NCBI GenBank assembly: GCA_002839285.1
Contig: PGXT01000001.1
Location: forward strand, 80,112-144,111
DNA from: Spirochaetae bacterium HGW-Spirochaetae-5
Lineage (GTDB): Bacteria > Spirochaetota > UBA4802 > UBA5550
Direction: 5' to 3'
Length of the DNA: 64,000 nt
In this document: positions 1 through 64,000 of the stretch, in pieces
Layout: the number at the start of each line of letters is the position of its first letter
Numbering within the stretch: the stretch's first letter is position 1
Position numbers and translations under genes: made by a program
The notes under the pieces: model-generated
Told to the model about the DNA's origin: nothing
What the model saw: only the letters and a program-made list of their open reading frames with translations
Database searches by the model: none

Positions 1-509
1 CCGAGACGATTCCATCTGACGGAGGATTCATAATTACAGCTTTTTTCACAGGGGGGAGCGGTTATGCTATCTATGAAATTACAGCATACAGGAATGTCAA
101 AGATATTTTCAGGACAGGGGAAGGTGTGACGTTTAAAACTGACGGGAATAGAACCCATATTCTTGTTGAACCTGCTTCTTTTACGAAAAAATATATAGAA
201 CCGGTCAACAGAGAAGCTCTTCATGCAATACCATATAGATTTAATGAAATGACCGTTATTCCCGGTCCGAAAAATGAAAAAATTATGGTTCCGGAAAAAC
301 CTATTTCACTCTATTCTTCTTTTACAATACTTGAGCAGCAGAGTGATTATTTTTCTTATATATTCTTTCCGACTAAAGATGTATATGTTGCAATGAAGAA
401 ATTTATAGCGGATAGTTTATACAATGACTGTAATCTAGGGCTCTCTGTTTCCAAAGAGGTTTCTGTAAAAGTTCTTGAAACTATTAAAAAGTTTTCGATA
501 TTCGGATAA
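1..509 (+). CDS. conserved hypothetical protein, 5'-truncated by the window edge
   Basis: The frame of ORF 126..509 stays open back to position 3 (ETIPSDGGFIITAFFTGG...), so the real start lies upstream of the window. Confidence 0.6.
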   Translation, partial: ETIPSDGGFIITAFFTGGSGYAIYEITAYRNVKDIFRTGEGVTFKTDGNRTHILVEPASFTKKYIEPVNREALHAIPYRFNEMTVIPGPKNEKIMVPEKPISLYSSFTILEQQSDYFSYIFFPTKDVYVAMKKFIADSLYNDCNLGLSVSKEVSVKVLETIKKFSIFG

Positions 510-698
510 TTCTTCTGCAAAAATTGATGATTTTTCTGTTTTATCTTTATTCCTATATATAAGAAGGTATTATAGAAACTGATTTTAATGAAACAGTATT
601 ACAATAGACACTACCTTATCTGTTGTAATATTGTTGACAAAATACAGCCGGACATTATCAATCTTATAAAATTAAAAAATGAGGTAATTTAAACTGAC

Positions 699-1535
699 AT
701 GCCATCAGACAGTCCCGACCCTTTAAGTAATTCAGTGATGAAGAGAGTCCTAAATATCATCAAAAAACCATTCAAAGCTATCGACGAAAACACTTTTGAC
801 GCTGAAGCATACGAACAGCTTGATACCCCCAGAAAAGATATGATTGACGGCGTCGTTATGCTCTCCGAACTGAACGCAAAAGATATAATGATACCCAGAG
901 TAGATCTTGTAGCAATCGATTCAGATATTGACCTTAAATCCCTTGTCAAGGTAATTATAGATGCAGGTCACTCCCGCGTTCCGGTATACGAAGAGACAAT
1001 CGACAATATTATAGGTATTTTATACGTTAAAGATCTTATTAAACTCATCCCTCTCTCTGATAAAGCCAGAAAATTTAATATAAAAAAACTTATACATGAA
1101 CCGTTTTTCGTTCCTGAAACAATGCCTCTGGATGAACTTCTCCTTGAGTTTAAACTTAAGAAACTCCACCTTGCAATAGTGGTGGATGAATACGGTGGAC
1201 TGGGCGGAATTGTTACTCTTGAAGATATTCTTGAAGTTATAGTAGGCGATATCAACGATGAGTATGACGCCGAGGAACCCCCTGAGTTCGAGAAAACAGG
1301 ACCGGCTTCTTATGATGTTGACTCACGTATGCTGATTACAGATTTTAATGATGAACTGGACCTCGATATACCTACGGATGATTTTGATACAATCGGGGGA
1401 TTTGTTTTCGACCTCTTCGGCCGTGTCCCGGAAAAAGACGAGACAGTTAAATACGGGAATATTTCATTTAAGATCAAGGACATATCCGGTATAAAAATAA
1501 TCCGTATTACAGCTACTATTTTAAAACCGAAATAG
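699..1535 (+). CDS. HlyC/CorC family CBS-domain protein (Mg/Co transporter-associated, TlyC-like)
   Basis: DIMIPR, GHSRVPVY, IVVDEYGG..GIVTLEDILE and C-terminal CorC domain (DFDTIGGFV). Confidence 0.9.
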   Translation: MPSDSPDPLSNSVMKRVLNIIKKPFKAIDENTFDAEAYEQLDTPRKDMIDGVVMLSELNAKDIMIPRVDLVAIDSDIDLKSLVKVIIDAGHSRVPVYEETIDNIIGILYVKDLIKLIPLSDKARKFNIKKLIHEPFFVPETMPLDELLLEFKLKKLHLAIVVDEYGGLGGIVTLEDILEVIVGDINDEYDAEEPPEFEKTGPASYDVDSRMLITDFNDELDLDIPTDDFDTIGGFVFDLFGRVPEKDETVKYGNISFKIKDISGIKIIRITATILKPK

Positions 1536-1537
1536 CC

Positions 1538-2284
1538 ATGCCGCAGCAGAGAGAAACCGGAATTGTGCTTTCGAAACAGAGTTCCGGAGAAGCCGATAAT
1601 ATCTGCACCATCTACACCAAACATTCGGGTAAGGACCGGTTTGTTTTCCGTGGATTAAAAAAATCCACGAAACGCCCGAGAACAGCATCGGAACCTGGAA
1701 CAACTCTTGACATGGTTTATTACACAGGGAGAGGTGGCAGTTTCAGCACTGTTTCAGAATTCGATATTCTTACGAACTACAGTTCTATAAGAAAAAGCAG
1801 CAGTAAGATATTCTCCCTATACTTCATACTTGAACTGGTTGACCGTACCACAGGTTTCTCCGATTCAAACAGCAGAGTATTTAATCTTCTTTCTGCAGGG
1901 ATAGAGACCCTGTCAAACACGGAATTCCCAGGTCACTTTTCACTTTTTTTCGCCGTTAAATATCTTTTAATGCAGGGAATATTCCCCGATACCGGAAGGT
2001 GCTCATGGTGCGGCAATACCGAGCCTGAAAAACTTGTCATAGAAAACAGCAGCCTGAGAATTTCCTGCATTAATTGCACCGACATGAAATCGGCCGCAGT
2101 AAGAAGCAGCGGAAGGGAATTGATTAATAAATGTGAAAAATTAAAACTGGATAAAATTGACTGTATAACATATTCAAACAGGGATGTTTTATCGGCACTA
2201 ACTGTGATTATAGAATATATCAACTCATACTACAGCATTAAACTTAAAACAGGCCCAATGCTGCTGAGTGATATTCAGAGTTAA
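1538..2284 (+). CDS. recO: DNA repair protein RecO
   Basis: N-terminal ETGIVL..GEAD..IYTK..GK OB fold, CxxC..CxxC zinc finger, 248 aa. Confidence 0.85.
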   Translation: MPQQRETGIVLSKQSSGEADNICTIYTKHSGKDRFVFRGLKKSTKRPRTASEPGTTLDMVYYTGRGGSFSTVSEFDILTNYSSIRKSSSKIFSLYFILELVDRTTGFSDSNSRVFNLLSAGIETLSNTEFPGHFSLFFAVKYLLMQGIFPDTGRCSWCGNTEPEKLVIENSSLRISCINCTDMKSAAVRSSGRELINKCEKLKLDKIDCITYSNRDVLSALTVIIEYINSYYSIKLKTGPMLLSDIQS

Positions 2285-2298
2285 ATCATTTTTTTAAT

Positions 2299-2463
2299 TT
2301 ATTTACCCTTGAGGGTTATCGGGCAGGCAAGTACTCTATAATCTGCAGTTTTTTCTTCATGAGTTGTCGCCATTGAACTGAGTGATCCTCCATAATTACA
2401 GAGAACCTGATAATTCCTTAATTCTATATGGTGTTTGCACTTTTTACATTCTTCGAGTTTCAT
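2299..2463 (-). CDS. small Cys-containing hypothetical protein (54 aa, MQLEECKKCKHH...LACPITLKGK)
   Basis: Read by eye, below the ORF-track cutoff; GGAG RBS upstream; CxxC plus two further Cys. Confidence 0.5.
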   Translation of the reverse strand: MKLEECKKCKHHIELRNYQVLCNYGGSLSSMATTHEEKTADYRVLACPITLKGK

Positions 2464-2603
2464 TCATCATCTCCATAAATTCAGCCGAGTATCATCATTA
2501 GTCTTTACTATTATGTCACTTTATGATTTCAAGAACGAAGATTATTGCCATATTGATTATTGTCAATAATTATATTAAATAAAATATTAAATCATTTGGA
2601 GGA

Positions 2604-2633
2604 AGTTTATTTCTGAGGGGACAGCGCTACGCG
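2604..2633. repeat. partial copy of palindromic REP-like family A
   Basis: Reverse complement closely matches the 3' part of the 8049-8107 copy (cgcgaagcgctgtgcccccggaaataaact). Confidence 0.6.
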
Positions 2634-2834
2634 GCGCGTCTGGAATGGAGGAATACCGGGTATTGCCCATTCCCATCGTAATGAAGCATACACACACCTG
2701 AAAACATTTCGCTGAATTCAAAACTGAATTCCGGTTAAAGCGTCTGGAAACAAAGTAAAATTATGTCATGGTAATTTTTCACAACTGATAAAAAAATTTC
2801 TGGACATTTAATCCTGTGAACGGTCTATAAAAAC

Positions 2835-3392
2835 ATGATTAATGATAATTTAAAAAATCCTCCATCCGAAGAAGAATGCTTCAGACTTATAAAAGAATAT
2901 GAAATGCTCCCTAATATAATCGACCACTCAGTTCAGGTGAAAAATGTAACTGAAGCTATATATCACGGACTGATTGATAAAAGTAAAATTAACATTGAAC
3001 TTTTAAGAGCCTCTGCACTTCTCCATGATATTACAAAAACAAAGGCAATCCTTGAAAACGAACTTCGTCACGATCTGACCGGAGGCGAGCTACTCAGGAG
3101 ACTGGGATATGAAGAGATCGCCGTTATCGTAGAAAATCACGTGGTCTTCTCTGACTTTAATTACGATGGACCGCTACTGGAAAAAGAGATTATATACTAT
3201 GCAGACAAAAGAGTAATGCACGATAAAATTGTAAACATTGACACACGGGTATCCGACCTGGTTGACCGTTATGGACGGACTGAAAAAATAAGAGAGATGA
3301 TACTTCATAATAAAAAATTTATTCTTAAACTGGAATCCAAAATACAAAGCCATATGAACATACCCATTGAAGAAGCGCTTAAGGGAATATGA
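2835..3392 (+). CDS. HD/HDIG-domain metal-dependent phosphohydrolase
   Basis: HS..ALLHDITK..H..G..H..YADK motifs. Confidence 0.85.
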   Translation: MINDNLKNPPSEEECFRLIKEYEMLPNIIDHSVQVKNVTEAIYHGLIDKSKINIELLRASALLHDITKTKAILENELRHDLTGGELLRRLGYEEIAVIVENHVVFSDFNYDGPLLEKEIIYYADKRVMHDKIVNIDTRVSDLVDRYGRTEKIREMILHNKKFILKLESKIQSHMNIPIEEALKGI

Positions 3393-5041
3393 AAAAATAC
3401 CTGATACTCGACTGCTATGTGGATGAACCTGCCTGTCTTGGAGTACCCCCCTTTATATCACCATATCCCCGTTATATTTACGGAGCACTTATATCTGCCG
3501 GCGTATCTCCGGATGCTATAGTCTACCGGACAATTGATCATCTTCGTGAGAGCGATTACAATCTGACGGGAAACTTCAACCACGTCTTTCTTATCGGAGG
3601 AGCAGCCGTTCCCGGCAAATACCTGGGTGCGCGTATAGGTTCACTTGCAGAGATAAATAAAATTCTGAATCAGAACAGCAGAACCGGATTTTCCGTGGGG
3701 GGACTGATCCATCGTGCGATTACATCTCCGCCGGCTAACACCACAGTGATCAGCTATGATATAGAAAAATTTGCGTTTACCATGGCACGGGGTAATCCTG
3801 AAGACAGCTGCAGGACATCGGAAGAGATAGCGGAATGGGGAGTAAAGGGCGCCGGCGTGGTAAAGGATCACCCATGGTATCCCGATGTAATCTGCGAAAT
3901 GGAAACAGGGAGAGGATGTCCCAGGGAGTTTCACTGTTCATTCTGTTCTGAGGGACTAATAAAAAATGTCGAATTCCGCAGCGCCGGAGATGTTCTTAAT
4001 GAGGTTGACGCACTTATAAATTCCGGAGTCTCACGCTTTAGAATCGGGAGGCAGGCGGATATAATACAATATGGGAGCCGCCTTGATGTTTACAATAACG
4101 GATTTCCGGAACCGGAACCTTCAGCAGTTAAAGAACTCTTCCTGGAACTGAAAAAAAGAAAAGATGCCGGAAAGATAACTGTTCTTAATGTGGACAACGC
4201 AAATCCCGGATCTATTGTAAACTGGCCCGATCACTCTTCGGCTATTCTTGAATCAATTGCCGCCGCAGTAACACCCGGGGACACCCTCCCCTTCGGGATT
4301 GAATCTTTTGATGAGACAGTTGTACGGCAGAACAACCTCAAGGTAACACCCGATGAGGCTCTATTTGCAGTAAAACTTGTAAATGAAATATGCGGCTGGA
4401 GAGAGGATGGAATCCCCAAACTGCTGCCCGGGATAAATCTTATTCACGGGCTGAAAGGCGAAACCGCTGAAACATTCAGAACCAATCACCACTATCTTGA
4501 AAAGATAGCGGCGGACGGGCTGCTGGTTAAGAGAATAAACATCCGTAAACTTCAGCCCTATCCGGGAACACCGCTTTTTAATGAAAGATTTAAAATCAGC
4601 GGAACTCTTACAAAAAGATTTGAATATTTCAGAGAGAGAATCCGGGACGAAATTGATCATCATATGCTGAAAAAAATCTATCCGGCGGGTACCATTTTAA
4701 AAGAAGTTCTCATGCTCGACACCAGAGACGGGTATTCCATGGGGAAACAGATTTCCAGTTACTCAATAACAGTAAAAGTTCCCGGGACTTTCGATAATAA
4801 AAGTTTTAAAAATGTACTGGTCACTGGACACAGGGAGAGATCTCTCTTATCGCTCCCTCTGCCATTTACAATTAATACAACTTCGGCTAAAGCATTTGAG
4901 ATGATACCGGGAGTAAGCAGAGACAGGTCTTCCGATCTGATTCTAAAAAGACCCTTTGGAACTGTGGATGCGTTCACGGAAGAGATAAAAAATGTTCAGC
5001 CCGATCTGCTTAAGATTATCGGGGATAATTCGGAGATTTAG
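3389..5041 (+). CDS. radical SAM protein with C-terminal helix-hairpin-helix (COG1031-like)
   Basis: N-terminal LDCYVDEPACLGVPP, ETGRGC-x5-CSFC cluster motif, C-terminal INT..FEMIPGV HhH. Confidence 0.8.
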   Translation: MKKYLILDCYVDEPACLGVPPFISPYPRYIYGALISAGVSPDAIVYRTIDHLRESDYNLTGNFNHVFLIGGAAVPGKYLGARIGSLAEINKILNQNSRTGFSVGGLIHRAITSPPANTTVISYDIEKFAFTMARGNPEDSCRTSEEIAEWGVKGAGVVKDHPWYPDVICEMETGRGCPREFHCSFCSEGLIKNVEFRSAGDVLNEVDALINSGVSRFRIGRQADIIQYGSRLDVYNNGFPEPEPSAVKELFLELKKRKDAGKITVLNVDNANPGSIVNWPDHSSAILESIAAAVTPGDTLPFGIESFDETVVRQNNLKVTPDEALFAVKLVNEICGWREDGIPKLLPGINLIHGLKGETAETFRTNHHYLEKIAADGLLVKRINIRKLQPYPGTPLFNERFKISGTLTKRFEYFRERIRDEIDHHMLKKIYPAGTILKEVLMLDTRDGYSMGKQISSYSITVKVPGTFDNKSFKNVLVTGHRERSLLSLPLPFTINTTSAKAFEMIPGVSRDRSSDLILKRPFGTVDAFTEEIKNVQPDLLKIIGDNSEI

Positions 5042-5090
5042 ACGGACCTGCTCTTTAAGTATATTAACTGAACTCTCTGTTTACAATACA

Positions 5091-5200
5091 AATCCCCCCG
5101 TTTCGCTTCGCTCAACATCCCCCTTTGTTAAAGGGGGTTATTTAACTTCAAAAAGTTAAACCCTCTTTAACAAAGGGGGTGGCCGATAGGCCGGGGGATT
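5091..5200. repeat. palindromic REP/MITE-like element (family C) between convergent genes
   Basis: aatcccccc...gggggatt ends with internal ccccctttgttaaaggggg hairpins. Confidence 0.65.
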
Positions 5201-5227
5201 TTTTAGTTTTCGTTATTTAAATACTCA

Positions 5228-6481
5228 TTAAAGATACCCTTTCCGTATCTCCTCTGCGATTATTTCGATACCTTTTCTGACGGTCTCTTCACTCTGGGAA
5301 TAAGTTACCCTTATACATTCATTTTTATGGATCCAGTCATCTGTAAGTCCAGGGAAAAAATAATGTCCCGGAACTATCAACACTCCCCGCTCCTTGAGCC
5401 GTTCGTAAAGAGTATCGCTGTCAATTTTAATCCCCTTCAGCCAGAGCCAGAGAAAAAATGCACCTTCAGGTTTATGTATATAATAATCAACCCCCTCCAA
5501 CTTCTCTTTAAATAGATTAACGGCAAGTTCGGCTTTGTTCTTATAGTGAGGTTTTATTATATCCCTGCTCATGGAGATAATTTCACCTGATTTTACAAGG
5601 GACTCTGCAATGACAGCCCCCACACTCCCTGGAGCGAGATTCATCACCGCGTTCATCTGTGATACCGCGTTTATCACTTTTTCATTTGCAATAATGATCC
5701 CTGTTCGGACACCGGGGAGTCCCAGTTTCGATAAACTCATACAGACTATAATCTGCTCATTCCAGTAAGGTCTGGCGTCGGTATATATCATATCGGGAAA
5801 TGGTATACCGTATGCGCTGTCGATGATTAGCGGTACATCATGCTGTTCTGCAAGAGAGATAAGCTTCTCGATTTCACTGTCGGATAAAACGTTCCCTGTT
5901 GGATTGGTAGGTCTGGAAACACAAATTGCACCTATGCTCTCATCTATTGTAAGATTATCGAAATCAATATTGTACTTGAAGGTATGATCATCAAGATGGG
6001 TTATCTCCGGACGGATAGATGTGAAGATTTCATCCGATGTAATCCCCACATCACTATAACCGATATATTCAGGAGTGAGGGGGAGAAGAATCTTTTTAAA
6101 TGATCCGTCACGGAATCTGCCTGAAAACATATTAAAGAGCAGGAAAAAAGCCGACTGGCTTCCGTTGGTCAAAGCGATATTTGAACTCTTTATATTCCAG
6201 CCGAATTCTCTGTTGAGCAGTGCGGCCATCTCTTCGATAAATTTGAAGTTTCCCTGAGGAGCATCGTAATTCCCCACACACTCCTCAAAAAGAGTACCGG
6301 AGTCCATAACCTCCATCATGCTGTTCCGGAGTATGCTCTGCACTTCAGTTATATGTGCAGGATTACCTCCCCCCAGCATAAGCATATTACGATTGACCGC
6401 CATGGCGTGGCCCAGATCGTCCATGAGGCTTTTTATTCCCGACTTACAGTTTACCTTGTCTCCAAAAATTGAAAAATTCAT
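5228..6481 (-). CDS. avtA: valine--pyruvate transaminase (class I PLP aminotransferase)
   Basis: LMDDLG..MLGGGNPA, NIALTNGSQSAFF, VSRPTNPTGNV, SLSKLGLPGVRTG, KPEGAFFLWLW. Confidence 0.9.
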   Translation of the reverse strand: MNFSIFGDKVNCKSGIKSLMDDLGHAMAVNRNMLMLGGGNPAHITEVQSILRNSMMEVMDSGTLFEECVGNYDAPQGNFKFIEEMAALLNREFGWNIKSSNIALTNGSQSAFFLLFNMFSGRFRDGSFKKILLPLTPEYIGYSDVGITSDEIFTSIRPEITHLDDHTFKYNIDFDNLTIDESIGAICVSRPTNPTGNVLSDSEIEKLISLAEQHDVPLIIDSAYGIPFPDMIYTDARPYWNEQIIVCMSLSKLGLPGVRTGIIIANEKVINAVSQMNAVMNLAPGSVGAVIAESLVKSGEIISMSRDIIKPHYKNKAELAVNLFKEKLEGVDYYIHKPEGAFFLWLWLKGIKIDSDTLYERLKERGVLIVPGHYFFPGLTDDWIHKNECIRVTYSQSEETVRKGIEIIAEEIRKGYL

Positions 6482-6540
6482 ATAAAGTCCCCTCTTGATA
6501 ATTACAACATTTCTGAGGGAATATTTCTTCTGTCAATGAA

Positions 6541-7944
6541 TTATATTTTCCGTGCAGCAATTACAGTAATATCATCACCGGCTTTATTCTTTCCGGTAAA
6601 ATTATTAAATGAATCCATGATACTGTTTAAAACTGATTCCGCATTACTCCGCGAAGATAAAGCAACAGCTTCGGATAAACGGTTTTTACCGAACTGTTCA
6701 CCCGTGCAACTTCTCGCCTCAGTCAACCCGTCACTGTAAATAATAATTAAATCTCCCGGTGAAACTGAAAATTTACAGGACTCATATCCGCTTCTGGGGG
6801 AGGAGACTCCAATGGGATGACCTTTGAATAATTCACCGGAATCAACAATGGTCATTACAGATTCTGTTAATGCATTAAAATGTAAAAGATCGGGATGACC
6901 CGCGTTTACATATTCCACTTCAGTGCCGTTCATCCTGAGAAGAAGGCCTGTAATATACAGATTAACCTCTTCCAGTTCATCTATCAGCTCAGCGTTTGCC
7001 GCTTCAAGAACTTTGCCAAGATGTGAAGACTTATACTTATTAAAATAATTATACAATACCGGCTTGGCAAGGATTGTAATCAGGGCCGGAGCCACTCCGT
7101 GACCGGAAACATCAAAAAGGGCCAGACCGGAGAGTGAACTTCCGCTGCAGTAGAAATCATAAAAATCGCCCGATACTGCACCGAAAGGTTTTGTCGTAAA
7201 AGCGATATCCCAATCTGTTGTGCGGGGCGGTTTTGCCGGAAATATGGCAAGCTGTATTTCACTTGCGAGATCCATCTCTATTTCTGACAATTGCTGTTCT
7301 TTTTTTAGCATATTATTAGCTTCTATCAAAACTGTATTAAGATTTTCAAGTTCATATTTAATCCGCTGAAGATCTTTTCTCTTTTTATTCATATAGAAAG
7401 CCGCGGAGGATATAAGCATAAAAGCAGGGAGTAGACAGAATGTAAAGAAGGCCTCTCTTACAATTGAACCGGGTTGGCCTGTTATTTCTATGGAATACCA
7501 GGTTACACTGAAATAACAGATCAGAGTGGGCAGAGACATAAGAAGCGACTGCAGGACATTTGTATAAGACAGAACAATTGTAACAGCGGTAAGCGCGTTT
7601 ATAATCCCCAGCATTCGAAGATCGCCAAGCCAGTAAACCCAGAATGAAAAAGCAATAAGATATGTTACGAGGTAAATTAAGAAGATAGTCCACTCCTGCC
7701 AAACCAGCAGATTTTTTGAAAAATATGTTACAGCAATTAAGACAGATGTTAGAGATAGAATAGATATTGAGATATATAAAGTGGTTTCATAAGTCAACGG
7801 TGTAAGCCCGAGGGATACAGCAATGAGTGTTTCCGTCGTTGCTATAATGTACCCGCCGAAAACCAGCAGATTCCCGCGTAAAAAAAGAGAATACCTGTCT
7901 GCAGGCACCTTTGACCGGAGGTTTAATCTGCTCATACTGGACAA
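6541..7944 (-). CDS. membrane PP2C/SpoIIE (RsbU-like) phosphatase
   Basis: N-terminal TM helices; VSGDFYDF, DVSGHG, NAGHP, YSDGLTE, DDIT. Confidence 0.9.
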   Translation of the reverse strand: MSSMSRLNLRSKVPADRYSLFLRGNLLVFGGYIIATTETLIAVSLGLTPLTYETTLYISISILSLTSVLIAVTYFSKNLLVWQEWTIFLIYLVTYLIAFSFWVYWLGDLRMLGIINALTAVTIVLSYTNVLQSLLMSLPTLICYFSVTWYSIEITGQPGSIVREAFFTFCLLPAFMLISSAAFYMNKKRKDLQRIKYELENLNTVLIEANNMLKKEQQLSEIEMDLASEIQLAIFPAKPPRTTDWDIAFTTKPFGAVSGDFYDFYCSGSSLSGLALFDVSGHGVAPALITILAKPVLYNYFNKYKSSHLGKVLEAANAELIDELEEVNLYITGLLLRMNGTEVEYVNAGHPDLLHFNALTESVMTIVDSGELFKGHPIGVSSPRSGYESCKFSVSPGDLIIIYSDGLTEARSCTGEQFGKNRLSEAVALSSRSNAESVLNSIMDSFNNFTGKNKAGDDITVIAARKI

Positions 7945-8048
7945 TCTTCAACAGGACAATCTTCTGATGTTAAAACATTCAATTTTATCATGTTTTCCTT
8001 TTTTTATAATTAAGAATTATCAATTAATATTTTTCTTAATTGAAAACC

Positions 8049-8107
8049 GTAGTCAATTATTTTCAGGGGTGCGTATGCGCGAAGCGCTGTGCCCCCGGAA
8101 ATAAACT
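8049..8107. repeat. internally deleted copy of REP-like family A
   Basis: 5' part matches the reverse complement of 59331-59368; 3' part matches the gcgaagcgctg hairpin of the 54108-54205 copy. Confidence 0.65.
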
Positions 8108-8123
8108 GCTGTATTGAAAGCTG

Positions 8124-9518
8124 TTATTTCTTACGGGCGACAATTATTGTTATATCATCACCCGGTTTTATATAGCCTGCGAAATTATTTAATGAACCGA
8201 TTATATGGTCAAGCATTTCTCCGGCATCTGATGCATTAGAATTCTCAATGGCATCAATAAGCCGGCTTGTACCGTACTGAATGCCCGCAGAGTTCCTGCT
8301 TTCGGTTAAACCATCACTGTAGAAAACAAGAAAATCGTCTCTCTTAACTTTAAAATTCAGAGAATTAAACTGCTGACAAGCCATAGTAATCCCCAGAGGA
8401 TGACCCTTAAAACTGCTCAAAGAATCAGTTATTACCCTGACACTCTTCGATTCAGCCTGATAGTGGAGAAGGTCCGGGTGGCCGGCGTTGACATATTCAA
8501 CATCTGAATCTGTCATTCTGAGCATCAGACCTGTAATATAAAGATTAACAGCCTCAAGTTCATCATGCAGTTCATCATTGGATGATTCGAGAACAGCGCC
8601 AAGTTTTAAAGATGAGCATTTTTGAAAATTACTATATATTACAGGCTTTGCAAGAATTGTAATCAGGGCCGGAGCAACTCCGTGACCTGAAACATCAAAG
8701 AGCGATATCCCGTGAAGATTATGATCTTTTGTGTAAAAATCAAAGAAATCCCCCGAAACTGCACCATATGGTCTTGTTATAAATGCCATATCCCAATCGG
8801 TCACAGCAGGTGTCCTTCTCGGGAAAATCACCTCCTGTATTTCACTTGCAATGTCCATTTCAATTTCAGACATCAACTGCTCTTTTTTCAGCTGTTCATT
8901 TGTAAGGGATAAATCATAATTAAGCTTTTCAAGCTCTGCCTTGACAGCATGAAGAGCATCTCTTTTTTTATTTATAAAATATGCGGCGGAAGATACAAGT
9001 ATAAAAGAGGGGAAAATACTGATCGAATAAAAAGCTTCCTGAGCAATAGATCCGGTCTGACCGGCAATTATAATAGAATACCATGTAACTAAAATATAGT
9101 TTAAAAGAGTACCCGCAGAAATCAGAACAGACTGAACGAGGTTGGTGTAATACAGTACAATAGTAATGATGGTCAGAGCATTAATTAATGCTAAAAACCT
9201 CAGATCTGCAAGCCTGTAAACCCAAAGAGAAAAACCTATCTGACATATAATTAGGGTTGTACCGAAAATTGCCCATTCATGCCATACAAGAAATTTTTTT
9301 TTAATATATGTTATCAGTATAAGAAGTGAATTCATAACAGTTACAAAGACTGCAATAAATATGGCATTTCTGTATGTTACGGTATGGAGCCCCAGATATA
9401 TTGCAGCAAATGTCTCTAAAATCGCTATTGAAGAACCGGCAGTTATAAGTAAACTTCCTCTAATAAACAGGGCATTTCTTTCAGCCGGAATGGGGGATAC
9501 CAGATAATTCTTAATCAT
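8124..9518 (-). CDS. membrane PP2C/SpoIIE phosphatase, tandem paralog of 6541-7944
   Basis: Same motifs and long identical stretches (FDVSGHGVAPALITILAKPV, VEYVNAGHPDLLH). Confidence 0.9.
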   Translation of the reverse strand: MIKNYLVSPIPAERNALFIRGSLLITAGSSIAILETFAAIYLGLHTVTYRNAIFIAVFVTVMNSLLILITYIKKKFLVWHEWAIFGTTLIICQIGFSLWVYRLADLRFLALINALTIITIVLYYTNLVQSVLISAGTLLNYILVTWYSIIIAGQTGSIAQEAFYSISIFPSFILVSSAAYFINKKRDALHAVKAELEKLNYDLSLTNEQLKKEQLMSEIEMDIASEIQEVIFPRRTPAVTDWDMAFITRPYGAVSGDFFDFYTKDHNLHGISLFDVSGHGVAPALITILAKPVIYSNFQKCSSLKLGAVLESSNDELHDELEAVNLYITGLMLRMTDSDVEYVNAGHPDLLHYQAESKSVRVITDSLSSFKGHPLGITMACQQFNSLNFKVKRDDFLVFYSDGLTESRNSAGIQYGTSRLIDAIENSNASDAGEMLDHIIGSLNNFAGYIKPGDDITIIVARKK

Positions 9519-9600
9519 TTTAAATTTCCCTGTTTTAATATCATGGAAGCAATACTATAATAATTCAGATTAACCGTGTAAGACTGCAACAATTGCTGTG

Positions 9601-9789
9601 ACCGGATAGATTTTCATTAAAATTTTCACACTCACCCCCGGCTATCGCCGCGCCCCTCTCTTTGATGAGAAAAAGAGGGGCTACGTAAAACAAATTATTC
9701 CCTTGAAAAACACAATAAATTCCCTGTTTAAACTCCCCTCTCTTTCTTTCCAAAGAGAGGGGTGAGTTCGGAAAATTTGCGACTTTATA
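9601..9789. repeat. ~190-bp palindromic MITE/REP-like element (family B)
   Basis: Inverted, diverged copy of 61681-61881; ctcacccccggc...cccctctc...gagaggggtgag hairpins. Confidence 0.75.
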
Positions 9790-10111
9790 AATCAATTTTT
9801 TAATTAATAATCATCCGGTTACAGCACTAATTTATGATACAATATAATTGATTAAGAAATAACAGTATAATAATTTCTATAGTGTATTTATATAATAAAA
9901 GTGTACAAAAAAAATCAACCAGAATAGCCTAAACAGGCTTTTTTTTCATTTTTTTAGCAATTATTACTGAATAGAATTCTTAGTACAAAAAACAATATAT
10001 ATCCACCTCCTTCGGTGGCGGAGTGAATAGAGCTTTTTAATTTATAAAGATAATGAATAAATACTTATTCTTTATAAAAATAAAAAATAACCGCTATAAA
10101 GTCCAAATAGT

Positions 10112-10141
10112 TTGACAACAGTCATTTTTAAAAAATATAAT
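10112..10141 (+). promoter_or_regulatory. sigma70-type promoter of uvrC
   Basis: TTGACA-18 bp-TATAAT just upstream of the start codon (near-leaderless). Confidence 0.65.
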
Positions 10142-10149
10142 GCATCACT

Positions 10150-11958
10150 ATGATTATGGATCCTGAAAAAATAAAAGATATGCTGTCCCGTCTCCCTCAT
10201 GAACCGGGTGTTTACCTTATGCTTGGAAGTGACGGGGCAATTATATATATCGGAAAAGCTAATTCCCTGAAAAAAAGGGTCACATCGTATTTCCAGAAAA
10301 AAGATCACGATCCGAAAACATCCATACTTGTAAAAAATATTTCGGATATAGAATACATTGTAACAGATACCGAAATCGAAGCGCTCCTCTTTGAGAGCAA
10401 CCTGATAAAAAAACACAAACCGAAATTCAATGTCCGCCTGAAAGATGACAAGAGATATCCATATATTGCAGTAACAATGAATGAAGAGTACCCGAGAGTA
10501 ATCTACACAAGATATATCAACAGAAATACAGATAAATATTTCGGTCCATATACAGATGCACGGGCGGCAAAAAACAGCGCCGCAATGATAAACAATCTTT
10601 TTAAACTCAAAACATGCAGACGACCGCTCCCCCTTAAGGATGACGAAAGGCCATGCATCAATTACCAGATAAAAAAGTGTTCCGGCGCATGCCGGGGGAT
10701 TATTACTAAGGAAGAGTACCGCTCTCTCATTGATGATGCTGTGAATTTTCTTGAAGGTAATATCGACCCTGTGATGAACAGTCTAAACAGCAGGATGAAG
10801 GAGTATTCTGAGAAAATGAATTTTGAAAAAGCCGCATCGGTCAGAGATATTATTTACGACATTCAGAAGATTTCACAGACACAGAGTGTTGATATACCAA
10901 CGGTTATTGATCAGGACTGCATCAGCACCGGAATCTTCGGCGGTGAGGCGATTGTTGTACTCTTTGAATTCAGGCACGGAATTCTTACCGGGAGAAAAAT
11001 CAATATTTTTGACAACGCGGAGTATTCCACTCCTGAAGAAATTCTACGGATTTTTATTCTCGATTACTACAGGGATAAAGAAATTCCCGGGAGAGTTGTA
11101 ACGGAATATGGAGTTCCCGATTATAAACTAATTGCGGAACATCTCTCGGAGAAGAGCGGAAAGAAAATTTCACTTGTTCAGGCGGGTTCACAGGATGACA
11201 AGGGGATTATGAGCATGATACGGAAGAATATCGATATAATTGCGGCTGACAGGAAGTCGACGGAAGAGAATAATCCTGCGGCAGGTCTTCTGGAGCTTAA
11301 AGACACTCTGGCCCTGAATAGTGAACCCGACGTAATGGAGTGTTTCGATATTTCAAATTTTCAGGGTACAGATTCAGTTGCGTCAATGGTTCAATTCCGG
11401 CTGGGGAGAGCCGACAAGAGCAATTACCGGAGATATAAAATCAGAGGTTACGAATCATCCAATGATCCGGGGATGATTCACGAAGCAGTTTCAAGGAGAC
11501 TGCAGTATCTGGTAAACGAAAATCTGGAGCTGCCCGATCTTATTGTAATAGACGGCGGTCCCACTCAGCTGACAAGGGCAATTGAAGCGGCGGCAAATTT
11601 TAACCTGGATATCAATATTATATCAGTTGCAAAAAGATTTGAAGAGATCTATACGGCCCCGGATACCACTCCGATCAGACTGCCCGAGAACTCCCCTGCC
11701 CTTAAACTTATTCAGCGGCTGCGCGACGAAGCTCACCGTTTTGCAGTTACCTATCACAGGAATCTGCGGGACAAAAAACTCACATCTTCAGTACTGGATA
11801 AAATTCCCGATATTGGTGATAAAACAAAAAAACTCCTTCTTAAACATTTCGGTTCAGTGGAACAGATAAGCGAGGCAACTCTGGAAGAACTGGCATCTGC
11901 AGAGGGGATTGGAGATAAAACTGCACGGAAGATTTACGATTTTTTCAGGAATAGATGA
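10150..11958 (+). CDS. uvrC: excinuclease ABC subunit C
   Basis: GIY-YIG (PGVYLM..YIGKANSLKKRV), ECFDISN, PDLIVIDGG, RDEAHRFA, C-terminal HhH. Confidence 0.97.
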   Translation: MIMDPEKIKDMLSRLPHEPGVYLMLGSDGAIIYIGKANSLKKRVTSYFQKKDHDPKTSILVKNISDIEYIVTDTEIEALLFESNLIKKHKPKFNVRLKDDKRYPYIAVTMNEEYPRVIYTRYINRNTDKYFGPYTDARAAKNSAAMINNLFKLKTCRRPLPLKDDERPCINYQIKKCSGACRGIITKEEYRSLIDDAVNFLEGNIDPVMNSLNSRMKEYSEKMNFEKAASVRDIIYDIQKISQTQSVDIPTVIDQDCISTGIFGGEAIVVLFEFRHGILTGRKINIFDNAEYSTPEEILRIFILDYYRDKEIPGRVVTEYGVPDYKLIAEHLSEKSGKKISLVQAGSQDDKGIMSMIRKNIDIIAADRKSTEENNPAAGLLELKDTLALNSEPDVMECFDISNFQGTDSVASMVQFRLGRADKSNYRRYKIRGYESSNDPGMIHEAVSRRLQYLVNENLELPDLIVIDGGPTQLTRAIEAAANFNLDINIISVAKRFEEIYTAPDTTPIRLPENSPALKLIQRLRDEAHRFAVTYHRNLRDKKLTSSVLDKIPDIGDKTKKLLLKHFGSVEQISEATLEELASAEGIGDKTARKIYDFFRNR

Positions 11959-12014
11959 CAAATAACGCTATTTTAAGAATGTTACAACATTTTCGATTAA
12001 ATTGAACAACCTTA

Positions 12015-12090
12015 CCCTTCGGCTCCGCTCAGGGAGCGGTATCTGAGCTGACCGCGCAACATATATTCTGGCTGAGCGGAGCCGAAGCCT
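12015..12090. repeat. REP-like inverted repeat (cttcggctccgctcag / ctgagcggagccgaag)
   Basis: 16-bp perfect inverted repeat downstream of uvrC. Confidence 0.6.
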
Positions 12091-12352
12091 GAAATGAGAT
12101 GATTACCGGGTCGCTGCCTTGATAATACCTCATTTCAGGCGTTTGCAAAGCATACGCACCTCCGATAAAATTACGCGGCTTACTTATGAGTTACTGAAAT
12201 TTATAACTGCTCAAAAACTAGTGAAATTCCTCTCCGGCGCGGAGGAAAGCAATTTCACCACCAATTTATGAGTAGTTACTGAAATTTTTTCTTTTGATAT
12301 ACTATTTTTCTTTACAAGCTGAACGGTTCTGTATTATTTGTTTTTATTAACT

Positions 12353-12426
12353 CGGGGCGTAGCGCAGCCCGGTAGCGTACTTGAATGGGGTTCAAGTGGT
12401 CGGAGGTTCGAATCCTCTCGCCCCGA
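12353..12426 (+). tRNA. tRNA-Pro(GGG), prophage integration target; CCA not encoded
   Basis: Cloverleaf: CGGGGCG/CGCCCCG acceptor stem, CTTGA-ATGGGGT-TCAAG anticodon arm, GGAGG-TTCGAAT-CCTCT T arm. Confidence 0.95.
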
Positions 12427-12429
12427 ATA
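12383..12429 (+). repeat. attL core (47 bp)
   Basis: gaatggggttcaagtggtcggaggttcgaatcctctcgccccgaata is identical to 53116-53162. Confidence 0.95.
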
Positions 12430-12463
12430 GAAAGCTCTGATTATATCAGGGCTTTCTCGTTTT
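12430..12463 (+). terminator. phage-supplied tRNA terminator
   Basis: gaaagctctgat-tat-atcagggctttc hairpin followed by T's; resembles the host hairpin at 53163-53197. Confidence 0.7.
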
Positions 12464-12465
12464 TA

Positions 12466-12516
12466 CGCATAACGCACTGTTAGTCCCACTACTTTCGTTG
12501 CACATATATTGCACAG
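12466..12516 (+). promoter_or_regulatory. putative integrase arm-type sites, left
   Basis: cgcataacgcac (12466-12477) and tttcgttgcacatatattgcacag (12493-12516) recur near the right end. Confidence 0.6.
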
Positions 12517-12517
12517 C

Positions 12518-13600
12518 CTAAATAACACGTTTAATCTTTACTACATTATCCATTCTACCTGCTTTTTCCTGAAGATCGTGTCTGGAGAACATGGCATATC
12601 TTTTTTGTGTTGTCTGAATAGACTCATGCCCTAATAAGCTCTGAATATCTTCAAGACTTACACCCTGATCAAGTAGAGTCTGAGCATAAATATGACGCAG
12701 GTCATGAAAATGCAGGTCTGTACCATCACTTATTTTTCTGAAAGAAATCATATTCAAAAGCTTACCCCACTGTTTCCGGAGAATGTTATCAGTATATTCT
12801 CCAACAACCAGAGAACTGTTATTCTTCATAGAAGACAGTATCTCCATTGCTGCAGGAGTTATGGGAACAATCCTTGCCTTTTTGGATTTAGTCTTGTGAG
12901 CTGAAAGCCTTATAAAGCGCGAATCAAAATGCACTTCAGACCAATCAAGAGTGAGTATCTCTTTTTTTCTCATACCGGTCAAAAGAGCGATTACAATAAC
13001 ATTATAAAACTGTCTGTCGATTGTTTGCGCCTTGAGTAAAAACTCTTCAAGCTGCTCCCTTGATATCCTGACTTCGCGCTCGTTATTTTCTTTAAGTTTA
13101 GTCAGAGCAACCGGATTGATAGTGTTGATATATTCCTTACGTATGCAGTATGAAAAGAACGAAGAAAGGCAGGCCAGATCCCGATTGATTGTAGCATTGC
13201 TCACCTTACCTTTTACCCTGGTATTAGCATGTAATGCAAAGACCTTATTCCTTCTCCACGTAATGAAATCATCAACATGCGATCGTCTGAAATCAGAGAG
13301 TAAAATATTCTTAAAGCAGCTTTTAAACCTCAGTATGGATCTTGATTCGGCATTTAAAGCTTTTGCAGATTTATTTTGCTCCACATGTATTAAATATTCA
13401 TCTAAAATTTCAAAGAACTTGAACTGCTTTGTTACGCCTAAAAGAATTTTACCTTCCCATTCCCTGAAGAGTGCATCCACCGCAGATTTACGGCACGTGA
13501 CAACCTTCCGAAACTGATCCCCCTTAAATCTGATATAGAACTGATATTTTATATAACCCTTTTCTACACCGGACTGGTCTGTTACTTCTTTGTAGCCCAT
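12518..13600 (-). CDS. int: phage tyrosine integrase
   Basis: TGMRKKE (R), KTK (K), FHDLRH, LLGH, RYA catalytic motifs; adjacent to attL. Confidence 0.95.
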   Translation of the reverse strand: MGYKEVTDQSGVEKGYIKYQFYIRFKGDQFRKVVTCRKSAVDALFREWEGKILLGVTKQFKFFEILDEYLIHVEQNKSAKALNAESRSILRFKSCFKNILLSDFRRSHVDDFITWRRNKVFALHANTRVKGKVSNATINRDLACLSSFFSYCIRKEYINTINPVALTKLKENNEREVRISREQLEEFLLKAQTIDRQFYNVIVIALLTGMRKKEILTLDWSEVHFDSRFIRLSAHKTKSKKARIVPITPAAMEILSSMKNNSSLVVGEYTDNILRKQWGKLLNMISFRKISDGTDLHFHDLRHIYAQTLLDQGVSLEDIQSLLGHESIQTTQKRYAMFSRHDLQEKAGRMDNVVKIKRVI

Positions 13601-13679
13601 TTAAACCCTCCTGTACTGCAAAAGAGGGCACATTGTGATATGGTCACAATATGGCCCTCTTATAATGTTTCGTCAATAT

Positions 13680-13862
13680 TTATTTGACCAGGTGATTATG
13701 TTTGATTGCTGCAATAACCTCTTCCGGATCGAAGAGATATGACTTTTTAGACGGTGAGTATGCCGGGATCTTCTTCTCCCTCACCATCTTGCGGATTGTC
13801 CAGATGGGAACTCCGATTATTTCTGAAAGTTTATCTGATGTAACCAATTGACTCATTGACAC
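13680..13862 (-). CDS. excisionase / HTH_17 DNA-binding protein
   Basis: 60 aa, LSEIIGVPIWTIRKMVREKKIPAY, upstream of int. Confidence 0.75.
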   Translation of the reverse strand: MSMSQLVTSDKLSEIIGVPIWTIRKMVREKKIPAYSPSKKSYLFDPEEVIAAIKHNHLVK

Positions 13863-13910
13863 TCCTCCTGTTTCAATTTATGGACTGATAATCCAATACA
13901 CTGAAACATG

Positions 13911-13960
13911 TCAACTTAAATACGGTTAATATAAATATTTTCCAACGATAAACCGGTTAA
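13911..13960. promoter_or_regulatory. two putative repressor operators (YYAAC-N9-GTTAA), the first overlapping the TTGACA upstream of xis
   Basis: TCAAC-ttaaatacg-GTTAA at 13911-13929, CCAAC-gataaaccg-GTTAA at 13942-13960; same pattern at 14671-14689. Confidence 0.5.
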
Positions 13961-14213
13961 AAATTGGTTTAATATATTTTTAGCAATTAATAACTTTTTT
14001 GAAACATTAATTTACCTATTTTTACTGACATTCGACACTATATTTTTTAATAAAATATTGAATATACAAATATGTTATATTTGTTAACAGTCGGTGAAGC
14101 AAGGAGGCTCACCTATCCTAATTTAGTCAGGAGTTAATTCATGGATGAATTAAAATCAACCAACCCAAAATTAAGCTTTTACCTTGATAAAATAATTGAT
14201 GTTCTAAAACTAA

Positions 14214-14606
14214 TTAAAGAGAGCGTCTCTCCTCAAGACTCTTCTCCATATTTTGCTTGTACTGATCCAGAGTTGACTGCATCATCTCTACTATCTGAAG
14301 AACATTCTCCATGATCTTCACCTGGATATCTTCCGGCATATGTTCAACGAGCTGAGCAATTGTAATCCATCGCGGATCAACCCCGGTAATATTCTTAAAG
14401 TCGGTATCATTTATAAAAAATCGATAAAGCGGTAGTTCCGGTGCGACCTTCTCAATATAATTTGCAATAACGTCTATCTGCGGAGAATGATTTCGTTCAA
14501 TATTTGACAATGTAGTCTGAGGGAGATCCATCATCTTTGCACATACGGTCTGAGACAGACCTTTATCCTCTCTTAGTTTTCTTAATTTCAAACCATAATG
14601 TTCCAT
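14214..14606 (-). CDS. XRE-family HTH repressor (CI-like, no peptidase domain)
   Basis: LRKLREDKGLSQTVCAKMMDLPQTTLSNIER; divergent from the early lytic operon. Confidence 0.8.
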   Translation of the reverse strand: MEHYGLKLRKLREDKGLSQTVCAKMMDLPQTTLSNIERNHSPQIDVIANYIEKVAPELPLYRFFINDTDFKNITGVDPRWITIAQLVEHMPEDIQVKIMENVLQIVEMMQSTLDQYKQNMEKSLEERRSL

Positions 14607-14627
14607 TCATTTAACCTCTCGATGTAT

Positions 14628-14742
14628 ATTCTAATCTTATTTCGGAATAAATCAATAAAAATTTAGCTATTTAACCAATTTTTCGTTGACTTTTAACATT
14701 ATTTCCGCTTAACAGTTTACAAACTAATTTTATAATGGTTAA
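14628..14742. promoter_or_regulatory. divergent immunity-region promoters and operator
   Basis: Minus strand TTGATT-16-TAGAAT; plus strand TTAACA-16-TATAAT (14709-14736); operator TTAAC-N9-GTTGA at 14671-14689. Confidence 0.5.
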
Positions 14743-14747
14743 AATGT

Positions 14748-14912
14748 ATGGATATTAAAATCAAAACACGTAAAGTCACACGCAGTTTCTATATCCCCAT
14801 CACAATTCTTGATGAGGTCGAGGAGATTACACGACCAGCTAAAGGGATGAATGTTAACAAAGCTGTAAACGAAGGTTTAGTATTATGGCTAAAAAAACAA
14901 AAGGAGGATTAG
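14748..14912 (+). CDS. 54-aa ribbon-helix-helix protein in the Cro position
   Basis: Read by eye: MDIKIKTRKVTRSFYIPITILDEVEEITRPAKGMNVNKAVNEGLVLWLKKQKED, a beta-strand plus two helices pattern. Confidence 0.6.
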   Translation: MDIKIKTRKVTRSFYIPITILDEVEEITRPAKGMNVNKAVNEGLVLWLKKQKED

Positions 14913-14919
14913 TATACCA

Positions 14920-15744
14920 ATGAATGACCTTCAAATCTTCAATTACGAATCAAAACAAATCCGCACAGTAATAATAAACAATGAACCCTGGTGGGTTGCT
15001 AAAGATGTATGTGATATTCTTGAATTAAACAATATCACAGAATCATTAAGAAGAATTGATCCATCCGACCTGACTTCAATTAAATTGAACTCAGGTGGCC
15101 AGAATAGGGAAATGATGATTGTTAACGAATCCGGCCTTTATTCTCTAATTCTCAGATCAAACAAACCCGAAGCAAAAAACTTTAGAAAATGGATCACCTC
15201 TGAAGTTCTCCCCTCCATACGTAAAACCGGACAGTACAACATAGAAACAGATCCCTCAAAGTTAATAGCACAGGCCGTACTTGTTGCTAACAGAATCCTG
15301 GAAGAACAGAGGCCCCTTGTCGAATTTGCAAAGTCAGTGAGAGAATCAAAAAACGGAGTACTTGTCCGTCATCTTGCAAAGAACCTACGCCCGGCGACCG
15401 GAGAAAAACGTTTATACGAATGGTTAAGGCAGAATAAAATAATTATGCCTGAGTCTACTGAACCATATCAGCAATACATCGACAGCGGATATTTTGAAAT
15501 GAGAGAGAATGTCTTCGATGTTCCCGAAGGTGGAAAGCATATCTCATATACCTCGCTTGTAACCGGTAAAGGACAGATCTATATCGAAAAAAAATGGAGA
15601 GAACAGCATGAACGACCTTCATTCAGCAATTCAAAACATCCGGAGAACTTTAAACATACAGGTTCAGAAAGGGAACCGGAACGCGGAGTTCCTGCTCTTA
15701 CATCTTCCGGACATAAAAAGATTAAAGAGGAGGCCTTAAACTGA
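14920..15744 (+). CDS. phage antirepressor (BRO-N + ANT/KilA-C)
   Basis: IRTVIINNEPWWVAKDVC..NESGLYSLILRS.KPEAK.FRKWITSEVLPSIRKTG; C-terminal GEKRLYEWLR..PYQQYID..VTGKGQ. Confidence 0.9.
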   Translation: MNDLQIFNYESKQIRTVIINNEPWWVAKDVCDILELNNITESLRRIDPSDLTSIKLNSGGQNREMMIVNESGLYSLILRSNKPEAKNFRKWITSEVLPSIRKTGQYNIETDPSKLIAQAVLVANRILEEQRPLVEFAKSVRESKNGVLVRHLAKNLRPATGEKRLYEWLRQNKIIMPESTEPYQQYIDSGYFEMRENVFDVPEGGKHISYTSLVTGKGQIYIEKKWREQHERPSFSNSKHPENFKHTGSEREPERGVPALTSSGHKKIKEEALN

Positions 15745-15902
15745 TGAATACACGTTTTGATCGAGGTGCATACAACACATCAAACTCAAAATGTAAAGTA
15801 TGCAAAAACCCGGCAGTACAGCCTTTTACTGAAGGAAAACCGTATTGCGTAAGGTGTAATATTTCAATTCCTGAATGGATGATATCCGGGAGGGGACGAT
15901 GA
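15744..15902 (+). CDS. small zinc-finger protein (52 aa, CKVC...CVRC)
   Basis: Read by eye; GAGGAGG RBS; start overlaps the antirepressor stop. Confidence 0.55.
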   Translation: MNTRFDRGAYNTSNSKCKVCKNPAVQPFTEGKPYCVRCNISIPEWMISGRGR

Positions 15903-15996
15903 TCATTAAAACAACAATACCTCTTCATGGAGATACACCCAGTCTTATTAAACGTGAAAACGGAATTACATATTATTATTACAGGAAGGTGAAGTA

Positions 15997-16821
15997 ATGA
16001 CCGGAATTGTAAAATCGGAACAGAATGAAATAATTACTCCTGAGAAGATTAGTGAATACATGAATGTATTCGGAATAGCTGCAAATCTCACAGACATTGA
16101 AAAGAGACAGTTTACCGAAATTGCAACTGCTTATCAGCTGAACCCCTTCAAGCGGGAGATATACTGCATCCCCTATATGAGCAACGTACAGAAGCCTGAT
16201 GGCACCTGGGAGAAAGAACGGAAGCTATCAATCATTACCGGGTATGAAACGTATCTAAAGCGAGCTGAAAGGCTTGGCCGGTTGAACGGGTGGAATGTCC
16301 AGGTTGCAGGAGATGGAGACAAGCGCGTTGCCAGGATCACAATTCACCGTAAAGATTGGGAACATCCATTCACCCATGATGTACACCTTTCTGAGTACAA
16401 AGAGAATAATAAAATGTGGAAAGAGAAACCGATGACCATGCTGAAGAAAGTGGCAATGGCTCAGGGATTCAGACTTGCCTTCCCGGATGAGATGGGGGGA
16501 CTTCCATATGCCGAAGAGGAGCTTCCCGATACAATGACAAAAGAAACGAAGCTGCCGGAGCCCTCCTCTCCTCCGCCGCCGGATGTTACGCCCGATGCAC
16601 TGAAGAATAATAAAGGTGAGATTGAGCTTGAAAACGGAGATCATAAAGAGACCATGAAGAGACTCGGGAAATGTAGAAATGAAATTCACATTCAGACATT
16701 TCTTAAGCTTAGAGAGAAACGTATCTGGACCGGGGAGGAACTTAAAGAGCAGGATAACTTTATCTCAATCCTTAGAGATCAATGGAAAGCTGAAGCAGAT
16801 GCAGCAAAGAATATGAAATAA
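15997..16821 (+). CDS. single-strand annealing recombinase (Bet/RecT family)
   Basis: QLNPFKREIYCI, ITGYETYLKRAE, MWKEKPMTMLKKVAMAQGFRLAFP. Confidence 0.85.
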   Translation: MTGIVKSEQNEIITPEKISEYMNVFGIAANLTDIEKRQFTEIATAYQLNPFKREIYCIPYMSNVQKPDGTWEKERKLSIITGYETYLKRAERLGRLNGWNVQVAGDGDKRVARITIHRKDWEHPFTHDVHLSEYKENNKMWKEKPMTMLKKVAMAQGFRLAFPDEMGGLPYAEEELPDTMTKETKLPEPSSPPPPDVTPDALKNNKGEIELENGDHKETMKRLGKCRNEIHIQTFLKLREKRIWTGEELKEQDNFISILRDQWKAEADAAKNMK

Positions 16822-16834
16822 GGAGACATAACCA

Positions 16835-17284
16835 GTGGATACTTTATCAGAAATCAGAATAAACAATGTAACCCTGTCCGATTTAGGGAACAATCCAAAC
16901 ACCTTCCCTGAAGAGGTAATATGCGCCGGTCTCGATGTAATCAAAGATATCAAATTAAAACTTAGAGAGATTGAACAGAACATGACAGCCAATCTGATCA
17001 ATCGAATGAGAGAGGACAATGCAACAAAGATCCGATTTATAAACCCCCGGGGAGAAGAGAGAACTCTTACCCTGAAAAATGCGTCTCCAAAGCTTAACGG
17101 TGATATTAAAGATCCTGAAGTATTTATCAGAAATTCAGGATTCATTCCGGAAGCTCTTGGTGAATATAAATTCGTTCCTTTTTCATGGGGAAAGATCAAG
17201 GAGCTGCGGAAACAGGGCGGAAACATTCAGCTGGTATGTGACGAGCTTTATAAAGCAGGTCAACCGAGTATCGAGATTAAGTGA
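16835..17284 (+). CDS. phage hypothetical protein
   Basis: 149-aa ORF with AGGAG RBS in the early operon. Confidence 0.7.
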   Translation: MDTLSEIRINNVTLSDLGNNPNTFPEEVICAGLDVIKDIKLKLREIEQNMTANLINRMREDNATKIRFINPRGEERTLTLKNASPKLNGDIKDPEVFIRNSGFIPEALGEYKFVPFSWGKIKELRKQGGNIQLVCDELYKAGQPSIEIK

Positions 17285-17290
17285 GGATAA

Positions 17291-17938
17291 ATGGACGATA
17301 ATCGAAAATCATATTACGCCATAATCCCGGCCAATGTGAGATATGATAAACGGCTCTCACCAAATGCAAAACTCCTCTACGGGGAGATCACGGCTTTATG
17401 CAATGAAAAAGGTTACTGCTGGGCGAGTAATGCTTATTTTGCGAATCTCTATGATGTATCAAACAGGTCAATAACATCCTGGATGAAGAGTCTTAAAGAT
17501 CACGGATATATATCTATCGAAATTATATATCGCGAGGGTACGGAAGAAATTCTCCATAGGTATGTAAGAATTCTTCATGGGGGTATAGAAGAAAAACAGC
17601 ATACCCCTATAGAAGAAAACTTCCAGGATAATAATACAGTTATTAATAATACAATTAATACTACATGTGAAGAGGGGGAAAAGCGTAAACGCTTTATCCC
17701 ACCCACACATGAGGAAGTTGCAGAATACTGCAACAATAACCCCTACCCTATAAATATTGAATCATTTATAGATTTTTACGAAGCGAAGGGCTGGAAAGTT
17801 GGTAATACTAAAATGTCGGACTGGAAAGCTGCTGTAAGAAATTGGTACAGAAGAGATAAAGGTAAGCCGCCATCAAGAGCTAAACCGAGCATCGAGGAAA
17901 ATCTGGAACGATTCAGGAGGATGAGTGATGAATTATGA
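17291..17938 (+). CDS. phage replication initiator (N-terminal HTH, O-like)
   Basis: YYAIIPANVRYD.RLSPNAKLLYGEI..GYCWASNAYFA; C-terminal FIDFYEAKGWKVG..MSDWKAAVRNW. Confidence 0.85.
   Translation: MDDNRKSYYAIIPANVRYDKRLSPNAKLLYGEITALCNEKGYCWASNAYFANLYDVSNRSITSWMKSLKDHGYISIEIIYREGTEEILHRYVRILHGGIEEKQHTPIEENFQDNNTVINNTINTTCEEGEKRKRFIPPTHEEVAEYCNNNPYPINIESFIDFYEAKGWKVGNTKMSDWKAAVRNWYRRDKGKPPSRAKPSIEENLERFRRMSDEL
17539..17662. other. putative phage replication origin (4 degenerate iterons plus AT-rich tract)
   Basis: tatagaagaaaa-like repeats at 17539, 17561, 17584 and 17608, then ataataatacagttattaataatacaattaata. Confidence 0.55.
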
Positions 17939-18518
17939 AAAATTCATGACTGCTCTTGTGGAAGTTTACGGAGTCTATAATTCACCGATCCTGGAAAAGC
18001 TGACATTTAAATATATCAAGGAACGTTGGAGAGAATCAGAACTTGATGATGTGTTTAAAAGACTGATACTTGTAAAATCGGCGAAGTTCAAAACTCCCCC
18101 TGACCCTGCGGAGCTTGAAGAGCTTTTCTTTGCGAAGTCAGAAAAAGACTATGAAGCCGAAGCCCTGGGATGGTGGAGCATGATCACCCGTACAGGGAAC
18201 AGCCTTGATGATGTGATTATATCAGACATCCGGGCACAGTCAGCCATAGAAGATATGGGGGGATGGGCCCTGTTCTGCCAGAGAAACCCGGAGAACGAAC
18301 ACTTTCACCAGGCTAAATTTATTAAGTGGTTTATCATGTATAGTCAACACAAACCGGAGAGAGAAATGCAGATCTTAATCGGCGACAGCGTAAAGCGAAA
18401 AACTCCGCTGATGTTTGGAGATAAGGAGAAATGCAGACAGTTCTTACAGTTAACCGGGCATAACCCTTCACAGGTTTTAAAAATTGCAGATCAAATAACA
18501 AAGGAGATGAGAGTATAA
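17925..18518 (+). CDS. DUF6475-like putative helicase loader/inhibitor
   Basis: Follows the initiator; FKTPPDPAEL, D.RAQSAIEDMGGW pattern. Confidence 0.6.
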   Translation: MMNYEKFMTALVEVYGVYNSPILEKLTFKYIKERWRESELDDVFKRLILVKSAKFKTPPDPAELEELFFAKSEKDYEAEALGWWSMITRTGNSLDDVIISDIRAQSAIEDMGGWALFCQRNPENEHFHQAKFIKWFIMYSQHKPEREMQILIGDSVKRKTPLMFGDKEKCRQFLQLTGHNPSQVLKIADQITKEMRV

Positions 18519-18519
18519 T

Positions 18520-18963
18520 ATGGCAACAGATATAAACAGAGTCCTGATCATCGGAAGGCTTACGAGAGATCCCGAAATGAGATACACACCGGCCGGAACA
18601 GCGGTATGCAGCTTTGCAGTAGCGAACAGTAAAACATACTCACAGAATGGAGAAAAGAAAGAACAGGTTTCTTTTATCGATTGTGTAGCATGGGCTAAGC
18701 TTGCAGAGGTAATAGTCGAATACTGCAGAAAAGGTTACAGAGTGGCCATTGACGGAAAACTGGTTCAAAGAAGATGGCAGGATGACAGCGGAAATACCAG
18801 GTCAAAGCTCGAAGTCCAGGTTGAAAATATACAGTTACTTCAGGGAAAAACCGGAGAGACACAAAAGCAGCCTGCAGCAGAAACGGGTAATATGTTTAAC
18901 GGAACCGATGTTTCCGGAGAGGATTTTGAAAATCCTTTTGCAGATGATGACATTCCCTTCTGA
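18520..18963 (+). CDS. ssb: single-stranded DNA-binding protein
   Basis: NRVLIIGRLTRDPEMRYT...DDDIPF C-terminus. Confidence 0.95.
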   Translation: MATDINRVLIIGRLTRDPEMRYTPAGTAVCSFAVANSKTYSQNGEKKEQVSFIDCVAWAKLAEVIVEYCRKGYRVAIDGKLVQRRWQDDSGNTRSKLEVQVENIQLLQGKTGETQKQPAAETGNMFNGTDVSGEDFENPFADDDIPF

Positions 18964-18971
18964 GGTACTTA

Positions 18972-19265
18972 ATGAAAATCGAGAAGATTATTATCCGGAG
19001 AGGCAAAGGGGATTTTTTAAGAATCCCCGGAGTCTGCCTTATGTCAAAGGTCAGGTTTGATGACCAGGGTTTACCCTTCAGGGAGTATCATATAGATCCT
19101 GCACAGATTGAAACGATCATTGAAGGATATGAAAAACATGCTAAGTATTTGAATGACTACATCAAAAAACTTAGCAGAATGCTTGAGGAGAAGCGGCCGG
19201 ATCAATCAGAAATGAAGAATCAAATAGAAACCGGAAACAGATTCGGCGGCGGATATGGAGATTAA
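18972..19265 (+). CDS. phage hypothetical protein
   Basis: 97-aa ORF with GAGGT RBS, in operon. Confidence 0.6.
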   Translation: MKIEKIIIRRGKGDFLRIPGVCLMSKVRFDDQGLPFREYHIDPAQIETIIEGYEKHAKYLNDYIKKLSRMLEEKRPDQSEMKNQIETGNRFGGGYGD

Positions 19266-19268
19266 CAG

Positions 19269-19733
19269 ATGAAAATTACACTGCTTAAAAAACCGGTTCT
19301 TCCGGAGGATGTTGGAACAGTGGCACTGGTTCCGGTAATGCCTTCTGATGTAGATAATGTCAATAAATTCGGCGATGGGGAAATTATCCAGGCGGAGGTT
19401 AAGAGGGACCGGTTTTATCCGTTGACGCAGAAGTATTGGGCCCTGTGTAACCTGGTGGCGAATAATTACCGCCGGGAGGGGCTTGAAATGCTTGATCACA
19501 AGAATGTTGTGGATGAATATATTAAGCTAAAATTAAATGTGATTGAGAGCCGGATTGTTTTTCCGGATGGGCGGATTCATGTCAGAACCGGGAGTATTGC
19601 GAATAAGGCGAAAGATAAGGATGAATTTCAGGAGTTTTACGACAGGGCTGTTGAGGTTATGGAGTGGATCTCGGGGATTCCCAGGTTTGAGTTGGAGTTA
19701 AACTGGCATGAGTATGAGTGTGTGGTGCAGTGA
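19269..19733 (+). CDS. DUF1367/NinB-like protein
   Basis: GEIIQAEVKRDR..KYWAL...GSIA...EFQEFYDRAV pattern. Confidence 0.6.
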   Translation: MKITLLKKPVLPEDVGTVALVPVMPSDVDNVNKFGDGEIIQAEVKRDRFYPLTQKYWALCNLVANNYRREGLEMLDHKNVVDEYIKLKLNVIESRIVFPDGRIHVRTGSIANKAKDKDEFQEFYDRAVEVMEWISGIPRFELELNWHEYECVVQ

Positions 19734-19742
19734 TTCCAGATT

Positions 19743-19769
19743 AATTGTGCCACAGCCTGTGGCACAATT
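19743..19769. other. perfect 13-1-13 palindrome (possible bidirectional terminator or binding site)
   Basis: aattgtgccacag-c-ctgtggcacaatt between convergent genes. Confidence 0.7.
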
Positions 19770-19794
19770 GGATCAAAGAAAGAGCTTGAAATCT

Positions 19795-19871
19795 AAATCT
19801 TTTTTAAATCTTTTTTAAATCTCTTTTAAATCTCTTTTAAATCTCTTTTAAATCTCTTTTAAATCTCTTTT
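19795..19871. repeat. tandem repeat, 7 x 11 bp (AAATCTYTTTT)
   Basis: Two AAATCTTTTTT units then five AAATCTCTTTT units. Confidence 0.95.
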
Positions 19872-19882
19872 AAAAATCAACT

Positions 19883-21541
19883 TTATGATTTAACCCATTT
19901 TGGCTTTGTATCAGTACCAATATTCTTGATTTTATTTGTGATTCGTAATTCTGATAAGAGATTCGTTATTTTATTTTTCTTTTGTTTGTCATCCATTAAA
20001 TCCGGAAGTTTTGTCCACAGAAGATCATCTACATCTTTTCTTTCCATAAATTTATGCTGATCAATTGCTTTCATAATAAGATCAAGATAATAGTTTTTAT
20101 CAAATGCCTTATTCTTTGAATATGCTGCCTTCTGACCTGTTTTTTGAGCAACTTTCAATGATATATAGTAATTCGGTTTTCGGCCTTCTATGAGTCCTTC
20201 AGAACGTAAATGCTTTTCTTCTATATCAGATAGAGATTTATTTTTTTGAACTTTATCAAGAAGAATTATTTCATCAAGAGTTAGATCGGGATCCCGGGCA
20301 AGCAGCCTGGCATATTCTATATCAAGAACTTTACCCGTGATGGTCAATTTAACTTTTTCATCTGAAAGATCATAATCCGGCATAGGGAAGAATCTTTGTC
20401 TTTGAAAATTGTACATTTTACGGATACCGCCCCCGGCTGTATCGACCATTTTAAGATTAAACATAGCTGTTGCTAGAAACCTGTTTCTGTAATACTCTTC
20501 AGGGGCATCTTCCCGGACAACACGTTCAACATCACCAGGTATAAAACTCCCTAAATTAGTAAATATCAGCTGGTCATCCATTTCAACTACATTGATCATA
20601 CCACCCTTTGTATAATCCTGATGTGCGATACTATTATTTATTGCTTCCCTGAGTGTATATGGTTCATACTGGTCTATTTCCTCCGGAAACAGAGTGCCAT
20701 CTTTGATATATCGATATTTCAAATTTCTAACTTTGGCATATACTTTATCAACAGCAAGAAGAAAAGGAAGACCAAATATTGCATAATCCTTATCATTGCC
20801 GCGTGAATCTTTCAACAGCCAACGTATCTTAGGATTTGCAGGCTGGATAAAATGTTCAGATTCATCTTTTCCGAGAAGAAGTAATGTAGTTCTGGTTATT
20901 TTCCCTTTTACAGTAAGTTTTGCTTTATTAAGAAATGTTATAATATCCCATGAATCTATTTCTACAGCTTTATCAGGAAATTTAGTTTTAAAATTGAGTC
21001 TTGCAGTCTGGATTGCATTAATATCAAGATCGTCAACTGTTGCACCCATAACTATCTCAGCGCTCCAATCTTCAAGTGTAGCCTGTTGTCTGATTCTTTC
21101 TATTTCTTCAATGTTCAAAGGTGAAAGCGATTCACCATTACGGCCGAAATAATGACCATCAAAATTAATTGGCAAACCCCGAGGAGCAGCTGGAATTTGA
21201 AACATGACAACACGACCTTCTGAACGAGGGATTTCATATATTTCAATAAACGTTATCCGGTTATTTATCTTGTTGGCAAGTTCATCTTTAAGGCTATCCA
21301 GATCTTTACGATTTGAACGATAATTTGACCCAACAATTTTATGGTGCTTGTCTTCAACTCCAAATACAAGCCAGGCATAGGGTTTTCTTTTAAGGTTTGC
21401 CTCATTACTGAGCGCAGAAAAATACTTACCAATTTTTTCAAAGCTATAATCATTTTTAGCTTCTTTAAATTCAACAACTTCGGTTTCTGCGGGTAGATTA
21501 AGGAGGTTATCTAATATATCATTAAGTTCTTTGGTTTTCAT
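19883..21541 (-). CDS. Schlafen/AlbA_2 + HATPase_c_4 + HTH protein (putative anti-phage nuclease/regulator)
   Basis: ETEVVEFKEA..FSALSNE; LREAINNSIAHQDY, TNLGSF, YRNRFLA, DTAGGGIRKM. Confidence 0.8.
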   Translation of the reverse strand: MKTKELNDILDNLLNLPAETEVVEFKEAKNDYSFEKIGKYFSALSNEANLKRKPYAWLVFGVEDKHHKIVGSNYRSNRKDLDSLKDELANKINNRITFIEIYEIPRSEGRVVMFQIPAAPRGLPINFDGHYFGRNGESLSPLNIEEIERIRQQATLEDWSAEIVMGATVDDLDINAIQTARLNFKTKFPDKAVEIDSWDIITFLNKAKLTVKGKITRTTLLLLGKDESEHFIQPANPKIRWLLKDSRGNDKDYAIFGLPFLLAVDKVYAKVRNLKYRYIKDGTLFPEEIDQYEPYTLREAINNSIAHQDYTKGGMINVVEMDDQLIFTNLGSFIPGDVERVVREDAPEEYYRNRFLATAMFNLKMVDTAGGGIRKMYNFQRQRFFPMPDYDLSDEKVKLTITGKVLDIEYARLLARDPDLTLDEIILLDKVQKNKSLSDIEEKHLRSEGLIEGRKPNYYISLKVAQKTGQKAAYSKNKAFDKNYYLDLIMKAIDQHKFMERKDVDDLLWTKLPDLMDDKQKKNKITNLLSELRITNKIKNIGTDTKPKWVKS

Positions 21542-21613
21542 TGTTACCTGTCACAATTTCAATCTATTTATAAAAATGCCTTCTGGTATTAATTATTAAT
21601 ATAGACAATGATG

Positions 21614-22378
21614 TTACCCGCTAGTTATTTTAACAGTATCTTTTTCAATTTCCTGTTTACAACCTTCTTCCCATATTTTTCTACTACGATCAACAAACTC
21701 AAGGTATTGTTTAATATGCTTAAAAGATTCGCTATTACGACATACTTCTATATAGAACTTCTGCAGATGAGAAAGATACCCATTTAAAATGTCATAATAC
21801 ATTTCAAGTCTTAAAACTTCAAATTTTGAATTATGAATAAGTCTAACGATGTTTGAAATATGTAATACAAAATTTCTAAAATCATAGAGATATTTTTTAT
21901 TAGCATCCAGATATTTATCTACATCATGGATTTCAAATCTTTTAACTTTATCATAATCACGCCATAAATTCTTTAAATTATTAGTAAAGTATGAAGCACC
22001 TGACTGGCTATTAAAATCATATAAATTAATAATGTTCGAAATTTGATTTAACATGTTAAAAAATGTCGTTTCAAAATTTTGAATGTTCATTATTTCAATC
22101 TGATTGCTAACAAGTTTTTTTTGTTCATTTGCTTCTTCTCTTGCAGAGATCAATTCTTTATGCTGAAGATGAATAGTATATAATAACGCCATAAAGCTCA
22201 AAAAAGCAAAAGTTGAACCAAGAACTCCTCCCATGTAATCACCGAATACTCCGGATGTAACTTGATACCCTTGTGAATAACAGATAAATTTATGGTAATA
22301 TAACCAAATAAATAAAATGAAACCACAGATTAAAAAGATCATCAGAATGATCCATTTGTATTTTTTTATAAATTTCAT
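21614..22378 (-). CDS. putative abortive-infection membrane protein (putAbiC-like)
   Basis: Two TM helices, GVFGDYMGGVLG..FLSF..LLYTI.LQ.KEL, QNFETTFFNML. Confidence 0.65.
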   Translation of the reverse strand: MKFIKKYKWIILMIFLICGFILFIWLYYHKFICYSQGYQVTSGVFGDYMGGVLGSTFAFLSFMALLYTIHLQHKELISAREEANEQKKLVSNQIEIMNIQNFETTFFNMLNQISNIINLYDFNSQSGASYFTNNLKNLWRDYDKVKRFEIHDVDKYLDANKKYLYDFRNFVLHISNIVRLIHNSKFEVLRLEMYYDILNGYLSHLQKFYIEVCRNSESFKHIKQYLEFVDRSRKIWEEGCKQEIEKDTVKITSG

Positions 22379-25131
22379 ATTGTAGACTCACCATCCACAG
22401 CCTTGTTCTTTTTTTTCTTCTCCACTTTAAACATCCCTGCAGTATACTTTTCATAAAGCTCAAATAAAAACTCTATCCGCTTTGTTTCATTAACAAACGG
22501 CTGGCTACGGTAACAGAGATCAACTGCTTTATCAAGTTCGTTGTGAGCTTTAACAAGTTTCGGCGGCATAGTCAATGGATCATATAAATCTGCAAGTGAA
22601 CTGTCAGGGAATTCTTTCCGGACATCAAGGACAGCCTGAGCTTTATCTTCAACCAGTTTGATATTTTTATCGCTTGGATTTTCCGGCCAGGGGTAGTTGT
22701 TATAGACAAGATTAGTATATCTGAAATCACTTTTCATTCGACCACACGTATACTTCACCCAAACCATGTGATCTAATGATGATAAAACACCAAAATGATA
22801 TAAATTTGCATTTGGAATAGCACTCACTAAATCAGTAATTATTGTGTTTTGATCAAAAAAGCCCATTGGAATATATTTTCTATTTTCACTTGATAATTTA
22901 GGAATGACTAAAAAATTGGACTGAGGTTGCCTGTTATCACCGAATAAATGAGGTTTGTCAACACAGCTTTTTTTTGACATACCACCATTCTCTCTATCTT
23001 CTTTAACAGCTTTTAATCGGCGAAGAATATATTTCATGTTTTTTAATTCCGTTGGTGTAGCATCGACTAACCAGAGACAATATCTCTTTTCATTATAAAG
23101 AAACTCTCTTGCTCCGATAAGAGGTTTAATAAATTTTCCAGAGAGAGGTTCATTGTTTAAAAGTTCATCTTTTTCTGATGGGGTCAAGCAAAGATGGCCA
23201 CCATCTAGTGGTTTACTCCCGATTATAAAAGGTGGGACATCGCAAATCGGATTAGGAGTTTTATTAATAAGCACATCTTTTGCATCTACAAGGTATGAAT
23301 TAATATTTTTTACTTTTAATTCATGCGCTTCGCCTTTTATGTCCTCATAATAAAAAATACATTTATTATCGGTATCTATATTTGCAAATCCAATGATCAC
23401 ACAATAAACAGCCGCATTGCCTTTGGCTTCATTACTCCACTTAAAAGTACGATGTGCAAAATGAATTTTAATACCAAATTTATTTATCAGTTGTCCCCAA
23501 AGGATACTTGTTTGTTCACCCTGAACAATTGAGTTGGTGGAAACCAAACCCGTTTTAATATTAGTGTTTTGAATATATTTTGCTGCTTTCATATACCAAC
23601 CAGTAACATAGTCAAGCAATCCACAACCATCTGAATTATTAAAAATAGTAGTAATTTCCTCACGTTGACTTGCATTCATAAACTTAGAACCGATAAATGG
23701 CGGATTCCCTAATATATATGACAGTTCACTCTTTGATACTATGTTCTCCCAATCAATTCTAAGCGCGTTACCTTGTATTATATTTGCAGATTTCTTAAGA
23801 GGAAGTCTTGCAAAGTATTGACCGAATTCGTTGCTTATTAATAAATTCATCTGGTGGTCTATAAGCCACATCGCAACCTGGGCTATCTGCGCAGGAAACT
23901 CTTCACATTCTATACCGTACATCATATCAACATCAAGAAGAACAATTTCATTAATGTTCAGATATACCTGTCCATGTTTGTTCAGAGTCCGAAGGATTTC
24001 CAACTCAAGAAGGCGAAGTTCCCTGTAGGTTATAACAAGGAAGTTTCCGCATCCGCAGGCAGGATCAAGAAATTTCAATTTGCTTATTTTTACATGCAGC
24101 GCTTGAAGTTTATTGTCACTGTTCTTTGACGCTTCAAATTCTTTCCACAACTCGTCTAAGAAAAGAGGTCTGATAAGTTTAAGAATATTTTTTTCTGAAG
24201 TATAATGTGCTCCGAGGTTTCTCCGTTCTTCCGGATTCATTACACTTTGGAACATAGCACCGAAAATCGCAGGAGATATTCTGCTCCAATCAATATAACA
24301 GCATTCAAGAAGTGATTGCCTCATCTTTGCGTCAAAACTTGCTATAGCAAGATTTTCTTCAAAAAGCTTTCCATTAACATAAGGGAATGCCTGCAGCTGC
24401 TCATCAAGATTTTTAAATCTTTTATCTTCACTTGTATTAAGCACCTGAAAGAGTTCCTGTAATCTACTTGCAAGATCACTCCCATCTTCACTTGTACGCT
24501 GCTCAATATAATCCTGAAACTGCTGCTTATTAAAAATAGCCGTATCTTCAGCGAAAAGACAGAAAAGAATTCTTACAAGATACAACTCAAGAGCATGGCC
24601 CTCATATCCAATTTCCTTTAATCGGTCATGAAATTTACCCATCAGTTCTGCAGCTTTAATATTTACCGGATCCTGTTCTTTATATATCTTTTTCTGATAG
24701 CCTGCTATATATGAAAATCGATCCACATTATGAATTAGTTCGTTGAGTTTAAAACTGGCTGTTGTCCCCTCTTCAAGATCATAAAGATTAAAGTTTTCAA
24801 AATCTGAAATAAGAATCAATTTAGGTAGTTCACTTTGCTTTAAACCTTGAATATATTCCATCGCCTGGACATAGGCTTTTTCAAGGTCTTTACCCCGGCT
24901 TTTCATTTCAACAAGAATATTCTGTTTCCAGAGAAGGTCAATATATCCATCACGATCATCGAGTTTTTTTACTCTATGTTCAAAAGAACCGAATTTCCGG
25001 CTTTCTATCCCAAATACTTTAAAAAAATCTGATAAAAATGGTTTTGCGTCAGCATCTTCATTTGAAGCATCAGCCCATGTTGTAGAAAACTCAACTGCTT
25101 TGTTTTTGATTTCGTTCCAGCTTAATGGCAT
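22375..25131 (-). CDS. MmeI-family type IIL restriction-modification enzyme (nuclease + m6A MTase + TRD)
   Basis: GYIDLLW..LVEMKS nuclease, GAHYTSE, FLDPACGCGNFL, GNPPF, GRMKSDFRY, SLADLYDP; 918 aa. Confidence 0.92.
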   Translation of the reverse strand: MPLSWNEIKNKAVEFSTTWADASNEDADAKPFLSDFFKVFGIESRKFGSFEHRVKKLDDRDGYIDLLWKQNILVEMKSRGKDLEKAYVQAMEYIQGLKQSELPKLILISDFENFNLYDLEEGTTASFKLNELIHNVDRFSYIAGYQKKIYKEQDPVNIKAAELMGKFHDRLKEIGYEGHALELYLVRILFCLFAEDTAIFNKQQFQDYIEQRTSEDGSDLASRLQELFQVLNTSEDKRFKNLDEQLQAFPYVNGKLFEENLAIASFDAKMRQSLLECCYIDWSRISPAIFGAMFQSVMNPEERRNLGAHYTSEKNILKLIRPLFLDELWKEFEASKNSDNKLQALHVKISKLKFLDPACGCGNFLVITYRELRLLELEILRTLNKHGQVYLNINEIVLLDVDMMYGIECEEFPAQIAQVAMWLIDHQMNLLISNEFGQYFARLPLKKSANIIQGNALRIDWENIVSKSELSYILGNPPFIGSKFMNASQREEITTIFNNSDGCGLLDYVTGWYMKAAKYIQNTNIKTGLVSTNSIVQGEQTSILWGQLINKFGIKIHFAHRTFKWSNEAKGNAAVYCVIIGFANIDTDNKCIFYYEDIKGEAHELKVKNINSYLVDAKDVLINKTPNPICDVPPFIIGSKPLDGGHLCLTPSEKDELLNNEPLSGKFIKPLIGAREFLYNEKRYCLWLVDATPTELKNMKYILRRLKAVKEDRENGGMSKKSCVDKPHLFGDNRQPQSNFLVIPKLSSENRKYIPMGFFDQNTIITDLVSAIPNANLYHFGVLSSLDHMVWVKYTCGRMKSDFRYTNLVYNNYPWPENPSDKNIKLVEDKAQAVLDVRKEFPDSSLADLYDPLTMPPKLVKAHNELDKAVDLCYRSQPFVNETKRIEFLFELYEKYTAGMFKVEKKKKNKAVDGESTI

Positions 25132-25147
25132 TATTTATTCCTTAATA

Positions 25148-25870
25148 TTACATTCTTCTAAATTGTGACCTAGAAGACTCATAACCCTTGATCAAATTTC
25201 TTACATCTTTTACGAAATCATTAAATGCATCAATCTTCTGCTTTTCACCAACGCAGTGTACTTCAATAAAATATATGCGAGGAATGGACGTAACATATAC
25301 CATTCCTTTAGAAGACCCATCTAATAACCACCAAAGCGTATCACCTCCAAAATCAAAGAAAATGGGTGTATTACTATCTTCCCATTCGCGTAGCAACACA
25401 CACTCATCCGAATGTACTCTCCATACTTTTACATTTGATCCAAATGGTTTACTCGAATTCAATGTTTTCGAAAATTGTTCAATATCTCTCTTTCTTCTTG
25501 TTCCATCAACAACCCATATTGGTTTACCATAAAAAGCATTGCGAGCCCGACGTTCTTCAGGGTTAAGAAAAGAATGTTGGAATTCTATCACCCATCCATT
25601 ATTAGTTTTTATATCAGCAATATGCTTTTCACCGTTTTGATCATAATGTATCACTTCTTGCCAATCGACAGGAAATTTTTCTTTCCAGGAGCGATGCCAT
25701 TCCGTTTCGTTCTCCCACCATGGATCACAATTCCTCTTGCCTTTATGAGACCAATGATGAATTTTTAGTTCCCCACACTTCGAAATCAATTCAGAACCGC
25801 AGATAGGGCAAACGCCTTTAGATCCTTTTGTTGCCTCAGCTTTTTCGTTATTGATTAATGCAAATTTCAT
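25148..25870 (-). CDS. CoiA-like nuclease
   Basis: CPICG..HWSH..CD..ENETEWH.SWK, HIADIK..VIEFQHS..R.FY. Confidence 0.85.
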   Translation of the reverse strand: MKFALINNEKAEATKGSKGVCPICGSELISKCGELKIHHWSHKGKRNCDPWWENETEWHRSWKEKFPVDWQEVIHYDQNGEKHIADIKTNNGWVIEFQHSFLNPEERRARNAFYGKPIWVVDGTRRKRDIEQFSKTLNSSKPFGSNVKVWRVHSDECVLLREWEDSNTPIFFDFGGDTLWWLLDGSSKGMVYVTSIPRIYFIEVHCVGEKQKIDAFNDFVKDVRNLIKGYESSRSQFRRM

Positions 25871-25914
25871 TGTATTTATCCTGCACTATTTAAAACTTAA
25901 TTCAAAAAAACATT

Positions 25915-26301
25915 TTATTGCAGGTGATAGTATCTTATTGTTGGTTCCAATGTTCCGTATATCAGCACAAAAGCCACAATATTCTTTTTGTCTATTGTGA
26001 ACCTGGAAATAAATAGGTCACCGAACACTAAATTGTAATCATTAAGTTCTTTATGTATTTGATCTAATATTTCGTTTTCAATTTCCTTTTTTGGCTTAAA
26101 CGGTTCTATTTTAGATAATGTCTTTTTGTTAAATGATTTCTCGAGTATCACATCAAAGACCGATTCACCATATGCTTGAATATGTGATCCAAAACTGCCC
26201 ACGTACTGAAGTGCTGAAATTTTCGTTGTCTCCGAATGCAGAATGTTATTTGTTGACACAAATAGTAAAAGCATAATTAAAATCACAGTTATTCTTTTCA
26301 T
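25915..26301 (-). CDS. exported hypothetical protein (128 aa), paralog of 47122-47508
   Basis: Signal peptide MKRITVILIMLLLFV; likely start at ATG 26301 by alignment with the paralog. Confidence 0.75.
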   Translation of the reverse strand: MKRITVILIMLLLFVSTNNILHSETTKISALQYVGSFGSHIQAYGESVFDVILEKSFNKKTLSKIEPFKPKKEIENEILDQIHKELNDYNLVFGDLFISRFTIDKKNIVAFVLIYGTLEPTIRYYHLQ

Positions 26302-26447
26302 TTTAAAAAATACCCCTTTTCTTGTTATTCCAGCATTTAGATAATATATTTTCACAGTCTGTTGTTTCTGGCCACATCCAAATTTTTGTACAATGTTTCT
26401 TAGTCGAAAACACTAAACTTTTAATGATTGAAAACCATATTAAAATC

Positions 26448-27305
26448 TTAATTCTCAAATTTTTCAGCTAATTTTCTAATTTGCTCTGGTACTCCCCATG
26501 AGTGAGAAACTTGGCTATTTTCGTTTATTGCATCGTTCATCTTCGCAATATGTTTACTAGTAACATATTGCGAAAAATTTATAAGCTCTATTAGACGTTT
26601 CGATTCATCAAATGAATTTGCATTCATAAGCATTTCAACCAATTTACTAGTAACTTTAGGTCCAACTAATGGATTTTGTATACAAAGTTCAAAAATTTCT
26701 TTTGCTAACAGTGATGCTGTTTTTCCATGGCCTTGTAATGCTTGATATTTACCAATAAAACCGTATGGATCCAAACCTTGTCTTACTGCTATAACTTGTA
26801 GCTGTCTCCCTATAGCAACCCCGACTTCCTGATCGCACCAATTACTTTCCTTGAAACCTGGTGATAACAAAGCTATAAGTGCATCCATAGTTGCTAAAGC
26901 TGATTGAATTTCTATTTGCCATTCTTTTGTGGGCTCTATATCTTCATGCGCGATAAACGCTGTGATACCAAATTTTCTAAGTTGATTTCGCAACTTAGAA
27001 GTTTCTACTTTTGTAGTTGCTAAATGACTCAAAAATATTCTTGCATCACTTTCTTCCCAAAAAGAAGGTGATGATGATGTTTCAAGTTCACTAGCTAACC
27101 CTAAATGTTTTGCAAGATCAAGAAGTGACTCATCCAGAGCATCATTAAGCATTTCAACAACATAACGCTCTTTGTCACTGCCCGACCATTGATCTGTCCA
27201 CGGCAGGCCAAACTGTTTCAAAGTAAGATCCAAAAGACCCCAATCTTCCTTAGCTAGTTCTTTTGATATTTCTTTTATATGTTTTATTCTTTCTGATGGA
27301 CTCAT
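26448..27305 (-). CDS. TIR-domain protein (putative NADase/signalling defence protein)
   Basis: RIFLSH..FIAHEDIEP..W..EI..AL..S.WCDQEVG with the catalytic Glu. Confidence 0.85.
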   Translation of the reverse strand: MSPSERIKHIKEISKELAKEDWGLLDLTLKQFGLPWTDQWSGSDKERYVVEMLNDALDESLLDLAKHLGLASELETSSSPSFWEESDARIFLSHLATTKVETSKLRNQLRKFGITAFIAHEDIEPTKEWQIEIQSALATMDALIALLSPGFKESNWCDQEVGVAIGRQLQVIAVRQGLDPYGFIGKYQALQGHGKTASLLAKEIFELCIQNPLVGPKVTSKLVEMLMNANSFDESKRLIELINFSQYVTSKHIAKMNDAINENSQVSHSWGVPEQIRKLAEKFEN

Positions 27306-27312
27306 GTTATTC

Positions 27313-28278
27313 TTAATCCTTAATTACTTCTTTGCATCTTTCACATATCCATCTTGAAGAAACACGTTTTACAACAACTTGCATTTCACAACTATCACAA
27401 TATGCAAGCTTACCATTCCGTTTCGTGCTGCCAATAATTAACTGAAATATACCTATTGCAATCAGTACCCATGAACCAATATTTAAAAAATCAAGTGCTT
27501 CTTTTTTAAGATACCATCTATTGTTTTCATATGAATCGTAAGTATTTAAAAGCGTTTGAAACATATTGTCGGAAATTAAACTGGATTGATCATGTTCCGG
27601 AATAAATATTTTTAATATGTACATTCCAAGCCCTATTAATAAAAACCCAAACATTATCCCGATCGGTCGTATTTCTAATGGTGGTATTTGAGGTATATAA
27701 ATATTAGCTGGTTCATTAATCTTGATTTCAGGGGATGAAGTCGATTGTTTTGCATTTTTCATTACAGGGGGTTTTTCTGGTACTGCAATCTTGTTTTTAA
27801 TTTCACCTTGGTCAATGATTTCGTTCAGTTCGCCTTTAGGAGTGTAAAGAATATTTTTTATTAATATCAATATTTTTTGTATTATTAAAATAATAGATTT
27901 TCTAAAAAAGAGAACCGTTCCGCAAATTAAAAAAACTGCAATTGTTAATAATATATAAGAAATATAATTTGTCTTTTCAACGATCGATTCATTTGACAAA
28001 AGACCACTAAAAACCCATCCTTGATGAGTTTTATACTTTACTTCAGCCCAAGGCGCTGTAATACCATAAAATGTGTTTTTAAAATCAGAAAATTTTATTA
28101 TCGTTACTTTTTCTTTATAAGGTATAAGAGTAATTTTTTCACAATCAACACTTGAACATTTCCGTAAATATAGACCTTCTTTAGTTGAAACATAAGCGTT
28201 GTTTATATTAGCAGAATACAGATTATTTAATAATAATAGAAAAATTAAAGATGAAATAATAAGAAGTATTTTTTTCAT
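27313..28278 (-). CDS. SH3b-domain membrane protein with C-terminal zinc ribbon
   Basis: Signal peptide; GLYLRK...WAEVKY...GWVFSGLL; three TM segments; CDSC..CERC. Confidence 0.7.
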   Translation of the reverse strand: MKKILLIISSLIFLLLLNNLYSANINNAYVSTKEGLYLRKCSSVDCEKITLIPYKEKVTIIKFSDFKNTFYGITAPWAEVKYKTHQGWVFSGLLSNESIVEKTNYISYILLTIAVFLICGTVLFFRKSIILIIQKILILIKNILYTPKGELNEIIDQGEIKNKIAVPEKPPVMKNAKQSTSSPEIKINEPANIYIPQIPPLEIRPIGIMFGFLLIGLGMYILKIFIPEHDQSSLISDNMFQTLLNTYDSYENNRWYLKKEALDFLNIGSWVLIAIGIFQLIIGSTKRNGKLAYCDSCEMQVVVKRVSSRWICERCKEVIKD

Positions 28279-28318
28279 ACTTCACTCCATTGATAGAGAT
28301 TTACTTAAAAATTACAAA

Positions 28319-28567
28319 ATGCAGAAATCAAAACAGAATCTAATTGATATTTGTGAATGCTGCCGCATCCGGAGAGCCGACCACCTACATCACAAACTCT
28401 CCCAAACAAAACTTTTCCGGAAAATTTATCCGGAATTCATTGATCATCCCGACAATCTACTGCACTACTGTGCAACATGTCACAACAATAAATCAATCAT
28501 AAAATGGTCTGAGAGTGAATTTTGTGTTCATTTTAATATAAAAATTCGTAGTAAAAGCGGAAAATGA
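28319..28567 (+). CDS. HNH endonuclease
   Basis: CECC..DHLHH...DNLLHYCATCH; likely ATG at 28319; immediately upstream of terL. Confidence 0.75.
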   Translation: MQKSKQNLIDICECCRIRRADHLHHKLSQTKLFRKIYPEFIDHPDNLLHYCATCHNNKSIIKWSESEFCVHFNIKIRSKSGK

Positions 28568-28620
28568 TTGACAATTAATTAGTATTTTAGTATCTGCTTT
28601 ATATCTCTAACTGAATCCTC

Positions 28621-30249
28621 ATGAAAGTCTTTGACACAACTTCTTTTGTAGCCCTTGCCGAGCCGATACTCCTCCGGCTCGGCATCCATTCTATTGATTT
28701 CAGATACGATTACGAAACTCTCTGCATTGAACTTGCAGTACTTGAAAAGAAAAACTTCCGGGCATATTTAAGACAGGTAAGGCTGATCGCCGAGGATGAT
28801 TTCTTCTTTTTTGCCTGGTATGTTCTTGGTCTGCCTCTCCTCCACCCATATCTGCTTGCCCGGTGTTACGAGATACAGGACACTGTTTCAGAAAAGTATT
28901 TATATATATCCGCTGCACGGGATCACTGGAAATCCGTTCTTAATACAATAGCGTTTCCAATATGGCAGACAACTATCGATCCTGATCAGACTTTTGCAAT
29001 CCTAAGCTTCCAGCGTGATAAATCCCTGGGGCAGCTCATGTCTATAAAGCAGATCCTTGAAACAAACTCTCTGCTTCACCAGCTCTGGCCTAATATATTT
29101 TACGAAAGGAAACAGCAGGCCGCTAAGTGGAATATATACAGCGGTCTTTTTATCAAACGTGAAAGCACAGTAAAAGAAGGTACTTACAGCGCGTGGGGGC
29201 TTGTTGAGAATTCCCCTGTTTCGAATCACTTTGACTGGCTATTCGTTGACGATCCCGTTACCCTTGATAATACCGCAACTGTTGAGCAGATTGAAAAGGT
29301 TAAAAAGTCATACCGGATGATGGCCGGTTATGGTACACGAAGGGTAAGAATCAGGACTATCACCACCAGGTACGATGTAAATGACATTTCAGCTGATCTT
29401 TTAAAGGATAAGCGATATAAAAAGATTATTATCCCCTCCGAAGTTGATGAATCCGGTAAAGCAAAACTTGACGGTATTCCGGTATTCAAGACCAGGGAGG
29501 AGCTTGATAATATCAGACTTGACTTCGGAGACGCCGATTACTGTTCACAGATGCTGCAGGACCCGACAGCTTCAAATGAGCGCGGTCTTGATCTTAACTG
29601 GATCACTTATTACGAGGCTCTACCCTCTACAATGACAAAATATCTCCTGTGCGATCCTGCAGGGAGTAAGAATAAAACTTCAGACTCAACGGTAATGGCT
29701 GTTATCGGTTGTTCACCCCTTCGAAGATTTTTCCTGGTCGATATGATCCGGGATAAACTCGATGTTTATGAACGGTTCCAGATGCTGAAGGATATGTATA
29801 TCAAACATGATCCTTATGATGTATTTTATGAAGTTCAGGCTTTAAACTCCGACCTTGAGGTTTTTGACCGGGAGATGGAAAGAGAGAAGTTTTACTTTCC
29901 CATCCAGAAATTCCAGAGCAATATCAATAACTCCAAAAAGAAGCGTATAATTTCACTCGGCAGTCTTATCCGGAAGAAAGAATTCCTTATCCCTCATGAG
30001 ATATTCTACACTGACATTACAGATGTTGAAAGAGAACTTATCTCTGAATTCATAAATGAAGAGTACACCAAATTCCCTCATAACAAGGCACACGATGACA
30101 TGCTCGACTGCATGGCAATGATTCAGAATGTCGATGTTGTTTTCCCTGGAGAAGTTGAGGAAGAACCTGTTAAAACAGACGGACGTAAACACCCGGCATT
30201 TACAAGAACTGAAAAAGGTGCAACCTGGCAATCCTCTTTTGTATGGTAA
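28621..30249 (+). CDS. terL: terminase large subunit
   Basis: Walker A-like ARDHWKS, LFVDDPV, TTRY, CDPA and HDDMLD nuclease motifs. Confidence 0.88.
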   Translation: MKVFDTTSFVALAEPILLRLGIHSIDFRYDYETLCIELAVLEKKNFRAYLRQVRLIAEDDFFFFAWYVLGLPLLHPYLLARCYEIQDTVSEKYLYISAARDHWKSVLNTIAFPIWQTTIDPDQTFAILSFQRDKSLGQLMSIKQILETNSLLHQLWPNIFYERKQQAAKWNIYSGLFIKRESTVKEGTYSAWGLVENSPVSNHFDWLFVDDPVTLDNTATVEQIEKVKKSYRMMAGYGTRRVRIRTITTRYDVNDISADLLKDKRYKKIIIPSEVDESGKAKLDGIPVFKTREELDNIRLDFGDADYCSQMLQDPTASNERGLDLNWITYYEALPSTMTKYLLCDPAGSKNKTSDSTVMAVIGCSPLRRFFLVDMIRDKLDVYERFQMLKDMYIKHDPYDVFYEVQALNSDLEVFDREMEREKFYFPIQKFQSNINNSKKKRIISLGSLIRKKEFLIPHEIFYTDITDVERELISEFINEEYTKFPHNKAHDDMLDCMAMIQNVDVVFPGEVEEEPVKTDGRKHPAFTRTEKGATWQSSFVW

Positions 30250-30255
30250 TTCCCC

Positions 30256-32019
30256 ATGGACGAAAAGACATTAATTAAAACTATAAACGAAGCTTCTGCC
30301 GAAGCCAAAAGCACCTGGCAGCCTCTGTTAAACAGCATTGAAGAGGAGAATCATTTCTATGTTGGGAACCAGTGGAATCATAGCGATCTGAAACGGGTTC
30401 GTAATGCGGATACAATACCGGTTACTATCAATATAATAAAGAAACAGGTGGACTCACTTATAGGGAAACGCCTATCCACCCTTACAGATTTAAGAGCATA
30501 CCCTGTTGAATTCAATGATGATATTATCGCAACTCTGCTCACCCGTACTTTAAAATGGGTAACAGATCTGTGCAATGCTCAGAGTATTATTACTTCAGGT
30601 CATAAAGACCAGGTAATCGGCGGCCTGGGATGGCTTCATCCTTACATTGATTTTTCGAATGATTATGTATCGGGAGATATAAAGATCTCCCACGAATCTC
30701 CATTTAATATACTCCCTGATCCGCACTTCAGGAATCTTGATCTGTCAGACGCGGATTATCTGATTAAGTATAAACTTATTTCAAAAACAGATCTTAAAGC
30801 ACTCTTCCCCGATAAGGCAAAGGATATCGAAGGTCTTAAGGGGGATGGTGATTCGATCTTTAAATTCAACCGGGTATCGGATAACCGTAAAAGCCGCGTT
30901 GTCGTCAAGGAGTACTGGTATAAATCAAATGTTAAAAAACAGATAATAGTAAACAAATATGATCCCACAGACGCGGAGGAATGGGGAGGAGATAAGGACC
31001 GGCTTAAAGTATTTCTGAACCTTAACCGTGATTTCATGCTTGTTGAAAGGAATGTCCAGGAGATCCGGCTTGCTACCCTTGCGGATGGAAAGCTGTTACT
31101 GCAGGATGTTCCAAACCCTTATAGTAAAAAGCCTTACTTCCCCTTTATTCCCATAATCGGTTATTACAACTCAAGTTCTGAAGATTGGGTTGACAAGATT
31201 GCAGGTCATGTCCGGGCGTTAAAATTCCCTCAGATGGAAAAGAATGCCCGCAGATCGGCAATGTTATCCGTGACGATGAAGTTTCCGCGCATGGCCTGGA
31301 ATATGGAAGAAGGTGCCGTTAAGGATATAAATGATCTTAAACGACTTGGCGGTCGTGAAGGTGTAATAACAAGAAGACCTGGAAGAGCTCTCGATTTAAT
31401 TCAGCAGGCAGGACTTCCCGCCTCAGAAGTTCAGCTTGAACAGATGTTTTCAGGGGATCTTAACCAGGTGGGGCTTGTGCCGGAGGTAATCGGAGCACCT
31501 TCAAATCTTGACAGCGCAAAGGCCATGTCACTTGTCCAGGCTACAGGTCTTATCCCCGTTGCTGAGCTGAATGAACACCTTAATTTCTCTCTCCGTATGT
31601 TGGGCCAGCAGGTTATAGATCTTGCACTTGAACACTTCTCTGATCAGAAATTCCAGCTCATTGTCGGTGATTCATTCGAAATTGATCCGGCTATTATTGA
31701 GAAAGCACGTAAAAGCACACGTTACGATATCAAGATAGATGAGACAACACACTCAATCACTTCACAGATGGCATCATACGAGTCGATCATGCAGGGTGTA
31801 CAGCATGGCATACAGACACCATATATCACACTTGTTGAACAGAATCCATATATGCCGGCAGATATTAAAAAATCTGCCATTGAACAGTACCAGCAACAGC
31901 AGGCGCAGCAGATGGAGATGATCAAGCAGCAGCAACAGCACGAAATGAATCTGGAACAGCAGAGACAATTAGGGAAGATCCAGAGTAACAGTCAAATTCA
32001 ACCACAGGGACAGATGTAA
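30256..32019 (+). CDS. portal protein (P22-like)
   Basis: FYVGNQW..PVTINII, G.GW, FPFIP, Q-rich C-terminal barrel; 587 aa. Confidence 0.85.
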   Translation: MDEKTLIKTINEASAEAKSTWQPLLNSIEEENHFYVGNQWNHSDLKRVRNADTIPVTINIIKKQVDSLIGKRLSTLTDLRAYPVEFNDDIIATLLTRTLKWVTDLCNAQSIITSGHKDQVIGGLGWLHPYIDFSNDYVSGDIKISHESPFNILPDPHFRNLDLSDADYLIKYKLISKTDLKALFPDKAKDIEGLKGDGDSIFKFNRVSDNRKSRVVVKEYWYKSNVKKQIIVNKYDPTDAEEWGGDKDRLKVFLNLNRDFMLVERNVQEIRLATLADGKLLLQDVPNPYSKKPYFPFIPIIGYYNSSSEDWVDKIAGHVRALKFPQMEKNARRSAMLSVTMKFPRMAWNMEEGAVKDINDLKRLGGREGVITRRPGRALDLIQQAGLPASEVQLEQMFSGDLNQVGLVPEVIGAPSNLDSAKAMSLVQATGLIPVAELNEHLNFSLRMLGQQVIDLALEHFSDQKFQLIVGDSFEIDPAIIEKARKSTRYDIKIDETTHSITSQMASYESIMQGVQHGIQTPYITLVEQNPYMPADIKKSAIEQYQQQQAQQMEMIKQQQQHEMNLEQQRQLGKIQSNSQIQPQGQM

Positions 32020-32489
32020 TGGCAAGACCGCTTACAGTAAAATTTGAAGATCTGAAAGATGCTAAGTTCACAGTGAGGATCGATGAAGATGACCAGGAAC
32101 TATCCTGGCAGGAAACCCTTGAAGCACGGGGACGCGATGGAGCCTCCGATGCCGGTTTATATACAGCAATCAGACTTACCCGTAGAGTCCATGAAAGACT
32201 CTATGAAACGGTAGATGAGTACAGAGAGACCTTCGATTTCGCCTCAGATCTTGCGAAGTCCTACTGGCTCGACACCATGGGTAAAAAGATATTCAACGAC
32301 CGGAATCTTAACAGCGCAATATACGCCGTACAGGTACGGAACCGTTACGGATGGAGACAATCCGATGATCAGAAGCAGGCTGCACCTCAAGGCGAACCGG
32401 ACACACCGGTTGATGACCTTGGGGCTAAACACAAAAAGCAGATTATTAAGAAACCAGAAGTTATAACCGGGCATACTACAACCAATTAA
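32019..32489 (+). CDS. probable terminase small subunit (P22 gp3-like)
   Basis: NLNSAIYAVQVRNRYGWRQ resembles the F.LKN.FGW.D motif of gp3-type TerS. Confidence 0.55.
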   Translation: MARPLTVKFEDLKDAKFTVRIDEDDQELSWQETLEARGRDGASDAGLYTAIRLTRRVHERLYETVDEYRETFDFASDLAKSYWLDTMGKKIFNDRNLNSAIYAVQVRNRYGWRQSDDQKQAAPQGEPDTPVDDLGAKHKKQIIKKPEVITGHTTTN

Positions 32490-32500
32490 GGTGAATCAAT

Positions 32501-33238
32501 ATGGAAAATGAAAATCAATTAACGGGAGAGCAGGACCAGGCGACTCCGGCCTTTGATAACCAGACAGACTCCTCATTTGATAAGGGGATGGAGACAGACA
32601 TAGACAGTGGAGAGGTACAAAGCGACATATCGGACGCACCACAGGGTAAATATGTACCTCTTGAAGTAGTTGAGTCTATGAAAGAACAGACAAGGGAACT
32701 GAAGGAGCAGAACCAGCAGCTTTTACAGCTCATCCTGTCAAACAGACAGCAGCAGGAGAGACCGGAACAGCAGACTCAGGAAGAGCAGTTCCAGATCGCC
32801 GATGATGAGTTTTTAACCGGAGCGCAGTTAAAGGCGATTCTCGCTCAGCAGCAGCAGTCATTAAACAGACAGAACGAAGCATATCAGGCAGAACAGAGGC
32901 AGGCCTTTATCAATGAACAGAAGCAGGCTTACATCAATCAACACCCTGATTACAACGATGTTCTGAATACTGTCAATGCCGAAGCACTGAAAGATCCTGC
33001 TATTGCAGACATCATCATGCGTTCAAAAAATCCCGTAGAGACAGCCTACAGATACGGAAAGCTTCTCCGGGGTGAAAGTTTTGCTGAAGTCAATTCAGTA
33101 AAGAAAAAAGTAAACATGGAAAACAAGATTAATCAGAATCTTAACCAGGCAAAGACATTGAGCAACATCAAAACAAAGTCTCCCGGTAACGGAGATGATG
33201 ATTTTGACGCTCTCTACAGAAAAATCAAAGGATATTAA
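32501..33238 (+). CDS. scaffolding protein
   Basis: Acidic N-terminus, YVPL..V, Q/E coiled coil, HPDY; directly before the capsid gene. Confidence 0.75.
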   Translation: MENENQLTGEQDQATPAFDNQTDSSFDKGMETDIDSGEVQSDISDAPQGKYVPLEVVESMKEQTRELKEQNQQLLQLILSNRQQQERPEQQTQEEQFQIADDEFLTGAQLKAILAQQQQSLNRQNEAYQAEQRQAFINEQKQAYINQHPDYNDVLNTVNAEALKDPAIADIIMRSKNPVETAYRYGKLLRGESFAEVNSVKKKVNMENKINQNLNQAKTLSNIKTKSPGNGDDDFDALYRKIKGY

Positions 33239-33251
33239 AAGGTAAAAGAAC

Positions 33252-34238
33252 ATGCCAGACAACATAGTAACAATAGCCGATATGAAGAACCCGAACGAAT
33301 TTTTCCAGAAGGTTCTTCTAAGAAGAATTAAATACGATTCGGTCTTTGAACAGTTCGCCCTTAAAGGGAGAGTTGAAGGGATGGAATTCGTTTCATGGTT
33401 CAGAGTCAACAGAGTAAATCCCGGTACTCCTACCCAGCTTGGAGATACAAACCCCTCTCCTCTTGTAATCACTACAGAGAAGATCACCGGTCAGGTGGGA
33501 TGGTACGGAGCATACGCAAAGATCGGGCGTAAGGCAAAGAAGATAGATCCTGTAAAAGCAACTACTGAATACACAGAGGTTGTTGGGGATCACGGACGTG
33601 AAACCAGGGAGATGATCATGAGAGACTCGATCCTCTCAGGAGCAACTTCAGTTTATTATGCCGGAGCCGCAGCAGGGAGAGCGAACGTCTCTTCTGTCAT
33701 GAACAACAACGATCTAAAAAGGATCTTCAGATCACTTGAAAAACAGGGAGCGGAGAAGATCACAGATATAGTTGTCGGTGAAGACAGGGACAATACTCAC
33801 CCCGTGGAAGCCTGCTATATTATGATCATCGATGCAGATCAGGCACTTGATGTAAGAGCGCTTAACGGCTTTACAAAGTGCGCGGACTATTCAAATCCAT
33901 CGGTCAGATTCAAGAATGAAATCGGAGCTTGCGAAGGGTTCAGATTCATATCTTCAAACTATATGGAAGGGGCAATTGTACAAAACGCAGGTTCAGCAAC
34001 AATTGCAGGGAAGATCTCTACCGGCGGTACAAACTGTGACATTTACAGGGCGATAGCACTCGGTAAAGAGGCTTTCGGAATAGCAGATCTTGAGACAATG
34101 GAGTCTATCCTCAAATCTGAAAACGAAGCGGGAGGTCCTCTTAATATGTTCTCCACAACCGGGTACATAATGGCAATGACTTCAAAAGCCCTTAATCCTG
34201 CATGGTTCACAATATACGAAACTGCAGCAACTGAATAA
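33252..34238 (+). CDS. major capsid protein (N4-gp56 family)
   Basis: WYGAY, DVRALNGF..Y...NEIGACEGFRFISS, LGKEAFG, GPLN. Confidence 0.85.
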   Translation: MPDNIVTIADMKNPNEFFQKVLLRRIKYDSVFEQFALKGRVEGMEFVSWFRVNRVNPGTPTQLGDTNPSPLVITTEKITGQVGWYGAYAKIGRKAKKIDPVKATTEYTEVVGDHGRETREMIMRDSILSGATSVYYAGAAAGRANVSSVMNNNDLKRIFRSLEKQGAEKITDIVVGEDRDNTHPVEACYIMIIDADQALDVRALNGFTKCADYSNPSVRFKNEIGACEGFRFISSNYMEGAIVQNAGSATIAGKISTGGTNCDIYRAIALGKEAFGIADLETMESILKSENEAGGPLNMFSTTGYIMAMTSKALNPAWFTIYETAATE

Positions 34239-34264
34239 TTAAACTAAAAAGCAAGGTATGGAAT

Positions 34265-34558
34265 ATGGATAAATATACACACTCAGAAAGTAAAACCGGT
34301 ACCGGATCCGCAATGGCCTTCAATTGCGGATTCAGGCCGAAGTATGTTAAAGTCATGAATGTCGGGGCCGGGCTTTCAAGTCTTGAGCATACAGACACCA
34401 TGGCGTCCGGTGAAGGTTTTAAAGAGATTAACACCGGGATTAAATCTTTTGTCACCACCGGAGGGATAACAATCACCGATTACGGCTTTATTCTTGGAGC
34501 CGATGCAAATGTCAATATTGCCGGTCAGAAAATCCATGCAGTGGCACACCGGATGTAA
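34265..34558 (+). CDS. virion structural protein (possible head decoration)
   Basis: Gly/Thr-rich, CGFRPKYVKV; follows the capsid gene. Confidence 0.55.
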   Translation: MDKYTHSESKTGTGSAMAFNCGFRPKYVKVMNVGAGLSSLEHTDTMASGEGFKEINTGIKSFVTTGGITITDYGFILGADANVNIAGQKIHAVAHRM

Positions 34559-34606
34559 TTAAACACTCCGGTGAACCGGAGTTAAAAACCTATATAGAGG
34601 ATAAAC

Positions 34607-34900
34607 ATGTCAACAGCAGCAACAGATAAAAAAGAAAACACCAAATCAAAGAAATACAGGATCTTAGCAAAAGAGCCGGGAGCCTCAGTAGATGGGGTTA
34701 TTACCTGTTATGTAAATGGTGTTAAACATACCATCAGGGAAAATGAACCGGTTGAGCTGAAAGATGCGGTTCTTTCATACTTCAAAGACGCAAGAGTCAC
34801 CACTCATAAAGAGACAGGTGCAGAAGAGGATGACGCGGTTGATATTGAAAAGGGATTCATGATCAATGTCAAAAAGAAGTTTGAAATACTGGAAGTGTAA
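34607..34900 (+). CDS. phage hypothetical protein
   Basis: VNG...I.ENEPVEL motif common after capsid genes; GAGGA RBS. Confidence 0.6.
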   Translation: MSTAATDKKENTKSKKYRILAKEPGASVDGVITCYVNGVKHTIRENEPVELKDAVLSYFKDARVTTHKETGAEEDDAVDIEKGFMINVKKKFEILEV

Positions 34901-34903
34901 AAC

Positions 34904-35446
34904 GTGACGCTTGCTCAGATATATGATGCAGTTGTCAACCTGGTGTACGGGGATGTTATCGCATCCCCTGTTCCGGTTGCCGAAGTGCCATTTATTCAGA
35001 CTCTTGTACTTCAGAAGCATCGTGAAGTTCAGCAGAATTACAACTTCTGGTTTAACCAGGCAAGAACAGATCTTAACATAATCTCAGGTATTACAATATA
35101 TCCGCTCCCTGCAGATTATAAAGAACTGATAAACCTTGAATATGAAGGTCGAGCAGAACTTATCGGGAATGATCTTATATTAACTGATGAACCGTTGGAA
35201 AATAAAACTGTAAGATTCGATCTATGGCGGTTCCTCCCTGCTCCACCTCTCTGGAATCCGGCTCATAGTGATGCGGTTACTCAGTATTGCAGCATGGCTA
35301 TAGTTTATATGGTAACAGCAATTGTAATGCTGAAGAGAGATGAAAAGAGTGCTGCAGCATCATATATCGAACTGGCGTCTCAAGCCCTGGAATCTGTATA
35401 CGCGGAAGATTACCGGAGAAGACAATCACCCGGAGCGATATTTTAA
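34904..35446 (+). CDS. head-tail adaptor (tail tubular A-like)
   Basis: MTLAQI start, WF...GITIYPLPADY, C-terminal AIVY..A...Y helices. Confidence 0.65.
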   Translation: MTLAQIYDAVVNLVYGDVIASPVPVAEVPFIQTLVLQKHREVQQNYNFWFNQARTDLNIISGITIYPLPADYKELINLEYEGRAELIGNDLILTDEPLENKTVRFDLWRFLPAPPLWNPAHSDAVTQYCSMAIVYMVTAIVMLKRDEKSAAASYIELASQALESVYAEDYRRRQSPGAIF

Positions 35447-35695
35447 ATGGATAATCTAATACTGAAATACTGGCCTGTACTTATTGTAATAATAAGCTTC
35501 ATTGCCTGGCTGGTCAGACTTGAAAGCAAAGTAAAGGAACATAGCACAAGTATCAGCAAAATAGAAGAATCACAGGAAAAGAGCATTGAGAAAATAACCG
35601 ATAAGCTTGACCGGGTTGACGACAAAATCAGCGCACTTGGAGAAAGGATCTCCGAGCTGACAGGATACTTAAAACGATGCGAGGAAGAGAAATGA
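35447..35695 (+). CDS. single-TM coiled-coil protein (holin/antiholin or i-spanin-like)
   Basis: N-terminal TM plus coiled coil, before the endolysin. Confidence 0.55.
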   Translation: MDNLILKYWPVLIVIISFIAWLVRLESKVKEHSTSISKIEESQEKSIEKITDKLDRVDDKISALGERISELTGYLKRCEEEK

Positions 35696-36225
35696 TAATC
35701 AACACAGATAATGACCTTATTCAGACATACGGATCACCACCGTCCAGGTCTATCGAAGATATAACTGAGATAGTAATTCATCATACAGCAGGCGGTGGGA
35801 GCTGGAGAGGACTGAAGAGCTGGTTTACTTCAAAAACATGTGAAAGGAAGGATCAGTTTAAAAGGTTCATCGGCTTTACCCATTATTATATAGAAAAGAA
35901 CGGCACAATATTTCAACCCTTCAATCTCGATTCATGGATGTATCATTCATGTTCAGGGAAGCATGATAAGAAGACTATCGGAATTGAACTTATTCATAAT
36001 ACCGGGGAATTCCCGGAGGAGCAGATTGATGCACTGGTTAACCTTGTAGAGCATATATACAAGACCTGCCCCATAATGCAGATAGTCAGTCATGATTATA
36101 ACTATATGTATTACTCAGGTAAAGCAAAGGGATGTCCCTCAAAGTGGTTCAACTGGTCCGAATTTGAATCCAAGCTCGAAGAGAAAGGTATTAAACCGGT
36201 AATTAAATCATTCAGCGGAGCATAA
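35692..36225 (+). CDS. endolysin, N-acetylmuramoyl-L-alanine amidase (Amidase_2)
   Basis: IVIHHTA, HYYI..G.I, TIGIEL, SH..KGCP; ATG at 35692 overlaps the upstream stop. Confidence 0.85.
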   Translation: MIINTDNDLIQTYGSPPSRSIEDITEIVIHHTAGGGSWRGLKSWFTSKTCERKDQFKRFIGFTHYYIEKNGTIFQPFNLDSWMYHSCSGKHDKKTIGIELIHNTGEFPEEQIDALVNLVEHIYKTCPIMQIVSHDYNYMYYSGKAKGCPSKWFNWSEFESKLEEKGIKPVIKSFSGA

Positions 36226-36226
36226 T

Positions 36227-36415
36227 ATGAAAAAGCCTGAATCGTATATCAATAAAATAGGAAGCAGAAAATTCCAGGTGCTTTTAATCGGGATAGTTCT
36301 GTTTCTCTTTAAACCAATGGCATTTACCGGGGATCATGTTGTAATACTCATGAGTGTTTACATGGGAGTAAATGTCGCGGGTAAATTTGCAAACAACAAC
36401 AGAGGTGAAGAATGA
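36227..36415 (+). CDS. holin-like two-TM protein
   Basis: SRKF-TM-TM-Y.G.N motif; follows the endolysin. Confidence 0.6.
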   Translation: MKKPESYINKIGSRKFQVLLIGIVLFLFKPMAFTGDHVVILMSVYMGVNVAGKFANNNRGEE

Positions 36416-36675
36416 AACGTTTATCAGTCTTAATAGTTATTATAATTCTGCTTTTTGCGTCCTGTCAAAAGGCACCGGTAATGCAGAAGGATGAACTATA
36501 TCCATGCTACAAAGCAAGGGATTGTCATTACCGTAATCCAAAGAATCCCGAGAAATGCACAGACGATGACAAGGAGTGCAGAGCTAGAGAAAGATACGTT
36601 TACTGCAAAGATCCTGTCAACAGATGGGAGAACTGTAAAGAACAGGAATGCTGGGATAAACTGAATAGTAAGTAA
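36412..36675 (+). CDS. Cys-rich lipoprotein (o-spanin candidate)
   Basis: Lipobox LFASC; 7 further Cys; end of the lysis cluster. Confidence 0.6.
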   Translation: MKRLSVLIVIIILLFASCQKAPVMQKDELYPCYKARDCHYRNPKNPEKCTDDDKECRARERYVYCKDPVNRWENCKEQECWDKLNSK

Positions 36676-36679
36676 CGCA

Positions 36680-37894
36680 ATGTTAAACGAATACAATACA
36701 TCAAGGCCATTACCCTCTGATTATTTCAGAGATATATATTCTAATCTAAGAATGGCTAAACTGCTATTTAAAGAGAGGTTTATTTTAGATCATCACTTCA
36801 GTAATAATATAGATACCTCTCTTCAAACAGCGGATGGTTTTCACAATGTAATATCAATGCCTGAATATTCATATATCAATGCGTTGAATCAGACAATATA
36901 TGAACCAGATTCAATGGCAGACAGCTGCATACTGTTTTGTAAAAAAATAAACGGCATTGTTGAGTTATGTGTAAGAAAAAATGACGGTGTATATCAAATC
37001 ACTGAAAATGGGCAATTATCATTTTTCAAAGATTTTACATACGCTCATTATACTTCGCTATATCCGAATTATCCATATATATGCGGAGCATTTATAAATG
37101 GTAACTATTATATCATATCAGAATATGGTAGATTTCACAAGTCCTCTGATATGAAAACATGGACAACAAATGTTTACTGGAATGAATATCATACACCAAC
37201 ATCCTTACGATGTGTAAATGGAATGATTGCAGTAACCACTTACCAGGGTTATATCTATTTATCACCAGATGGGATAACATGGCCTTATAGCAGCAAGGCA
37301 GGAGTTGGATTTCAATCAATAACATATGGTAACGGGAAGTATGTCGCTGTCGGAAGTTATATAAATAATAAAAATATATCTATATCGTCTAACGGTGCGG
37401 CATGGACAACGATATCTTCGGGTATTTCAGAAGAATTCAAAAGTGTAACATTCGGTAATGGTTTATTTGTAGCCGTAAGTTCTTCCGGGAATATAAGTAC
37501 ATCTGCAGATGGAATAACATGGACTTCAAGAACTGCAAATAAAACACCATTACTATCGGTAGCATTCGGAAACAATATTTTTATAGCAGTCGGTAACTCA
37601 GGTCTAATAATGCGATCAGTGGATGGTTTAACTTGGACAGTAATAAACATTGGTATAACCTTTATAATCCTAGGTGTAGATTATTTGCGAAACACCTTTG
37701 TTGCCTTTGGACGATATTCAGATAATCATTATTTCATTTCATCTGACGGTTTAACATGGATAATGAAGACAAGAGCTGCTAATAATTATTCAAGTATAAA
37801 AAACATATTTTACGCAGATTGTGCAATGTATGAAGTTTCCGGCGATGGAAGTGGATCGTATATAAATAAATCAACATTCAAAAAAATAGGATAA
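36680..37894 (+). CDS. tail fibre/receptor-binding protein with BNR/beta-propeller repeats
   Basis: Repeated S.DG.TW / V.FGNG.FVAVG units; N-terminal virion-attachment-like segment. Confidence 0.7.
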   Translation: MLNEYNTSRPLPSDYFRDIYSNLRMAKLLFKERFILDHHFSNNIDTSLQTADGFHNVISMPEYSYINALNQTIYEPDSMADSCILFCKKINGIVELCVRKNDGVYQITENGQLSFFKDFTYAHYTSLYPNYPYICGAFINGNYYIISEYGRFHKSSDMKTWTTNVYWNEYHTPTSLRCVNGMIAVTTYQGYIYLSPDGITWPYSSKAGVGFQSITYGNGKYVAVGSYINNKNISISSNGAAWTTISSGISEEFKSVTFGNGLFVAVSSSGNISTSADGITWTSRTANKTPLLSVAFGNNIFIAVGNSGLIMRSVDGLTWTVINIGITFIILGVDYLRNTFVAFGRYSDNHYFISSDGLTWIMKTRAANNYSSIKNIFYADCAMYEVSGDGSGSYINKSTFKKIG

Positions 37895-37898
37895 CATC

Positions 37899-38192
37899 AT
37901 GTCTCATACTCGAATATTTGACCCGACATTACCCCTTGACACTGAGCTAGCCGGAGATGGTGACGATAAGATCAGAGAGCTTCTTGTCGATATAAAAGAG
38001 AGATTTGAACTTGATCACAATATGGACGGGATACTCGATACATCACTCCCCACTGCTGACGGCTATCATAAAAAAGTGACTCTACCTATACTTGAAAATG
38101 ATCCTGCTTTATTAACCAATAGTGGTGTTTTATATCAAAAGTCAGATGGTCTTTACTTCAAGAACAGTGCTGGAGTTGTAAGAATAATATAA
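37899..38192 (+). CDS. small tail protein homologous to the N-terminus of 36680-37894
   Basis: KERFELDHNMDGILDTSLPTADGYHKKVTLP vs KERFILDHHFSNNIDTSLQTADGFHNVISMP. Confidence 0.7.
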   Translation: MSHTRIFDPTLPLDTELAGDGDDKIRELLVDIKERFELDHNMDGILDTSLPTADGYHKKVTLPILENDPALLTNSGVLYQKSDGLYFKNSAGVVRII

Positions 38193-38350
38193 TGAAGTCA
38201 TTCATTTCTCTTCCTCAAATTCCAAAAAATATAAATCCGGAACTTAGTGAATTTCTAACTTCACTACTCAGAGTAATTACGGAAAAGCAGACTGATGATT
38301 ACTCAGCTATTGATGAACTTAAAAAAGAGATCGAGAGTTTAAAAAAATAA
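38192..38350 (+). CDS. small hypothetical coiled-coil protein (52 aa)
   Basis: Read by eye: MKSFISLPQIPK...EIESLKK; TAATG coupling; fills the operon gap. Confidence 0.6.
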   Translation: MKSFISLPQIPKNINPELSEFLTSLLRVITEKQTDDYSAIDELKKEIESLKK

Positions 38351-38351
38351 C

Positions 38352-40364
38352 ATGTATCACACAGATCCATTAACATTCAATTCAGTTTTAAAAGATATAC
38401 CTGCAAGAAAACTCCCAGAGAGTATTCTTCAAAACGGTGAAAATATAATTTTTGATAATGGCGTCATCCGGACAAGATATGGAGTTTCAGATTTCGGAAG
38501 TGAATCACTGAATGATAATATAACAGGAATCAGTCTTTATAAAAAACTCCGTAAAACAGACCGGTTTATTGTAGCCTTTACAAACAGAGATATATATGTC
38601 TATAATCCATCTAAAGGGATTTTTAATCTCAAAACAAGAAATTATAATACCGGTAGAGTCACAACATCAGGATCAGGAAACAAAACTGTAACTTTAACCG
38701 GCGGGACATGGCAAGGTTCGTGGAATCAGTTTAACCTTTATCAGATCTCTTTTGATTCAGCTACTATGGAGAACTGTATCAACTGGTATACTGTAGAATC
38801 AATTACAGATACTGAGCATATTAAACTTGTAGAAGAAGCTCCGGTAATTACATCTTCTGCATATTGTCTTAGATTGTGTTACGCCGGAGACAGTGACGAT
38901 TCCTGGCATACATGCTATCCCTATTCAAATAATTCACAGGATAGAATTATACTCGCCACAAACGGGATAGATATCATTCAGCAGTGGGATTCAACGGGAT
39001 ACTTCAAAGATTTTACTGCATATCCTCATAGAGCCAAGTTTGTCGGCTTCTTTGGTTCGGTCGGTTGGGAGCATGTTGTATTTGCAAATTATTTTGACAC
39101 TGGTTCACAAACATCATTTGAACAGACAATGCAGTGGCTTGATGCTGGCGGTGATCTGGCCTGGTCAGGTAATTATGCGGAGTTGCTAGACAGCACAGAT
39201 CCAATAACAGGGATTGTTCCTTTAGCTGGTAGACTAATGATATATAAATCCGGTTCAATATCAATTGCTGACATTAATCCAGTAGGCGGTAATGCTGCGG
39301 CATATTTCATACAACAGAATATCGTTGAGTTTGGAACTCCCGCGATCAGGACAGTGTGTAATATAGGTACATACCATATTATTTTTACCGGTAATGATAT
39401 CCGGAAATTTGATGGACATAATTTTGATATTATCTCTGAAGGTAACACACAGTTCATAGTAAATAACTTAAACAAGGAATACCAGCACAGAGCCTTTGCA
39501 TTTATACTCCCGGAGCAGTCTTTATACTGCCTGTTCCTCCCATTTAAACCTTCAAAATACTGCAATATATGTCTGGTTTATAATTACAAAACCGGTTCCT
39601 GGTCATACTGGACAATGAAAGATCTAAACGGGAATACCCTTTATCCCATGTCAAAGGGTAAATATTCAAGGACATACGCACCGACATGGCAGAGTCTGAT
39701 ACTTTCACCAACCGGAAATTTAATTATAAATAGTAATCAGATTCAATCTGTATATCCGATTTCAGGAATTGAAATCGGCATGAAGGTTACCGGTGATAAC
39801 ATACCTGAAGAATCATACATAACTAATATTACCGGTTCAGTTATAAGCCTGAATAATAACTCAACAGCTACGGTAAACGGAGTTAATCTGAAAATCGGAT
39901 GGACTGCTGCACAGATGGAACAGCGTTGGACAGACCTTATTGTTGATGAAAGATACACAAGAATACTTTTAGGTGATGCAAATGGGAATCTTTACAACTA
40001 TTCAATTGATTTTAACAATGATAATAATAACAGCATAGATTCCGGTTTCACTACAAAGGATTATGATTTAAACAGAGCTGGCTTTGACTTCCGATTGCTT
40101 GAATGTACTCTGGCCTTACAGCTTAAAGACGGCTTTACCCCTGCTGTATTAGATATCCGCGCGAGTATCGACTTTGGAAGGAACTGGACATCATGGAATA
40201 CAGTACCCCTCGATGGGAATCAATCATACATGGAAAAGAAAGTTAATTTCAACATCGTAGGTAAGCAGGCAAGATTTGAAATCAGAATGAGCAATCCGCT
40301 TGTTTTTGAATCTATGACTATCGGTTTTAACGCACAATATAAATCAATGAAATTTGATAATTAA
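38352..40364 (+). CDS. tail nozzle / DNA-stabilisation protein (P22 gp10, tubular B-like)
   Basis: N-terminal EN..F.NG.IRTRYG, beta-rich, C-terminal S.DFGRNW..GKQARFEI. Confidence 0.7.
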   Translation: MYHTDPLTFNSVLKDIPARKLPESILQNGENIIFDNGVIRTRYGVSDFGSESLNDNITGISLYKKLRKTDRFIVAFTNRDIYVYNPSKGIFNLKTRNYNTGRVTTSGSGNKTVTLTGGTWQGSWNQFNLYQISFDSATMENCINWYTVESITDTEHIKLVEEAPVITSSAYCLRLCYAGDSDDSWHTCYPYSNNSQDRIILATNGIDIIQQWDSTGYFKDFTAYPHRAKFVGFFGSVGWEHVVFANYFDTGSQTSFEQTMQWLDAGGDLAWSGNYAELLDSTDPITGIVPLAGRLMIYKSGSISIADINPVGGNAAAYFIQQNIVEFGTPAIRTVCNIGTYHIIFTGNDIRKFDGHNFDIISEGNTQFIVNNLNKEYQHRAFAFILPEQSLYCLFLPFKPSKYCNICLVYNYKTGSWSYWTMKDLNGNTLYPMSKGKYSRTYAPTWQSLILSPTGNLIINSNQIQSVYPISGIEIGMKVTGDNIPEESYITNITGSVISLNNNSTATVNGVNLKIGWTAAQMEQRWTDLIVDERYTRILLGDANGNLYNYSIDFNNDNNNSIDSGFTTKDYDLNRAGFDFRLLECTLALQLKDGFTPAVLDIRASIDFGRNWTSWNTVPLDGNQSYMEKKVNFNIVGKQARFEIRMSNPLVFESMTIGFNAQYKSMKFDN

Positions 40365-40376
40365 CGAGGTGATAAT

Positions 40377-40934
40377 ATGAGTTTTAGTGACATGATTTTC
40401 GGTGGTACAAAGCAGGCTTCAACATTAACACCTGCACAGAAATCACTCCTCAGCCAGCTTGGAGGGCTTCAGCAGCAATACAATCCCGGTACATTCGCCG
40501 CATTAAGCAGTATCGGACGCAATCCTTCAAGTTCTTATGAGTATAACGCAGACAATGGCGCAGCAGCATTCAATTCAGGTGTTGTTAATCCTGCACTACA
40601 AAAGTTGAATGAACAGCTTGGGAACAGTCAGCACAGTTCTATGCTTCATTCTTCGGCGAACAGACAAGCGCAGGATAAGTTAAAGTCTGATACGCTGAAC
40701 AACATAAACAATCTGCAATATCAGAATGTATTAAATCAGCAGCAGTTAAAGCAGCAGGGACAGGATAACGCATATAGCCGTCAGCTAAACGCTCTCGCTT
40801 CACTCATGGGGGGTAATCAGTCTGTACTCGGAACCCAGGGAACAGCTTTACAGAAAACCGGCGGACTTCTTGATTTCCTCTCCGCGGGCGGTACTGCAGC
40901 AATGGGAATCGGATCTTTAATGGCCGGGATGTAA
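40377..40934 (+). CDS. DNA ejection/internal virion protein
   Basis: Q/G/A-rich with a hydrophobic Gly-rich C-terminus; position after the nozzle gene. Confidence 0.65.
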   Translation: MSFSDMIFGGTKQASTLTPAQKSLLSQLGGLQQQYNPGTFAALSSIGRNPSSSYEYNADNGAAAFNSGVVNPALQKLNEQLGNSQHSSMLHSSANRQAQDKLKSDTLNNINNLQYQNVLNQQQLKQQGQDNAYSRQLNALASLMGGNQSVLGTQGTALQKTGGLLDFLSAGGTAAMGIGSLMAGM

Positions 40935-40943
40935 GAGGTAAAT

Positions 40944-42161
40944 ATGTATATTGATACAATAAATCCGTCTCTACAAAACTTTAACGATTCAATGCGCGGA
41001 CTTCAGCAGATGAAGCAGAATTCCATAGCTCAAAGAATGCAGCAGGCAGCCCTTCTCAGAGACATGGGTTATAACGCAGAAGCGGAGAAGATGATTCATT
41101 CTGCAAAGAATTATGGCTTATCATCATTGTTTGCTGATGATCCGAAAGAATGGGAAGCAAAGGGGATATTTGATGAATATAATCCTCAAGCTAAAGAACT
41201 GATCAAAAACCCTGAACTGACTGCTCAACAACAGATCCTTAAAGAGCTGCAGGCTTTATATGGTGATGATAAGCAGGGGCAAAAAGATTACAACAAAAAT
41301 GTTCAGCTCCTGGGAGCTGAGATGTCCAACAGAAAGATTCAGGAGACCGGTGCCGGGATGAAGGAGATGCCTGGTATTCTTAAATCAACCCTCACAGGAT
41401 TGAGAGACAATGAAAAAGCAGTTAAGAATTCCGCTTCTATAGAAAAGCAGAATGAGCAGATCAAACAGTCTAATTCATCATTAAAGCCGCTTTATAAAAC
41501 TACATATACTGGAAACGAAGTGGATCAGCAGAGGGATCTGACTAATGATACGATGAAAGTAATTCAAAATGGCGGAGGCCTTGCAGCTTATAATAAATAC
41601 ATAACTACAGGACAGGCCATAGCTGATCATTACGGTCATGATTTTAAAGCACTCCCGCCGGAATATTTCGGTTTAAACAAAAATAAAGGGGGATCCGGCC
41701 GCGGTAAAACTGAAAAGGTTTATCTTTACAACAAGGCAACCGGTAAAGTAATTACCGGAGGAATGGCTACTGAGAATGAATTATCATCATCTGACCCGAC
41801 CACTACCCTTTTTAAAAAGTTCGGTAAGGCAATGGAGAGATCAGGTATCAAGGATCCTTCAGAAATTGAAGTTCAATACGGAACTGGTGAAAATACCGGT
41901 GCAATGAATGACCTGGAAAAAGAGAAACTTAAAGAAACAAAAGCAATGAATGAGGCAATGGCAAAATCTCAAGCTCTGGCTGCCTGGAATGAAGCAGATC
42001 CCGCCGGACTCGACCTTGGTATAGGGAAGAAAACCGAAAGAGCGAAACTTGCAAACTCAGCACTTTCGGCAGATAATCCCTACAGATTTGATGAAAACGG
42101 TGAACTGATTTATAGCGGTGGTTCTTCAAATGTTGCAACCACAAAAAAACCATGGAAGTAA
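40944..42161 (+). CDS. DNA ejection/internal virion protein
   Basis: Helical, low-complexity 405 aa between ejection genes. Confidence 0.6.
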   Translation: MYIDTINPSLQNFNDSMRGLQQMKQNSIAQRMQQAALLRDMGYNAEAEKMIHSAKNYGLSSLFADDPKEWEAKGIFDEYNPQAKELIKNPELTAQQQILKELQALYGDDKQGQKDYNKNVQLLGAEMSNRKIQETGAGMKEMPGILKSTLTGLRDNEKAVKNSASIEKQNEQIKQSNSSLKPLYKTTYTGNEVDQQRDLTNDTMKVIQNGGGLAAYNKYITTGQAIADHYGHDFKALPPEYFGLNKNKGGSGRGKTEKVYLYNKATGKVITGGMATENELSSSDPTTTLFKKFGKAMERSGIKDPSEIEVQYGTGENTGAMNDLEKEKLKETKAMNEAMAKSQALAAWNEADPAGLDLGIGKKTERAKLANSALSADNPYRFDENGELIYSGGSSNVATTKKPWK

Positions 42162-42164
42162 TAT

Positions 42165-45100
42165 ATGAAGTGGGAAGAAGTCATTAAAAATCCTGACTAC
42201 CAGAAACTTTCCTCTGCTGAAAAACTGCAGTGGAGGAAGGAATATTTTGATGATATAGTTAAACCGCAAATCAATGCTGAAGATTATGATTCAACCTGGA
42301 ATGAATTCACATCGGATGCTGACCAGATGGAGAATATTAAGTCTGATTTTAAAAATACTCTGCATGTTGATGTGAATAAAATTATGGGGTATAATGATTC
42401 AGGTCAGAAGAATTGGGATGAAGCTATTGCCAAGTTTGGACCGGTAAAAGAAAGAAAAGGCGCCGGTTTTGTCGATGCAATTCTTAAAGGGAGATACGGT
42501 TCAGCAACGGCAGCTCTTACAAAGGCATATCTTCCCGATACTGATGCAGCAAAGGGCGTTAAACAGGCTGAAGAAGAAGCATGGCAGCCGGCAACAAGAT
42601 CCGAAAAAATCGGTCACAATGTCGGAGCAATTGCTGCAGATCTCCCCTTGTTTGCTATTGGCGGCGTGATCGGCGGCCCGGGGGGAGCCTTCGCGCTACC
42701 TGCCGGACTTAAAAAGATGACAGAAGAAAAAGAGAGACTCGGCGGAAAGATCACACTTGAAAACAGTGTTGAAGCGGGTATCAATGTTTTAGAAGAACTC
42801 CCTAAAGAGTGGATAAAGGGTGAATTGCTTGGACTTGCTGGGAAAACATCCGGCGTTATCGCTGATAAACTTGGCGGTGGAGTAATTGCAAAAACCACAG
42901 GAGAAATCGCAGCTCTTCCGGTTGAAACAGCAGCACTTGTCGGAGCTGAGAGAGTATTAAACGATACTCCCATCACCGCAGATACAATCCTTGAAACTCT
43001 TGGAACAATCGGCATACTTAAACTTTCAGGCTCATTCCCCGGAGCTGTTAAGACTGCTTTCAATACAGCAGTAAAGGAGAGAGGAATACCGGCGGAAAAG
43101 ATTGCTGAAAACCTTAAATCTGAAACAGTCAAAACCATGCAGGATCCTGTTACTGGCAAAGAAGCCATTGAACGGGCTATAGTATTAACGGAAAAACAGA
43201 TTGAAGCAGAAAGAGTTTCAAAAATACAGAATGAAATAATTGATAAACAGATCCGGGCAAACTATAAAGATGGGAAAAGTCCGGAACAGATAATACAGAT
43301 CAACCAGATCCCAAAAGAATACAGAACGTACATTCTGGATCAGACTGAAACCGGAGGATACAAATTTAAACCTGATATCCTCAAAACGATTGATGATATT
43401 GTAAATCTTAAAGATCCATTCATCGCGCAAAAGTATGAAAACATTCTGCCGAATCCAATCAGAGATATGGCAATCCGGGATGGACAGAGACTTGAAAATC
43501 AGTTTAAAGAACTTAACACAGAGCTTATTGATGCTAAACGGAACCTGAAGCAATGGGAAGCACAAAAAGAATCTCTTCATGAACAGTATATCAAAGAGGA
43601 GATAGATAAACTCACAGGTAATTACCGCAGATTCGAAAATCAGGGAGAGATACGCGATAAAATGGATCAGGTAATTGATCATGCTCTATCAGTATTAAAG
43701 CCTGAAGAACAATTCCGTGTAGCAGCTGAACCGACAACACTGATGGATCATATCGATTCTAAAGAATCGGGATTTCATTCACTTAAAAAACCACACCAGG
43801 ATGCGGTACAGAAAGAGATAATTGCAAAAATAATCCAGAAAACCGGCTTTATTCCTCCCCACATTATAGAAACCGCAATGAAGAAAGCTGACAATAAAGT
43901 TAACCGGGATGGAAAGCCATTCAATGACGCTGTATTGTCTTATGAATCAGGCATAAAATCATTACAGAATAACTCTGAATATCAGAATCATTTAAAAAGA
44001 ATTTCAGAATCAAAAAAATCGGATAATCAAATTGAATCAGAAATATTATCAAACCTTCATAAAGTCGAGATATGGACACATGAAGCTAAAAAACAGCACC
44101 AGGTTAATCTTCAGAAAGCTTTAGGTGAATCTTCAGAGTTTGGAGAGCTTAACCGCAGTAATTCAGAATATTTCGGGAAAGATCATTTGAACGATCTTAT
44201 GGAATTTGCAGTTAAAAGCCCGGAGGAACTCTCCGCCATATTTGAAAAAGCAAACTTTCTGGAAAGAGAGTTTAAACAGAAAGGAGCAAGCATTGATCTC
44301 TTTCTCAATAAATCCCGTTTTATAGCCAACAAGCTCGGTGAGAAAGTATTTAAAAATTTTGTTCGCCCATTAAGACAAGCTGAGCATAATTTTGTAGTGG
44401 AGAGTCAGAAGTATAAAGACTGGATTAAAGATAACAGAAAAAAGTTTACTGCCAAAGAACGGGAGGAGATCGGGGCACACCTTATTTCACAAATGGAACA
44501 GGGTAAAACCACACTGAACGAAATGGGGATAAAATCGAAAACTTTTGAAGAACTTTCACCCTCTCAGCAGGGAGCAATTACAGAAATACGCAAAGTTCTT
44601 GATGTAATGTTTGAACGTATTAATGCAGCTCGTACAGAATCTGGCCTTGAACCGCTTTCAAAAGTTGATGATTACTTTACATTCCTTCGTAAATTTTCTC
44701 TTCTTGAAGAGCTTGGATATGATCCATTAAGAATCAGCAAAGAGCAATTTGAATCATCAGAGATATCAGATTTCAAAACAAGAGGACTTGCATTCCAATT
44801 CGGTAAAGAACGAATTCAAAGTACAAGGGCACTTGAAACAGATGCATATTATGTACTGGATAAATACTTAACAACAGCTATCCGTACAACGCATATGACT
44901 CCGATTATCGGAAAACTCCGCAATGCACTGGACATAAACGACAAGATGGCACTGACCAATCCTCATGCACATAAATATCTCCATGATACTCTTGATTATG
45001 TATCAGGAAAAAAACTGACAGATGTTTCAAGCTGGATAAATGCTGTGGCCAACAAAGTTAATCATAATCTCGGGACATTTATTCTGACATATAACTTTCG

Positions 45101-46274
45101 TTCAATCGGTGTTCAGCCCTCTGCAATAGTTAATACTATCGGGCAGCTTGGCCCTCACGCAGTCAGTAAAGGATTGAATGATTTTCTATCTTCAGACAAA
45201 CGTAAATTCGCAATGGAGAAGAGCAAGGTTTTAAAAGCCAGAATGCACGATGTAACTATTGAAGAGATGACAAAGGGTTTTACCGGGAAAATAGGTAAAA
45301 TCAAATCTTCCGCCGCAGAAATTGGAACTCTTCCGCTCCGGTACCTGGATCTTAAAACAGCTCAGATATCCTGGCTATCCGGATTCAGATATGGTAAAGA
45401 GCAGCTGAAACTCAGAGACAAAGAAGCGGTTGTATTTGCTGACGATATAGTTATCAATACACAAGGTTCAGCTTCCAGGATAGATCTTGCACCGGTACAG
45501 CATACACCACTGGGGAAATCGTTAACTCTGTTCAACACATTTGTAATAAACAACATGAACTTTCTTACAAGCGATATTATGGGGATCACAAAAACAAACA
45601 ACCTAATAGCAGAAGGGATCCCGAAGAACCAGACAGGCAAGTACACCGCCGATAACCAGGTTACACGGATCACCGGCAAAGATCAGTATAATGTCTATGA
45701 GAGAAACAGACTCCTTAGTACAAGTGAAGGACTTGAAAAGCTCATGACTCTTACTGCAGCAGGATTCGTCTGTAATTCCATATACGAACTAATGGGTGTT
45801 AAATCCCCTCTCCCTGCCCCATTATCCGCGGCTTATGAAGGATTTACGGGTCAATCCTGGGTTGATGCCCTGCAGGGAAAACAGCCTACAAAGAAGGAAG
45901 AACAGCTTGCAGGAGCCTTGAAAGAATCGATGAGGGAGTTTTTAAGCTTGATCCCGGTAATGGGTGGTTCTTTCAGATATGGTGGCGATTCAGCCTTCGG
46001 AGCAGTCGGTGGACTTGTTGGAGAAACATTTGATACTCTAGCAGAGAAACCTTCGAGCAAGCCCTTGGCATATATTGTGGCAAAATGGGCCGGAGTTCCC
46101 GGAGGTCAGCAGATATACAAGATCCTGAAACAGTTATCCAGGGAACGTAAAGAGGATGAAAAGGCAGCGCGGAGGGCATTAAATCCTGCAGATTATATCC
46201 GTAGGGACATGCAGAAAAGAAATCCCTACTACCAGCAGAAGCAGGAAATGAAAAAACAATTAATGGGTTATTAA
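42165..46274 (+). CDS. large DNA-transfer (ejection) protein
   Basis: N-terminus W.EVI..P.YQ.LS..EK....EYFD.IV.P resembles P22-like DNA-transfer proteins; 1369 aa, helical. Confidence 0.75.
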   Translation: MKWEEVIKNPDYQKLSSAEKLQWRKEYFDDIVKPQINAEDYDSTWNEFTSDADQMENIKSDFKNTLHVDVNKIMGYNDSGQKNWDEAIAKFGPVKERKGAGFVDAILKGRYGSATAALTKAYLPDTDAAKGVKQAEEEAWQPATRSEKIGHNVGAIAADLPLFAIGGVIGGPGGAFALPAGLKKMTEEKERLGGKITLENSVEAGINVLEELPKEWIKGELLGLAGKTSGVIADKLGGGVIAKTTGEIAALPVETAALVGAERVLNDTPITADTILETLGTIGILKLSGSFPGAVKTAFNTAVKERGIPAEKIAENLKSETVKTMQDPVTGKEAIERAIVLTEKQIEAERVSKIQNEIIDKQIRANYKDGKSPEQIIQINQIPKEYRTYILDQTETGGYKFKPDILKTIDDIVNLKDPFIAQKYENILPNPIRDMAIRDGQRLENQFKELNTELIDAKRNLKQWEAQKESLHEQYIKEEIDKLTGNYRRFENQGEIRDKMDQVIDHALSVLKPEEQFRVAAEPTTLMDHIDSKESGFHSLKKPHQDAVQKEIIAKIIQKTGFIPPHIIETAMKKADNKVNRDGKPFNDAVLSYESGIKSLQNNSEYQNHLKRISESKKSDNQIESEILSNLHKVEIWTHEAKKQHQVNLQKALGESSEFGELNRSNSEYFGKDHLNDLMEFAVKSPEELSAIFEKANFLEREFKQKGASIDLFLNKSRFIANKLGEKVFKNFVRPLRQAEHNFVVESQKYKDWIKDNRKKFTAKEREEIGAHLISQMEQGKTTLNEMGIKSKTFEELSPSQQGAITEIRKVLDVMFERINAARTESGLEPLSKVDDYFTFLRKFSLLEELGYDPLRISKEQFESSEISDFKTRGLAFQFGKERIQSTRALETDAYYVLDKYLTTAIRTTHMTPIIGKLRNALDINDKMALTNPHAHKYLHDTLDYVSGKKLTDVSSWINAVANKVNHNLGTFILTYNFRSIGVQPSAIVNTIGQLGPHAVSKGLNDFLSSDKRKFAMEKSKVLKARMHDVTIEEMTKGFTGKIGKIKSSAAEIGTLPLRYLDLKTAQISWLSGFRYGKEQLKLRDKEAVVFADDIVINTQGSASRIDLAPVQHTPLGKSLTLFNTFVINNMNFLTSDIMGITKTNNLIAEGIPKNQTGKYTADNQVTRITGKDQYNVYERNRLLSTSEGLEKLMTLTAAGFVCNSIYELMGVKSPLPAPLSAAYEGFTGQSWVDALQGKQPTKKEEQLAGALKESMREFLSLIPVMGGSFRYGGDSAFGAVGGLVGETFDTLAEKPSSKPLAYIVAKWAGVPGGQQIYKILKQLSRERKEDEKAARRALNPADYIRRDMQKRNPYYQQKQEMKKQLMGY

Positions 46275-46275
46275 G

Positions 46276-47073
46276 ATGGAAATTTCAATTAAGCAGAGTC
46301 TTGCAATCGCAATCCAGGCGAAATTCGATGTTCCTGAATTTCTGATCCTGGACTCATTCCCGGAAGATAAGTGCAGAGAAATTCAGGCATCACCAGATTA
46401 TGAGATAATCGAGAATGTAGCAATACCGGTTTCAGATATGGATATAGAACAGATATTATACTTCAAAGATGGGAAGTTTCATTACCCTAGCCTTTTTATA
46501 AATGACAGATACCTTCTATCCGGCCGCCAGGGAGGAATACTACCTGCAAATCTTGTCACTGCATTTCCCGGACAGATCGTAAAGTCACGCCAGTTACAGG
46601 CCCTTCAGGGCATAATATCTGAATACTCCGGATTCATCACAATATCACAATCAATCATAGATAACAAAATGTATTTCAAGGATCTTAAATTCGGTATACT
46701 CCCTGATTATATCCCCCACCTTGAAGCACTTCATGGCGAAGAATCACCGGACTGGTTCAGTCATAACCTGGAAGATCTTAAACTTAAAGCAGCAAAAGGA
46801 ATGACAGCTTCATGCAGACTATATTCATATCCATATGATGAAGATAATCTAAAAGTCGTAGAACAGTTCCCGGAGATAGACGCTATCCTCATTGAGAGCT
46901 GCTATATGACACTGAAGTATTCACCAAAAGCCCATATCAAGGATTTATGGAAGGAGCTATATAAACCGCTGCAGGATCCCTATTACGCCCATAATGGACT
47001 TGTATTTAATCCTGAAGGCGGAATTAAGGCACGGAAAGTATATTCTATAATCAGAAAATCCCGAATTTTGTGA
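46276..47073 (+). CDS. hypothetical protein, possibly a degenerate PurD-like ATP-grasp fold
   Basis: Order of motif-like segments (FKDGKF.YP..RYLLSG..G; YSGFITI...MYF; ASCRLYSYPY; IKDLWKELY); judged by eye only. Confidence 0.45.
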   Translation: MEISIKQSLAIAIQAKFDVPEFLILDSFPEDKCREIQASPDYEIIENVAIPVSDMDIEQILYFKDGKFHYPSLFINDRYLLSGRQGGILPANLVTAFPGQIVKSRQLQALQGIISEYSGFITISQSIIDNKMYFKDLKFGILPDYIPHLEALHGEESPDWFSHNLEDLKLKAAKGMTASCRLYSYPYDEDNLKVVEQFPEIDAILIESCYMTLKYSPKAHIKDLWKELYKPLQDPYYAHNGLVFNPEGGIKARKVYSIIRKSRIL

Positions 47074-47121
47074 TTTCACTACCGGGTGTACATTATACTT
47101 TAATGATTTTAATAAATCTTA

Positions 47122-47508
47122 TCATTTCATATGATAGTATCTAATTGTTGGCTTTAATGTTCCATATATTAACACGAAGGCTACAATTTTTTTATTGTCT
47201 GTTATGAATTTCCCAATAAACAAATCGCCAAACGATAGATTGTAATCATTAAGTTCATTTTTTATTTGATCTATTATGGCGTTTTCAATATCCTTTTTTG
47301 GCTTAAACGGTTCTATCTTGAGTAATGTCTTCTTGTCGAAAGATTGCTCGAGTATAGCATCAAAAACTGATTCTCCGTAGGTTTGAATAAGTGAGCCAAA
47401 ACTACCAGCATACTGAAGTGTAGAAACTTTTGTTGTCTCAGCATGCAAAATGTGATTTGTCGATCCTGTCAGCAAAATTACAGTTAAAAACAAAGCTATT
47501 CTTTTCAT
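47122..47508 (-). CDS. exported hypothetical protein (128 aa), second cassette-like gene
   Basis: Signal peptide, AAGGAG RBS, starts ~60 bp after the attC R' site; roughly 70% identical by eye to 25915-26301. Confidence 0.8.
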   Translation of the reverse strand: MKRIALFLTVILLTGSTNHILHAETTKVSTLQYAGSFGSLIQTYGESVFDAILEQSFDKKTLLKIEPFKPKKDIENAIIDQIKNELNDYNLSFGDLFIGKFITDNKKIVAFVLIYGTLKPTIRYYHMK

Positions 47509-47560
47509 TATAACATTACACTCCTTTATTGTAATTGCAATAATATTCAATGTAGTATGG

Positions 47561-47657
47561 CCCTAACATCTTGCTTAACGACGTTGCGCGGCCTTTTGCG
47601 CAATGTGGCGAATCCCAAGTGAGGTACTCCGAACGCCGCGGGTAAGCTTTGTTAAAC
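47561..47657 (-). other. integron attC recombination site (97 bp)
   Basis: Minus strand: R'' GTTTAAC, L'' GCTTACCCG, internal hairpins (ACATTGCGC/GCGCAACGT), L' CGTTAAGC, R' GTTAGGG. Confidence 0.75.
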
Positions 47658-49738
47658 GATGCAGCCACATTACTATATGTTTTTTAACTTTGAGGCACGG
47701 ACGCCGAAAAGTTCACGATATGTTTGTTTTACAAAAAATATATTCAAAGTTTAATTCAAATTCATTTCAGTTAACGGATCATAATGGACCTTCTCAGTAG
47801 AAACATCTTTCTTGACAATAAGTATTCAATGCGCCCTGTTTATATTAAACTTTAAGATTACGAAACATTTAATTTGGTTCGTATGTTGTTAATTTCAAAT
47901 GTCAGGAAACTCCTTGTCCCATTATTACTTTCAATAGAATATGATGTAGATAAGACCTTAAGTATCATAGAACCAAAACCGGATGTTTTATTTATGTCAT
48001 AACCATCTTTCAGTCCAACACCATCATCTTGAACAGAAAGATTCACTTGATTACCAATCCTGTCTATATGAATCAATATATGACCACTATCTCTTCCTAT
48101 GAAAGCATATTTAAAAGCGTTTGTGAGTATTTCATTCAAAGCCATGCCAATTGACACAAGCTTATCTGCTTCAAGATCAAAATCATTAATTCGCTGTTCA
48201 ATGGTTACTTTTTTATCAGAAAAAACTCCAACTATCGAATCGACAAGTGACTCAATATAATTTTTAACAGAAACTTCCTGATAATCATTACCAAGCAGTA
48301 ATTTTTCATAAAGAATACACATACTGTCCACATGAGAAATAGCAGTATGAAGTCTTGATTTAACCTCTGCATTTGTTGAATCTTCTGCTTGTAAATAAAG
48401 CAATGAGCTAATAGAGGCGATATTGTTTTTCACGCGATGATGAACTTCCTTGAGAAGATTTTCTTTTTCTGCAAGTAGGGATTTTATTTTTTCTTCTTTA
48501 AGCTTATGATCTGTTATATCATTAATTATAACTTGAACTGCTGTTTGCCCGCTATATAAAATTGGCGTGCTCTGAACATCAGCAACTATCGTCGTACCAT
48601 CCAGCTTGTTTAATTTTTCTTCAACTTTCGGATTGGTTTCACCAGTCACAAGGGCAGATTGTATTCTCATCAGGACGGAGTTGTGTATGTCCGGATTAAC
48701 AAAGTCAAGAAAAGACTTACTGAGCAAATCTTGTGCAGAGTTTGCCCCAAGCATCTTAATGGTTGCCGGATTGACATAGCAAATCCTGTCATCATAAAGA
48801 ACCAGCATTGGTGCTGGCGACAATTCGATCATGGTGCGGTATCGTTGTTCACCAGCAATGAGCAAACGATGTGTTCTTCCGAATACCAGTAAGGGTAATC
48901 CAATAGCGAGAACCAGTCTGAGACCTATCTCACTGATAAAAAATATGGCCTGGATCATTCCGCCCGCTGCCATCAGGTTCTGGTTTGTCGGCCCCATAAA
49001 TAGATTAGATACTCCGCGAATGACCATGAAAATTGCAGTTATAATATATCCCATAGCAACAAACCAGTGTACCAATCTGTCCTGGCCGTCTTTCGGCCGC
49101 AATACTATATAGGCAATTGCGAATCTGAGGGTAGTAGCTATTATTGAGTATGCCACTATTCGTACCGATAAGTTTGGCATAAAGTATGTGAAGTAGATAA
49201 ACAGGATGGCGGTGAGAGCAGATAGACACCAGTACCATGGAAACGTGCTCTTTTTGCCCTGAAATGACAAGTTGCCGAGGTATTGAAAACCAATGCCGGT
49301 TACCAGCAGTGTGTTAGAAAGAACAATGGATAAATAATCAGGAATAAAATCACGCAGCCACACTAGTACCATTCCGATGCCAATGACCGTCTCGCCTATC
49401 GCCCAGAGCCGTAAGCTTGTATCTTTTTTTATGACATAATTGACGATCTGCAAACCTATCGCCAACAGCAGGCTGCTGAGCATGACAAGAAAACTCAAGG
49501 TGCGAATGTCGAAGCTTATCATTGGTCCTCCAAATTTTGATACAGGAATCTTTGATAATATCCGGAGAGTTTTAAGTCAACTCTTGGGGCATAAAGATAA
49601 AGATTGCCCATTATCCGAAGTATAAAATAGTTATATGCTTTAATTCTTAATATATTAGAATAATGAATAAGAAAATATATTTTTTCTCTCTTTCCGGCAC
49701 GGATGCCGGGTTTTGTAGTTTGCGGCTGTTTCGTTTAA
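47567..49738 (-). mobile_element. integron gene cassette (2172 bp) carrying a histidine kinase
   Basis: Cassette start G|TTAAACGAAACAGCCGC is complementary (15/18) to the attC R'' arm GTGGCTGCATCGTTTAAC. Confidence 0.75.
47858..49522 (-). CDS. membrane-bound PAS + HisKA_2 sensor histidine kinase
   Basis: ~7 TM helices, PAS (YVNPA..LG..D.V.P), LLKEVHHRVKNN H-box, NEILTNAFKYAF, DDGVG, GFG. Confidence 0.9.
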   Translation of the reverse strand: MISFDIRTLSFLVMLSSLLLAIGLQIVNYVIKKDTSLRLWAIGETVIGIGMVLVWLRDFIPDYLSIVLSNTLLVTGIGFQYLGNLSFQGKKSTFPWYWCLSALTAILFIYFTYFMPNLSVRIVAYSIIATTLRFAIAYIVLRPKDGQDRLVHWFVAMGYIITAIFMVIRGVSNLFMGPTNQNLMAAGGMIQAIFFISEIGLRLVLAIGLPLLVFGRTHRLLIAGEQRYRTMIELSPAPMLVLYDDRICYVNPATIKMLGANSAQDLLSKSFLDFVNPDIHNSVLMRIQSALVTGETNPKVEEKLNKLDGTTIVADVQSTPILYSGQTAVQVIINDITDHKLKEEKIKSLLAEKENLLKEVHHRVKNNIASISSLLYLQAEDSTNAEVKSRLHTAISHVDSMCILYEKLLLGNDYQEVSVKNYIESLVDSIVGVFSDKKVTIEQRINDFDLEADKLVSIGMALNEILTNAFKYAFIGRDSGHILIHIDRIGNQVNLSVQDDGVGLKDGYDINKTSGFGSMILKVLSTSYSIESNNGTRSFLTFEINNIRTKLNVS

Positions 49739-49751
49739 CTTTTATTTATAC
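49733..49751 (-). other. attI-like primary recombination site
   Basis: Minus strand GTATAAA-TAAAA-GTTAAAC has the 7-5-7 layout of attI1 (CCCTAAA-ACAAA-GTTRRRY) and lies exactly at the cassette start. Confidence 0.6.
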
Positions 49752-50163
49752 GTATTTCTTATATATGATATAAATGGAACGAATAACGAAATATTTCGTA
49801 TGATGGATCTATCTATTAAAATCAATACTGCCTTTAAAACTGTAAATAGCAAGTCATAAACATTGTGAAGTTTTATATTTTTTATAAAGTATATGTGTGG
49901 GCTTATACATACTTCCAGCAACCAGCAGCATCCCTAGCCCCCCCCCACGGTGTATCAGCTAATGATGTGAAATCAGAGGGGGGAAGATGTGGGTGAGCTT
50001 CTCTCTCGAATAATTATTCTATAATAGATATATCCCTTCAATCAGTCTGAATAATATATATTGCTCATTGCAATGAATAGAATCAATAAAGCTGTTACAG
50101 TTTAAAATGTGTGAGCATTACCACAACTGGACAGCGCGAGCCGTTAAGCATTTTCTAAAATAC

Positions 50164-50367
50164 TTAATCTTCATCATATCGCTGTATAAATTCAATACAA
50201 GCCCTTCTAATAATTGCCGATCTATCAACATTATACCCGGTCTTTTCTCTCTCCTCTGCTGCTATCTCATCTAATCTTTTAGTCAATGATTCATCTATTC
50301 TTATAGAGTAAGCTTTTACTGCTCCTCCCTCTTTATGTGGCCTTCCCTTCTTCTTTGTATCTGTCAT
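50164..50367 (-). CDS. ribbon-helix-helix (CopG/Arc-like) regulator
   Basis: KKKGRP, YSIRIDESL..RLDEIA...RSAIIRRACIEFI. Confidence 0.8.
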   Translation of the reverse strand: MTDTKKKGRPHKEGGAVKAYSIRIDESLTKRLDEIAAEEREKTGYNVDRSAIIRRACIEFIQRYDED

Positions 50368-50516
50368 TGTATATGCTCCATTATGCGCCTTTCGGCGCCT
50401 GTTTTATAGTCCACGGATTTATCATAAAATTAACTGACTTGTCAATACTCATGTTTAAAAAAAACACAAAAAAACAAATAAATAATTATAAAAAACACGA
50501 TTAAACACAAAAATGC

Positions 50517-50546
50517 TTGACAATTTTATTTAACGTGTTACATTAT
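50517..50546 (+). promoter_or_regulatory. sigma70-type promoter with AAACAC repeats nearby
   Basis: TTGACA-16-(TGn)TACATT; AAACAC at 50462, 50493, 50503 and 50557, inverted GTGTT at 50535. Confidence 0.6.
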
Positions 50547-50594
50547 ATATAACATTAAACACAACAAATATATAATTCTCAATGAGGTTAAACA

Positions 50595-51101
50595 ATGGCT
50601 ACAAAAACACAACAAAAAACAAACTTTCTTAATGACTGTAAATCTATGGAAGAGGCCAAAAAACTCTTCCACTCACTTCTCAAAAAGTATCATCCAGATT
50701 TAAACCCAGACGGAGAAGAGATCTGTAAAATGCTTATTAACGAATACAGATCTTTTTCTCTATCTTCTTTCAATCGTCAAGCTGAAGACTTCTTCAAGTC
50801 TGACAAATGGACTTCAAAGGATCCTGTCGATTTAACACCATTCACAGACATTCTTGAAAAGATCCTGATGTTTGATTGTGACATTGAAATAATAGGTTTC
50901 TGGATTTACTGCTTCAATGCTTACAACTGCAAAGACCAGTTAAAAGAACTCGGTTTCTTCTACTCCGGAAAACATAAGGCTTGGATATACTCCGGAACAG
51001 CAAAAAAAAGATTCTGCACCAAAAACACCACAGACGACAACCGCGCGACATGGGGAGCGGTAAATGTCGAAAAATCAAAACAGGCAAAGCTTACAGCTTA
51101 A
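50595..51101 (+). CDS. J-domain (DnaJ-like) phage protein
   Basis: LLKKYHPDL..G; C-terminal EIIGFWIY..KDQLKELGF..K.KAW. Confidence 0.8.
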   Translation: MATKTQQKTNFLNDCKSMEEAKKLFHSLLKKYHPDLNPDGEEICKMLINEYRSFSLSSFNRQAEDFFKSDKWTSKDPVDLTPFTDILEKILMFDCDIEIIGFWIYCFNAYNCKDQLKELGFFYSGKHKAWIYSGTAKKRFCTKNTTDDNRATWGAVNVEKSKQAKLTA

Positions 51102-51115
51102 GAAGAGGTTAACCA

Positions 51116-51580
51116 ATGACAGCAACCAAAATTAAAAAATCAAGCTCTCTCTATGTGAGAGAGCTTACAACTAAATATAAAACTCTGAACACTGAAAGAA
51201 TACATGTCAGTGATCCGGGGAAAGTAGCAAATTTTATCCGGGAGCAGATCGGAGAGGAGAACAGAGAACATTTTTCTGTTCTTGGAATCAATACAAAGAA
51301 TGTCGTTGTTATATATCACAATGTCAGTATCGGAACGGTTGATCAATCAATCGTACACCCGAGAGAAGTTTTTACAGCTGCTTTATTGTCCGGATGTTCT
51401 GGAATTATTGTCACACATAACCACCCTTCCGGAATTGTCGCACCATCAAAACAGGACATCGAAGTTACAAGGAGAATATCAGAAGCCGGTAAAGTAATGG
51501 GAATCCCCTTGGTAGATCATATCATAGTCGGCTTTGATAATCCAGAATATTACAGCATGAAAGAAAACGGATATTTATAA
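51116..51580 (+). CDS. RadC/JAB (UPF0758) domain protein
   Basis: REHF, GTVDQSIVHPREVF, HNHPSG..PS.QD, LVDHII. Confidence 0.92.
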   Translation: MTATKIKKSSSLYVRELTTKYKTLNTERIHVSDPGKVANFIREQIGEENREHFSVLGINTKNVVVIYHNVSIGTVDQSIVHPREVFTAALLSGCSGIIVTHNHPSGIVAPSKQDIEVTRRISEAGKVMGIPLVDHIIVGFDNPEYYSMKENGYL

Positions 51581-51593
51581 AAGGAGATATGTC

Positions 51594-51899
51594 ATGTTTC
51601 AATCAATTACAGATAAATTCAATCCCGGTACACTATTAATGACAAGAGCGGTAAATGACCGTGTCGCTGATGATTCACAGTTTGCAAAGTTTGTTCTAAG
51701 ATCAATCAAAAGACATTTAAAGTGTGATTGGGGAGAACTATGTCAGGAGGATAAAGATTTAAATGATTTATCTCTATCCAGCGAGGATCCCGGCAGACTC
51801 TTTTCCGCTTATGAGTTTAACGGCAAAGAGGACCGGATCTATATAATTACTGAATGGGATAGATCATACACAACAATACTTTACCCGAACGAATACTAA
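51594..51899 (+). CDS. plasmid/phage-related hypothetical protein
   Basis: F.PG.L.MT.AV, RH..DWGELC.ED..ND, IYIITEWDRS.TTILYP.EY family motifs. Confidence 0.75.
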   Translation: MFQSITDKFNPGTLLMTRAVNDRVADDSQFAKFVLRSIKRHLKCDWGELCQEDKDLNDLSLSSEDPGRLFSAYEFNGKEDRIYIITEWDRSYTTILYPNEY

Positions 51900-51940
51900 A
51901 TCAAATCATCCGGGGAGAAATCCCCGGAAAGGAGTATAAA

Positions 51941-52216
51941 TTGAAAACATTGAATGAAATTGAAGAGTTGAAAAAGAACTGGTTTAATGATCCATGCTAT
52001 GATATAGAAATGACAGAAGGCTTCGAGGATCACAAAGAAGAACTATTAAATTACCGTCTTCAGTGTGAAAATAAATGGCGTGAAGGTTTTCAGAACAGAC
52101 TTAAATTAAAAGCGGAGAAACTCAATTGTTCTGTCGAGCTTGCCGGTTACATAAACACACTGGAATGGCAGCTTCAGGATATGCAGAAGAAAATTGATAT
52201 TATGTATTTTGGTTGA
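51941..52216 (+). CDS. phage hypothetical protein
   Basis: AAGGAG RBS, TTG start; W..DPC.DIE.TEGFE.H.EEL motif. Confidence 0.65.
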   Translation: MKTLNEIEELKKNWFNDPCYDIEMTEGFEDHKEELLNYRLQCENKWREGFQNRLKLKAEKLNCSVELAGYINTLEWQLQDMQKKIDIMYFG

Positions 52217-52260
52217 CGTAAAATTATTAAACGCTATACTTACAACGTTTAACTTCATGA

Positions 52261-52301
52261 AACCAGAGTCGGAGCAATCTGGCTTCTGGTTTCTCTTTTT
52301 C
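52261..52301 (+). terminator. intrinsic terminator
   Basis: aaccagagtcgga-gcaa-tctggcttctggtt followed by a T-rich tail. Confidence 0.6.
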
Positions 52302-52324
52302 ATTGTAACTCCGGAAAGGATCCC

Positions 52325-52825
52325 ATGATTAAGATTATAAACTTCCTGAATAGAAGAGACCTTCAAAAACTGAAAAGCCGGGCTGATGTGTCAGGCTGGC
52401 TGCTTATAATAATATTATCTCTTGATATACATAGATTTGGTGCCTGGTACACGGGAAATCAGGCTCATATACGGCCTTATATTTTCCCCTTCCTGTGTCT
52501 TGCCGGGATCCCGATCATTATATTTGTCATGGCTGGAGCAGTTCAGTATTGTGTCAGGCGGCAATGGTTTACACTACTCTATCTGTCAGGGATTTATGTC
52601 TGCGCTCTTCCCTTCTCAATCTTTAATTTTGATGCATTGAAATATATCTTTAAAAAACCGTTATGGTATAATGCTTCAATATTCGAGCCCATTGATCTGA
52701 ATTTCTTTAAAGGTGTCGGATTGCTGATGCTTACTTCCGCTGGGATCACAGCAGGATTATGTATTTTAGGACTCTTCTACAAAGTAATAAATTCTCTCAC
52801 TGAAAAAATGATGATAAAAAAATGA
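52325..52825 (+). CDS. four-TM membrane protein (moron-like)
   Basis: Hydrophobic 166-aa ORF near attR. Confidence 0.6.
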   Translation: MIKIINFLNRRDLQKLKSRADVSGWLLIIILSLDIHRFGAWYTGNQAHIRPYIFPFLCLAGIPIIIFVMAGAVQYCVRRQWFTLLYLSGIYVCALPFSIFNFDALKYIFKKPLWYNASIFEPIDLNFFKGVGLLMLTSAGITAGLCILGLFYKVINSLTEKMMIKK

Positions 52826-52846
52826 CATTTATAAAATACTGTTCAC

Positions 52847-52966
52847 CGCATAACGCACAACACAGACCACTTGACCGCAGTCATGTGGTCGTCTATATAA
52901 TTTTACATATAAAAACACCCATTTATGGTAACAAATGACGCTTTTCGTTGCACGTATGTTGCACAG
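52847..52966 (+). promoter_or_regulatory. putative integrase arm-type sites, right
   Basis: cgcataacgcac (52847-52858) and tttcgttgcacgtatgttgcacag (52943-52966). Confidence 0.6.
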
Positions 52967-53115
52967 AAATTATAAATTAAGTTATTTTATCACAATGTAA
53001 CCCAATTTTTGCGTGTTTTTATAGTCATTAAATTATGAATGTACATCAATTTACTACAATATAATGTTATTTATCGCAATCAATTGCAACTTGTAGAGTT
53101 TGAAGCACTTCTACC

Positions 53116-53162
53116 GAATGGGGTTCAAGTGGTCGGAGGTTCGAATCCTCTCGCCCCGAATA
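53116..53162 (+). repeat. attR core (47 bp; displaced tRNA-Pro 3' part)
   Basis: Identical to 12383-12429. Confidence 0.95.
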
Positions 53163-53197
53163 TTAAAAAAGCTCTGATAATATCAGAGCTTTTTTAA
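53163..53197. terminator. host tRNA terminator (bidirectional)
   Basis: ttaaaaaagctctgat-aat-atcagagcttttttaa. Confidence 0.8.
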
Positions 53198-53276
53198 TTG
53201 GCAAAATTGATCATTTTTACAGATTATTAATCATAGATACAATATTGAACATTCAACATTTTAAAACTTCTAAAAT

Positions 53277-53612
53277 CTACGCCTTAACCAGTATATTAAA
53301 CAGCTTCACATCAGTTAAAGCCTCTACTCCGTAATTTATTCCCGATTCCAGGGCAATTACATCACCGGCATTTACTATTACTTCATCCGATTCTTTATAA
53401 ACTATTTTTGCACTCCCTTCAATCATAACAAAAAGGGTTTCCATGCTGTAATACTCTTTATCAATACTTTCGCCTTTTGCATATGAGAAGAAACGTATCT
53501 CGGTATTGTCGTTATCGATCAAAGCTTTACTCGCTATTTTGCTCCCTGTGTGCTGAATCATATCGGTCATTGCAACAGGCTCATAGGGAATTATATTTCT
53601 TAAGTACTTCAT
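53277..53612 (-). CDS. cupin domain protein
   Basis: Beta-barrel pattern, paired with the upstream cupin. Confidence 0.75.
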   Translation of the reverse strand: MKYLRNIIPYEPVAMTDMIQHTGSKIASKALIDNDNTEIRFFSYAKGESIDKEYYSMETLFVMIEGSAKIVYKESDEVIVNAGDVIALESGINYGVEALTDVKLFNILVKA

Positions 53613-53614
53613 CT

Positions 53615-53953
53615 CTACTCCTCTTTAACAACTATCAAAAGCATCTTCATATCCTCTTTTGCTGTTACCTGATGGGGTATATTAGCAGGCATAACAACGA
53701 ACTGGCCCTTAACAGCCTCCATTACCTCATCTCCGATTTTTACTGTTGCTGTTCCGTGATGAATATATATTAATGCGTCACCCTTTGCTGCATGGGGGCC
53801 CACACCTTCACCTTTTCCGAATGCCAGCGCCGTTAATCCCACACCCTTTTTCTGCGCCAGAGTTACGGTCTCTATCTGCCCCTCTTTACAGCTTACAAGA
53901 CTATCCAGATCTATACTTTTTGCTTTTTCTACGTTTTTAATTAATTCCTGCAT
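53615..53953 (-). CDS. cupin domain protein
   Basis: [17 protein letters not shown]...MPANIPH.V.A. Confidence 0.85.
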
Positions 53954-54107
53954 CTTTACACACTCCTTTTATTTTAGACTAAATGCTTCATTCAGAAATA
54001 TTCATTGTTTATGAATCTATAATATATAATTAAAATTATGATTCAAATGACTCAGGTCAATTTCATTAAAAAAGATGGAGTATTTACCGCATAAATTTTT
54101 TAAGCGG

Positions 54108-54205
54108 CAGGGGTGCGTATGCTTCGCATACGCTTTAAATTGGGGGATTACGGGGGTTCCCCCCGTAATCCCCCAATTTAAGGCTCAGCGCGAAGCGCTG
54201 AACCC
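54108..54205. repeat. REP-like family A, full three-hairpin copy
   Basis: gcgtatgc-ttc-gcatacgc; aaattgggggattacgggg..ccccgtaatcccccaattt; cagcgc-gaa-gcgctg. Confidence 0.75.
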
Positions 54206-54219
54206 ACACAAATAAATCG

Positions 54220-55296
54220 TTACTGTTTAAAATCTCTGTTGTAGTTCTTTATAATTTTCGACAGGGTCTTCTCCTTCGCTTTCCTTGCCATCCTACCCTT
54301 TTCGCTCTTCATCATACTGAAAGATTCAATCTCACCCCTTATGGTTATATAGCTCTGATACCTTTCGTATTCAATCAGACCCTCACTGACAAGTCCAAGA
54401 ACACCGCAGCCCGGCTCATCTGTATGGGTACAATCCTTAAATCTGCAGCTGTCGGCAGCATGGGCAATTTCTGTAAAAGCCGCATCGAGCGATTCAGTAT
54501 CCCCGTAGGGACGCAGTTCCCGTAGACCGGGAGTATCAATCACCATGGCTCCGCTCCCTAACAGAAAGAGCTCTTTGCGGGTTGTAGTATGCCGTCCGCG
54601 CTTATCATCTTCACGAAGTGAGCCGGTTTTCTGAACACCTCTCCCCATAAGCTGATTGATAAGAGCCGATTTCCCCGCTCCGGAGGGACCGGTAAAAGCG
54701 GCAGTAACCCCCTGAACCAGAAGACCGTTCATCTGCTCAATACCCTCCCCGGTCAGAGCGCTAACCATAAACACCGGTATATTGCCCGAAACTGAAGCTG
54801 CCATGGTTTTAAATTCGGCCCTTTCGCTTTCAGAACAGAGGTCGCACTTGTTAAGTATAATTACAGGCTCTGCGCCTCCGTCACTTACCATTACTATATA
54901 TCGTTCAAGACCGCGCTGTGTAAAATTCCGTCCTCCGTCGAGTGCTGCGACTATGAACATTATATCAATGTTTGCCGCAATAACCTGTTCATCGCTCCGC
55001 TTACCCGCAGCACGCCTTGAAAAAACGCTTCCCCTTTCGAGAATTTTTTCAATAATCATGGGATCACTTTCACTGCGCATAAGTACCCAGTCACCAACCG
55101 CCGGGTAGTCACCCGGTCCGGCAGCTGTGTACTGAAAATGCCCGGATATTCTCGCATCAGATCTCCCTTTTTCTGTTTCTACAGAATAGAGATGTCCGGC
55201 TTCACCGGTAACCCGTCCGGGTATAAGTCCTGACCCGCTCCAGACAGCATACTGATCTTCAAAAAAACTGTTCCATCCTATATCTTCAAGTTTCAT
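54220..55296 (-). CDS. rsgA: ribosome small subunit-dependent GTPase A
   Basis: PAVGDWV, NKCD, GPSGAGKS, GRHTTT, DTPG, CRFKDCTH.DEPGC. Confidence 0.95.
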   Translation of the reverse strand: MKLEDIGWNSFFEDQYAVWSGSGLIPGRVTGEAGHLYSVETEKGRSDARISGHFQYTAAGPGDYPAVGDWVLMRSESDPMIIEKILERGSVFSRRAAGKRSDEQVIAANIDIMFIVAALDGGRNFTQRGLERYIVMVSDGGAEPVIILNKCDLCSESERAEFKTMAASVSGNIPVFMVSALTGEGIEQMNGLLVQGVTAAFTGPSGAGKSALINQLMGRGVQKTGSLREDDKRGRHTTTRKELFLLGSGAMVIDTPGLRELRPYGDTESLDAAFTEIAHAADSCRFKDCTHTDEPGCGVLGLVSEGLIEYERYQSYITIRGEIESFSMMKSEKGRMARKAKEKTLSKIIKNYNRDFKQ

Positions 55297-55691
55297 TTTA
55301 TCGCCTCAGCTATTATAATTTCGATCTTTTCATATACGCCCGTGTTATCCGGAAACGGGAACATTTTAACAGGTTTAACTGCAATATGCATCAGCCGGGT
55401 CTGATTGTCATCTCCGGCAATTCTATTGGATCTGATAAACCCGCACTTAACACACCTGTGAATAAGAGCCCATTCACCATCCAGCCTTACCCAAATGCCT
55501 ATGGGCTCCATCATTCCTCTGCATACAGACATTCTGTCACCGGTACGAAGATCTACATGTCTGCTCCAGAGACATTCGGGACAATGATTTCTGTTCAAAG
55601 TACCCGAGATGGCTGTTACCACAGATCTGCCGCATTTTTCACAAATAAAAGCATTATGCTCATTTATATATTTCCTGTCACTTCTGGACAT
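55293..55691 (-). CDS. RNHCP domain protein
   Basis: FICEKCG..RNHCPECLWSRHVD..GDR..C.G.M.P...HRC..CG..N..A.DD. Confidence 0.9.
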   Translation of the reverse strand: MSRSDRKYINEHNAFICEKCGRSVVTAISGTLNRNHCPECLWSRHVDLRTGDRMSVCRGMMEPIGIWVRLDGEWALIHRCVKCGFIRSNRIAGDDNQTRLMHIAVKPVKMFPFPDNTGVYEKIEIIIAEAIK

Positions 55692-55905
55692 TTTATTCCT
55701 CTATAATATTGTAGAATTTCAGAAAATGACGGTAACCGGATAAGAATATTAATTAATGAATATCCGGAATTCCGCTTATCTGAGTTAAATTATTGTAATT
55801 ATGGAATACGATGACCCGCTCTGTGCACACAGAGTGTAACTGAAGGATAGACTTGAAGTAAATAATTTGCGGAAAAAATTTTTAAAATAAAAAAATTGTC
55901 CGAAG

Positions 55906-55947
55906 TCAATCCCTGAGCAGGAACATCCCTCTAACAAAATCCAGCAT
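55906..55947 (-). promoter_or_regulatory. putative leader peptide uORF (MLDFVRGMFLLRD) of a structured attenuator
   Basis: AAGGCGG RBS; the uORF end can pair with downstream AAGTCTATCCTT; further hairpins before the RNHCP start. Confidence 0.45.
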
Positions 55948-55998
55948 CCTGGCCGCCTTTAAAATTTAATTGGAGCAAAGAAAACTATAAAAAAAAGA

Positions 55999-58900
55999 TT
56001 AATATATCCGTTTCTGAATCGTTACAAGTGTAAAGTCATCGCCATAGTCGGGAGAACCGCTATGCTCTGTCACAGCCTGTATTATCTGGCGATTAAACTG
56101 TTCAAGTGGTTTTTTATGATAATTATTTTGAACCAGTTTTTTAAGCAGCGGAATAAGCCTTTCGTAACCGAACTCTATCTCTTTTGAATCGGTCTCTTCT
56201 ATAATACCATCTGTAAAAAGGAGCAGAATGTCCCCCGGTTTAAATGCGACGCGTCCCGGTTCATATCTCGAATCATCTATAAAACCGATCAGCCTCCCGG
56301 GCTTATTAAGAAGCTCTACCTCGCCGGTGTCATGATGCAGAAGTATCTGCTCGGGATGCCCGGCTGATGCAAAAACAATCTCTTCAGTGGTAATATTACA
56401 GAGGAATGATGTAAAAATATTTTTCCCCTTCAGGTTGTGATAGGTAAAATTATTAATGTAATACAGACGTTTATCGGGATCGACAAGTTTAAGGCTCTGG
56501 TTATTAACGATGTCTATCTGCATAGTGAAAAGTGCAGCCTGGATTCCGTGACCGGTGGCATCGGCTACCATCACTGACAGTGCTCCGTTGTCCAGAACTT
56601 CGACATTGTAATAATCACCGCCGACTTTTTTATTATGGGGAATATACGAAACTTCGATGTTGAAATTCTCAAGTGAAGAGTAAAATTCTTTGTCAGTGAG
56701 TACTCCCCGGAGCATGGTGTTTACCCTGGCAAGCAGTTCGCGTTTATCGAATGGTTTTACAAGGTAATCGTTTGCACCCGATTCGAATCCCTGAATAAGA
56801 TCGTTGATGAGCCTCTTTGCCGTAAGCATAATCACCGGGAGCTCATTGGGATTATATTTTTTACGTATCTCTCTGCAGACTTCATATCCCGAAAGGCGTG
56901 GCATCATTACGTCGAGAAGAACAAGATCCGGTTTACCCTTCTCCATTATCTGGTCAAGTGCCTCCATCCCGTTTGAAGCTTCAGTCACATGATATTTGAA
57001 GGGCATAAAATGATTACGTAAAACCTGAAGGTTTACAGGATCATCATCAACTATCAGGATATTAAAAGATGAGAGCTCATTATTTTTTTCATCAATGTCA
57101 TTAACCGATGTCCGGTTAAAATTTATATTTTCAAGATCATATTCAAGTTTTGAAACAACACGCTGCGTATTAACCTGGTGATGTTCCGAGACAGGTATTG
57201 TAAATGTAAACGAAGAACCTTTTCCGGTTTCAGATACTAAACCTATTGTTCCGCCATGCAGCTCAACCAGTTTTCTGGTTATTGCCAGTCCCAGTCCGGT
57301 TCCGCCATATTCCCGCTCTGTGGAACCGTCACCCTGCTCAAAGGAGTTGAAAATAATCTCATGCTTGTCACTGGGTATTCCTATGCCGGAGTCTTTTACA
57401 GTGACTGCGATCATATCCCGCCCTTTCTCCTGTATTATTTCAGCGGAGACTTCAACGGTTCCCTCTTTTGTAAACTTTATGGCGTTCCCTACAAGATTAT
57501 AAAGAATCTGCTGAAGCCGGTTTTCATCACCAAGGGCCGGAGGTAGATTATAATCAATCCGGTTAAACAGAGTTATCGGCCTTGTTCCTGTTAAAGTGCG
57601 GGATAATATAAGAACATGATCAACCATTGAATAGATGTCGATTGACTGCCGCATTATTTCAATGTCGCTGTTTTTCATTTTTGCAAAATCGAGAATATCA
57701 TTAACCAGATTCGAAAGTCGTCGTGCGCTTGACTCTATGAGTTTGAGGTTATACTTATGTGTATCGCTCAACTCCCCCATGGAACCATCCCCCATGGATT
57801 CAGTAAGGCCTATTATTCCATTAAGAGGGGTCCGCAATTCATGAGATGTGTTGGCCAGAAATTCATCCTTCAGCTGATCCATGGCTATAAGCTGCCGGTT
57901 CGCCTGCTGCAGTTCGGCGGAAAGAGTCTCCGCTGTTTCAAATGCCATGGTAAAGCGATGAGCCAGCAGATAAGACTGGGATAATATATAGAAGACAAGT
58001 CCATATGATGCCGTATTCATGGTATTGATAACCTGACTGTTATACAGGATATCATTAATTCCAGTAAGATATAGTACGGCCATCCCAATAAATGCAACTA
58101 TAGCACCGTCACGTTTCCTGTAAACCGCAATTGAAAGTACCGCCAATATCAGAAGTCCGCCCAGGAGTATAAATAGATCATAAAAAATTTTCCCTTCACT
58201 GTAGTATTTAAGAGGAAGCGAAATTATAAGCGCTGCAATTATCAGTGCAATGGAGATAATTGGAATCATTATCTTTTTTTTCATTTCATAGGGGAATACT
58301 GTATAAAAAAACAGAACAATCAAAGGTATCATTCCGTAGGATGAGAGATATTCTATTTTACTGTACATCTCCCAGTTTATAGAAGGGAACCACGCTGCCA
58401 GATATCTCTCCCCCATAACCATGGAGCGCATACCCATTGACATGGTTAAAATTGAAAAAACCAGTGCGGATTTTTCACGCGGCCTGAGAAAAAAAATTCC
58501 CAGATGATACAGCATCATAATTAATATAACGCCCAGTACGAGAAAAGCGAGCTGTGTGTTCCGCTCACGTTCCGCTTTAATCAGAACTTCAGGTCCGAGA
58601 TGAATACTCTCCCACAATCCCCCTTTTTTATGATGAAAATTTGAAACCTGCACAACAATATCAACGGTCCCTTTATTGCTGCCTTTATCAGCCGGATTAT
58701 GAAAAAATACAGTACGGGGGAGATACTGAGGCACACCTCTCTCTGCAGAGACTTCACCGTTTTCAGAAAGGAGTTCACCATTTACCCAGAGCTTATAGGC
58801 CGTTGCCGCGTCAAGGATCTTTAATCCGATAAAGGGGGAACTTCCCGATACAATTACCTTCAGACGGTAAGTGGCGTATCCATTACCGGGGAGCGGCGCC

Positions 58901-59166
58901 ATGGGATGTTCAATATCATTCCATATAGAAGGGACTTGAACAAAAACAGGATTATCAAGTCTGTTCCCGCCGGAGAAATCTGAAGGAGTATAGAGCTTCT
59001 TCCAGTAAAATTCCCATTCCCCATCAAGGGCATAGTTGCGATGGGGCGCTGCCTGTGAAAGGTCAAGGACACCCATCTCAGCCCGATAAACCGGGAAATC
59101 ACGGGAACAGGAGAATAACAATAAAAAGATTAATATATATAACGGGATGAGGTTTCTTTTATTCAT
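55999..59166 (-). CDS. hybrid sensor: 7TM-DISM + HisKA/HATPase + REC + SpoIIE phosphatase
   Basis: LDGEWEFYW, FLANTSHELRTPLNG, GTGLGL, LLDVMMP, VGGDYY, DATGHG, FTDG, DDFT. Confidence 0.92.
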   Translation of the reverse strand: MNKRNLIPLYILIFLLLFSCSRDFPVYRAEMGVLDLSQAAPHRNYALDGEWEFYWKKLYTPSDFSGGNRLDNPVFVQVPSIWNDIEHPMAPLPGNGYATYRLKVIVSGSSPFIGLKILDAATAYKLWVNGELLSENGEVSAERGVPQYLPRTVFFHNPADKGSNKGTVDIVVQVSNFHHKKGGLWESIHLGPEVLIKAERERNTQLAFLVLGVILIMMLYHLGIFFLRPREKSALVFSILTMSMGMRSMVMGERYLAAWFPSINWEMYSKIEYLSSYGMIPLIVLFFYTVFPYEMKKKIMIPIISIALIIAALIISLPLKYYSEGKIFYDLFILLGGLLILAVLSIAVYRKRDGAIVAFIGMAVLYLTGINDILYNSQVINTMNTASYGLVFYILSQSYLLAHRFTMAFETAETLSAELQQANRQLIAMDQLKDEFLANTSHELRTPLNGIIGLTESMGDGSMGELSDTHKYNLKLIESSARRLSNLVNDILDFAKMKNSDIEIMRQSIDIYSMVDHVLILSRTLTGTRPITLFNRIDYNLPPALGDENRLQQILYNLVGNAIKFTKEGTVEVSAEIIQEKGRDMIAVTVKDSGIGIPSDKHEIIFNSFEQGDGSTEREYGGTGLGLAITRKLVELHGGTIGLVSETGKGSSFTFTIPVSEHHQVNTQRVVSKLEYDLENINFNRTSVNDIDEKNNELSSFNILIVDDDPVNLQVLRNHFMPFKYHVTEASNGMEALDQIMEKGKPDLVLLDVMMPRLSGYEVCREIRKKYNPNELPVIMLTAKRLINDLIQGFESGANDYLVKPFDKRELLARVNTMLRGVLTDKEFYSSLENFNIEVSYIPHNKKVGGDYYNVEVLDNGALSVMVADATGHGIQAALFTMQIDIVNNQSLKLVDPDKRLYYINNFTYHNLKGKNIFTSFLCNITTEEIVFASAGHPEQILLHHDTGEVELLNKPGRLIGFIDDSRYEPGRVAFKPGDILLLFTDGIIEETDSKEIEFGYERLIPLLKKLVQNNYHKKPLEQFNRQIIQAVTEHSGSPDYGDDFTLVTIQKRIY

Positions 59167-59250
59167 ATAATATTTATTTACAGTAATTTTTCATGAAAGT
59201 CAAGACCTTTATTTACTCTTAATTGAACTTCAAAAGATAACGGATTATTT

Positions 59251-59368
59251 TTTCAGGCACAGCGCTTCGCGCTGTGCCTGAAATGGGGGATTACGGGGGC
59301 AGCGCCCCCGTGATCCCCCAATTTCAGGCGTATGCGGAGCATACGCAGCCCCGAAAATAATTTACTAC
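59251..59368. repeat. REP-like family A, full copy in inverted orientation
   Basis: Same three hairpins as 54108-54205 in reverse order. Confidence 0.75.
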
Positions 59369-59497
59369 CCTGATAATTTTAAAAAAAAAGGTTTTTGATT
59401 AAAATTTTATAATAAAGACTTGTTATGTCACTGAAATTTTGTACTATATTATTATAACTTTATGCAAATTAAATAATGGAGCACCGGTACAACTGAT

Positions 59498-59857
59498 ATG
59501 CCGAAAATACTGATTGTTGAAGATGAAGAGATGTTAAGAGATCTCTACGAGGAAGAGCTTCTTGACGAGGGATATGAAGTAGTAAAAGCTGCGAATGGTT
59601 CCGAAGCCTTAAAAATTGTTGAGAGTGAAGAGATTGACCTTATTATGATGGATATCAGTATGCCGGAAATGGACGGGATTCAGGCTCTCGGAAAAGTTGC
59701 TTCAAGAGAAAGGAAAATACCGGTAATTATCTATACCGCCTATTCAAACTATAAAAGTAATTTTATGACATGGACCGCAGATGCTTATCTTACAAAATCA
59801 TCAAACCTTGACGAACTTAAAAAAAAGATCAACAACCTTCTTGCCAGAGATTTATAG
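59498..59857 (+). CDS. single-domain response regulator
   Basis: ILIVEDE..MDISMPEMDG..YTA..K. Confidence 0.92.
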   Translation: MPKILIVEDEEMLRDLYEEELLDEGYEVVKAANGSEALKIVESEEIDLIMMDISMPEMDGIQALGKVASRERKIPVIIYTAYSNYKSNFMTWTADAYLTKSSNLDELKKKINNLLARDL

Positions 59858-59984
59858 TATCTGAAAACTCCTCTGATTTTATAGATTGACTTTTTATAAA
59901 GACGAATCTATACTTTGCCCCGGCAGGTCTCATTAAAATTATTCACCCGTTTAATTCCGTAAAACATATCCGGAGGAGTTTACC

Positions 59985-61637
59985 ATGAATCCGCACTGGA
60001 AAAATACTGTTGTTTATCAGATATATCCTAAAAGTTTTCAGGACAGCAATGGCGACGGGATCGGCGACATTCCCGGAATAATCAGCCGTCTTGAATTTCT
60101 GAAAGAGCTTGGCGTAAACTGCATCTGGCTCTCCCCTGTTTACCGGTCACCCAATGACGACAACGGTTACGACATAAGCGATTACCGCGATATCAATCCG
60201 GAATACGGAACCATGACAGATATGGACAACCTTATCTCCAGCGCAAAAAAACTCGGCATCGGAATTATTATGGATCTTGTCATAAATCATACCTCCGATG
60301 AACATGAGTGGTTTGTAAAAAGCCGTGACAAGTCGAGTCCGTACCGCGATTACTATTTCTGGCGTGAAGGTAAAAAGGGAAAACTCCCCAATAACTGGAC
60401 CTCTTTTTTTGCCGAGGATGCATGGTCAAAAGATGAAGCTTCCGGTGAATACTATCTCCACCTTTTTTCAAAAAAGCAGCCCGATCTGAACTACCATAAT
60501 CCCAGGGTACTGGATGAAATAAAAGATATTATGCGTTTCTGGCTCGATAAAGGTATTTCCGGTTTCCGCTGCGATGTTATAAATATAATCTGGAAATCTT
60601 CACTTGAAAACGGCAGGAAGAGACTGATTCTCACAGGGAAGGAACACTACCTGACCCAGGAGGGGATGCACCGGATTCTAAAAACTCTGCGGAAGGATGT
60701 GCTTGATAATTATGACTGCTTTACCGTAGGCGAAACTGTTTTTGTAACACCAAAAGATGCCAATGATCTCTGTAGTGAGGAATCAAAAGAACTTGATATG
60801 ATTTTCTGTTTCGAACATATGGAGTGCGACCAGATAATTGTAAAGTGGTTCACACGTAAGTTTAAACCGAAACGCCTGTTCAAAGTCCTGACTAAGTGGC
60901 AGAACGGGATAACATGGAATGCCCTGTATTTCGAAAATCACGATCAGCCGCGGAGTATTTCAAGATTCATTAAAGACAGAAAATTTATGAGCCAAGGTGC
61001 CAAAGCCCTGGCCATGATGCTGTTTACACTCCGGGGGACCCCTTTTGTTTTTCAGGGTCAGGAGATTGGAATGACAAATTTTGATATAGAATCACTGGAC
61101 CAGATACAGGATATAGAATCACACAATGTTTACAAACTTGCAAGAAGACTCCACTTCCCTGAATGGTACGCATGGAGAATGATTCAGCTTAAAAGCAGAG
61201 ATAATGCCCGCACACCAATGCAGTGGAACAATACAGAAAATGCCGGATTTTCAACGGGGAATCCATGGATAAAAGTAAACGAAAACTTTCATCAGATTAA
61301 TGTAGAATCTCAAATCTCCTCTGCAGAATCTGTTCTGGCATTCTACAGGAAGCTCATTGATCTACGAAAAACCTCGCCGTTGCTTATTGACGGAAATTTC
61401 AGAAAAATAAAAATTACAAAATCGATATTTGTATACGAACGGTTTATCGATGAAAAATCAGAGAATATAAATCTTTCTCAATACAAACAGATGAGAGTTA
61501 TAATCAATCTGAGCAATAAAACAAAAAAATATAAATCCGGAGATAAAGTTTTACTCTCGACTTACGAGAGAGATTCATATGACGGGAATCTTTTCCCTTA
61601 TGAGGGGATTATACTATATGAATCTGTTAACGATTGA
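59985..61637 (+). CDS. GH13 alpha-glucosidase / oligo-1,6-glucosidase
   Basis: YQIYPKSFQDSNGDGIGD, DLVINHTS, GFRCDVIN, VGE, ENHDQPR, RDNARTPMQW. Confidence 0.93.
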   Translation: MNPHWKNTVVYQIYPKSFQDSNGDGIGDIPGIISRLEFLKELGVNCIWLSPVYRSPNDDNGYDISDYRDINPEYGTMTDMDNLISSAKKLGIGIIMDLVINHTSDEHEWFVKSRDKSSPYRDYYFWREGKKGKLPNNWTSFFAEDAWSKDEASGEYYLHLFSKKQPDLNYHNPRVLDEIKDIMRFWLDKGISGFRCDVINIIWKSSLENGRKRLILTGKEHYLTQEGMHRILKTLRKDVLDNYDCFTVGETVFVTPKDANDLCSEESKELDMIFCFEHMECDQIIVKWFTRKFKPKRLFKVLTKWQNGITWNALYFENHDQPRSISRFIKDRKFMSQGAKALAMMLFTLRGTPFVFQGQEIGMTNFDIESLDQIQDIESHNVYKLARRLHFPEWYAWRMIQLKSRDNARTPMQWNNTENAGFSTGNPWIKVNENFHQINVESQISSAESVLAFYRKLIDLRKTSPLLIDGNFRKIKITKSIFVYERFIDEKSENINLSQYKQMRVIINLSNKTKKYKSGDKVLLSTYERDSYDGNLFPYEGIILYESVND

Positions 61638-61680
61638 TTTAGTAGTAGTGATTAGACCGGATGATTAATTAAAAAAAACA

Positions 61681-61881
61681 TATAAAGCCGCAAACTTTTC
61701 GAACTCACCCCCGGCCCCTCTCTTTGGTAAGAAAGAGAGGGGAGTTTAAAAGAGGAAATTTATTGCGTATTTCAGGGGAATATTTTGTTTTACGAAGCCT
61801 CTCTTTTTTTCATCAAAGAGAGGGGCGCGGCAGTAGCCGGGGGTGAGTGTTAAGAGTTTTAATGAAAATTTACCCGATCAC
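61681..61881. repeat. MITE/REP-like family B, second copy
   Basis: Inverted copy of 9601-9789. Confidence 0.75.
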
Positions 61882-61914
61882 GGAACTGGTCATTCGAATC
61901 TGGAGATATTACAA

Positions 61915-64000
61915 ATGATTGAATTTAATGAAAAAGAAAAAATCTTTTACCTTAATACAGAAAACTCAAGCTATATCTTCCGTGTAACTGAATTTAATCA
62001 CCTGGAGAGTGTCTACTATGGAAGCCCTGTCCCGGCTGGTGAAATAGATTCTCTCAGACTTAAACACACCGTTCCAATCGGGAGCAGTGTTGCTTACTCT
62101 CCGGAAAATGATATCTACTCTCTGGATAATCTGACTCTTGAATATTCCGGGATCGGTAAAGGTGATTACAGGCATTCACCAGTTGAAATCCGCATGCCCG
62201 ACTCTACCTTTGTATGCGACTTTGTTTATCGAAGCCACAAAATTTATGATGGATCTTCAACTTCGGAAAAACTTCCGCTTTCGTATGGTGACAACAAAGA
62301 ATGCACTACACTTGAAATCACTATGGAAGATATTCCGAATAGCGTACTTCTTACAATGTTTTACACAGTATTCCCTGCATCTGATGTTATTACACGTCGT
62401 GTAGTTCTGAAAAATAATAATACGGCAAGTCTCCAGATAAGAAAACTGATGAGCTTTATGCTTGATCTTAATCTCCCCGGAGCTGTCATGCTCACTCTCG
62501 ACGGCGGATGGATTAAAGAAGCGAACAGTCATACACGAACTCTAACCTATGGACTTTATGTTAACGAATCCAACACAGGCGCTTCAAGCAACAGGCATAA
62601 TCCCGGTATAATTCTGCATGATAAAAAAACCAGTGAAGATCATGGCAATGCCTACGGATTCAATCTTGTCTACAGCGGCAATCACTACGAGGGGGTTGAA
62701 GTAAGCAACCACGATCTTATCAGAGTAATGTCCGGAATAAACCCCCACTGTTTTGAGTGGGAACTTAAAACAGATGAGTCTTTCGAAACTCCCGAAGCGA
62801 TTATGACTTTCTCTTCCGGCGGACTTAACGGAGTAAGCGGTCATTTCCATGATTTTATAAATAATCATATTGTCCGCGGCGTATATAAGGGGAAAGACCG
62901 GCCGGTGCTTCTTAACAACTGGGAGGCGCACTTTTTCAAATTCAATCAGAGAAAACTCCTTGGTCTTGCAAAACGTGCAAAAAAAATCGGAGTGGAACTC
63001 TTCGTTCTTGATGACGGATGGTTCGGGAAACGTAACGATGACAAGGCCGGGCTTGGCGACTACAATGTAAACAGGAAGAAGTTCCCCCGCGGACTGGCAC
63101 CCTTCGCCCGGAAGATAAACCGTATGGGGATGAAATTCGGACTATGGTTTGAACCTGAAATGGTTAATGAAGACAGCGAACTCTTCCGCAAACACCCGGA
63201 ATACGCGGTAAAGATAAACGGAAGAAAACCATCCTACGGCAGAAACCAGCTGGTTCTCGATCTCTGTAATGACGAAGTCCGGGATTATATAGTAAACAAT
63301 GTAAGAACAGTTCTTGAAAGCGCAGAAATTTCATATGTGAAATGGGACATGAACCGGCATATCAGCGATATGTTTTCCAGCCATGTTCCGCTGCAGGGGA
63401 TGTTCTTTCACAGTTATATTCTGGGCCTCTACGATATCTTTAAAAGAATCTTTCATGATAAGCCTCACATTCTTCTTGAGAGCTGCTCAAGCGGAGGGAA
63501 CAGATTCGATCTTGGGATGTTGTGTTACTCGCCGCAGATCTGGGCTTCCGATGATACGGACCCGATTGAACGATTAAGGATTCAGAAAGGTCTCAGCTAC
63601 TTCTACCCCTTATCGACTATTGGCGCCCATGTTTCATGCGCTCCCCATCAGCAGACGCTAAGAGCAACACCGCTCTCATCACGTTTTAATACGGCATCTT
63701 TCGGGGATTTGGGATACGAGCTGGACCTTAAATACCTTTCATGGATCGAAAAGCGCGAGGTTAAAAAGCAGATTGAGTTTTACAAGGAGCACCGGAGAGT
63801 TTTTCAGTTCGGCAGATTTTACCGCTTTGACAGCAAAAAAGACAATAAAGAGAATTTTATATGTGTAGCACAGGATCGGAAAAGCGCAGTTGCAGGACAC
63901 TTCCAGACTCTTGCATCTGCAAGTGAAGCGAGCGATATACTCCCCGTTACGGGTCTTGATCCGGAAAAAAATTATACAATTAAAACTGTTAAACAGGGTT
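61915..64000 (+). CDS. GH36 alpha-galactosidase, 3'-truncated by the window edge
   Basis: Not in the ORF track; ATG at 61915 after GGAG; NNWEA, FVLDDGWFG, FGLWFEPEMV, YVKWDMNR, ESCSSGGNRFD. Confidence 0.9.
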   Translation, partial: MIEFNEKEKIFYLNTENSSYIFRVTEFNHLESVYYGSPVPAGEIDSLRLKHTVPIGSSVAYSPENDIYSLDNLTLEYSGIGKGDYRHSPVEIRMPDSTFVCDFVYRSHKIYDGSSTSEKLPLSYGDNKECTTLEITMEDIPNSVLLTMFYTVFPASDVITRRVVLKNNNTASLQIRKLMSFMLDLNLPGAVMLTLDGGWIKEANSHTRTLTYGLYVNESNTGASSNRHNPGIILHDKKTSEDHGNAYGFNLVYSGNHYEGVEVSNHDLIRVMSGINPHCFEWELKTDESFETPEAIMTFSSGGLNGVSGHFHDFINNHIVRGVYKGKDRPVLLNNWEAHFFKFNQRKLLGLAKRAKKIGVELFVLDDGWFGKRNDDKAGLGDYNVNRKKFPRGLAPFARKINRMGMKFGLWFEPEMVNEDSELFRKHPEYAVKINGRKPSYGRNQLVLDLCNDEVRDYIVNNVRTVLESAEISYVKWDMNRHISDMFSSHVPLQGMFFHSYILGLYDIFKRIFHDKPHILLESCSSGGNRFDLGMLCYSPQIWASDDTDPIERLRIQKGLSYFYPLSTIGAHVSCAPHQQTLRATPLSSRFNTASFGDLGYELDLKYLSWIEKREVKKQIEFYKEHRRVFQFGRFYRFDSKKDNKENFICVAQDRKSAVAGHFQTLASASEASDILPVTGLDPEKNYTIKTVKQG

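What the first reader, a model, noticed from the sequence alone, without database searches (positions are those of the whole stretch)
47122..49800. Integron cassette-capture platform (attI + attC cassette, no IntI) inside a temperate phage
Seen in sequence (minus strand): GTATAAA-TAAAA-GTTAAAC at 49751-49733 has the L-5bp-R layout of an attI core. The DNA after the G|TT crossover begins TTAAACGAAACAGCCGC. About 2.1 kb later, after the kinase gene, a 97-bp attC-shaped element (47657-47561) starts with GTGGCTGCATCGTTTAAC, which is complementary to that cassette start at 15/18 positions, and ends at a different R' (GTTAGGG). That is the signature of a circular cassette recombined into attI. The phage's own integrase has only ~60 aa between its catalytic Lys and HxxR motif, so it lacks the IntI-specific insertion, and no intI ORF flanks the attI. 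Established: IntI catalyses attI x attC recombination at GTT; spirochaetes such as Treponema denticola have chromosomal integrons; integrons are rarely reported in non-plasmid phages. Inference: this phage carries an attI docking site at the end of its late operon, loads host cassettes using a host IntI in trans, and moves them between hosts.
Basis: partly seen in the sequence, partly recalled or inferred. Interest (0 to 1): 0.92.

Follow-up and report, generated by a model that had tools for sequence, protein, structure and literature searches.

The report
Integron gene cassette inside a prophage
A temperate phage integrated in a groundwater spirochaete carries one genuine integron-type gene cassette (a sensor kinase with its recombination site) that was cut into the phage at a spot resembling the host integron's own docking site, so the phage can ferry a host cassette between cells.

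Summary
Window 49738-47567 (minus strand, 2172 bp) is an integron-type cassette: a PAS histidine-kinase gene followed by a ~100-nt attC. That attC belongs to a repeat family with at least 25 other copies in the same genome. The copies are spaced like cassette arrays and one array lies next to an IntI-related recombinase. Both cassette ends lie at G|TT, and the cassette start complements the flank of its own attC, the same footprint seen in a relative's array. Sediment metagenomes hold the cassette at about 96% identity without the phage flanks, and one contig diverges exactly at 49739. The element sits in a 40.7-kb tRNA-Pro prophage.

The insertion point is the most attI-core-like GTT site in the window (rank 1 of about 2133) and ranks 21-46 of 144,832 in the genome. 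However, there is one cassette only, one arm of its attC is damaged, the site is not conserved in the one comparable related prophage, and 0.2-0.4 such sites are expected per phage by chance.

The best reading is an isolated cassette (SALIN-type insertion) at an attI-mimicking secondary site. A reused docking platform has about 0.2 probability. The host recombinase lacks the IntI-specific domain.

The parts
47567..49738 (-). The gene cassette (2172 bp): 5' leader, kinase gene, 3' trailer and attC up to the G of its closing GTT.
   Evidence: Similarity to a host array cassette on contig C25 starts at 49739 and covers 47744-47600. The cassette start matches the complement of its own R'' flank at 11/14. 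Contigs of other metagenomes cover 47641-49739 only.
47858..49522 (-). Cassette gene: membrane-anchored PAS sensor histidine kinase, 554 aa.
   Evidence: Pfam HisKA_2 9e-20, PAS 3e-14, HATPase_c_2 5e-8. No close orthologue in 64 genomes of the family; full-length matches are about 30% identical.
47561..47661 (-). attC site. R'' box at 47657-47651; closing GTT box at 47567-47561, with the crossover between 47567 and 47566.
   Evidence: nhmmer 95 bits, E 2e-28. Aligned with 20 host-lineage copies. Structure: 94.6% of cells paired against 26-52% when slid, and 9 pairs with compensatory change. The L' arm is one base short with one substitution, a change seen only in this copy.
49739..49751 (-). 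attI-core-like target. A 7-nt L-like box (49751-49745), a 5-nt A-rich spacer (49744-49740) and the crossover G (49739).
   Evidence: A weight matrix from the 13 or 15 nt before the crossover of 12 true attI sites ranks it 1 of about 2133 GTT sites in the window and 21-46 of 144,832 in the genome.
49693..49738 (-). Conserved cassette 5' leader with a GC hairpin, shared with many cassettes of the lineage.
   Evidence: 87.5% identical to C25:924-878. Similar starts are seen after attI or attC in relatives. Terminator-like on the + strand at 49693-49710.
47122..47550 (-). Phage gene just downstream of the cassette (small protein, no family). It belongs to the phage, not to the cassette.
   Evidence: 77-78% nt paralogue at 25901-26332 inside the same prophage. 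No Pfam or PHROG match.
12383..53162 (+). The carrier: a 40.7-kb prophage in tRNA-Pro. It has 47-nt attL (12383-12429) and attR (53116-53162) repeats, an integrase at 12518-13600 (-) and late genes on the + strand up to 47073.
   Evidence: tRNA. Repeat. Integrase Pfam. Terminase, portal, major head and structural protein by PHROGs.

Best explanation
This is an isolated integron-type gene cassette (a SALIN in current terms) that the host lineage's array-associated tyrosine recombinase inserted into a resident or infecting temperate phage.

Proposed mechanism:
1. A circular cassette carrying the kinase gene was released from a cassette array.
2. Its folded attC recombined at G|TT with a double-stranded phage site whose last ~15 nt happen to mimic the core of the family's attI (a 7-nt box, a 5-nt A-rich spacer, then G|TT).
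3. The site lies in the phage's variable cargo region between the last tail gene and the right arm.
4. The phage now carries the kinase as a lysogenic-conversion gene and can move it to any host it lysogenises at tRNA-Pro.

Shown by sequence:
- The cassette, its attC family membership and both G|TT junctions.
- The footprint of the cassette start complementing its own attC flank.
- The host arrays and the recombinase next to them.
- The attI-likeness of the target.
- Occurrence of the cassette outside the phage.

Inferred:
- That the host recombinase did the insertion.
- That the attI-like site is fortuitous rather than maintained for capture.
- That the damaged L' arm now hinders re-excision.
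- That the kinase is expressed.
For: 1. attC family. 25 other copies at E <= 6e-4 on 11 contigs of the same genome (one search adds one). 33 sites lie in 39.8 kb downstream of the 95%-identical recombinase in the complete relative G004, whose array spans 4,328,809-4,424,945 (only 40 of 85 candidates were scored).

2. Structure. In 21 copies, 94.6% of cells pair against 26-52% in slid controls. Nine pairs show change on both sides, a value reached by 0 of 500 shuffles.

3. Crossover footprint.
- In G004, the 12 nt after G|TT match the complement of the flank of the cassette's own attC at a mean of 9.0/12, against 5.4/12 for the upstream neighbour. Own is better in 21 and worse in 2 of 27.
- The phage cassette shows 11/14, with a second-best candidate of 7/14.

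4. Boundaries.
- Similarity to the host cassette on C25 starts at 49739.
- Contigs of runs X2 and X3/X4 (other studies) cover 47641-49739 and give no cover of 46900-47470 or 49750-50300. The longest, X2 record 15, has 60 differences over 48102-49739 (about 96% identity); X2 record 14, over 47641-48117, is nearer 93% (26 differences, 7 gaps).
- The X2 contig runs on unlike the window right after 49739.

5. Target.
- Rank 1 of 2134 (13 nt) and 1 of 2133 (15 nt), also with the 9 attI sites outside the host's genus.
- Rank 21-46 of 144,832 genome-wide, while the held-out true attI ranks 13-25.
- In G004, three of four out-of-array attC clusters also start at a G|TT whose upstream core ranks 1/619, 10/643 and 8/506.

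6. One-off character.
- A single attC in the window.
- The L' arm is damaged only in the phage copy.
- No attC in the related G116 prophage.

7. Precedent. Isolated cassettes arising by insertion at GWT sites are described in Loot et al., bioRxiv 10.1101/2022.09.11.507474 (abstract and passages read).
Against: - The target is unusually attI-like, which a purely random GWT insertion would not predict.
- Its distal 60 nt also score high against the 12 attI regions: rank 8 of 2132 by mean local alignment. With the 9 attI sites that are not close kin this falls to rank 56, and by best single score the site is not special.
- A second related phage (IMG/VR locus L022) has a truncated attC of the same family in the same cargo region. 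This hints at more than one capture in the lineage.
- Two intI-less attI-like sites in G004 hold 6-8 attC each, so such sites can hold arrays.
- Logan's contigs do not bridge the central 40 nt of the attC (47608-47648), so more than one cassette in the real phage cannot be strictly excluded.
- No activity of the host recombinase has been shown, and it lacks the domain that canonical IntI uses to read attC.
Confidence: 0.7

Rival explanations
1. One reading: the phage maintains an attI-like docking site without its own integrase. The host recombinase loads and unloads cassettes there in trans, and the phage shuttles them between hosts.
For: - The core is the best attI mimic in the window and lies in the top 0.03% of the genome. 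The distal part ranks 8 of 2132 by mean score.
- The left junction keeps the L-like box, spacer and G, so a further cassette could enter there.
- Related phage L022 has an attC remnant in the same cargo locus.
- In G004, intI-less sites with attI-like cores head clusters of 6-8 attC.
Against: - One cassette only.
- The L' arm of its attC is uniquely damaged.
- The 140 bp holding the site (49740-49878) have no nucleotide match in the G116 prophage, whose cargo has no attC.
- By my arithmetic, a 40.8-kb phage would hold 0.2-0.4 sites of this quality by chance.
- Only two relatives of the phage were found, and neither shows the same GTT in use.
Confidence: 0.2
2. Assembly artefact: the metagenome assembler joined a phage contig to an integron array fragment through the repeated attC, so the phage does not really carry the cassette.
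For: - The attC is a high-copy repeat. Its depth is 1135 against about 22 for the flanks in run X1.
- Logan's contigs break inside it, between 47608 and 47648.
- The genome is a 309-contig metagenome bin with 3.4% contamination.
Against: - One Logan contig (record 6, 5498 nt, no differences) runs from the attC 5' part through the kinase and across the G|TT at 49739 to the end of the laid stretch (50300), and has about 2.8 kb more beyond it.
- Another (record 1, 27,764 nt, no differences) runs from the phage tail genes into the 3' part of an attC that has private variants.
- Both phage sides therefore carry cassette junctions in unique sequence, at equal depth (20.8 and 22.1).
- Run X1 may be the window's own source, so this is a second assembly of the same data, not independent data.
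Confidence: 0.04
3. The cassette entered the phage without the integron-type recombinase. Routes would be imprecise prophage excision next to an array or homologous or illegitimate recombination, as proposed for integron fragments in Vibrio anguillarum phages.
For: Phages with captured pieces of chromosomal integrons are described in Qi et al. 2023, PMC9892861 (abstract and first part of the results read).
Against: - The prophage sits in tRNA-Pro on contig C203, whereas the host array lies beside rpmH-rnpA-yidC on C286.
- The insert is internal to the phage, about 3.4 kb from attR.
- Both ends fall exactly at G|TT with the self-complementary footprint. Imprecise excision or homologous exchange would not produce that.
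Confidence: 0.03

Closest known systems
SALIN / attG insertions: single attC sites lacking an integron integrase, formed by cassette insertion outside att sites (Loot et al., bioRxiv 10.1101/2022.09.11.507474; abstract and passages read)
   Same: One cassette with one attC, no integrase nearby, inserted at a G-W-T triplet in double-stranded genomic DNA, in a host that has the recombination machinery elsewhere.
   Different: The target here is a prophage, and it resembles the attI core strongly, whereas the paper stresses that attG sites differ from att sites. The recombinase is not IntI1/2/3 but a spirochaete relative without the IntI-specific domain. Nothing has been tested at the bench.
Integrons, In0 and CALINs reported in phage genomes (Qi et al. 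2023, PMC9892861; abstract and first part of the results read)
   Same: A temperate phage carrying integron components derived from the host's sedentary chromosomal array, proposed as a route of lateral transfer.
   Different: Of 10,705 phage genomes, that screen reports 3 complete integrons, 1 In0 and 17 CALINs, all called by IntegronFinder or HattCI. The Vibrio cases look like captured array segments. Here a single cassette was inserted by site-specific recombination into phage DNA with both G|TT junctions visible. In the parts I read, lone attC sites are not among the reported classes.
Treponema-type ('reverse') chromosomal integrons (Wu, Doak and Ye 2013, PMC3607928; abstract and passages read)
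   Same: A spirochaete host. [quoted passage not shown] Arrays are long with homogeneous attC.
   Different: Treponema IntI are called by IntegronFinder, which requires the IntI-specific profile (Cury et al. 2016, PMC4889954, passages read). The recombinase here lacks that region and has an N-terminal extension of about 115 aa.
Phage morons / lysogenic-conversion cargo at the end of the late operon
   Same: An accessory gene in a variable slot after the tail genes, differing between related phages.
   Different: The way this gene entered is legible: an integron-type cassette insertion.

Membership tests
Integron gene cassette | Ends in an attC with paired R''/R' and L''/L' boxes and the conserved AAC...GTT. 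| tested here: met
   Alignment of 21 copies. The AAC/GTT pairs are invariant in 21/21. The L stem is 96.8% paired, with 4 pairs changed on both sides. In the phage copy the L' arm is shortened.
Integron gene cassette | The attC belongs to a family that punctuates cassette arrays in the host lineage. | tested here: met
   25 other copies on 11 contigs of the genome. 33 sites in 39.8 kb of G004.
Integron gene cassette | Crossover at G|TT: the first bases of the cassette complement the flank of its own R'' box. | tested here: met
   Phage cassette 11/14, with a next-best candidate of 7/14. G004 array mean 9.0/12 for own against 5.4/12 for the neighbour.
Integron gene cassette | The unit moves as a whole: the same cassette is found in another context with the same boundary. 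| tested here: met
   Runs X2, X3 and X4 cover 47641-49739 only, and the X2 contig diverges after 49739. X3 and X4 give identical pieces and may be one data set.
Integron gene cassette | Recognised by the published attC covariance model (IntegronFinder / HattCI). | not testable with these tools
   That model is not on hand. Rfam has no match at 47500-47900.
attI site / integron platform | Lies next to the integrase gene. | tested here: not met
   No recombinase ORF near 49739. The only one in the prophage is the phage integrase at 12518-13600.
attI site / integron platform | Core of box, spacer and G|TT as in the attI of this recombinase family. | tested here: met
   12 attI sites aligned at the crossover. 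The phage site ranks 1 of about 2133 in the window and 21-46 of 144,832 in the genome.
attI site / integron platform | Distal recombinase-binding repeats upstream of the core. | tested here: inconclusive
   For the distal 60 nt: rank 8 of 2132 by mean score with 12 attI, rank 56 with 9, and not special by best score.
attI site / integron platform | Used repeatedly: several cassettes, or different cassettes in relatives at the same GTT. | tested here: not met
   One attC in the window. The G116 prophage has other cargo and no attC. L022 has a truncated attC, but the contig ends before any junction.
Integron integrase IntI (the host recombinase, C286:3361-4518) | IntI-specific additional domain near patch III (defining per Cury 2016 and Ghaly 2022, passages read). 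| tested here: not met
   Against VchIntIA (2a3v), 11 residues stand where the structure has 52, at chain positions 185-236. TIGR02249 scores 207.9 bits against a cut-off of 265, in two stretches. The same gap is seen in G003, G004, G005 and G116, none over the cut-off.
Integron integrase IntI (the host recombinase, C286:3361-4518) | Tyrosine recombinase adjacent to attI and a cassette array. | tested here: met
   The best PDB match is IntI4 at 1.4e-44. The array lies directly downstream in G000 and G004. The stop-to-crossover distance is 72-75 nt in 10 of 12 relatives (hand count, checked by the assertion).
SALIN (isolated cassette) | A single attC with its gene, and no other att site or integrase nearby. 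| tested here: met
Temperate prophage | Integrase, flanking direct repeats at a tRNA, and virion genes. | tested here: met

The most novel reading that the evidence does not exclude
Temperate phages of these spirochaetes carry an integrase-less, attI-like docking site in their cargo slot. A chromosomal recombinase serves it in trans, and that recombinase runs arrays up to ~96 kb long (in relative G004) although it lacks the IntI-specific domain. On this reading the phage is a dedicated shuttle for integron cassettes, and the system is an integron lineage that reads attC sites without the structural element held to be essential.
Probability: 0.2. Interest if true: 0.88.

Novelty: new member of a known kind. 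Interest (0 to 1): 0.62.

Why it matters
It is a clean natural example of an integron cassette written into a phage genome by site-specific recombination. Both junctions are visible, the donor attC family is present in the same host, and the same cassette is found elsewhere without the phage. That links two gene-exchange systems usually studied apart, integron cassette shuffling and lysogenic conversion.

It also suggests that secondary insertion in nature favours attI-like cores. This held for the phage site and for three of four out-of-array clusters in a relative.

Separately, the array-associated recombinase of this lineage lacks the domain used to define IntI. Tools that require that domain would label these large arrays as integrase-less. 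How this enzyme recognises folded attC is an open and testable question.

Tried and rejected
Steps that led nowhere:
- Folding the single attC as DNA was not better than shuffles, so thermodynamics alone neither shows nor excludes the hairpin.
- Rfam found only the tRNA in the window and nothing at 47500-47900 at E <= 1.
- The promoter scan found 15 sites against 17 expected and says nothing about expression.
- Searches for more relatives of the phage:
  - genus, 0 of 7 other genomes by DNA
  - order, 1 of 121 other genomes
  - phylum sample, 0 of 400
  - Viral contigs, genome contigs and metagenome contigs with the single tail protein, none and with the two-row alignment none in metagenomes
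  - the small right-arm protein, none
  - only IMG/VR locus L022 was gained.
- Kinase orthologue in an array: none found among 64 family genomes. Only paralogous kinases turned up.
- A BLAST of a short-class attC against the L022 record found nothing. The L022 remnant rests on BLAST against the host genome (E 2.5e-5), nhmmer (E 4.5e-4) and the alignment, so it is suggestive only.
- The start of the first cassette of the G004 cluster in L071 could not be located (8/14).
- The 43 letters that precede the cassette in run X2 (30 shown) fit neither an attC end nor the attI core by eye. That context is unresolved.
- No raw reads were on offer, so excised circles or empty sites could not be sought. 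The parts of runs X2-X4 without cover are no evidence of absence.
- Supplementary files of the papers were not opened. Tables S1/S2 of Qi et al. may list lone attC sites in phages.

Considered and rejected:
- The 97-nt element is an attR or tRNA fragment. The real attR is at 53116-53162.
- The small ORF 47122-47550 is a second cassette. It is a paralogue of a phage gene and has no attC.


Full report
**1. What is at the coordinates**

- The 7-5-7 layout occupies 49751-49733, with the G of the central GTT at 49739.
- The kinase ORF is 49522-47858.
- The R'' box is at 47657-47651 and the closing GTT box at 47567-47561.
- The unit from 49738 to 47567 is 2172 bp.
- The only slip: the 18-mer said to start the 97-bp element begins at 47668, eleven bases before 47657.
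- The 15/18 complementarity between that 18-mer and the cassette start is correct (hand check).

**2. The carrier is a prophage**

- A tRNA-Pro lies at 12352-12427.
- Its last 47 nt recur at 53116-53162.
- A tyrosine integrase lies at 12518-13600.
- Terminase, portal, major head and a structural protein lie on the + strand.
- The late genes end at 47073. The finding therefore sits inside a 40.7-kb prophage, about 3.4 kb from attR.

**3. The 97-nt element is a member of the host's attC family**

- A BLAST of 47540-47680 against the window's own genome found 25 other copies at E <= 6e-4 on 11 contigs. They are spaced 0.7-2.3 kb apart, and mostly on short contigs, as expected when arrays break an assembly.
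- A profile of 13 full copies finds exactly one site in the window (47660-47564, 95 bits).
- The same profile finds 33 sites in the 39.8 kb downstream of the recombinase gene of G004, a complete genome of the same genus. All are on one strand.
- In G004 the array runs from 4,328,809 to 4,424,945 (40 of 85 candidates scored).
- In an alignment of 21 copies, 94.6% of cells pair in the structure I proposed. It has an R stem, a 9-bp L stem and three inner hairpins. With partners slid, 26-52% pair.
- Nine pairs change on both sides, a value reached by 0 of 500 shuffles.
- A single-sequence fold is not better than shuffles, so the case rests on covariation.
- There are two length classes, about 100 nt and about 150-160 nt.

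**4. The recombination footprint**

In a cassette array, the bases after G|TT belong to the next cassette and should complement the flank of that cassette's own R'' box.
- In G004 this holds. The mean is 9.0 of 12 for the own attC against 5.4 of 12 for the upstream neighbour. Own is better in 21, worse in 2 and tied in 4 of 27.
- A blind search using the phage attC flank recovers 49739 as the cassette start, at 11/14 with a next-best of 7/14.
- Similarity to a smaller host cassette on contig C25 begins exactly at 49739 and covers the last ~150 nt before and into the attC.

**5. The cassette exists without the phage**

- Contigs from sediment metagenomes of other studies (X2; X3 and X4 give identical pieces and may be one data set) cover 47641-49739. 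The longest, X2 record 15, is about 96% identical (60 differences in 1638 nt); X2 record 14 (47641-48117) is nearer 93%.
- They do not cover 46900-47470 or 49750-50300.
- The X2 contig continues with unrelated sequence immediately after 49739.
- Run X1 is probably the window's own source. There, one contig spans from the attC 5' part through the kinase and the 49739 junction and on beyond the end of the laid stretch at 50300. Another spans from the tail genes into the attC 3' part. Both have no differences and equal depth.
- Only the central 40 nt of the repeat (47608-47648) are unbridged. A chimeric assembly is therefore unlikely, but more than one cassette cannot be strictly excluded.

**6. 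The host machinery**

- On contig C286 a 385-aa tyrosine recombinase (3361-4518, minus) lies beside rpmH-rnpA-yidD-yidC. It is followed on the same strand by cassettes and attC sites.
- Its best solved relative is the Vibrio integron integrase (2a3v, 1.4e-44). However, 11 residues stand where that structure has residues 185-236.
- TIGR02249 gives 207.9 bits in two stretches against a cut-off of 265. NF040815 (XerA / integron integrase) passes at 231 bits.
- The same gap is seen in G003, G004, G005 and G116. No other gene in those genomes passes the IntI cut-off.
- 26 of 64 genomes of the family hold a homologue. The names sources give to close homologues place the host in Spirochaetota.
- The literature treats the IntI-specific domain as defining. 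Cury et al. [quoted passage not shown] Ghaly et al. 2022 repeat the criterion.
- The co-orientation of recombinase and cassettes matches the Treponema type (Wu et al. 2013).
- I therefore call the enzyme IntI-related, not IntI.

**7. Is the phage site an attI?**

- I took the DNA after the stop codon of 12 homologous recombinase genes. In 10 of 12 a G|TT lies 72-75 nt after the stop. Upstream of it the sequence is conserved among close kin; downstream it is cassette-specific.
- The core is a 7-nt box, a 5-nt A-rich spacer and G|TT.
- A weight matrix of the 13 or 15 nt before the crossover ranks the phage site first of about 2133 GTT sites in the window. At 13 nt it ties with 17717 on the all-12 matrix (both score 9.5) and on the three-attI own-genus matrix; at 15 nt it ranks 2 with that three-attI matrix. 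It also ranks first when only the 9 attI sites outside the host's genus are used.
- With 20 or 25 nt it ranks 3-6 and 4-16.
- Genome-wide it ranks 21-46 of 144,832, similar to the held-out true attI at 13-25.
- The distal 60 nt rank 8 of 2132 by mean local alignment with all 12 attI, 56 with the 9, and are not special by best score.
- I chose the window lengths after seeing the data.
- By my arithmetic, 21-46 such sites in 4.7 Mb means 0.2-0.4 per 40.8-kb phage. A chance mimic is therefore quite possible.

**8. Is the site reused?**

- The window has one attC.
- Its L' arm is one base short with a substitution. All 20 other copies keep the 9-bp L stem, several by compensatory change. The spacer next to the crossover also carries a private change.
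- Only two relatives of the phage were found.
- The G116 prophage is syntenic up to 47037 and from 49879 onwards. Between those points it has 2055 bp of other cargo and no attC: a 134-aa ORF, a 271-aa secreted protein and a response-regulator receiver. The 140 bp that hold the site have no nucleotide match there.
- The IMG/VR contig L022 has, after the same tail gene, a response regulator and then, on the minus strand, the first ~60 nt of an attC of this family preceded by two small ORFs. The contig ends before any junction.
- In G004, attC clusters also occur away from the main array. For three of four I could locate the first cassette start at a G|TT (11-12 of 14). The upstream cores rank 1/619, 10/643 and 8/506.
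- Insertion into attI-like cores without an adjacent recombinase gene therefore recurs in this genus, and two such sites now head 6-8 attC. Blocks of several cassettes can also insert in one event, so this does not prove repeated loading.

**9. Verdict**

- The cassette, its origin and its mode of entry are as good as sequence can make them.
- The phage-borne site works like an attI core. It fails the tests of being next to an integrase and of repeated use.
- The economical reading is an isolated cassette inserted by the host recombinase at an attI-mimicking secondary site in the phage's cargo slot.
- This is a known kind of event: SALIN / attG (Loot et al.) and integron parts in phages (Qi et al. 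2023).
- What is new is the setting: a prophage, with both junctions visible, in a lineage with an atypical recombinase.
- My searches for a lone attC in a prophage found nothing that describes this case. Terms SALIN + attC + prophage gave 1 paper, on peptide deformylases. Terms integron + prophage + attC + phage genomes gave 11 papers. These searches cover open-access full text only.

Noticed in passing
G000 contig C286:3361-4518 (locus L008:1210-2367, minus); G004:C1:4,328,809-4,428,078: The recombinase beside the cassette arrays is IntI-related but lacks the IntI-specific domain and has an N-terminal extension of about 115 aa. Yet in G004 it heads an array of about 96 kb. Tools that require the IntI-specific profile would call these arrays integrase-less.
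   Followed up: partly
window 47770-47855 (minus strand), just after the kinase stop codon: A conserved non-coding element of roughly 50-90 nt recurs at six or more other loci of the genome that are not arrays (contigs C294, C305, C182, C81, C309, C138). There is no Rfam match. It could be a regulatory leader or small RNA carried along when the cassette formed.
   Followed up: partly
window 49693-49738; starts of many cassettes in G000, G004 and relatives: Cassettes of this lineage share a 5' leader: an A-rich run and then a GC hairpin. On the opposite strand it reads as an intrinsic terminator. Its role is unknown.
   Followed up: no
L021 (reverse complement 4235-4600) and L022:8897-9255; window 59498-59857: Both related phages carry a single-domain response-regulator gene in the same cargo slot where this phage has a sensor kinase. 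The L022 copy is about 74-75% identical in DNA to host genes, including the one at window 59497-59844 just outside the prophage. Two-component signalling genes seem to be the favoured cargo of this phage group.
   Followed up: no
window 47108-47539 and 25901-26332: The small gene next to the cassette is a 77-78% nucleotide paralogue of a gene in the early/left part of the same prophage. Neither copy matches Pfam; only the 47122-47550 copy was also searched against PHROGs, without a match.
   Followed up: no
G004:C1 near 2,805,000 (locus L072:4547-5092): An out-of-array cluster of about 8 attC starts some 120 nt after a fragment similar to the RecT gene of the window's prophage (window 15997-16821). 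It contains an IS110-family transposase gene. This may be another contact between phage DNA and cassettes.
   Followed up: partly
12 attI regions (loci L023-L036): The distance from the recombinase stop codon to the crossover G is 72-75 nt in 10 of 12 relatives. This holds despite recombinase identities down to 47%.
   Followed up: partly
window 19783-19885: Seven tandem copies of an 11-nt unit lie upstream of the ORF 19883-21541.
   Followed up: no
G000 contig C286, about 877-956: A run of N inside the host array, either masked or a scaffold gap. At least one attC there cannot be read.
   Followed up: no
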